A stretch of DNA of 64,000 bases, from contig NW_026925463.1 in the NCBI RefSeq assembly GCF_032062105.1, positions 186,001-250,000 on the forward strand, in the 5' to 3' direction. Below the pieces are notes generated by a model. It was given only the letters and a program-made list of their open reading frames with translations. It did no database searches and was not told where the DNA came from. The position numbers and the translations under genes are program-made. This document shows, piece by piece, positions 1 to 64,000 of the stretch. Each line of letters begins with the position of its first letter. The first letter of the stretch is position 1. Source of the DNA: Saccostrea cucullata. Its lineage: Eukaryota.

Positions 1-18195: not shown

Positions 18196-19581
18196 AACAA
18201 GAGGCCAACAGGCCTTACAGGTCACCTGAGTATCATGTAACAACTTTCCAGCAATTGAATTTGGTGCGTGTTTTCATCCAAAAGTCATTCACAATTTTGA
18301 AAGAGGCACCATTGCCTATCATAATTATACACTTAGCATGCTTACATGTACTTTGGTTACTTAATACCCAGAGGTAGATCAGAGTAACAAAGAGAAAATG
18401 CATTTCCACTTTATAACCACCAGTTGTGCACTCCACCTCACAGGAACCACTGACCCTGCGGCCACATATTTTGGAAATTTTATCATAAATTTTATACCAT
18501 CAAAAATGGTTGATTAATACCAAAGAGCAGATTTCAAAGCATTAATTTATTTTCAGACAAAGTACCCCCCCCCCCTCCGTTACCCCTGACCCAGGGGCCC
18601 TGAAATTAACCATTTTGAAAGAGGCACCTTTCTTCATCATAAATATGTAATTAGATCATTGGCATGTTAACCAGGAGCAAAGGAAAAGATTTTCAAAGAA
18701 TTCATGCATTTCACTATATAATCATTAGAGCCCCACCCTAACGCCAGAACCCCTGACCCAGAGGACCTGACATTCACAAATTGGGAAGAGGCAGCCTTAT
18801 TCAACATAACTATGTACTTGGTTAGTTTATATAATGCCCAGGAGCAGAGAAGAAGGTTTTTAACAGAATTAATGCATTTTCATTATATAATCAATAGAGC
18901 CCCGCCCTAACACCAGAACCCTGACTCAGGGGACATGACATTCACAATTTTGGAAGAGACATTCTTGCTTATCATAACTTTGTACTTGATTAGTTTATAT
19001 AATACCCAGGAGCAGAGAAGAAGATTTTCAAAGAATTTATGCAGTTTCACTAAATAATCAATAGAGCCCCACCTACCACAAGAACCCCTGACCGTGGGGC
19101 CATGAAATTCAAAATTTTGAAAGAGGCAGCCTCATTTAACATAAATATGTACTTGGTTAGTTTATTTAATGCCAAGGAGCAGAGAAGATTTTCAAAGAAT
19201 TTATGCATTCTCACTATATAATCTATTTAGCCCCGCCCTAGCACTAGAACCCCTGACCCAGGGGCCATGGATTTCACAATTTTGGTAGAGGACTCAATGC
19301 TGATTACAATCATGCAAACAGTTTGACTGCTTGATGTCCAGGAATAAAAAAAAATTTAAAGATTGCATTAATTTTAGTGGTTTTGGCCCCGGGGGGCAGG
19401 GACCATTAAATTCATAATTCTTGTTCCCCTTCATCCATAGATGCGTTGTGCCAAATTTGGTTGAAACTGGTTGAGCGGTTGTAGAGAAGAAGCTTAAAAT
19501 GTTCAAATGTTAACGCACAACGCACGGCTACGGACGAAAACGGATAGCAATAGGTCACCTGAATTTACTCAAGTGAACTAA
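18196..19581. mobile_element. Non-autonomous Helitron/Helentron (HINE-type) with central ~167-bp tandem array
   Basis: Starts AACAAGAGGCC...GGTCACCTGAG. AGAACCCCTGACCC recurs at ~167-bp spacing. Ends with a GACG-like microsatellite and the hairpin GGTCACCTGA...TCAAGTGAACTAA. Confidence 0.8.
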
Positions 19582-19909
19582 CTACACTCATAAAATTTGT
19601 TTATACTTACCTGACCGCCAAAACTTTAAGATGAGTACATTTTTACCATCAAATTGATACGACTGAACAGGTTTCATTTCTATCGTCCAAGACTTCTCTG
19701 TATGAAATATTCTAGAATGGGACGTAAAACAACAAACATCCAATCAATCAATCGTCCAAACAAACCCTGCTAGCTTCGTGTTTTGACATCCTGGTCTGAC
19801 TTTTACTCTACCTTGGAACTCCTCTTACTTTATCCATCTTTTTGAAATATAATTGATGGTGTACTGTGGATGTACAATAACGCATTTTCATTCAAAGGGC
19901 AAAAACATG

Positions 19910-19943
<34 letters not shown>

Positions 19944-20925
19944 AAAGCTTTGGCCATTCTGTTTTTTACCAGATTTCCCCCTTGTAATACATATTGTGAC
20001 CCCGCCCTACCCCTGGGGTCATGATTTGAATAATTTACAATCTACACTACCTCAAGATGCTTCCACATAAGTTTCAGCTCTTCTGGCCCAGTGGTTCTTG
20101 AAAAGAAGATTTTTAAAGATTTTTCCTATATATTTCTATGTAAAAATTTGATTCCCCATTGTGGCCCCACCCTACCCCCGGGGGTCATGATTTGAAGAAT
20201 TTAGAATCTACACTACCCCAGAATGGGTCATGATTTGAGAAGAAGAACTATATATTTAAAACATTGATTCCCCATTGTGGCCCCTCCCTAGAATGAACAA
20301 TTTAGAATTTACACTACCCCAGGATGCTTCCACATAAATGTCAGCTTTTCTGGTCCAGTGGTTCTTGAGAAGAAGATTTTCAAAGATTTTTCCTTTATAT
20401 TTCTATGTAAAACTTGGATTCCATATTGTGGCCCCACCCTACCCCCAGGGGTCATAATTTGAATAATTTAGAATTAACACTACCCCAGGATGCTTCCACA
20501 TAAGTTTCAGGTTTTCTGGCCCAATGGTTCTTGAGAAGATTTTCAAAGATTTTTCCTTTATATTTCTATGTAAAACTTTGATTCCCCATTGTGGCCCCAC
20601 CCTACCCCCGGGGGTCATGATTTGAACAATTTAGAATTTACACTACCCCAGATGCTTCCACATGAGTTTCAGCTTTTCTGGCCCAGTGGTTTTTGAGAAG
20701 ATTTTTTAATGACTCCACCCTATTTTTGTCTTTTCTTGATTATCTCCCCTTGTGAGGGGACTTGGCCCTTCATTTTAAAATTTAAATTCCCCTTCACCCA
20801 AGGATGCTTTTTACCAAGTTTGGTCAAAATTGGCCCAGTTGTTCTTGAGAAGAAGTCGAAAATGTGAAAAGTTAACAGACGGACGGACGGACGGACAGGC
20901 GGACGGACGGACGACGGACAAAATG

Positions 20926-20971
<46 letters not shown>

Positions 20972-20972
20972 G
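19910..20972. mobile_element. Non-autonomous Helitron/Helentron (HINE-type) with ~164-bp tandem array
   Basis: Starts AACAAGAGGCCCATGGGCCACATCGCTCACCTG, followed by repeated TGTGGCCCCACCCTACCCC units, (GACG)n at ~20877-20920 and the terminal hairpin AGCTCACTTGAGCCTTCGGCTCAGGTGAGCT. Confidence 0.85.
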
Positions 20973-23129
20973 GGGTTGAAAAACGACATTTTGATAAAAA
21001 GAATTGGGTTTTTTATTTGAAGTCTTAGATTTTACTGGGGAGCCAAATCTCTGCTGAGATATGACTTTTGGTGATCTGTAAATCTGAAAAGTTTCAAAGA
21101 TTACATTTTTATTCGAGTGTAATTATAAGAATTCCAAGACGATTTTTTTCGATAACCAGCTGATGCCAAGGACTCCCTTTACAGTTTTTGTGGTATTTTA
21201 AAAGTAGTTCTGTTAATTTTAAAATGACGAATGAAAATTTTAAACCTTCTTGCACATATAACAACAATATTTCAAAATTAGATCTGACTACTTCAAGAAT
21301 TTTGGAGTTCTGTAAACCAGATTTCTGTTTTAAAAAAGAGGACAAAACAGATAAAGAATAGACCCTGGAAATAAAAGAATTGAAATCATGTGACCGGTTA
21401 ACAAGAGAAAGCATCCCTTGTTGACCCGTCACTCCCGCCGTGATTAGAAGAAGGGAGTAATCCTCGGTTAAATTTAGGGAAAAAGGCAATGACCTAACAA
21501 ATTGTATGAACTGTCAAACAAAATACTTATCATCCATAAGTTGTATTCACAAACAAGGTTATTATAACGACTGATAGAATTTGCAAAAAGCTGAATTTAG
21601 ATTGTTGTTGAAATCCTTGAGACATCAAATTGTTTTTCAGTAGCTTGTCTCAGTTTAAAAATAGATCGTACCCAAAGCATGATCTTGCCTATCGAATAAG
21701 TAAAGAGACATATAAGCACCACATGCAGGTGATGCTGGACTATAAAAAGGTAAGCTAATGATGGAAAAGCAAAGTCAATGTTTGTCTTTTTTTTCAAGAG
21801 GTCCAGTAAAACATGTACATACACTCAAATGAAGGACTACTAATGGTTACTTTTGTATTCAAATTGTACTAAGGAGAGAGGAACAAATTTCCTGCAAGGA
21901 AGTACAAATATCGTTATCCAGGAATTTTCCTTTACCTGACAATGTTGTGAATAGGCAAAGAGAGAAAAAGGAAGTTTTGAAGAAAAGAAAGTTTACCGCG
22001 CTTTGACATCCCCCATATTTGTCAATCTAATTAAGATTAGACCTTTCATCTTGCTCTTCCTAATCTTATTTGTCACTCGTTTCACGAACGACAAATACAG
22101 TTCCGAAGAGCATGATAAAAATTCTAATTCTAATTACGGCAGATTGCCGTATTCGCTTGATCTTAGCCACTGTGAAATATTTCATTCACAAAAGGCATAA
22201 AAAGTATCAAAGGAAGATTGTACAATTTCAGATATGTTGTAAAAGTTATTTTCATTAGTCGTAAGAGTAAAGGGTAACAAAGAATGCTTTGAAGGATTGA
22301 AAATATCCAAAAAAAAAAAACTTTTAGTTTTAGATGAACTTTTGCATTATTTAGTGAACCCTCGTACTTTTCTGTAGACTTCGCGGATAAATTATATAAG
22401 AATAAGTGTCAGTGATACCAGTATCTATCTTTATCTTTTCCTTGGAATAATAGAATGAACTTCATCTTCTGTTCATTCAAATTCCAAGCCTTCAAGAGAT
22501 TTCAATAGCAAGTACTTTTCTATGGTAATTCTTCTAATTTAAAACATATAATAATTTTTTCTTGATTTCTATGTCTCTTCACATCTTTTCGACCAATATT
22601 CGATTTTCTTGACCATAGAACTTGCAAAATTGTGACTTTACGACGAGACTGCTTTTGTTATTTCTGTTTAATTAACTTATTTGTCAGTAACTTACCTCGC
22701 TATAGAAAATGTTCGTACGTAAAGCACGCTCTTGAGTATCGAATTAATTGAGAGATATAAACCCTATATTGCTACATTAGTAAACAGTGTTGACGATTGA
22801 AATGTGAAGTCATCACATTTATCATATAGCTTTTTAGTTAGTCACCTTTAACGTCTTTTTTTCTAGTAAAATATCCAAATATGACATAAATATGTCAGAT
22901 TCTGTGGTATCTTGTATTTCAAGCTCACTGGGGTAAATCGTATTGACATACTTAAAGTATGAACGGAAGTAACTATTGATAAGACACATGTTTGTCGTCG
23001 ATATGTCTAAATGTCGTGATTAATGGCTGTTGCAAGTGTTTTCTTCTCAAGTGTATGCTTTCGAATAAATTCTGCTTCAAGTGAAAACGAAATTAGGTCT
23101 ACTTACAACGGGGTGCAATTAATACCCTT

Positions 23130-23705
23130 AGGAATCATAGAACAATCTGCACTTGAGTGGAAGTCCCTGCTCTATGTCAACTTCCTCGGCTATGAGAGAG
23201 CACGACTGCATGGACCGAGAGACATTGTGGAAGATACTGAGGCACTATGGAGTACCGAGAAGCTCGTCTCCCTTATTCGTAACACCTACCAAGGCACATA
23301 TTCAGGGTTACCCATGCTGGTCAGATGTCTGAAAGTTTCGGGGTCAAGAGAGGAGTTCAGCAAGGATGCTTGCTGTCACTAATTTTTTTTCTCTTGGTCA
23401 TTGACTGGATCACGAAGACCACTGCAGCAGGCAGGAACAATGATATACAGTTGACACTCCTGACGCAACTCGAGTGTGGTGGAGAGAAAGGATGGCGCAG
23501 GCCGTGACATCAAGTCAAAATGTGGCAAGACAAGAACTGCATTTACCATAAAAAGAACATCCACATTACCACCAAACTGCGGATTCTCAACTCTAATGTA
23601 AAGTCCGTCCTATTTCATGTTGCAGAGACGTGGAGACTGTCCAAAGTCAACCTGGAGAAGATGAAGACATTTTACAACACCCTTCTCAGGCGTATCTTCA
23701 AACAT
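23130..23705 (+). mobile_element. RTE-clade LINE RT fragment (degenerate)
   Basis: Translated pieces IIEQSALEWKSLLYVNF, GVQQGCLLSLIFFLLVIDWI and TKLRILNSNVKSVLF..ETW. Confidence 0.8.
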
Positions 23706-24831
23706 CCGACATTGGCGTCGGAAGCAAATTTAAAGTGGGGGGGGGGGGGGCTAAATGGAAAAAAAAATTCCAACCTCCGAAAAAACTTGACAAGCAAAAA
23801 AGGAAATTCGTTCATTGTCCAAGCACGAAAACCTATTTCGTGGGGGTTAGGATCAATCATTTTCAGTACCGATTTTTTTTCAAATCCACTACCAATTACC
23901 CTATCTGCACCTAAACTTCAACGTGCCTCTTAAAAGTGGGGGGTGGGGGGGGTGGGGGGTGGGGTGGTTAAACCTATGCCCCAGTGTTCAATGCTTATAT
24001 TATGTTTAACTTTGCCCCCCCCCCCCCCAAAAAAAAAAAGAACAATTGGATAAATATATGCTCACCTTCGCAACTGAATGGTTCATGGTAAAAAGAATGC
24101 ATTTTTTATGATTATGGTTTAAATTTACTACTTATTGCTAAAATATTTTGGTTGCAATACTCTTTCAAGACGTAGGACATAAATAAACAAAGGTAAATGT
24201 CAGTTATAACAAAATTGTAATTTGTTGCAAATATTATAAAAATTGTGTAAAACTGGTCCAGTACATTATTCTGTTGTTCCAAACAAATAAATGTCAGAAT
24301 TGTGTATATCAGGGAATTTTAAAAGTATGCCTGAATAAAGATCCACGAGAATGAGTTATTGCCCTAAGCAACATTTTATAATATTGAATAATTTATTAAT
24401 AAAGAAAATATACTACATGTAGTATATTTTAAAAATTCTTTACTTAACAATCTTTTTCATTACACCTACTGTATTGAAAAGCATTCTTTGCTTTGGTATG
24501 TTTCAAATTAATAGCAGTTTTTTTTAGCATATGTCATCACATTGGTTTTTCTGTATAAACTCGAATATCTACACAGAGCTTTGTCATACTAACACCCATT
24601 AATGGAAAGGTTCGCCTTAAACTATGTTGAGACCAGATACAATTCGAAGTATTTCTGTATGAACTAAAAGTTCTACACAGAGCTTTGCCATACTAACACC
24701 AATTAATGGAAAGATCGTGCATAATTATGTTGAAGGCTCGTCTATAACTATGTTGATACCAGGTATAATTCCAAGTATTTCTGTATAAACCCGAGATTCT
24801 ACACAGAGCTTTGCCAAACTGACACCAATAA

Positions 24832-25894
24832 CTAGTTTTGGAGAGGTTCGTCTATAACTATGTTAGGACCAGGTATAATTCCAGGAGGGTCCTTAGCACT
24901 TGTAATGGCTGTCGTTGTAATTGTGGCCATGCTCGTGTCTTCAGCCGTGGATTCTTCAATCTGTTGTCAAAGAATTAATAATTTTAAGATAAGATTTACC
25001 CATACATTAAATAGTACAAATATTCAGTTGCTTTGCTTTTCATTGACAAAATTAAAAGTATTTGCAGAAAAAAGCTTCATACCAATCTTATAAATTGTAA
25101 TTAGCCTTGTAAAAAATTAAATTTTAACTTGTCCCATGTCATATACCCTCACCCCTTTCAAAAATTAAAAATATAATGCATATCAAATAATAAGGCTCAG
25201 GAAATAGGCATGCTCTTGGGGTACCGTTATACTTGCTGACACCCTCAATGATATACTTTTACTATACATTAACTGTCTTAGATACTGTAGGCTCCGTGGT
25301 CGGAACTACCTGTTTGAATCAAGGTAAGAATTTGAATTTTTTTTTTTTTAAAAGTGGTAACAATTGTTCTTTCGCCAAACGAGACCAAGAGTCAGTTGTT
25401 GGTCTTTTGGATGAGACTTTAAAAATTGAGGCCCCATGTCACGGTAAGCGTTGGCACGATGAAGAACCCCCACTGCTCAAAGACCCCTTCACGGTATATG
25501 GTGTCTCTGAGTGAAAAAATTCTCGAATAGGAAGTAAAACAACAAACAACCAATCAATCTTTTCAAATAGATAAAAAATTTATCTTACCTTGAGATAAAG
25601 TTGACAGAGTGTAGATTGGGTGTTTGACTTAGTAACACCCGACTTGGAGAGGAGCTTGCACATGGAGTATTCCTCAGTCTTACAAACAACCATTGAACGA
25701 CAGGCGTCGACCTCCAAACAACGGGCAGCGCAGGCTATTGCTGCATTTTTGCGAGTTTTAGGCAGGGTTAGTTCTTGTAGGATTGACGAATTTTCATACG
25801 ATAAGAAGGAAATTTTTTAAAACAAATTTTCTTTAAATATAGATGCAACTTGTGCTGCTGATAAAATTATCAAGAGCAGCAATCCGAAATGCAT
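24832..25894 (-). pseudogene. Secreted PAN/Apple-like gene copy 1 (nonsense at codon 26)
   Basis: Exons 25894-25589 and 24960-24832 are collinear with copy 2. CAA>TAA at 25819-25817. Confidence 0.8.
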
Positions 25895-27059
25895 TCTTCT
25901 TCAACCAATTGAATCTGAATGTGAAATTGGGTTCCCTTATCGAAAACGCATGATTGATTCATCACAGAAATATATTACAAAGACGTATTCAGTAAATCAT
26001 TACTTACTGTCGAGAGTGTTCTTGATTATTTAGATATTGTACTTGGTTAATCCACCGAAAACTAGGGATTTCTTTCTCTTTTTCTGGTTCAAGGATGAAA
26101 GAAATCATGTTGATGCAAAGTCAACAAACCTTAAAAGATATTGCGTGAATATTCTCTATAAGTTGATCATCGGTAATTATACTGTTGGCACATTTCTGTA
26201 CGTGTAAAGCTTTGACTGTTTTTATCAACATCCACCATAAGATGATGTATTAATGTAATGTGTCCAAAATCGCTTCTGGAAACGCCTTGTCATCCCCCGC
26301 ATTCCCCAATCTTATAAAAATTAGACCTTTCATCTCGCTCTTCGTAATTTCATTTGTCACTCGTTTCACGAGCGACAAATACAGATCTGAAGAGCGAGAT
26401 GAAAGGTGTAATTTTAATTAGATTGCCGCATTCGCTTGATCTTAACCACTGTGAAATATTTTATTTCAAAAAGACATGAAAATAATCAAAGGAAGATTGT
26501 ACAATTTCAGATATTATAAGAAGTTATTTTCATCAGTCCTAAGACGCGCGTAAAGGTTAACAAACAATGCGTTGAAGGATTGAAAATAGCAAGAAAAATT
26601 GTGAATATGTATCAGTTACTTTTCTTCCTTTTAGATGAATATTTGCATTCATTTATTTATTGAACAACCCTTGTACTTTTCAGTAGACAACGCAGATAAA
26701 AATATAACGACAAATGTCTGTGATACCGGTATCTATCTCTAATAGAATGAAGTTCATCTTCTGTTCATACAAATTTCAAGCCTTCAAGAGATTTCATTAG
26801 CAAGCACGAGTACTTTTATATGGTATTATACGGTAATATAAAACATATCATAATTTTTCTTAATTTCTATCCCCTTTCAGCTCTTTTTGACCAATATCCT
26901 CTAAAAGTTTTGACCAAAGAACCTGCAAAATTGTGACTTTAAAACGAGACTCGCGCAGCTGTTGTTATTTCTGTTTCATCAACTTAATACCGGTATTTGT
27001 CAGTAACTTACCTCGCTACAGAAAATGTGCGTAGGTAAAGCATGCTCTTTAGTATCGAA

Positions 27060-28103
27060 TCGACTATGAGGGAGCATTCGACAGCATGGACCGAGAGTAC
27101 TGAGGCACTATGGAGTACCGAGAAGCTCGTCTTCCTAATCCGTATCACCTATTGAGACATGATGTGCAGAGTTACCCATGTAAGCCAGATGTCTGAGAAT
27201 TTCGATGTCAAGACAGAAGTTCGACAAGGATGCTTGCTGTCATCACCATTTCTTTTTCTCTTGGTCATTGATTGGATCATGAGGACTACCACGTCAGGTA
27301 GGAACCATGGTATACAGAGGACACTCCTGACGCAATTCGACGATATTGATTTTGCCGATGACTTTGTTCTCCTTTCACACAACCACAGTCAGATGCAGGA
27401 TAAAACAACTCGCCTTGCAACAACATCGACAGGAACGGGACTCAAAATCAACTCGAAGAAAACAAAATTGATGAAGATAAATACCACTATCCAAACACCA
27501 GTCAGTTGGTTCCGAGCCCATCGAAGAAGATGAGTCCTTCATCTACCTGGTGAGCGTGGTGAACAGACAGGGTGGCACAGACCGTGACAACAGGTCAAGA
27601 CCTGGCAAAGAACTGCATTTACCATGAAAAGAACATCTGGGCCTTAAAGAACATACGTATTACCACCAAACTCTAATGTAACGTCCGTCCTATTGTATAG
27701 TGCAGAGACATGGAGGTTGATCAAAGCAACCCTGCAGAAGATCCAGACATTTCACAACACCTGTCTGAGGCGCATCTTCAACATCAGGTGGCCTGAAAGG
27801 ATTCCCAACGAAGAACTCTGGAAGAGAGCAGGACGGGAACCAATGGACGTACAAATAAGACAGAGGATGTGGGGCTGGAGGGACACAATTCAACATCACA
27901 TGCCAGGCCCTGACTTGGAACTCACAGAGTAAAAGAAAGAAAGATGTCTAAGAAACACCTGGAGGCGTTACTCGGGGTCGGAACTAAAGGCACAGGACCT
28001 GACCTGACAGGATGCATCAAGGGCAGCTTAGAATAGAGTTCGTTGGAGGACTGTCGTCGATGGCCTATGTCCCTCACGGAACGACAGACCCAAGTAAGTA
28101 AGT
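27060..28103 (+). mobile_element. RTE-clade LINE 3' fragment (degenerate)
   Basis: Translated pieces VRQGCLLS, DIDFADD, GLKINSKKTK and YSAETW...CLRRIFNIRWP, ending in an (AAGT)n tail at ~28092-28103. Confidence 0.85.
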
Positions 28104-29116
28104 ATTGGAGGACCTGTCTCCAGAACCACATAGATATTGTCAATCTGAAACTCAAGCATCTTTTCATATCAACTTTAGAATACTTGTGTTTACAACCAAA
28201 ATGTTGTTTTAACAAAATAGTTTTGCAAATGACTTATGACAAGGTAAGTAAACTTCTGAGTTCCATTTTATTACAAAAAAAGCTGACACTGATGTCAAGA
28301 AGCTCGGACTTTTAGTTGTAAGAGAAGTGATTCTTCTAAAGTGATATCTTCTTAAGTCAATATCTTTTTACAATATACTAAAATATTAGGAAATTACTTT
28401 CTGAATAACATAAGAACTAATATGTGATCACTTTCACAAATGAATGGATAAAATAAAAAAAATACACCATATTTGTGATTATGGTTTAAATTAACTACCG
28501 GTATTCATTGCCAAAAATATGTTGTCACACACTTTTTCAAGATGCAAGACATACTAGTAAATAAACAGAGGTACTAAATGTCAGCATAACAATACTGTAC
28601 ATTTTTTGCAAAGAACGATAAAAAATTGTTTGAAACTGGTTCAGTACATTATTCCGATATTGGAATTTACAAAAAAAAATGCTTCTTTCTAAATAAGTTG
28701 GAATTGTGTATATCAGGGAATTTGAAGTATGCCTGAATAAAGATACATGAGTTATTGCCCTCAGCAAAATTTTAAAATATTGAATGATTTATTAAATAAA
28801 GAAAATATATATTTAAAAAAAATCTTTGCTAAACAATCTTTTTATTAGACCTACTGTATTGAAAAGCATTCTTCCAAAAGATAATTTTGCTTTGGTATGT
28901 TTTCAAATTAATAACAGTTTTTTTTTTAAAAACCTATCACATCAAATTGTATTTGGTTTTTCTGTACAAACTCGAATTTCTACACAGAGCTTTGTCATAC
29001 TAACACCAATTAATGGAAAGGTTCGCCTTTAACTATGTTGAGACCAGGTACAATTCCAAGTATTTCTGTATGAACTCGAATTTCTACACAGGGTTTTACC
29101 ACACTAACACCAATTA

Positions 29117-30254
29117 CTAGTTGTGGAGAGGTTCGTCTATAACTATGTTAGGAGCAGGTATAATTCCAGGAGGGTCCTTAGCACTTGTAATAGTTGTCGT
29201 TGTAATTGTGGCCATGCTCGTGTCTTCAGTAGTGGCTTCTTCAATCTGTTGTCAAAGAATTAATTAATGATTTTGAAATAAGATTTACCTATACATTAAA
29301 ATACAGTAAAAAAATAATCAGTTGCCTTGCTAGTTTTCTTTGACAAAAATTGTCAATCTTTTTGTTCGGTATTTACTATAAGTATTTGCAGAAAAAATCC
29401 TTATACAAATTTTATAGCTTTTATATAATTTTATGAGCCGTTTAAAATATTAAAATTTAATTTGTCTTATGTTACATACCCTTACCCCCTTCAAATATGA
29501 AAAAATAGAATGTATATTAAATTATTAAGCCCCAGGAAAGAGAAAGAGGCTCCTTGCTGACTCCCTCAGTGATATGCCTTTACTATACATTATACATCTT
29601 TTTAAATAGGCTCCGTGATCGAAAATAAGTGTGTTCGAATCAAGGAATAACTCATAAAACTGTTGATTAAAAAATTTTGATTAAAAAATTGGTAGAAACA
29701 CTTCTTTCGCCAAGCAAAGCCAAGAAAAGTTATTGGTCTTAGGGATGAGACCTTCGAGGTCCCGTGTCACGGTAGGCGTTGGCTCGATAAAGACACCCCT
29801 CATTGCTCAATGGCCCTGAGTGTCGAGTAAAGGGCTAAATTCGAATCCATTCACGGTGTCTCTATCTGAGTGACAAAAATTCTCGAATAGGACGTAAAAT
29901 AACAAACAACCAATCAATCTTTTCAGATAGATAACAATTTTGTCTTACCTTGAGGTAAAGTTGACAGAATGGAGATTGGGTGTTTGACTTTGTAACACCC
30001 GACTTGGCGAGGAGCTTGCACACTGGGTATTCCTCAGTCTTACATAAAGCCATTGAACGACAAGCACCGACCTCCAAACAACGGGCAGCGCAGGTTATTG
30101 CTGCAGTTTTGCAAGTTTTAGGTAGGGTTAGTTCTTGTAGGATTGATGAATTTTCATACGATAAGAAGGAAATTTTTTGAAACAAATTTTCTTTAAATAT
30201 AGATGCAACTTGTGCTGCTGATAAAATTATCAAGAGCAGCAATCCGAAATGCAT
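29117..30254 (-). CDS. Small secreted PAN/Apple-like protein with Thr-rich tail (144 aa), copy 2, intact
   Basis: Exon 1 (30254-29949) encodes the signal peptide MHFGLLLLIILSAAQVAS and the Cys pattern TCAARCLEVGACRSMALC...VCKL...CQLY. Exon 2 (29245-29117) encodes IEEATTEDTSMATITTTTITSAKDPPGIIPAPNIVIDEPLHN*. The intron is phase-0 GT-AG. The PAN assignment rests on the CxxxC-x4-C-x-S...C-x-L pattern. Confidence 0.75.
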
Positions 30255-33245
30255 TTTTCTTCAACAAATTGGATCTAAATGTGAGATTGGATTCCCTTAT
30301 CGAAAACGCATGATTAACGTCACAGAAATAATATAACAAAGGCGTATTCAGTAAATAATTACTTACTGTCGAGAGTGTGCTTGATTATTTATATATTGTA
30401 CTTGGTTAATCCACCGAAAAGTAGGGATTTCTTTCTCTTTTTCTGGTTCAAGGATGAAAGAAATCATGCTGATGTAAAGTCAACAAACCTTAAAAGAAAT
30501 TGCGTGAATATTCTCTATAACTGGATCAGTAATTATACTGTTGGCACATTTCTGTACGTGTAAAGCTTTGACTGTTTTTATCAACATCCACCCTAAGATG
30601 ATGTATAAATGTAATGTGTCCAAAATAGATGAATTATAACTTTGAACATTTTTTGCGTATGAAACATGATTTAATTCTTTTTTACAGTAACAAATTAACC
30701 TATTTTCTTTTATAATAAATATATTGATTGGGACTGTCTAATCGCGAAAATTTTATTCTAGTATATATTTGTATGATTAAAGGATACAAATTCGAAGTAA
30801 TGAATGAAAATTCATGTCTTCGACGAAGAAAAGAAATAATAAGGATTAAGGTGTTTTAGAAAAACAAATATAATTAATATACATGGACGCAAAATAGAAA
30901 AAGTGAAATCGCTTTCATATGTAATCGAGCATAGTTCTAACCCTATTGAAAAAGACAAAATAACAATCATTGCTATATCTGGAACATTTTTTTTTAATTT
31001 AAATAACAAGACAACTTTTTACCCGATAAATAATATAGAGACATTTTTACTTAGAAAGAAATCGAATGCTGAAGGTTTAATTAGACAAGGTATGTAGACA
31101 ATGTACATGATGCAGCATGTTTTGTATGAAATGAATTGTGTTTAAAAACTAAAATAAAAAGGGGGATAATAAAGTTAAAATGGTGATAATTTGCTTGTTT
31201 AAAAATTGCTTTAATTCTAATTCAAAGTGTTCAGGTAGGCCAATAGAAGGTGACGAAATGAAATGAAGCCTTTTCACCAAAGTTCCTCATTTCTTTTTGG
31301 GTTTTCTTTTTGGGCCTCCCCGTGATACATGTATCCACCCCATCTTCAATTCCACACATAGAAGACCGGTGATTTGCCTACACAATTTAAAGTTGTGATA
31401 TATTTATTGTATATATCGCGTGGACATGTAGAACGAAGCAACGGCAGTGCATTGGTAATTGATAAAACGCCTTGCTCGTTGCTTCTTAATGTCTAGTAGT
31501 TGAAAACCGCGGGATTTTTGGATGACACTTCGAAAAGCGAGGTCCCATGCTAAGACAGATATTGGTATGATAAAGAACCCTCACTGCTTAATGGTCCTGT
31601 TTGCCAATAATGGGCTTTTAAAACTCTAAGTGGAATTATTTTATCAAATGACAGCATTACATTACCAAAAAATGCCATGCAGATAAAACCATGTTTTGGT
31701 TGCATGCCTATCGGGATCTCAAGTTTAAAGATATTGATCAATGTTTTGTTTCAAAAATGGAGGATCTCGGAGCAAGACTAGTTTGTATTTTTTCTCTATT
31801 TTTCCTGATAATTGATCCATAAATATATAGGAGCAGAGAAAATACAATTCTGAATATATGTTCTTATTATTTACTCTCTTTTTATTGAATTACTGCAGGA
31901 GATAGAATCAAATTTTTTAAAACTAATTTTAGATATCTTTTGTTTATGATTTTATATACTTTGGTTTGTAGTAATAGACTAGTGAGTGTTTTACTATCCA
32001 TGTATTAAGTTGTCAAATGTTTGCTGTGTATTCATGTACAAACATGGTGTTAAACAAAATAATTGAAATTAGTCACTATCTGATTGCATGCTCTCTGTTT
32101 GTGTTAACATTTAGCTACTTAGTACTAGTTTTGTAAACAGATTAAAAAAACAGTTACGTTATCTTTTGATTTTTAAAGTGCATGCTCCCAAAGCTGAGTT
32201 TTTACAATGAACATTTTCACGTTCAAAACTATGTGTCACAGAGAATCGTTACAGAACCTTAGAAGTGTCATCTGCTGTAAAACAATGCGGGCATAAATTA
32301 TTCTGAAATACATTTCAATGCTAGCATTATGGTTCAGCAAAAATAAAAGCGATATGGAGTAGAAAAATATATCGTGAATAATAAATATCAAACAGAAATA
32401 TCGAAAGAGAAATCAATATATGATATACTAGAAATAATTATCTATCAATGCATATTTAATGTTCAATATTCAACAACCCATCAGACAGATTCGTAACTTG
32501 AAAAAGTTCATCTTTGTTGAAAGAAATGAAAGTCGAGAAGTAAGTTTTAATGACAAAACCCAGGATGGTGTAGCAGATTACGAATTATTTTTTAATTAAC
32601 TGGCCCCAAGATCATGAAACAAACTTAGACTTAAGTCAAATTTTCTATCACCTATAAAATATTCATTTAATTGAGGAATTTAATTAGAAATTTGCAGATA
32701 ACATCTCTTTTGAGAAGCAATATTGAAAAATATTTTAATTGTGGTCTTCTCGACCTTTACAACATTTTATAATAAGATAAAGATTTTGACTTAAGCTTGA
32801 GATGTTTCATGATCCCGGAACCAGGTCAATGTATCTTAGCCCTGATGTTTAAACTTTGAATTCTCTCTAGGATCAATCCAGACGATGGAACAAATATGAA
32901 GAAGAAGTTGACAAGAATGGACTACTAGTACCAGATGGATGCTGAAATCTCGTGTCAGACTGTTGGGAGGGAATTAGAATACAACCATATCCCCAGTCTT
33001 GAGATAAATTAGAGATCTAACATGACCGATATCAACTGGTCACTGCTGACAAATGCGGTAACAACTTAAGTCTTTGTTTGTATGGTTCGTTTTAGCAACT
33101 AAAGGAACTTGGATTTGAATCTTCAAGTGTTAATGTTATTTATGCTCATAGTAAATTCCTTTTTTTACGGAGGACATTCTTGAAAAAGCAATATGCTACT
33201 ATGTAAATCTCATTGAACTACTAATATTTCATTTCATTAATCAAT

Positions 33246-36200
33246 ATGTTGAATGATCTGCAATTATCATTGCAGTTGAAGGCGTTGCAAATAGGATTGT
33301 GGTGGATAGTTTGTTGTTCTTCAATGGTAAGTATTTGACAAATTGCCTTCTGGTAACTACTCAGCTATTATAAAATTGCAACAAACTATAATGAAAAATT
33401 ACACACGCAAACAATGTATTTACAGTACTCTAGATATTTACACTAATTATCAGGCAACATGCCTGATACAACCAGGCATTGTTAATGAGTAAATACAATG
33501 TGTATTAGGCCGATGGCCAAATATGGTAGCCGATGGCTTGTATGTGTGGTGGGCTGCAGGCCCCCATGTATGTGAGGCCTATGGCCTAGTGACAGTGTAA
33601 GGCCGATGGCCATGAGTGAGTTAGGCCGATGGCCTTGCTTGCATGTAAATGGCCGATGGCCTTGAGACAATGAAATGTGGCCGATGGCCTGTGTGCGTGT
33701 GTAAAAGTGGATCTAACATGGATTTAAAATAAACAAAATTTCTTTTGGGGTTAAATAACACACTTGACCAAGTGTGAAATGCCCAAGCAGTTACCTATGA
33801 TCAGATCAAGGTGGTGGTGGGGAGGAAGGTGGGTCTTTGAGATGTAACACTACAGTTGCAGGAACAAGACAAGATGCTAAGAATCTGATTGGCTTATAGA
33901 ATCACGTGATAACAAGCATGTTGAAATATGATACAATCTACATGATTTTATATAAACAATATTTAATAAATTAAATAACATTTTATATAAAACCAACACA
34001 AATGACATTTACAAATTTATTCAAATTGCCTTCTGGTAACTACTCAGCTATTATAAAATTGCAACAAACTATAATGAAAAATTACACACGCAAACAATGT
34101 ATTTACAGTACTCTAGATATTTACACTAATTATCAGGCAACATGCCTGATACAACCAGGCATTGTTAATGAGTAAATACAATGTGTATTAGGCCGATGGC
34201 CAAATATGGTAGCCGATGGCTTGTATGTGTGGTGGGCTGCAGGCCCCCATGTATGTGAGGCCGATGGCCTAGTGACAGTGTAAGGCCGATGGCCATGAGT
34301 GAGTTAGGCCGATGGCCTTGCTTGCATGTAAATGGCCGATGGCCTTGAGACAATGAAATGTGGCCGATGGCCTGTGTGCGTGTGTAAAAGTGGATCTAAC
34401 ATGGATTTAAAATAAACAAAATTTCTTTTGGGGTTAAATAACACACTTGACCAAGTGTGAAATGCCCAAATGAAGTTATTATAATGTCAATATAATAGCT
34501 GAGAGCCCCAAAAGGAATTATCTAACAACACCACTCTTGATCTGATACCAAAACTTTTAAAACTAATGAAAATAGATACAAAGCAAATCATCTTCTTGAA
34601 TTCCAAATTAACCCGTATTGTGAACATGAGATAAAATAAAATGTAAGTTACATTTGCTTTTAAACTACTGTTCATTGTTTAACAATCCGCTCCAAGTTTT
34701 GAGAAAACAAACCAAATACACAACCTGATGTGAACATAAAATGTTAAATTGCATGCTTAACTGATCTATTATATTTACATACACAACTACACAACACAGT
34801 AGCTAGTCTTTTTACACACCTTTTTGACAACACATTGCCTTTTGTGCACGTGACAAAGTTTGATCATCGGAACGAATGTACCTGGTGTAACAGTCTGAGC
34901 TCCATCTACCTAAGGTTTTGATCAAGTGATCTTCAACTTGTCCACCGGCAGCAGAGGTAGCAGCTCCTATTCTGAAAGAGTGGCCATTGAAATTCTCATC
35001 ATCCAAACCCAGCGATTTGAGTATCTGCTTTAGTTTCGTAATGAAAAATTGTCTTGATAATGGATTTCCAGTTTCATCCGTAAATAAGGCTGAAGACATG
35101 ACACAGTTGTACCACTGTCTACGAAGGGTTAAATATTTTAACATGGATTTCACTGGACACACGGTTTGTTCTGACTGAAATAAACGGATTTGAATTCCTT
35201 TCCGAAAAGGGTCAGTTTTAGATCTTTTAAGCGTGATAGTGTAAGCTTTGTAGTTCCGATCCATGACGACATCTTCCACACACAATAGGTTGTCTTGATT
35301 TATATCGTTCACAGTAAATTCCCCACATCGAAGGAATGCGAAAAATGCTAGAGAACAAGCAGCTTGCAGCATGGTATCTAGGAAATAACCGAACATACCC
35401 CGCTGTAAGACATTTTGAATTTGGATCAAAACACTGTATGTAATGGGCCTCCTTTTCTGTTTAGAACTTTGTTGTTTTTGAATTCCCCTCAACACTGTTC
35501 GCAACCTCGCACACGCTTCATCTGATGATAGAGGATTAGAAATACCAGCCTTCACATAATGGAATCTCACAGCTGCAAGATACAATTTGATGGTATTGTA
35601 TGTTAGTTTTAGGGAATTACAGCAATGAGTAACAAAGTAAATAAGGGTTTGTTCTGAGATCTTAGGTGGATTATAATTAGACGCTTCTATTCCAATCGAT
35701 GAAAGGAACTGGCAATATACTGTAAATCCTGTTCTGTATGCCCTCCTTGTATTGTCGCTTATTGAAGATTCACATAAGTCCCTAGACTCTTTCTCTAATA
35801 CAGGATTAAATCTTTCAAGGATGGTACTGGTACTGGCATTGCAGCTGCTGCTGGAGCTACTTCTCTGAATTTTGTCATCATTTATGCCCCCATATCACAG
35901 TGGCAACAACTATGGGATATAATTCTAACAATGCCATAGATAATGCGTCATCGCCGAGGTCTTAAATTTCTGGAGGCCATTTTCCTTGGAACCATTCTCC
36001 GTAATAGTAACCCCCGTAACCAATGGTAGAAGAAGCATCTGTATACAAGGATATGTCTGAGGCACAAGTCACATTTTCCTCCAGAAAGAACGAATGTCCA
36101 TTCCACTGCTTTAGAAATGTTTCCCACATAGCCAAGTCCATTCTGCATTCTTTAGTTAAATTTACATGATGATGTAATTTAGTAACTGAATGGGCCAGAG

Positions 36201-39200
36201 TTAAAAGATAGGAAATAAATGATCTGCCTGCTGGAATAATTCGTGCAGCGAAATTGAAATGCCCTAATATGCTGAGTAGTTCTCTTTTTGTGCAGGAACG
36301 TTTTGACTTTAAATTGCCAATGAGAAAAAATATGCGCTCTATTTTTTCTGGTGGGATTCGTGCTTCCATTTTAACAGAGTCCAATATAATTCCCAAATAT
36401 TCCATTTCTGTACATGGTCCTTTCGTTTTCTTCTCCGAAATAGGAATTCCTATATTACCAAACACCATTGTCAGTATTGCCATACTTCTGAATCCTTCCT
36501 CCTCTGTAGGATCCAATGTCAAGAAATCATCTAACAAATGTAACACCTGCTTGATTTTTTAGTTATTGGTTAAAATCCAACAGACGGCCTGTGAAAGCAT
36601 ATCAAATATTTTGGGGCTACTTCTGCACCCAAACACTAAGCGTTTATAAAAGTAATATTTGTTTCTCCATTTTATGCCATAAAAGGGTTGCACTGTTTTT
36701 GACAAAGGTAATAGCTTGAATGCGTCCACAATGTCAGTCTTGCACATCAATGAATTAACGCCTAATGATTTCAAAATACTTATGGCATCATCAATACGCA
36801 CATACTGTAACGAGTAATCTTCCTTATCGATGAGGCTATTGATGCTAACTTCTGATGCCGAGTCATGAGGCGATGAGAGGTCTACTATCAATCTGTATTT
36901 CTTTGAGTATTTTCCTTCGGCAACGCCAATAGGGCTAATACGATAGACTTCAAACGGTGGTTCATCATATGGTCCATCTACATAACCTTTGTCAATTTCA
37001 TACTTGAGTAAAGTGTCTACTACTTCAGGTTTCTTCCTAGCTGTACTTAAGTTTTTGCATTCAAATGAAGCCAAAGGCAGCTTAGAAATTCCTGTATCAA
37101 ATCCATTCTCCAATCCATTAATGAAAGTATCTACAAAGTTTTTGTCTGGATGATGGTGCAATTCTGACTTAAATGCTTTGATGTTGATCGTAGTTAAAAT
37201 TTCTTGTTTTTTTTAATCTGACGGTAGGGTAAATTCAGGTAGTCATTGCTTCTCACTTTGGTTGCCCTCATTTTGTTTCGTGGTTGTTTTACATTTGTTG
37301 TGTGGAAGTATGTTTTCCCATCTTACAAGTTGAACAAACATGTAACAAGTTACACGAGGGTCTGTTGCATCCTGCCTCGCTGTTAAAATTGTTACATATT
37401 TCTCTGCCCCTATGCGTGATTCTGGGCCTTCCTTGCACGTCCAGTTGGCTTTGTTGTCCTCTGTTTCTGTTCTGTCCTGGAAGTGAACTATTTGGAACTG
37501 CACTGAATTTTGCTCTTGGGCAGAAATGTGAAGTGTGTGTAGTACTGTTGCAATTCTCACATCTAATTACCGTCTGGCCAGCAAAAATAGTCGTAAACAG
37601 TTTCGTGTCCCTAATTGACCAGTCGACTCTGATATTTCTTTGATGAAGTAGGGCACTGGCTCTCGCTGAAAAGACCTTGTGATAATCGTAAAAAGCAGAA
37701 CCACGTGTCATGGACGCCATCTCCACGATATCACGTTCGTATGCATCCAATTCTATCCTTCTTTCCGGATATACTTCACAAATTATGTTTTTGTATTTTG
37801 AAAATGCCAGTATAAACTCGCTAATGGATAAGTTTCTTTGTAATCTGGCATCAGTATTTTGTTTCAGTAAGATATAACGGCCTTCCGTTTCTTGAATTTT
37901 GTGTTCCTCATTTTCGCGAGGTAGAAGTAAGGCGGCAAGATTGACATCCTTACCTTGGATAATGTTGTTCCTGAGGGTTGTGGACACAGTCTCGACATAC
38001 GGGACCGAATCCGATGGAACACGAGAGCCCGATGGTAAATTAACATGGTCCGGTTCCGATGTCGGTGTACTCTGGTTGGGATTTCGTTGTTGTAAATTGC
38101 TGACAACATTGGTAAGTGACAGAAGAGACTGTTGTATTGTATCAATTGCTTGGCTCAGCGAGTCTATTTTGGTTTCATTTATTGACTTCCGCCCAGCCTC
38201 GTTATGACTTGCTCTCTCCGAAGATGCCGGAAGTTCATGATCGTCTTCGCCATTTTGATTCTCACTAATGTCAATTGTTCTTTCGCCTGTCATCGAACTG
38301 CTAAGCTCTTTACGACTGTCTTGTACATTGTCTTTATAAATTTGAAGTAATTGAGATTTCTTTAAAGTAGCTGGCACTACTATATTTGCGTCTTTCAGTT
38401 TTTGTATTAAGTCTGATGACGACCAATTTTCGGGTATATTAGCGTCCCATCTAGATGTGCTTTGATTTTCACTGCGAGTACGCACATTCCTACCTGGAAT
38501 ATCACTTGTCTTTCTTTTCCTTCCCGTCATTTTAATTTCTATAGTCACAATAATAAGAGCCTCGGGCTAAAGTTCAAGTCATTCGACCATAACATGTAAA
38601 CATTGAAACGAAACAAACACACGTGTATCCTGGGTCGGCAGTCACATACTGTAAATGCATTTACCACTTGTAAATAGTCCACATATTATGAATACACTAC
38701 AAAAAATCCAAGTTGGCTAGGAGAAGAATATATTCCGAAGGAATCTAGAGAAAGTCTTTGAGATGTAACACTACAGTTGCAGGAACAAGACAAGATGCTA
38801 AGAATCTGATTGGCTTATAGAATCACGTGATAACAAGCATGTTGAAATATGATACAATCTACATGATTTTATATAAACAATATTTAATAAATTAAATAAC
38901 ATACTAATAATATCTGATTAACTTTTGAAATTATGGATATGTAGTAGTATTTTATGTGATACATATTCTCAATTTCTTGTTTAAGAGTTCAATTGCAGCC
39001 ATATATTGTCCAGCATCTATTAATACGGTAGTAAATGTAAGAAGATGTCCGAGAACAAGTTTCGAATGGAAAAACGCATCAATTTATAAAAACTGTACAA
39101 GCGAGATACGAAGTTGTGTACGACAAACCGACTTTGTGTACCACTGTGTCATAAATACGTACCTCAACGCCACAGTCGAGGTTTGTGCATCCTCTACAAA

Positions 39201-42200
39201 CATCTTAGGTAAGTTTTTGTTTGGTTTGTGTGTTTGTCTTTGTATAAGGTCTTCTATAGTTGTTTAATACCATTTCATGTATGATCATTAGGGAATACTT
39301 GGGCTGAGTACAACACTAAAGGAGCCAGGATCCAGGGAAATGTTGACGCAGTATGTACGTCCTGTCCTTTCAGATATCCATCTACAGATGCATACAAATG
39401 TACGTAAAACAAATTGTCTTTCAAATTATCTTTAATGTTCTCTTTCAATTTCTTTCTTTTTTTGGACAATCACTTGAATACTATGATTCAATAAAAATCA
39501 AAATAGCTATTTTTTGCCCATTTTTTTTAAGTGAAGTATATTTATCATTGTGTGTTAACATTTGAACATTTTCAGCTTTTTCTCTGCAACCACTCATCCA
39601 ATTTCAACCAAAGCATATACGGATGAAGGGAAATAAAAAATGTGAATATCATGGTCCCTGCCCCCCCTAGGGGCCTGAGGGATGAGGTGAAAACCTCTAA
39701 AATTTATGCAATCTTTAAAAATCTTCTTTACCCCTGGACATCAGATGGACAAACTTTTGGCATGATTGTGATTAGAATTGAGTCCTCTACCAAATTGTGA
39801 CCCAAGGGTCAGGGGTTCTACTGGTAGGGCGGGACTCTATTGATTATATGGTGAAAATGCATTATTTCTTTGAAAAACTTCTTCTCTACTCCTGGGCATT
39901 AAATAACTAACTAAGTACATAGTTATGTTGAATAAGACTGCCTCTTCCAAAATTGGCAAATTCATGGTCCCAGGGTCAGGGGTTCTAGTGCTAGAGTGGG
40001 GCTATATAGATTATGCTGTGACAGTGCAATATTTCTTTGAAAATCTTCCCCCTCCTGCGCATTAAATAAACTCACGAAGTATATAGTTATGCTGAATAAG
40101 GTTCCAAAATTATGAATTTCATTGGGTTCTGGTGTTAGGGCGGGGCTCAGTTGATGATATAGTAAAAATGCATAAATCTTTAAAATCTTCTCCTCTGCTC
40201 CTGGGTTTTAAACCAATGAACTACACGGAACGACTTTCCTTAGAAAAACGCGCTAAAATGCAATATCACCGAAGGCGACCTCAGTATATATGAGATCGTG
40301 CGAGCGATCGAAAAAATTAAAATACGACGTTTTTGGCCTTTTGACCCCCAGGTCGAATTCGACTGTTAAAAGTTAAGTAATTAAGGAGTCAATCCTTACG
40401 TTGCGGGTTCGAATCCCACTGTGGGACGTAGCGATCGGTCCTTCGGATGAGACCTTTGAACCGAGGTCCCGTGTCGCAGTAGGTGCTGGCACGAAAAAGA
40501 TCCCTTACTGCTCAATGGCCCTAAGTGCCGAGTATGGGACAAATTTGTAGCTCTCCACCGGCAAAAGGTGGCGTCTTCATATGAGTGAAAAATTCTAGAG
40601 AGGGACGTTAAACAACATACAATCAATCATGACCTCGTTTGTTGAAAGAAAATTGTTTATTCATTGAAAAAAAACGACAAGAAATAATTGTCAACGAAGC
40701 ATACCGTTAACGAGAAAATTCTAAAAATCAACAAAATTGCTGCATAAATCATATGCACTTTCTCAATCGATAAAATTTTTAAAAACTTAAATTGGACCGT
40801 GGATTTTTACCGTTTCAATTTAAATATGTAAAAATAGTAACTAAACACTTACATACATGTAGTCGACATTTGCGCAGCAACATACATCCTTGGAATATTT
40901 ATACCTTTTTTGGATAGACTTTACTTTACCGGTCTTCAGGCCTGGGGGCCATAACAGTGAGATGAGCTCACTGTCGATCTCAGTCTTACTTTAACCAAAG
41001 AAATATATAATGGAAAAGTGAGACCGAGATCAAAAGTGAGCTCGTTTCACTTTTATGGCCCCTGGGCCAGATCCGCAAGATCCTCGCGCTCAGGCGTCTA
41101 TGACGTAATATTTACGTGACTCAACAAAGAAGGGTTAGTCTTGCATACTTTTTGAGTGATAAGGGTTAGTCTTGTACCCACCTGAGAGATTAGGGTTAGT
41201 CCTTGCACAAGTATTCGACTGATAAGGATTAGTCTCGCATCCATCCGAGAGATTAGGGTTAGTCCTTGCACATTATTTGATTGATTAGTGTTAGTAGAAC
41301 ATCTGCCAGTAAGATTTCGTCTAAACGTCTTAGTCCTTGCATACCATCCGCGAGATTAGGGCTAGTGACCCGTTCTTTTGGATACATTAAGAAATTTAGT
41401 TTCTTCTGTAATTTTTGCAAGGTCATAATCCAGCTTCAACGCCATTTCGTTGGTTTATTTACATGAAATAATGATAGTCCGAAAGAATTGACTCTTAGAA
41501 TACGCCTTATTGACAATTTTATCTTGTCGATTTTTTATGCCCCCGTAAACAAAGTTTCGGGGGTATATAGTTTTTGTCGTGTCCGTCCGTCTGTCTGTCT
41601 CTCTGTTTGTCTGCAAAAGCTTTAACCTTTCTCATAACTTTTAATTTAGTGGAGCTATGACTTTCATATTTCACATATGTATTCCTTGTGACAAGACCTT
41701 TCTTTGGGTACCACCAAATTTGACCTTTTGACATTGACCTTGGACTTTGACCCACTTTTACACAAAAATTCCAAACATTTACTTTGGCCATATCTTTTGA
41801 ACAGTAGATACCAGGACAATTATACTTCACGTATATATTTTTTATGGAAAGACCTTTTATTGGATACCACCAACCTTGACCTTTTGACCTTGGAGATTTC
41901 CGTACTTATGAGAAAACTTTAACCTTGGCCATAACTTTTGAACGGTAAGGGATAGAGCTTTCATACTTCACATATGTAATACTTGTGAGAAGACCCTTCA
42001 TTGGATACCATGAACTTTGACCCTTTGACCTTGACCTTGGAGTTCTACCTACTTTAAAAAAGCAAAGCTTGACAAGAATTTTAAAAGGGTTAGGGCTAGT
42101 GCTTTCATACTTTACATATTTAATGCTTGTGACAAGCCCTTTCATTTGATAGGAAGACCTTTGACCTTATGACCTTGACCTTGGAGTTTGACTTACTTAT

Positions 42201-45200
42201 TAATTTTTTAACCTTGGCCATAACTTCTGAACGTTAAGAACTTGGGCTTCCATACTTTACATACGTAATCCTTGTGATAAGACTTTTCATTAGATACCAA
42301 TTACCTTGACCTTTTGACCTTGACCTTGGAGATTTTCATACTTATGAAAAAACTTAAACCTTGGCCATAACTTTTGAACGCTAAGGGCTAGTGATCTCAT
42401 ACTACACATATGTAATCCTTGTGAAAAGACCCTTCATTGGATACCAATATTTCCAAACTGATGAAAACTTTTTTACCCTGGCCTTATTTTCTATTTCAGA
42501 GCTGTATTTCCAGTGAGTTTGCATTTAAGAAAAGTTAATCTTCGCTAATTTGTTGCCATACGGGGGCATCAGTGTTTCACAAACACATCTTGTTCAATGA
42601 ATAAACAGTATTTTCGTTTCAAAAATTGTAAACTAACTTTTAACCCTAGAATTCGATTTTGTGATCATTTTTTTTTCCATCGATCACGTGAACTCATATA
42701 TGCTGTATTTTGCTGAGGTCCAGTTAAGTAAAGTCGTTCCAAATTTTAAAATATATGGCCCCAAAGTTGAAAAGGTCAAAAGTTCGATCGATCGTATTTT
42801 AATTTTTTTTTTTCGATCGCTCACACGATCTCATATAACTGAAGTAGCCTTCGGCGATAGTACATTTTAGCGCGTTTTTCTGAGGACCGGTAAAGTCGTT
42901 CCAAAGTAAGCATACTAAATGTACAGTTATGATAAGCAATGGTGTCTCTTTTAAATTTGTGAATGTTGTGGCCTCTAGTTTAAAACACAAACCAAATTCA
43001 ATTTTTGGAAAGTTGTTACATGATACTTGGGTGACCTAGAAGGCCCATGGACCTCCTGTTATTAATGAGGTTATTAGCAAGAGTGATTGATTTAATTACA
43101 TGAAGCGCTTTTTTAAATATTGTATAATAAAAATATAATGATAATAATGTAACAGACGTGTATGATGGTGATGTCAGATAAACAACAAGGCTGTTGGGTC
43201 AAGCTGAGTTATAGATTTCTAAAAAATAAGTAAGATTTTCTCTTTATTTTGTAGTTCAGGTTTGGATATGAACAAGACAATCTCTTTATTACGATGGAAT
43301 ACGAAAAAAAAAAACCTATAATGAAATAACAAATCATATTATTTTTCTCATCTATTCCAAGCTCTCTGATTGGCTCAAACTTGATCACATGATAAAGTAT
43401 ATAACAGCATATAGACTTGAGTTATTATTTATAGATTTTGAAAGGCATAGCGACTTAATGCTTACAAAATTTGAAATAATTTTCTGTAAAACAACAATAG
43501 CGTTGAATTCAAAACAGCTAACATTGTGTATGACTTGATTTTTTTTCAAGAGAAAAATTACACTTCAACTCCTATTCATAATTGTGATGTTCTGTTATAA
43601 AAAGTAAAACTTTAAGACTGAAGTCATCAGTCATTTGGATCATGTAAAAAGCACGTGTCATCATTACTTCCGATTGAGACAGTGACTGAGAAACTACAGA
43701 TCAAAAAATATTAAATTAATCTGCTTATTGTGTATTTTCTTTGTACCAATAGAGTAATTTGGGGATTTCAAAAATCAATACAAAACTTAATAAGACAAAT
43801 GTAATCTTTTTGAAAAAGGAAATCCCCAAATTACTCTATCGTCTTGTCAATGTAGATAGTTATAGGAATATCTCAATATCTACAAATCAACAATAAAACC
43901 TTGTAGATATCTAAACTAATCATAAAATAAAGTTTACTTTGAAAATATGAAAAAGTGAGACATAAATGTATTTACTATATTTACACATTACTCAATATCT
44001 ATAATCTCTCTCTCAATATACATTTACTCCAAAAAAGTTATTTATGAAATCAAGTGCATAAATTACAGATATCACATTTAATAAAATTATAATCATATCA
44101 CTCATTAGTTTGAAAGAATTACTTACCATGCAAGTAGAAAGGTAGGTCTAAAAGTCAAACGTCTGATTTATAAAACTGACAAAATTACACTTTTATCACC
44201 TTACACAAACAGGCAAAAATTGACCACAAAAGATAAAAAAAAAGGGAAAAACAAAAACCAATCGAAAAGCATAAGACAACACTAAAAAAAACAAATAAAC
44301 TAAAAGATTCAAAATGACCATGACCAGAATATAATTAGAGCCCTAAGGCTAACTCTGGGCCTCTCTGGAAAAGAATAATTTAAAAAATTAAAACACTTAA
44401 CTACAGGTTCAATGAATAATTATATAATTCAGCTGTAGGAGTGTGCTGCAAATAAAAACATACATAATTAATTTAATGAATAGATGCACATGTAATGTAC
44501 ATTGCTATGCAATGTGCACAATATATAAAAACATGAGTCGGTCACAATAATAATGATAATAATAACTAGAAACTCATTACTAGTAATGAGAAGGTGTTCC
44601 ATTGTACTGCTTCCTGTTGGGAGTCTTTCGCACTTTTTTAGCTGGCACTTCTAGCGGAAATAGTTTGCACGGAAATGTCTTTTCTTACGCCAGTATTAGC
44701 TCATAACTTGTATATAAACAAAATAATACACCTTTTTGCGCTACTTACTGTCTCAATCGGAAGTAATGACGACACATGCTTTTTACATGATCCAAATGAC
44801 TGATGACTAAAAATTCAGTCCTAAAGTTTAGAATTCGGTAGCTTACTGTCGCCAAGCAATTGTGAAAACAGATTCTAATTTTGAAGACAGGGAAACGCGC
44901 GGCCTGAAGTGAATTGTATAAAAATTGTTTCTCTAGAAATTTGTAGTACTTTACAGTACTGTAGATCTTTTCCTTCGTTTTGTGCTTTGTGTAGCATACC
45001 GGGGGTATATCACTCAGAACGAATCTTTCTGCAGACCATTTGACTGGTGATAATTTTGAATGTACGAGGGACGTTCAATAAATAATGTCATCGGTGCTCG
45101 GAAAGAAACAAAAACGCTTAATAATAAAACTAAAATATTCTCTTTTAATTAAAACACATGTCCGTAACATTTTATTCAATTTCTAATTGTTTTTGGAACA

Positions 45201-55414: not shown

Positions 55415-58385
55415 CAAGACGGAACATCCCCTAGCAAAGAGCATAATTATCTAGAAATCAAGGCAGTATTCCCCACAATCTGTCTTTCGAACGATAAAAT
55501 AGGTAGTGAATATTCCTTTCCCAACACTAGTACTTGTATCAAAAGTGAAAACCAAGGGGTTTCGGATGAGACTTTGTAAACCGAGGTCCTATGCCAAGAC
55601 TTATGTTAGTATACTACAGAACCCTCTCTGCTCAGTGACCCTAAGTGCCAAGTGTAGAACTAAATTTGAGGCCATTTATCGAAATTATTTAACTCATTTT
55701 ACCAAGTAATAGTATTACTTCTCAGAAAAAATACATAAACGTGATGACTAACTTTTCAATCGTCAACGTCCCTTACATGATATGCAGCAAAACCTTTATC
55801 AACAGCTCTCAGTTGATTCGATACGAAAGAGCATGCTCTACGTATAAACAATTTCTAAAACGAGTTACTTGTATATTACATGTTTTAAAAACAAGTTAAT
55901 GAAAAAGAGTATCTGCAGTCTCATGTAAAGTCTCCATTTTGTAAGTTTTATGGTCTACACATTGACCTTTTCAGCAAAGACATTTTATCATTGTAAGTCG
56001 ATTGCTGACTGACGTTTTTCATACTACCGTAATTGTTAAACCATAATTTACAAAATGAACTGTCGACGGATTTTTCCAGTATTTCCTGACCATGACGAAG
56101 AGAAAACGACAGGTGTGACTGGTTGGCAGGGAATGCTTACTCCTCCATGGCACCTGATTCCACCTTTGATTTTTTGGACGTCCGTGTTTGCTCTACTCTA
56201 ATTTTGTATTGTTTAATAATTTTTTGATCTCGAATACTAGTAGTTCGTTATCTTCATATAGTTCATACAGATTGAGATAAGACCAAAGTTTTGGCATGCA
56301 TATCGAGTTCTAAAGTACGAAGGATATCGATATCGATCAATGTTTTTTTTTAATGGAGGTACCCAGAGCAAGCATAGTATGTATTTTTCTCTTTTTTCCC
56401 TGATAACTGTTCCATAAATATATAGAATCAGAGAAAATTCAATCTAAATGTTGTTATCATTTAGTAGTAGTTATCATTTTATTGAATCATGTACGTATTA
56501 ATTAGATACAGGAGATAAATCAAATTTTAACTGGTTCTAGATATCTTTTTGTTTATGATTTTATATGCTTCGGTTTGCAGAAACAGCGCTTGTACTTATT
56601 TTGTACAAATTTTTGCTTTGTTTACATGTACATGTATAAACATAGTGTTGAGGAAAAGATTTGACATGATGAATTAAATACCGTGTGTTCACATGCTCTC
56701 TGTTTGTGTTAACATTTAGCTATTTGTTTACAGATCATAAGAAAGTTACGTAATCTTATCTTTTGATTTTTAAAGACCATATGCTACCAAAGCTGAAATT
56801 TTATATTTGAGAGCCATTCTCTGTAATGACTTGAAATTTTATATAGGAGCTGTGGCACGCATAATCTCAAAATTTCTCCAAACTCTATATGATAAAAGTC
56901 TTTGATACCCTTAACTGAAATTAGGCAAAAATTGTTTGCTATGTGTTACAGTTACCATGGCAACATGTCTTAACGTTTAAAAAATTGCATTTTAAACATG
57001 TTTAGAGTCCCATAGTTAGCATTTGCGGCAAGCAAACAATTGGCAATGACTTTTTCAAAAAGTTGAAGGGCTGATATCTTACATACACGATAAACATGTT
57101 TGGTAAACCAACTTTTATATACGTTACTATGGGATCAAAGTATTTATAAGTAAAAAAAAAATCATTCATTGAATTTTATAAAGTCATACACGTAAAAATA
57201 GAAATTTTAAAAAAAAACCAAACAAACAAAAGCAAAATGTGTTTGTAAAATACTGATGCCCCCGTATGGCAAAATAGTGAATATTAAACAATTAAATAAG
57301 TTGGTACCCAAAGTAAAGTCTATCGCAAGAAATACAATTGTGAAATATGAATGCCCTTGCACCACCTGTTCAAAAGTTATTGCCAAAGTTAAAGTTTTTA
57401 AAAAGTGGGTCATACTCCCATGTCAAGGTCAAAGGGTCAAAGTTGTTCGTATCCAATGAAACTTCTTGTCACAAGGATTAAATATGTGAAGTATGAAAGC
57501 TCTAGCCCTAACCCTTAAAAAATTATGGTCAATATTTGTTTTTATAAAGTACATAATATATACAAAGATTGCCATGGTTTAAATTCCACATGGAGCCTTG
57601 AAAGTTACACTCTGTATTTGTCTCCTGCTGTACAGAAACAATGAGGGCATAAATTAATCTCAAATTTAGTCATTTGTTCATTTCAGTGCTTGCATAATAT
57701 TGGTAGTTCGGCAAAATAAAAGCGATATAGAGTGGGAAAAAATATATCATAAATGATAAATATGAAACAGAAATATCGGAGGTGAAATCAATATATAGTA
57801 TACTAGAAATAATTATTTATCAATGCATATTTAATGTTCAATATTCAATGTTGAATTATTGAAAGTTGTGAAGTAAGTTTGAATGACAAACCCAGGATGG
57901 TGCAGTAGATTAAGAATTATTTTCAATTAAAGGGTTAATGTATCTTAGCCCTGCTGTTTAACCTTTGAAATCTCTCTAGAATCATGCCAGACGATTGAAC
58001 AAATAAGAAGAAGATGACAAGAATGGACAAATATTACCAGATAGTTGCTGAAATTTCGTGTTGCACGGTTGGGAGGGAATTTGAATACAACCGATTTTCC
58101 CAGTCTTTTGATTAGTCAAAAATGAGATAAAGTAGAGAAATAATATACTCAACATGAACTGGTCCCTTCTGACAAAGGGGGTAACAACTTAAGTCTTTTT
58201 TTGTGTGGTTAATATTAACAACTATAGGAACTACGACTTGAAAATTCAATTGTCAATCTTACTTATGCTCATAATAAATACCTTTTCTAAGGAGGACAAT
58301 CTTAAAAAGCAATATACATGTACTGTAAGTATTATGTAAATCAAATTGAACAGCTAACATTTCATTTTATTAATCAATATTTTGA

Positions 58386-61300
58386 ATGATCTGTAATTTA
58401 TCATGGCAGTGTAAGACGTTGCAAATAGGATTATGGTGGATAGTTTGTTATTGTTCAATGGTAAGAATTTGCCTCATACTATCTGATAAACTTGTGAAAT
58501 TATGGATGTGTAGATGTACCTGTATTTTATGCATATATTCTCAATTTCTTGTTTTAGAGTTTAATTGCAGCCATATATTGTCCAGCATCTATTAACACAG
58601 TAGTAAATGTAATAAGATGTCCGAGAACAAGTTTGGAATGGAAGTCTGCATCAGTTAATAAAAGCTGTACAAGCGAGATACAAAGTTGTGTAGGCCAAAC
58701 AGACTTTGTATACCATTGTGTCATAAATACATACCTCAACGCCACAGTCGAGGTTTGTGCACCCTCTACAAACATCTTAGGTAAGTTTTTTGTGTAATAT
58801 TTTGTTTGTTTTTGATTGTTTGTTTGTTTGGTCTTTGTATAAGTTGTTTTACACCATTACATGTATTATCATTAGGAAATACTTGTGCTGAGTTCAACAT
58901 GGAAGGAGCCAGGATACAGGGACATGTTGACACAGTATGTACGTCCTGTCCTTTCAGATATCCATCAACAGATGCATACAAATGTACGTAAAAGAATCTG
59001 GGATTATTTTTATGTTCTTTGTTTAAAATATTTTACCGCAATAATTCAGTAAAAATTAAGATAGCTATACTCCGACCCATTTTATTTTTTTTTTAATTTA
59101 AGTGAATTATTTGTACCCTACCTAGATTCCTACCTTCTAAGGTTATAGTGTCGAAAGAGTCCAGCAAATGCTCTACCAAGAAACATTGTTTTTTAATTAA
59201 AAATTTTCATTTTTGTAAAAGAAGAGCTTCAAATTTTTGTGCTTCAATATATATGAGAAGTGGTGAAAGACTTAGAAAACACAAACAAATTATCAAATGT
59301 CATTTACATAAATCACATGACTTGTCTGTATTGAATGCAATCATTCCTTAAAATAAAATAAAAAGTTGTCTTTTTATGATGTCATAGATAACTGTTTCTT
59401 TAATAAAATGGAACTTATCAAATGGCATGATTTTAACTTCAAACAAGTCGTGGTTAGAGCTTCTGCTCGAGAGTCGCGAAGTAATGAGTTGATCTTACGT
59501 CGCGGGTTCGAATCACACTGTGGGACATGGAGACCGGTCCCCCGGATGAGACCGTATAATCCGAGGTCCCGTGTCGCAGTAGATGCTGGCATGAAAAAGA
59601 TCTCTCACTGCTTCAAATGGCCCTAAGTGCCGAGTATAGGTCAAAATTTGTAGCTCTCCACCGGAATATGGTGGGGTCTCCATATGTACGAAAATTTATC
59701 GAGAGTGACGTTAAACAACACACAATCAAACTTACTTTAAAGAAAAGGCACTCTGCTTCTACACAGAAGTACTCTGAAGTTGATATTAAAGGCTTAATGG
59801 AGTTTCTCATTGACATCCTCTTTGTAATCGGTTTTCTCGAGGATACATTCTGATGGGATTCCGATGATGGGATGACAAACAGTGCTCTAATATTCGCAGA
59901 CCTTAATTCATGCAAAGCAGAATTTAATGAACAAAAATTGATGAAGAAAACACTTTCTACTTTGCCTTTTATCAATATATATTTTTGTTTTACTGGCTAC
60001 AGACAATAAGGACCAATTAACAGCTAATTTGTATGACAAACTAAGTGAATACCGATACCCAATTGTCAACTCTCATTACTTATGTTGTAATATTCTTTTG
60101 ATGCTGTAATATTCAATTGCATATTTTTCTTTGAATTGATGTATTTTGATATAATGTATATTAAAACTCAAATGTCACATGTCTATCATTAATACTAGTA
60201 TACACACAAAAGAGTTATAATTGTTTTTCACAAAATAGATTTATAAAAATTAAAAGAAAAATATAAAATAAAATAAAGAATAATTTTCAAGGAGATTTTA
60301 ACTCTCTTTTTTTATTTTCTTTAGTCCAGAGCTGCTACAATTTAATCAAGAGAGTCCAACTTCCAACAACTGCGGAGAAAATACTTTCAACTTTACCATC
60401 CTTACAAAATACAACATTACCATCCTTACAAAATACAACTTTACCATCCTTACAAAATACAACCTTCACAATGAGTCCTGTGTAATGTATTAATAAACTA
60501 AATTTTTCTAAAACTGCATATCTCAGTTCAGAAATATCTATGGCAAGCGCTTTTGCTATTTATTTGGAAAATAAAATTTATCTTAAAATTACAGAGTTAT
60601 CTTTCATTTAAGAGAGATATCTCTTAAAAATAGAGATATCTTCCAAATTAAAGAGATATCTCACTTTTAAGAGATATCTCTTTAAGAAAGAGATATCTCT
60701 TGAACTGAGAGATATCTCTTTTTATTAGAGATATATCTCTTTGACTTGAACTATATTCCTATCTCCTTGAGAGATATCTCTTTCGTGAAAAAGATATCTC
60801 TAAACGTTAAAGAGATATCTCTTTCACCTAGAGAGATATCTCTTTAACTTTTGGAGATATCTTTTCGGGTTAAAGAGATATCTCTTAAAGTAAAAGAGAT
60901 ATTTCTCTTAGTGTATCTTATGAGATATCTCTTAAAGTAATAGAGATATCTTTCAAGAGTGTCTAAAAGAGATATCTCTCAAGCAAAAAGAGATATCTCT
61001 TTATTGCAAAAAGATATCTCTTTTCATTATTTTTATTTAAATTCCATTTAAAATGACTTCTCCCTTTACCGGAAGTAAGCTTTTTATTGACGGATTTACA
61101 TTATAAAAGTATTTTTAGATTCGATATATTCATGATATTCTACATTGTACTTTACTAAAAATCACAAGTAATTCAATTTTGTCTAGATTTCAGATTAGAA
61201 ATTGTTGATTAATTCATAAGCTGAGAAAATTCGGTCCATTGCATTTGAGATTATTTATATTATGCTTATTTTCGTTTTCCTGAATATTAAACTTTTAGCA

Positions 61301-63379
61301 TTTTTATCAAGGAAGTTGCCATTATCATTAATTGTTTCAAATAAGGGATTTATAGCATATTCTTGTCTACACTGTGTCACAGTACATATATTATTCTGGG
61401 TAATTGCTTGCTCAGCCTTTTTCTTATAACATCGAACCTATTAAATAAAGACTTTATTTCCTGTTTCGCTTTCGTTTTAAAGTGGAGAATTAATTATTCT
61501 ATTTTAAGGATAACTGGAAAAGAGATATCTCTTTCATTAAAAAAGATATCTCTTAAGCTTTATATCTTTTTTGAAAATCTAACGAGATATCTCTAACTTA
61601 GAAAGATATCTCTTTTTACCTTGTTAAAGAGATATCTCTATAATTTTAAGAGATATCTCTCTAGCTTATAAAATTATCTCTCTAAGTAAATAAGATATCT
61701 CTCTTACATAAAGAGATCTCTTTTGTTTAAAAGAGATATCTCTCTAAGGTATAAAGATATCTATTTTAGTCAAAGAGATATCTCTATAAGCTAAAGAGAT
61801 ATCTCTCTATGCTAGAGAGATATCTATCTATGCTAGAGAGATATCTCTCTTATTGAAAGATTTTTTTTCACGAATAAAGAGTAAAAGGGCTTGCCATAAA
61901 TATCTATAAAAGTAATGCAAAGATGCACGTTTTCTCGTTTCAGTAAATCGAAGGATAACATTGTTTTTATAACGATCATAGTCGTTGGCATAGTGGTTGT
62001 CATTCCTGCAGTGATTTGTGTTGTGTGTTATTTTGGAAGAAAGAAATGTCAAAGAACCCTTAGAGGTAGGTACTGTGAAATGATTCGTTAGGCCTAAAAA
62101 TTGATATTATCTTCTTTCATTCATTTTATATTTAAGTAAAAAACATTTTAAAAAAGTACATTTGTTATACAAAAGGTTGAAGGATTATAGACAGATTTCA
62201 TTTTTTTTTTTTTTGAATACATGTATTATGATATGAAAAACAGTTTCTAAAGCAGTAAATCAATTACTAGTATCCTGAAGACTCTTTTACAAACCCTTAA
62301 TACTGTGTAGGTACTGTGAAATTATAAGTTTTGATTAAAAATTTATATCTTCTTTCATTCAAATAAAATAATATCAATAATTTTTTATTTCAGTAGAAAG
62401 CATTTTTTTAAATTATATTTGTCATACAAAAGGTTGAATGATAATAGACAATTTTCCTTTTTTTTAAATATTTCTTAATTTAATAATTCTTAATTTAATA
62501 ATTTTTTAAAGATGGATTATGATACGGAAAACAGTTTCTATAGCAGTAAATCAATTACAGTATCCCGAACCCTTAACATGCTTAATACTATGTACCTTGT
62601 CTGTGTGGATTCGTTAGGCATCTCTAAGATCGTTTTCTAAGCGTTTAAGACGGTTTGAATATTTTAAGTCTTTGTTTGATCTTTGAATTTATTCGAAATT
62701 CATTTCTAGATCAAGAAGGCAGGTCAAGTGCATTAAGTCCATTAAAATCTGAGGAAAAAATTACCGGTAAGAAAAAATTCAAAATTCTCATTGAATATTA
62801 AAAGGGTGTACTGTAATAAATTCAAAAGATGTATATCTTACAGGAAAAAACTAATTTACTAAGCAACATAACGACAATTCCTCGGAATATACTAGTATAT
62901 TAAAAAAATTAAGTATTTGCTTCAAATACTCTCTATATGAAGATGTTATAATAATCATGATAATACTAATCATTGAATTTGCCTAGCTTATACAAATGAT
63001 ATTCTTTTAATGAGCCATTGTTTGTTTTAAATTATTTTAAATAAAACTGTAAGCATCAAAAGTAAGGTTTATCAATTTTTTCCTCCGTTTCGATTAAAAA
63101 TGCACTGGGGAAGAAGACACAAACAGAAAGTTTACGGTTGCTCTTGAGATAGGACAACACTTTTCTGGATACGGTTATTCTTCGAAACATGATAAAACAC
63201 CAAGAATTCCAGTAGATAGTTCAGGCAAGGCAAAGAAAATCCCGTCTGCGGTCTGGTATAGCAAGACAAAGGAAAAAATAAAGATAGGATATGATGCCCT
63301 AGATGAATACATTAATTGTGATGGAAATCCTCCAGAAGACATATATTACTCTGGTGATCTGGTTATTGATTACAATCAG
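58386..63379 (+). CDS. Single-pass Cys-rich membrane receptor, copy 2, with putative cytoplasmic HSPA12/HSP70-like exon (continues beyond window)
   Basis: Exons: 58386-58460 (signal), 58558-58780, 58876-58983, 60325-60481 (stalk), 61944-62065 (TM IVFITIIVVGIVVVIPAVICVVCYFGRKK), 62710-62766, and ~63101-63379 (FTVALEIGQHFSGYGYS...KIPSAVWY...IGYDALDEY, ending CAG|GTGAG). The first six exons splice in phase. The acceptor of the last exon is uncertain. Confidence 0.7.
59447..59731 (+). mobile_element. Full-length tRNA-derived Deu-type SINE
   Basis: A box TGGTTAGAG, B box GGTTCGAATC, central GGATGAGACC...GAGGTCCCGTGTC and tail GACGTTAAACAACACACAATCAAAC. Truncated copies occur in each PAN-gene intron (~25340-25560, 29700-29920, 50580-50825) and at ~31500 and ~55550. 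Confidence 0.8.
60390..60463 (+). repeat. Coding 24-bp tandem repeat x3 (TLPSLQNT) in receptor stalk
   Basis: TTACCATCCTTACAAAATACAAC is repeated three times here; the paralogous exon at 48577-48685 has a single unit. Confidence 0.85.
60539..61898. mobile_element. Foldback-like DNA transposon, TATGGCAAG termini, 6-bp TSD AATATC, AGAGATATCTCT arrays
   Basis: TATGGCAAGC...GCTTGCCATA with AATATC on both flanks and dozens of palindromic AGAGATATCTCT motifs at both ends. Confidence 0.85.
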
Positions 63380-63639
63380 GTGAGCTAAAGTTGACCATTA
63401 CGATTTTACCCAGTCGTCTGATATACTTTTTTCTTTAAAATACAAAATTCAAAGTACTTCATCCAGAAATAAATGGGGAAATAAAATACGAGAGATAGAT
63501 TTAAGATTCAACTAGCAAAAAACATATGTGCACATATGATTGAAAAAAAAGAAATTTAAAGGGATTGATGAATTACTATGCACACATCGGGACAGTTCTA
63601 GAAATTTAAGGACTTGAGAATTTCATTAAAATAGTGTTA

Positions 63640-64000
63640 TTGTATTTACCTGTACTTGCATACGGAGTTTATATCTCTCAGTTGATTCGATATACGCAAG
63701 AATATGCTGTACGTATGTATAATATCTAAAACGAGATAAATTATTGACAAACAAGTTGATGAAACAAGAGTATCAGCAGTCTCGTTTAAGTCATCATTTT
63801 GTAAGTTCTTTGGTCGATACAATGCCCTTGTCAATAAATACAATTTATCACTGAGTCTAATGCTGACAGTTTTCATACTAATTGTTAGTCCATTATTTAC
63901 ACATTGAATTGACGACGGATTTTTCTGTTATTTCCCGATCATGACAAGGACCACACGGCGGTTGTGACCGGTCAACAGGGGATGCCCACTCCTCCGTGGC
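63640..64000 (+). mobile_element. Penelope-like retroelement 3' relic
   Basis: GVYISQLIR-like coding remnant followed by the GGTCAACAGGGGATGC.TACTCCTCC motif. Related relics lie at ~420-500(-), ~21400(-), 22000-22750(-), 32900-33200, 55790-56250 and 59760-59970. Confidence 0.6.

Follow-up and report, generated by a model that had tools for sequence, protein, structure and literature searches.

The two head-to-head gene pairs in this part of the Saccostrea cucullata genome are best explained by proximity, tandem duplication, and uneven decay, a reading to which we assign a probability of roughly 70%. Within the window (the 64,000 nucleotides of contig NW_026925463.1 analyzed here), each pair joins a small secreted PAN-like gene to a gene for a Cys-rich type I membrane protein. 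We infer the following order of events: a tandem segmental duplication of ~20 kb would have copied roughly 28.4-48.7 kb as 49.5-60.5 kb, carrying two neighboring, unrelated, divergently oriented genes, with its right breakpoint in receptor intron 4; the PAN-like gene would have duplicated once more on its own; and the copies would have decayed unevenly, by a nonsense mutation in PAN1, a frameshift in PAN3, and a conserved-Cys loss plus a retrotransposon insertion in the left receptor copy, R1.

Collinear homology of the two gene pairs

Each of the ATGs at 30254(-), 33246(+), 51160(-), and 58386(+) starts a plausible first coding exon followed by a GT donor. The first-pass annotation had described a divergent pair at the first two positions with a ~3-kb intergenic region, which is borne out by an ATG-to-ATG distance of 2991 nt. 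It had also reported that the pair recurs at the other two positions with homologous, transposon-expanded intergenic DNA, and indeed collinear blocks and inverted-repeat inserts are found in a spacer of 7225 nt. The homology runs collinearly on the plus strand, with E values of 1e-9 to 0 for the PAN, spacer, and exon blocks. It comprises the PAN body (29063-30716 with 49984-51626, 80.5%), three spacer blocks (31681-32204 with 56275-56803, 32266-32599 with 57619-57930, and 32824-33337 with 57933-58471), receptor exons 2 and 3 (38904-39412 with 58473-58996, 85.8%), and receptor exon 4 (48417-48677 with 60158-60473). Receptor homology stops at exon 4, at the junction between units A and B (48686..49552).

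Together with the collinear blocks, the near-equal dS of R1/R2 (0.178) and PAN2/PAN3 (0.188) supports co-duplication of the pair, and the fallback that this may reflect mere proximity is supported too. Because both pairs stem from one duplication, their head-to-head orientation counts as a single event, one that would be expected for about 1 in 4 random neighbors. The idea that the partners always duplicate together fails on PAN1, whose repeat unit (21999-26270 with 26283-30626) lacks receptor sequence. For PAN1/PAN2 the dS is 0.098, while the intron divergence of 0.167 is not under the 0.151 of PAN2/PAN3; with intron divergences thus out of step, the duplication order is not clean. The dN/dS ratios are below 1 for all pairs, as the first reading had asked to be checked (0.41 for R1/R2, p 0.04; 0.54 to 0.57 for the PAN pairs, not significant), and therefore indicate some constraint on the copies after duplication, which counts against plain decay.

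Units A and B might instead be haplotypes placed in tandem by the assembler, as the short contig (259,238 bp) and a chimeric RefSeq gene model spanning both receptor copies would allow. However, dS is about 0.18, the units differ by numerous indels and by insertions present in only one of them, and PAN forms an array of three copies, while oyster alleles usually differ less than this. We rated this artefact unlikely on these grounds and give it hardly any credence.

PAN-like genes

PAN1 (24832..25894, minus strand; exons 25894-25589 and 24960-24832) has no receptor neighbor, carries a nonsense TAA at codon 26 and an altered TATA-like box (26036), and is a probable pseudogene. PAN2 (29117..30254, minus strand; exons 30254-29949 and 29245-29117) is intact and encodes 144 aa, with a hydrophobic N terminus followed by a PAN-like Cys core and a Thr-rich tail, a product predicted to be secreted. 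PAN3 (50038..51160, minus strand; exons 51160-50857 and 50166-50038) has a +1 frameshift near codon 89, caused by an additional base within an A-run, and the product as assembled has 101 aa, without the last Cys and the tail. The extra base may be either a real lesion or an assembly error, and since it is a single homopolymer base, unit B would hold an intact head-to-head pair in the latter case.

The PAN/Apple label given by the first reading is weak. Cysteines 55, 59, 65, 71, and 79 are kept across the three copies and fit the PAN/Apple pattern, which consists of C-x3-C plus a downstream pair. On the other hand, the sole Pfam match of all three copies is PAN_4 (PF14295) at E 0.006-0.06 and 13.8-17 bits, below the curated cut-off of 27 bits, with PAN2 at E 0.06. 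A near-length homologue search gave five candidates, none at E<=0.001; PAN sequences had no match among PDB sequences, and a three-copy profile had one, at E 1.2.

Receptor copies

R1 (33246..48685, plus strand; exons 33246-33326, 38986-39208, 39292-39399, and 48577-48685) is truncated. It ends after exon 4, where read-through of the exon-4 donor runs into an immediate stop. No transmembrane (TM) exon was found in 48686-50040 (best hydropathy, 1.62), and by blastn and tblastn the TM and cytoplasmic exons are single copy in the window. It seems that, with the breakpoint in intron 4, the left copy would have been born without a membrane anchor, or lost it later. R1 also has Trp in place of a Cys that is invariant in 149/149 relatives. 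Copy 1 is not the receptor that had been described, having no TM or cytoplasmic exon; a soluble ectodomain is possible from its reading frame. Its intron 1 holds a tyrosine-recombinase (DIRS/Ngaro-type) retrotransposon (33339..38902, minus strand) with gag-like, RT, and YR frames, the RT frame being interrupted; we presume the Ngaro label. Its split direct repeats (33339-33786 = 34022-34469 and 33833-33981 = 38754-38902) mismatch at 1/448 and 0/149 positions, respectively. As for the duplicated cassette of the first-pass annotation, the joint event stands but intact partners in each copy do not, since R1 is truncated and PAN3 is frameshifted as assembled.

R2 spans 58386..62766 on the plus strand, with exons 1 to 4 at 58386-58460, 58558-58780, 58876-58983, and 60325-60481, a TM exon at 61944-62065, and exon 6 at 62710-62766. 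Its open frame of 247 aa comprises a signal-like N terminus, a 10-Cys ectodomain, an S/T-rich repeat stalk, a TM helix at about residues 195-218 (peak hydropathy, 3.3), and a juxtamembrane tail. Downstream, an exon resembling the start of an HSPA12/Hsp70 nucleotide-binding domain (NBD) lies at 63101..63379 (plus strand); it belongs to RefSeq LOC134268914, a gene that extends past the window end. With a profile built without it, this exon was the top match among the 669 ORFs of the window, and none of 1000 shuffled sequences reached its score; searched alone, it returned no Pfam family and no useful PDB match. The product of this locus (P0151) covers positions 3-122 of the 407 in the profile, without the later motifs, the remainder lying beyond the window, and the Hsp70-like domain of R2 looks incomplete in the sequence available. 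The putative splice link from exon 6 to this exon is weak, for the in-phase open acceptors in front of it have 4/14 pyrimidines versus 8 to 13 of 14 at eight accepted acceptors, and RefSeq splits the gene.

Spacers and candidate promoters

Spacer A (30255..33245, 2991 nt) shares ~1.9 kb of homology with spacer B (51161..58385, 7225 nt). That this ~1.9 kb is kept in both units is a point against a decay-only reading. The extra length of spacer B comes from non-autonomous inverted-repeat elements, one nested in the other (52982-54774 within 52182-55414), and from satellite-like DNA inserted at about 56804-57618, the inserts totaling >4 kb. An Rfam scan of the window gave no match.

A TATA-like box lies 5' of PAN2 (30388..30395, minus strand) and is conserved in PAN3 (51293); it would serve the PAN-like gene, and ~27 nt downstream of the PAN2 box a CAGT could be an initiator or a splice donor. 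On the receptor side, spacer A has a TATA-like motif at 31824(+), and non-coding exons of the receptor gene may be marked by a conserved GTAAG donor (32540) and an acceptor near 32871. The candidate TATA-like motifs that would mark the PAN start site and the nearest one on the receptor side are 1429 nt apart in copy A and 5126 nt in copy B. In the available text of PMC2670823, divergently paired genes are defined by <1 kb between start sites and are mostly TATA-less housekeeping genes. As to the shared bidirectional upstream region that had been suggested, the PAN gene shows a TATA-like box separate from the nearest receptor-side candidate by no less than 1.4 kb (copy A) and 5.1 kb (copy B), and most likely each gene is under its own promoter.

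The neighbors could still be co-regulated without any binding if they lie in one chromatin domain or respond to common enhancers, as in stress or immune induction. Their divergent orientation and the retained mid-spacer blocks, with divergences of 0.11-0.16, would suit such control, but these values are not under the intron or synonymous 0.15-0.19, so that no extra constraint is visible, and spacer B tolerates >4 kb of inserts; we regard it as unlikely.

A stronger proposal was a co-regulated module, with the PAN-like protein as ligand or co-receptor and shared regulatory DNA, which would leave PAN2 as intact ligand, R2 as receptor, and R1 as soluble decoy. Both units keep the head-to-head order and the ~1.9-kb spacer, the PAN and receptor duplications are equal in age, both products enter the secretory path by hydropathy, and the R1 frame is open until its immediate stop, with dN/dS of 0.41. 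Against this, a single duplication accounts for the repetition and PAN was also copied alone, each unit has one damaged partner as assembled, R1 lacks the invariant Cys, and the candidate promoters are too widely spaced, and on the PAN side too TATA-like, for the divergent pairs of PMC2670823. No PAN-like segment was found fused to the receptor in any of 150 relatives (best E, 0.09; no PAN family by Pfam). Having a damaged partner per unit, a PAN-only copy, and no fusion, the module is without positive support, unsupported rather than refuted, and we consider it quite improbable. The PAN-like protein and the receptor are probably not a ligand-receptor pair, and that it would be the ligand of an Hsp70-tailed receptor seems highly improbable.

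A mollusc receptor family with Hsp70-like tails in some members

The 110-residue receptor ectodomain has 904 relatives (50% clusters, E<=0.001), and no Pfam family covers it among 150 of them. Ten conserved Cys and YHC/EVC motifs mark the family; R2 keeps all ten and R1 lacks one. A TM helix is present in 108/150 relatives. Tails of at least 90 aa occur in 22, the biggest similarity group being eight with an Hsp70-like module (8/150), a degenerate HSPA12/Hsp70 NBD-like domain that follows the membrane helix; other cytoplasmic effectors are a BIR in P0020 and nSTAND3/ankyrin clusters in Atlas. The family is large, rapidly duplicating, and molluscan, with single-pass members that combine a conserved disulfide-bonded ectodomain with interchangeable tails.

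The ectodomain model is confident. The best PDB sequence match was E 0.24; in the wide VIA search 5 of 48,161 chains had Z>=2 and none Z>=5 (best Z, 2.6, with residues past 70 barely covered); and Foldseek had no match at E<=0.001 in PDB (best E, 3.5) and none at threshold in BFVD (best E, 1.0). Lack of a structural neighbor does not prove a new fold. Among the literature listings searched, largely of open-access papers, no paper described this ectodomain family or any Hsp70-tailed receptor. In the ectodomain tree, R1 and R2 first join 13 sequences without an Hsp70-like tail, with weak support, and the tree does not resolve R2 within an Hsp70-tailed clade.

A profile of the relatives' tails matched DnaK/BiP in PDB at E 0.002-0.017 in the top 17 rows, and language-model features in Atlas scored a relative's tail as HSPA12B-like at 0.93. 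The low-confidence model of P0013 (pLDDT 50.8) matched DnaK by Foldseek (E 6.8e-5), and its best VIA values were Z 9.7 and rmsd 4.7 with 178 aligned; P0013 is predicted to have the actin-like NBD fold. P0013 alone had no match among PDB sequences, and Pfam HSP70 reached at best E 0.086 against the tails, which are too divergent; with single-sequence searches empty, the Hsp70 likeness is visible only through profiles and folds. R2 and the majority of relatives have a divergent first-strand phosphate-binding motif, and the residues that we take to be canonical in Hsp70 phosphate-binding motifs are mostly replaced.

R2 probably derives from the HSPA12-like-tail subfamily, in which the tail is most likely a non-catalytic scaffold, and the tail of R2 itself may be decaying. 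Somewhat short of even odds, we propose that these oyster receptors share an unsolved 10-Cys fold and that, in one old subfamily, the effector on the cytoplasmic side is an Hsp70 NBD of HSPA12 origin that is probably catalytically dead, a pseudo-ATPase, with R2 a possibly decaying member and R1 a form that could be a decoy.

Significance and comparison with known systems

The receptor family carries more weight than the cassette, an ordinary birth-and-death duplication from which there is little to learn. With hundreds of members, no Pfam entry, no structural neighbor found, and swapped cytoplasmic modules (Hsp70-like, BIR, and nSTAND3-ankyrin), it fits a class of surface receptors in molluscs that has gone unrecognized. 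Should the Hsp70-like fusion be expressed, membrane signaling would have recruited some of the HSPA12 genes expanded in oysters, and these would be invisible to Pfam-based Hsp70 surveys.

Like bidirectional-promoter pairs, the adjacent genes here lie on opposite strands and face away from each other, but no less than 1.4 kb (copy A) and 5.1 kb (copy B) separates their candidate elements, and the one on the PAN side is TATA-like. PAN/Apple proteins (PAN_4) resemble the PAN-like product in being secreted, with a short Cys core of C-x3-C and then spaced cysteines, while the scores here are below the curated cut-off and there is no PDB sequence match; PAN/Apple domains usually occur within proteases or multidomain lectins, and the PAN of this locus stands alone with its Thr-rich tail. 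TNF-receptor, EGF-like, and other Cys-rich receptors share the type I topology, disulfide-rich ectodomain, and variable cytoplasmic effectors; the ectodomain described here differs in having no Pfam family or clear structural neighbor, neither TNF-receptor nor EGF-like being listed among the matches. The closest comparison for the tail is bivalve HSPA12, tandem-expanded in oysters (89/113 Hsp70 genes in M. gigas) according to the available text of PMC11268181, which credits HSPa5, 13, and 17 alone with signal peptides and does not contain "transmembrane," as three supplement files do not contain "membrane." Profiles, language-model features, and fold all match the relatives' tails to the Hsp70 NBD, but here the domain follows a signal peptide, an ectodomain, and a TM helix, and its phosphate-binding residues are mostly replaced.

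Joint duplication of the PAN-like and receptor genes

The first-pass annotation described a small secreted PAN/Apple gene on the (-) strand and a Cys-rich receptor gene on the (+) strand as a head-to-head pair occurring twice with homologous DNA between them, and self-comparison bore this out. Unit A (PAN2, spacer and receptor copy R1; ~28.7 kb to 48.7 kb) is collinear with unit B (PAN3, spacer and R2; 49.5 kb to 60.5 kb) across the PAN-like gene, spacer blocks and receptor exons 1 to 4, and the four start codons were confirmed at their proposed positions. The units have ~1.9 kb of spacer sequence in common, the spacer being 2991 nt long in A versus 7225 nt in B; much of the extra length in B comes, as proposed, from transposable elements, here nested inverted-repeat elements. 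Divergence in the middle spacer blocks (0.11 to 0.16) is not clearly lower than that of introns.

The dS values of R1/R2 (0.178, 110 codons) and PAN2/PAN3 (0.188, 142 codons) are similar, which is consistent with a single duplication event for both genes; that the two units are instead an assembly artefact seems to us very improbable. Homology between the units stops at receptor exon 4. The transmembrane (TM) exon, exon 6 and the last exon (63101-63379, +) are single-copy within the window by blastn and tblastn, and the interval from R1 exon 4 to PAN3 holds no membrane-like stretch, its hydropathy peaking at 1.62. We consider it probable (about 0.7) that the neighbouring genes were copied together by tandem duplication with a breakpoint in receptor intron 4, that each gene would use its own promoter, and that the copies would have decayed unevenly afterwards.

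Lesions and intactness of the copies

The layout and joint duplication of the proposed cassette stood, while its intactness did not: R1 lacks the TM exon and, as assembled, PAN3 is frameshifted. A single additional base near codon 89 of PAN3 shortens the predicted product to 101 residues; the base sits in a homopolymer, and the lesion could be an assembly error. R1 has Trp at a position that is Cys in 149 of 149 aligned relatives. The third copy, PAN1, lies in a separate duplication without receptor sequence (21999-26270 versus 26283-30626); its frame is interrupted by a stop at codon 26, and its TATA-like box is altered. Taking the assembly as it stands, PAN2 and R2 are the intact genes, and these two do not face each other. 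The dN/dS ratio, a check suggested at first pass, was below 1 in every pair, at 0.41 for R1/R2 (p 0.04) and 0.54 to 0.57 for the PAN pairs (p 0.07 to 0.11). The reading of a non-intact cassette is weakened by the single homopolymer base of PAN3, these ratios and intron divergence; the latter gives no confirmation of PAN1/PAN2 as a younger split.

Degraded LINE reverse-transcriptase fragments (23020-23706 and 27060-27980, +; RVT_1 E 1.4e-9 at 27159-27530) were co-duplicated with the PAN1/PAN2 unit, and ~105 bp of PAN 3' end/UTR forms two to three local repeats downstream of PAN1 and PAN2, not PAN3 (24545-24883, 28956-29168). R1 intron 1 holds a near-complete tyrosine-recombinase retrotransposon (33339-38902, -), whose split direct repeats are 99.8 to 100% identical, so its insertion is recent; its RT frame has a stop at ~36560 and a break near 35960. 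Heavily degraded frames in R1 intron 3 (~44900-48350, -) presumably resemble LTR-retrotransposon pol. Elsewhere lie a trimethylguanosine synthase-like gene (1665-6427, +; Methyltransf_15 E 1.6e-22) whose coding sequence contains a 117-bp repeat (3078-3423), a small gene represented by exons at 10333-11143 (-; weak SAM-domain match, E 0.2), a Tc1/mariner transposase (14089-15150, +) that has inverted repeats near 13242-13936 and 15220-15298 and is interrupted between its HTH and DDE parts by a single in-frame stop, and a profilin-like single-exon ORF (17146-17577, +; Pfam E 2.2e-24).

The PAN-like protein and the receptor ectodomain

The 144-aa PAN2 product begins with a hydrophobic stretch, followed by a Cys core and a tail rich in Thr. 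The only Pfam match of each copy is PAN_4, under the cut-off (E 0.006 to 0.06); no homologue was found among proteins of similar length or in the PDB, and "PAN-like" is a fair label that stops short of family membership. No PAN-like segment was found in 150 receptor relatives, and a ligand/receptor module formed by the two head-to-head, co-duplicated products appears distinctly unlikely.

A search with the ectodomain among 50%-identity representatives gave 904 relatives at E<=0.001, 441 of them at 1e-10. In the best 150 of the 904, no Pfam family covers the ectodomain, 108 have a membrane helix, and the median tail is ~42 aa. For one relative, Atlas gives unnamed molluscan clusters; the same fold recurs (TM 0.52 to 0.55) in two long clusters that contain nSTAND3, one of them with ankyrins as well. 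The ectodomain model, for which 141 sequences were used, has high confidence (block pLDDT 88 to 98 for residues 11-120); it has no clear structural neighbour among 48,161 chains (best Z 2.6, mainly residues 1-70 compared), and Foldseek matched nothing in PDB or BFVD at E<=0.001. Four relatives (P0020, P0016, P0018, P0019) carry a cytoplasmic BIR domain (E 3e-14) or a weak OTU-like tail (E 0.008, below cut-off). In R2, a 24-bp coding repeat (60388-60463, +; 3.2 copies, one in R1) lengthens the stalk and adds N-glycosylation sequons.

An Hsp70-like tail in the receptor family

Tails of at least 90 aa number 22, eight of them in one similarity group; these eight Hsp70-tailed proteins are only 24 to 52% identical pairwise, a divergence that speaks against a one-off fusion of gene models. 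The profile of the eight, with the window exon included, has its best matches in the nucleotide-binding domains of DnaK and BiP (E 0.002 to 0.017). The P0013 tail was grouped by Atlas with HSPA12B-like clusters (0.93), and its low-confidence model (pLDDT 50.8) gave 83 Foldseek matches at E<=0.001, DnaK on top, and Z 9.7 against BiP (rmsd 4.7, 178 residues). Without the window exon, the profile found LOC134268914 at E 7.7e-6 and put the 63098 frame, which holds the last exon, at the head of the 669 frames in the window; none of 1000 shuffles scored as high. Five of the eight are within the top 11 of 149 in ectodomain identity to R2; the ectodomain tree gave no supported placement of R2 among them. 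Judged against residues that we take to be canonical, the first-strand phosphate motif is divergent, so a non-catalytic scaffold would be the likeliest role.

Frame-keeping acceptors of the right phase in R2 have 4/14 pyrimidines versus 8-13/14 at eight accepted acceptors, and splicing to the AG at 62843 would leave three codons before a stop; R2 may be made as a short-tailed protein. RefSeq splits the gene, beginning the Hsp70-like part as a separate LOC134268914 (P0151; 100% identical to the last exon, among 39 candidates), which covers only profile positions 3-122 of 407 without later motifs, the rest of the domain lying outside the window. Of the 7 candidates for receptor exon 2, three are Saccostrea cucullata RefSeq proteins, the best being LOC134268913 (P0001), which reads as a chimera of R1 exon 2 and R2 exons 3-4; public annotation therefore misdescribes these genes.

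The literature covered, which leaves out most subscription papers, holds no description of the ectodomain family, an Hsp70-tailed receptor or an oyster PAN/receptor pair, and novelty is provisional. In the accessible parts of the sources, M. gigas has 89 HSPa12 among 113 Hsp70 genes, signal peptides are confined to HSPa5, 13 and 17, and "membrane" is absent from three supplement files (PMC11268181); HSPA12A/B are classed as cytoplasmic (PMC13149161), some HSPa12 have divergent NBDs whose nucleotide binding is unknown (PMC10939072), and four membrane-related terms do not occur in the accessible part of PMC8917759. The receptor architecture, not the PAN/receptor pairing, is the part deserving further work.

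Candidate promoters and divergently paired genes

By motif match only, TATA-like boxes lie on the PAN side at 30395(-) for PAN2 and 51293(-) for PAN3, and the nearest receptor-side candidates at 31824(+) in unit A and 56419(+) in unit B; the receptor gene may also have non-coding exons, as suggested by conserved sequences resembling splice sites at 32540 and near 32871. It seems unlikely that the genes share regulation while their products do not bind each other. The original observation held in part, and its co-regulated ligand/receptor module found no support. Divergently paired genes are by definition <1 kb apart, and they are TATA-poor (PMC2670823), whereas the candidate motifs here are 1429 nt (A) and 5126 nt (B) apart and the PAN side carries a TATA-like box.

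What the first reader, a model, noticed from the sequence alone, without database searches (positions are those of the whole stretch)
58386..63379. Cys-rich membrane receptor apparently fused to a degenerate HSPA12/HSP70 ATPase-like domain
Seen: six in-phase exons give a signal peptide, a Cys-rich ectodomain, an N-glycosylated stalk, one TM helix with a basic stop-transfer (GRKK) and a short linker. The next open stretch (63101-63379, ending in a good CAG|GTGAG donor) reads KFTVALEIGQHFSGYGYSSKHD...KKIPSAVWY...KIGYDALDEY...YYSGD. Known: this parallels the start of HSPA12-type HSP70 NBDs (VAIDFGTTxSGYAFS...KTPTxxL...FGYEAExxY...YF), a family greatly expanded in bivalves. Here the phosphate-1 motif DFGTT is replaced by EIGQH. 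Inference: a receptor with an intracellular HSP70-fold pseudo-ATPase used as a signalling or scaffold domain, an architecture I do not recognise as described. Caveat: the natural-looking acceptor reads TTTCG|AT TAA (no AG, in-frame stop). Either this allele is damaged, the assembly has errors, or the weaker in-phase AAG at 63111-63113 is used.
Basis: partly seen in the sequence, partly recalled or inferred. Interest (0 to 1): 0.85.

Follow-up and report, generated by a model that had tools for sequence, protein, structure and literature searches.

The report
Oyster receptor with degenerate Hsp70 domain
Oysters have a cell-surface receptor gene whose only inner domain is the worn-down ATP-binding half of an Hsp70-type chaperone; the fusion is old and shared by two oyster genera, but this copy is probably broken and a similar design with extra adaptor domains was published in 2021.

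Summary
The fusion is real; this copy is probably damaged. The window is from the oyster Saccostrea cucullata. Six in-phase exons (signal peptide, 10-Cys ectodomain, stalk, TM, linker) are confirmed. The 63098-63379 exon opens an HSPA12-type nucleotide-binding domain (NBD). Three more exons beyond the window complete it, with no substrate-binding domain. An Ostrea edulis RefSeq protein (XP_056018066.1) joins the same ectodomain, TM and NBD exon through a canonical acceptor, and both halves match this locus and its close paralogue best. Seven more S. cucullata contigs show ectodomain-then-NBD co-location (coordinates only). Both phosphate loops are altered while the adenosine motif is kept, so a pseudo-ATPase is likely but untested. 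dN/dS of 0.35-0.58 shows past selection. TTTCG is not the acceptor: the ancestral one lies at 63039-63040 (now AA), and the last exon has a 4-nt frameshift. Every copy I could read in full has a lesion, and no RNA run was listed. Kaur et al. 2021 already list oyster Cys-rich+TM+TRADD-N+HSP70 receptors; this form lacks DED/TRADD-N. The scan noted the same architecture on another contig (s1-721927).

The parts
58386..58460 (+). Exon 1, signal-peptide-like. This ATG is open only in this copy; the paralogue starts at a downstream ATG that reads TGT here.
58558..58780 (+). Exon 2, first part of the Cys-rich ectodomain of a large uncharacterised mollusc family (at least 150 matches in this genome; no Pfam family)
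58876..58983 (+). Exon 3, second part of the Cys-rich ectodomain
60325..60481 (+). Exon 4, last ectodomain Cys and Ser/Thr-rich stalk with an 8-residue repeat (three copies here, two in the paralogue) carrying N-glycosylation sequons
61944..62065 (+). Exon 5, single TM helix and basic stop-transfer
   Evidence: KD 3.31
62710..62766 (+). Exon 6, 19-codon cytoplasmic linker, phase-1 donor; no room for DED or TRADD-N
63039..63097 (+). Decayed 5' end of ancestral exon 7: acceptor position reads AA (AG in two other oysters), net 2-nt loss against the paralogue, TAA at 63095-63097
   Evidence: positional homology, inferred
63111..63116 (+). Two in-frame, stop-free AAG candidates (63111-63113, 63114-63116); the first is the first AG after the pyrimidine run; use not shown
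63098..63379 (+). Exon 7, start of the HSPA12-type NBD with phosphate-1 motif EIGQH. Exons 8-10 lie beyond the window at G000:C7600:252246-252440, 252631-252793 and 252985-253561; exon 10 has a 4-nt deletion near 253174.

Best explanation
This is a copy of an oyster (Ostreidae) gene for a type I single-pass receptor: Cys-rich ectodomain, glycosylated stalk, one TM, a 45-60 residue linker, and a compact HSPA12-derived NBD as the only cytoplasmic domain. It arose by exon shuffling within a large receptor family with exchangeable inner domains (inferred). The intact form most likely works as a sensor or immune-type receptor: ligand binding clusters the receptors, and the inner Hsp70-fold domain serves as a non-hydrolysing docking platform, possibly still nucleotide-binding, not as a chaperone (inferred, untested). 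The copy in the window has lost its exon-7 acceptor and has a frameshift in exon 10, so it is probably a pseudogene for the NBD part. At most it gives a 530-residue product lacking the adenosine motif, or a short-tailed receptor. Shown: exon structure, homology, fusion in an Ostrea gene model, motif changes, lesions, dN/dS below 1. Inferred: expression, loss of ATPase activity, signalling role.
For: Exons 7, 9 and 10 match an HSPA12 profile in order (positions 6-76, 126-177, 201-377 of 386; 0 of 200 shuffles for the window's exons). The O. edulis C-lobe passes the Pfam HSP70 cut-off (21.7 vs 20.6 bits), and its model matches Hsp70 NBD structures (E 1.9e-7). XP_056018066.1 is fused, and its ectodomain's best match in this genome is this locus. 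The four NBD sequences form one clade, 100/100. NBD dN/dS is 0.58 (0.41-0.79) between paralogues, 0.49 between O. edulis and a third oyster, and 0.35-0.39 between genera. 10 of 32 short-frame last exons lie downstream of an ectodomain exon, against 0 of 56 long-frame ones (p 1e-5). Lesions.
Against: No transcript or read evidence (one search listed no run). No intact full-length member was seen: the O. edulis reference has a 1-nt frameshift in exon 8, paralogue C8384 has an insertion in the 5' part of exon 7, and a third copy has several frameshifts. No full-length fused protein came up among 1.84 billion representatives. Exon 8 did not score against the profile. The structure model used an alignment that included canonical HSPA12 sequences, so it leans to that fold. 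The Glu of connect-1 and the GG of the adenosine motif are kept, so residual activity is not excluded. The lesions could be assembly errors.
Confidence: 0.62

Rival explanations
1. The window copy is live: exon 6 splices to the AAG at 63111-63113, and the exon-10 deletion is an assembly error or a tolerated truncation.
For: This AAG is the first AG after the pyrimidine run and is in frame through exons 7-9. Exons 1-9 carry no stop in that model. The assembly has 23,869 contigs.
Against: A 4-nt deletion outside a homopolymer, GG to GV in the adenosine motif, a new stop near the end and the lost ancestral ATG all fall in this copy. The AAG is absent from the paralogue.
Confidence: 0.13
2. The NBD is a relic in living oysters. 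The working product is a receptor with a short or truncated tail (a decoy), and the NBD exons are decaying in every lineage.
For: All four copies read through have NBD-side lesions, while exons 2-6 are intact in the window and C8384 with dN/dS 0.42. Exon 7 alone gives 0.90 between the paralogues.
Against: A third oyster has intact exons 7 and 10 with canonical acceptors. NBD dN/dS is below 1 overall. Several other loci have open last exons of 216-267 codons.
Confidence: 0.15
3. Two neighbouring genes, a short-tailed receptor and a free-standing degenerate HSPA12, as RefSeq models the NBD part in S. cucullata (XP_062607135.1).
For: The RefSeq model starts at exon 7. The paralogue has an ATG just before FTVALE. 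Neither Saccostrea copy has a good acceptor.
Against: There is a canonical phase-1 acceptor in two other oysters and a fused O. edulis model. The intron is only about 270-350 bp. The ATG is not conserved. The order is the same in both genera.
Confidence: 0.06
4. The intact NBD is an active ATP/ADP switch with unusual motifs.
For: The adenosine GG, connect-2 P..GA and connect-1 Glu are conserved. Human HSPA12A binds a receptor tail in an ADP/ATP-dependent way (PMC6345817).
Against: Phosphate-1 D(L/F)G(T/S)(T/A) is EIG(Q/R)H and phosphate-2 D(L/A)GGGT is K(T/I)GHA(G/A) in all members read.
Confidence: 0.04

Closest known systems
Crassostrea Cys-rich/TM/(DED)/TRADD-N receptors with variable C-terminal effectors, incl. 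HSP70 (Kaur et al. 2021 eLife, PMC8195603; e.g. XP_022302694.1, XP_022302701.1, 904-998 aa)
   Same: Oyster single-pass receptor with a Cys-rich outer region and a cytoplasmic HSP70 domain; proposed immune or apoptotic role.
   Different: No DED, alpha-rich region or TRADD-N here: the NBD follows the TM after 45-60 residues (about 670 aa in all). The NBD motifs are degenerate. Identity of the two ectodomains was not tested; those sequences were not retrievable.
HSPA12 subfamily of HSP70 (89 of 113 HSP70 genes in Magallana gigas, PMC11268181)
   Same: NBD homology, with motifs in the same order; best database hits are HSPA12A/B-like proteins.
   Different: Membrane-anchored, no C-terminal substrate-binding region, shortened lobes, both phosphate loops altered, long stem branch (3.6 changes per site). 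That survey reports no TM members (the word transmembrane does not occur).
Human HSPA12A as adaptor of the SorLA cytoplasmic tail (PMC6345817)
   Same: An HSPA12 acting at a type I receptor's tail rather than as a general chaperone.
   Different: A separate protein acting in trans; the two-hybrid clones were C-terminal fragments, a region missing here.

Membership tests
HSP70 / HSPA12 | Actin-like Hsp70 NBD by profile and fold | tested here: met
   (exons 7, 9, 10; exon 8 not detected)
HSP70 / HSPA12 | Intact phosphate-1 motif (D-x-G-T/S) | tested here: not met
   EIGQH / EIGRH
HSP70 / HSPA12 | Intact phosphate-2 motif (D-x-GGGT) | tested here: not met
   KTGHAG / KIGHAA across the exon 9-10 joint
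HSP70 / HSPA12 | Adenosine motif GG(F/Y) and connect-2 P...GA | tested here: met
   IGGY in C8384, O. edulis and the third oyster; IGVY and out of frame in the window copy
HSP70 / HSPA12 | C-terminal substrate-binding region after the NBD | tested here: not met
   stop 1-21 codons after the GA motif in all copies
HSP70 / HSPA12 | Nucleotide binding or hydrolysis | not testable with these tools
   needs purified protein
Crassostrea Cys-rich TRADD-N receptors (Kaur 2021) | Signal/TM + Cys-rich outer region + TM | tested here: met
Crassostrea Cys-rich TRADD-N receptors (Kaur 2021) | Same Cys-rich domain as the published proteins | not tested
   the published sequences could not be fetched by accession
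Crassostrea Cys-rich TRADD-N receptors (Kaur 2021) | DED or alpha-rich region and TRADD-N between TM and effector | tested here: not met
   linker about 60 residues in XP_056018066.1; no PF13820 hit at the locus

The most novel reading that the evidence does not exclude
Oysters express intact receptors in which an Hsp70-fold NBD directly under the membrane is the signalling domain, either a nucleotide-sensing switch or a bait for pathogen factors and co-chaperones aimed at Hsp70: a receptor class analogous to receptor pseudokinases.
Probability: 0.25. Interest if true: 0.75.

Novelty: new variant of a known kind. Interest (0 to 1): 0.45.

Why it matters
The large HSPA12 expansion of bivalves is usually read as stress-chaperone adaptation. 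An HSPA12 NBD reused, without its substrate-binding half and with altered phosphate loops, as the sole inner domain of a surface receptor suggests that part of the expansion is signalling or immune hardware. It would also be a small system for asking what the HSPA12 NBD binds. The value of this locus is limited because the copy is probably broken and a related architecture is published.

Tried and rejected
Pfam and PDB sequence searches of exon 7 alone: no hit. RNA runs: none listed for 58300-63500. TTTCG as a damaged acceptor: rejected, since the phase differs between paralogues and the stretch is colinear with Ostrea coding sequence. A hidden micro-exon in intron 6 or other AGs: all except 63113 and 63116 reach a stop within 28 codons. 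Ectodomain fold: model pLDDT 42.5 and best Z 2.6, uninformative. Atlas: only unnamed mollusc clusters. BRCA2, phycobilisome-linker and arsenate-reductase hits of exon 10: not in line with the other evidence, treated as chance. An intact exon 8 in metagenomes: none found. TRADD-N scan of the genome: too insensitive to judge the other loci. The exon 9 and summed NBD dN/dS used a wrong frame and were replaced. The joined model was only translated locally to check frames and was never searched or folded.

Full report
Source. The window is G000:C7600:186001-250000. A RefSeq protein of Saccostrea cucullata, XP_062607135.1, is identical to exons 7 and 8 and lies on a contig of the same length, 259,238 bases, so the genome is that oyster.

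Observation. The six receptor exons have GT-AG ends, join in phase and carry no stop. They give a signal-peptide-like start, ten ectodomain cysteines, a stalk with a triplicated 8-residue repeat and three sequons, one TM (KD 3.31) with GRKK, and a 19-codon linker ending in phase 1. The open stretch 63098-63379, its donor, the TAA at 63095-63097 and the AAG at 63111-63113 are as reported.

The rest of the domain. Three more exons follow beyond the window, at C7600:252246-252440, 252631-252793 and 252985-253561. Against a profile of HSPA12-like database proteins, exons 7, 9 and 10 match in order at positions 6-76, 126-177 and 201-377 of 386. For the window's exons none of 200 shuffles reached the score. 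Exon 8 did not score, and the ectodomain control did not either. The profile's members were picked by their match to exon 10, so only exons 7 and 9 are independent tests there. Independently, the O. edulis counterpart passes Pfam's HSP70 cut-off. Its predicted structure (pTM 0.70) matches Hsp70 NBD structures, best E 1.9e-7, TM-scores about 0.4; that model was guided by an alignment holding canonical HSPA12s. The frame stops 1-21 codons after the connect-2 GA motif in all copies, so there is an NBD and no substrate-binding region.

Motifs. Canonical relatives have D(L/F)G(T/S), EPEAA, D(L/A)GGGT, VGG(F/Y).ES and P...GA. This subfamily has EIG(Q/R)H, MES(E/D)CV, K(T/I)GHA(G/A), IGGY and P...GA. 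Both phosphate loops are altered, while the adenosine pocket and the connect-1 Glu are kept. From general knowledge of Hsp70 this argues against hydrolysis but leaves nucleotide binding open. Nothing here measures either.

The fusion is not peculiar to this contig. O. edulis XP_056018066.1 (354 aa) has signal peptide, the same ectodomain, TM, linker and exon 7 in one model, with the same exon layout and a canonical TAG|AT phase-1 acceptor. Its ectodomain's best match in the Saccostrea genome is this locus, then paralogue C8384. A third oyster-like source in a JGI sample has exons 7 and 10 intact with canonical acceptors. The four last exons form one clade, 100/100, on a long stem. dN/dS for the NBD is 0.58 (0.41-0.79) between the window and C8384, 0.49 (0.35-0.68) between O. 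edulis and the third source, and 0.35-0.39 between genera, so the domain was coding and selected.

Wider family. In this genome, 10 of 32 NBD last-exon hits with short frames lie 7-25 kb downstream of an ectodomain exon on the same strand, against 0 of 56 long-frame canonical ones (Fisher p 1.4e-5; 1.1e-4 without the two query loci). The contigs are C7600, C8384, C8004, C23404 (twice), C4905, C19604 (same spacing as C4905, probably its allele), C11846, C21137 and C20970; C8072 fits by exon 7. Hits are not independent and both lists are lower bounds.

This copy is damaged. The C8384 stretch around TTTCG reads P-S-V-S-I-K-K-C and is colinear, without gaps, with Ostrea P-T-V-L-K-E-T-G up to R-x-F. 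TTTCG is therefore exon sequence. Counting back, the ancestral acceptor falls at 63039-63040, which reads AA in both Saccostrea copies, and the window has further lost two bases there (positional inference). The only stop-free in-frame entries are the AAGs at 63113 and 63116. Using the first gives 530 residues, ended by a 4-nt deletion in exon 10 that puts the adenosine and connect-2 motifs out of frame. The stranded part also has GG changed to GV. Other copies are damaged too: C8384 has a 1.27-kb repeat inserted in the 5' part of exon 7, a third copy (C5854/C9594/C6123) has frameshifts and a 7-kb interruption of exon 9, and the O. edulis reference has a 1-nt frameshift in exon 8, which is why RefSeq splits it into 354 and 270 aa. 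No full-length fused protein appeared among 1.84 billion representatives, and no RNA run was listed. Unexplained: both Saccostrea copies share AA at the old acceptor, yet their NBDs show dN/dS below 1 since duplication.

Mechanism. The ectodomain belongs to a very large uncharacterised mollusc family (517-729 candidates in this genome). Kaur et al. 2021 describe C. virginica receptors with a Cys-rich outer domain, TM, DED and TRADD-N followed by exchangeable effectors such as STAND, HEPN, AIG GTPase, ankyrin, B-box and HSP70 (PMC8195603). I read the present gene as a stripped-down design of that kind, with rapid birth and death of copies. Ligand would cluster the receptor, and the NBD would act as a non-hydrolysing docking surface or bait. 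Human HSPA12A acting on the SorLA receptor tail in an ADP/ATP-dependent way (PMC6345817) is a loose precedent. All functional steps are inference.

Verdict. The architecture is real and shared by Ostrea and Saccostrea (about 0.9). The window copy is probably broken in its NBD part (about 0.8). It works like the published oyster Cys-rich receptors but fails their TRADD-N membership test, and it is HSPA12-derived but not a canonical HSP70. It is a new variant of a known kind, and the scan had already noted it on another contig (s1-721927). Interest 0.45. The joined model was not searched; searches were exon by exon or with stored proteins.

Noticed in passing
window 33250-50190 (+): Tandem upstream copy of the receptor front: exon 1 near 33250-33326 (start out of frame), exon 2 38989-39207 (86% aa), exon 3 39294-39398 (Cys to Trp), exon 4 from 48579, a different TM-like stretch at 50042-50185, and no NBD exons.
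   Followed up: partly
window 34815-38566 (-): About 3.7-5.5 kb of extra DNA in intron 1 of the tandem copy, with long ORFs that look like reverse transcriptase and tyrosine recombinase (DIRS-like retrotransposon; from memory, not tested).
   Followed up: no
window 60540-61895: 1.35-kb insertion in intron 4 rich in GAGATATCTC units, absent from paralogue C8384.
   Followed up: no
G000:C7600:250049-250920 and C8384:18494-19769: The same interspersed element with internal ~166-bp tandem repeats sits in intron 7 here and inside exon 7 of the paralogue, between T-runs (Helitron/HINE-like; from memory).
   Followed up: partly
window 63655-64000: High-copy interspersed repeat, at least 40 matches near 88% identity.
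   Followed up: no
window 2101-4902 (+), 14455-15147 (+), 17050-17574 (+), 29865-30260 (-): Long ORFs resembling the TGS1 N-terminal region, a Tc1-type transposase, profilin and a small secreted PAN/apple-like protein (from memory, untested).
   Followed up: no
L044 (G000:C347:3964-6535): Another degenerate HSPA12-like NBD (AIKFGTN, VEEAAA, VGEF) with a short last exon; not in the receptor clade.
   Followed up: partly
P0005, P0006, P0008, P0010, P0011, P0018: Several bivalve HSPA12-like database proteins carry a duplicated C-lobe or NBD fragment in tandem.
   Followed up: no
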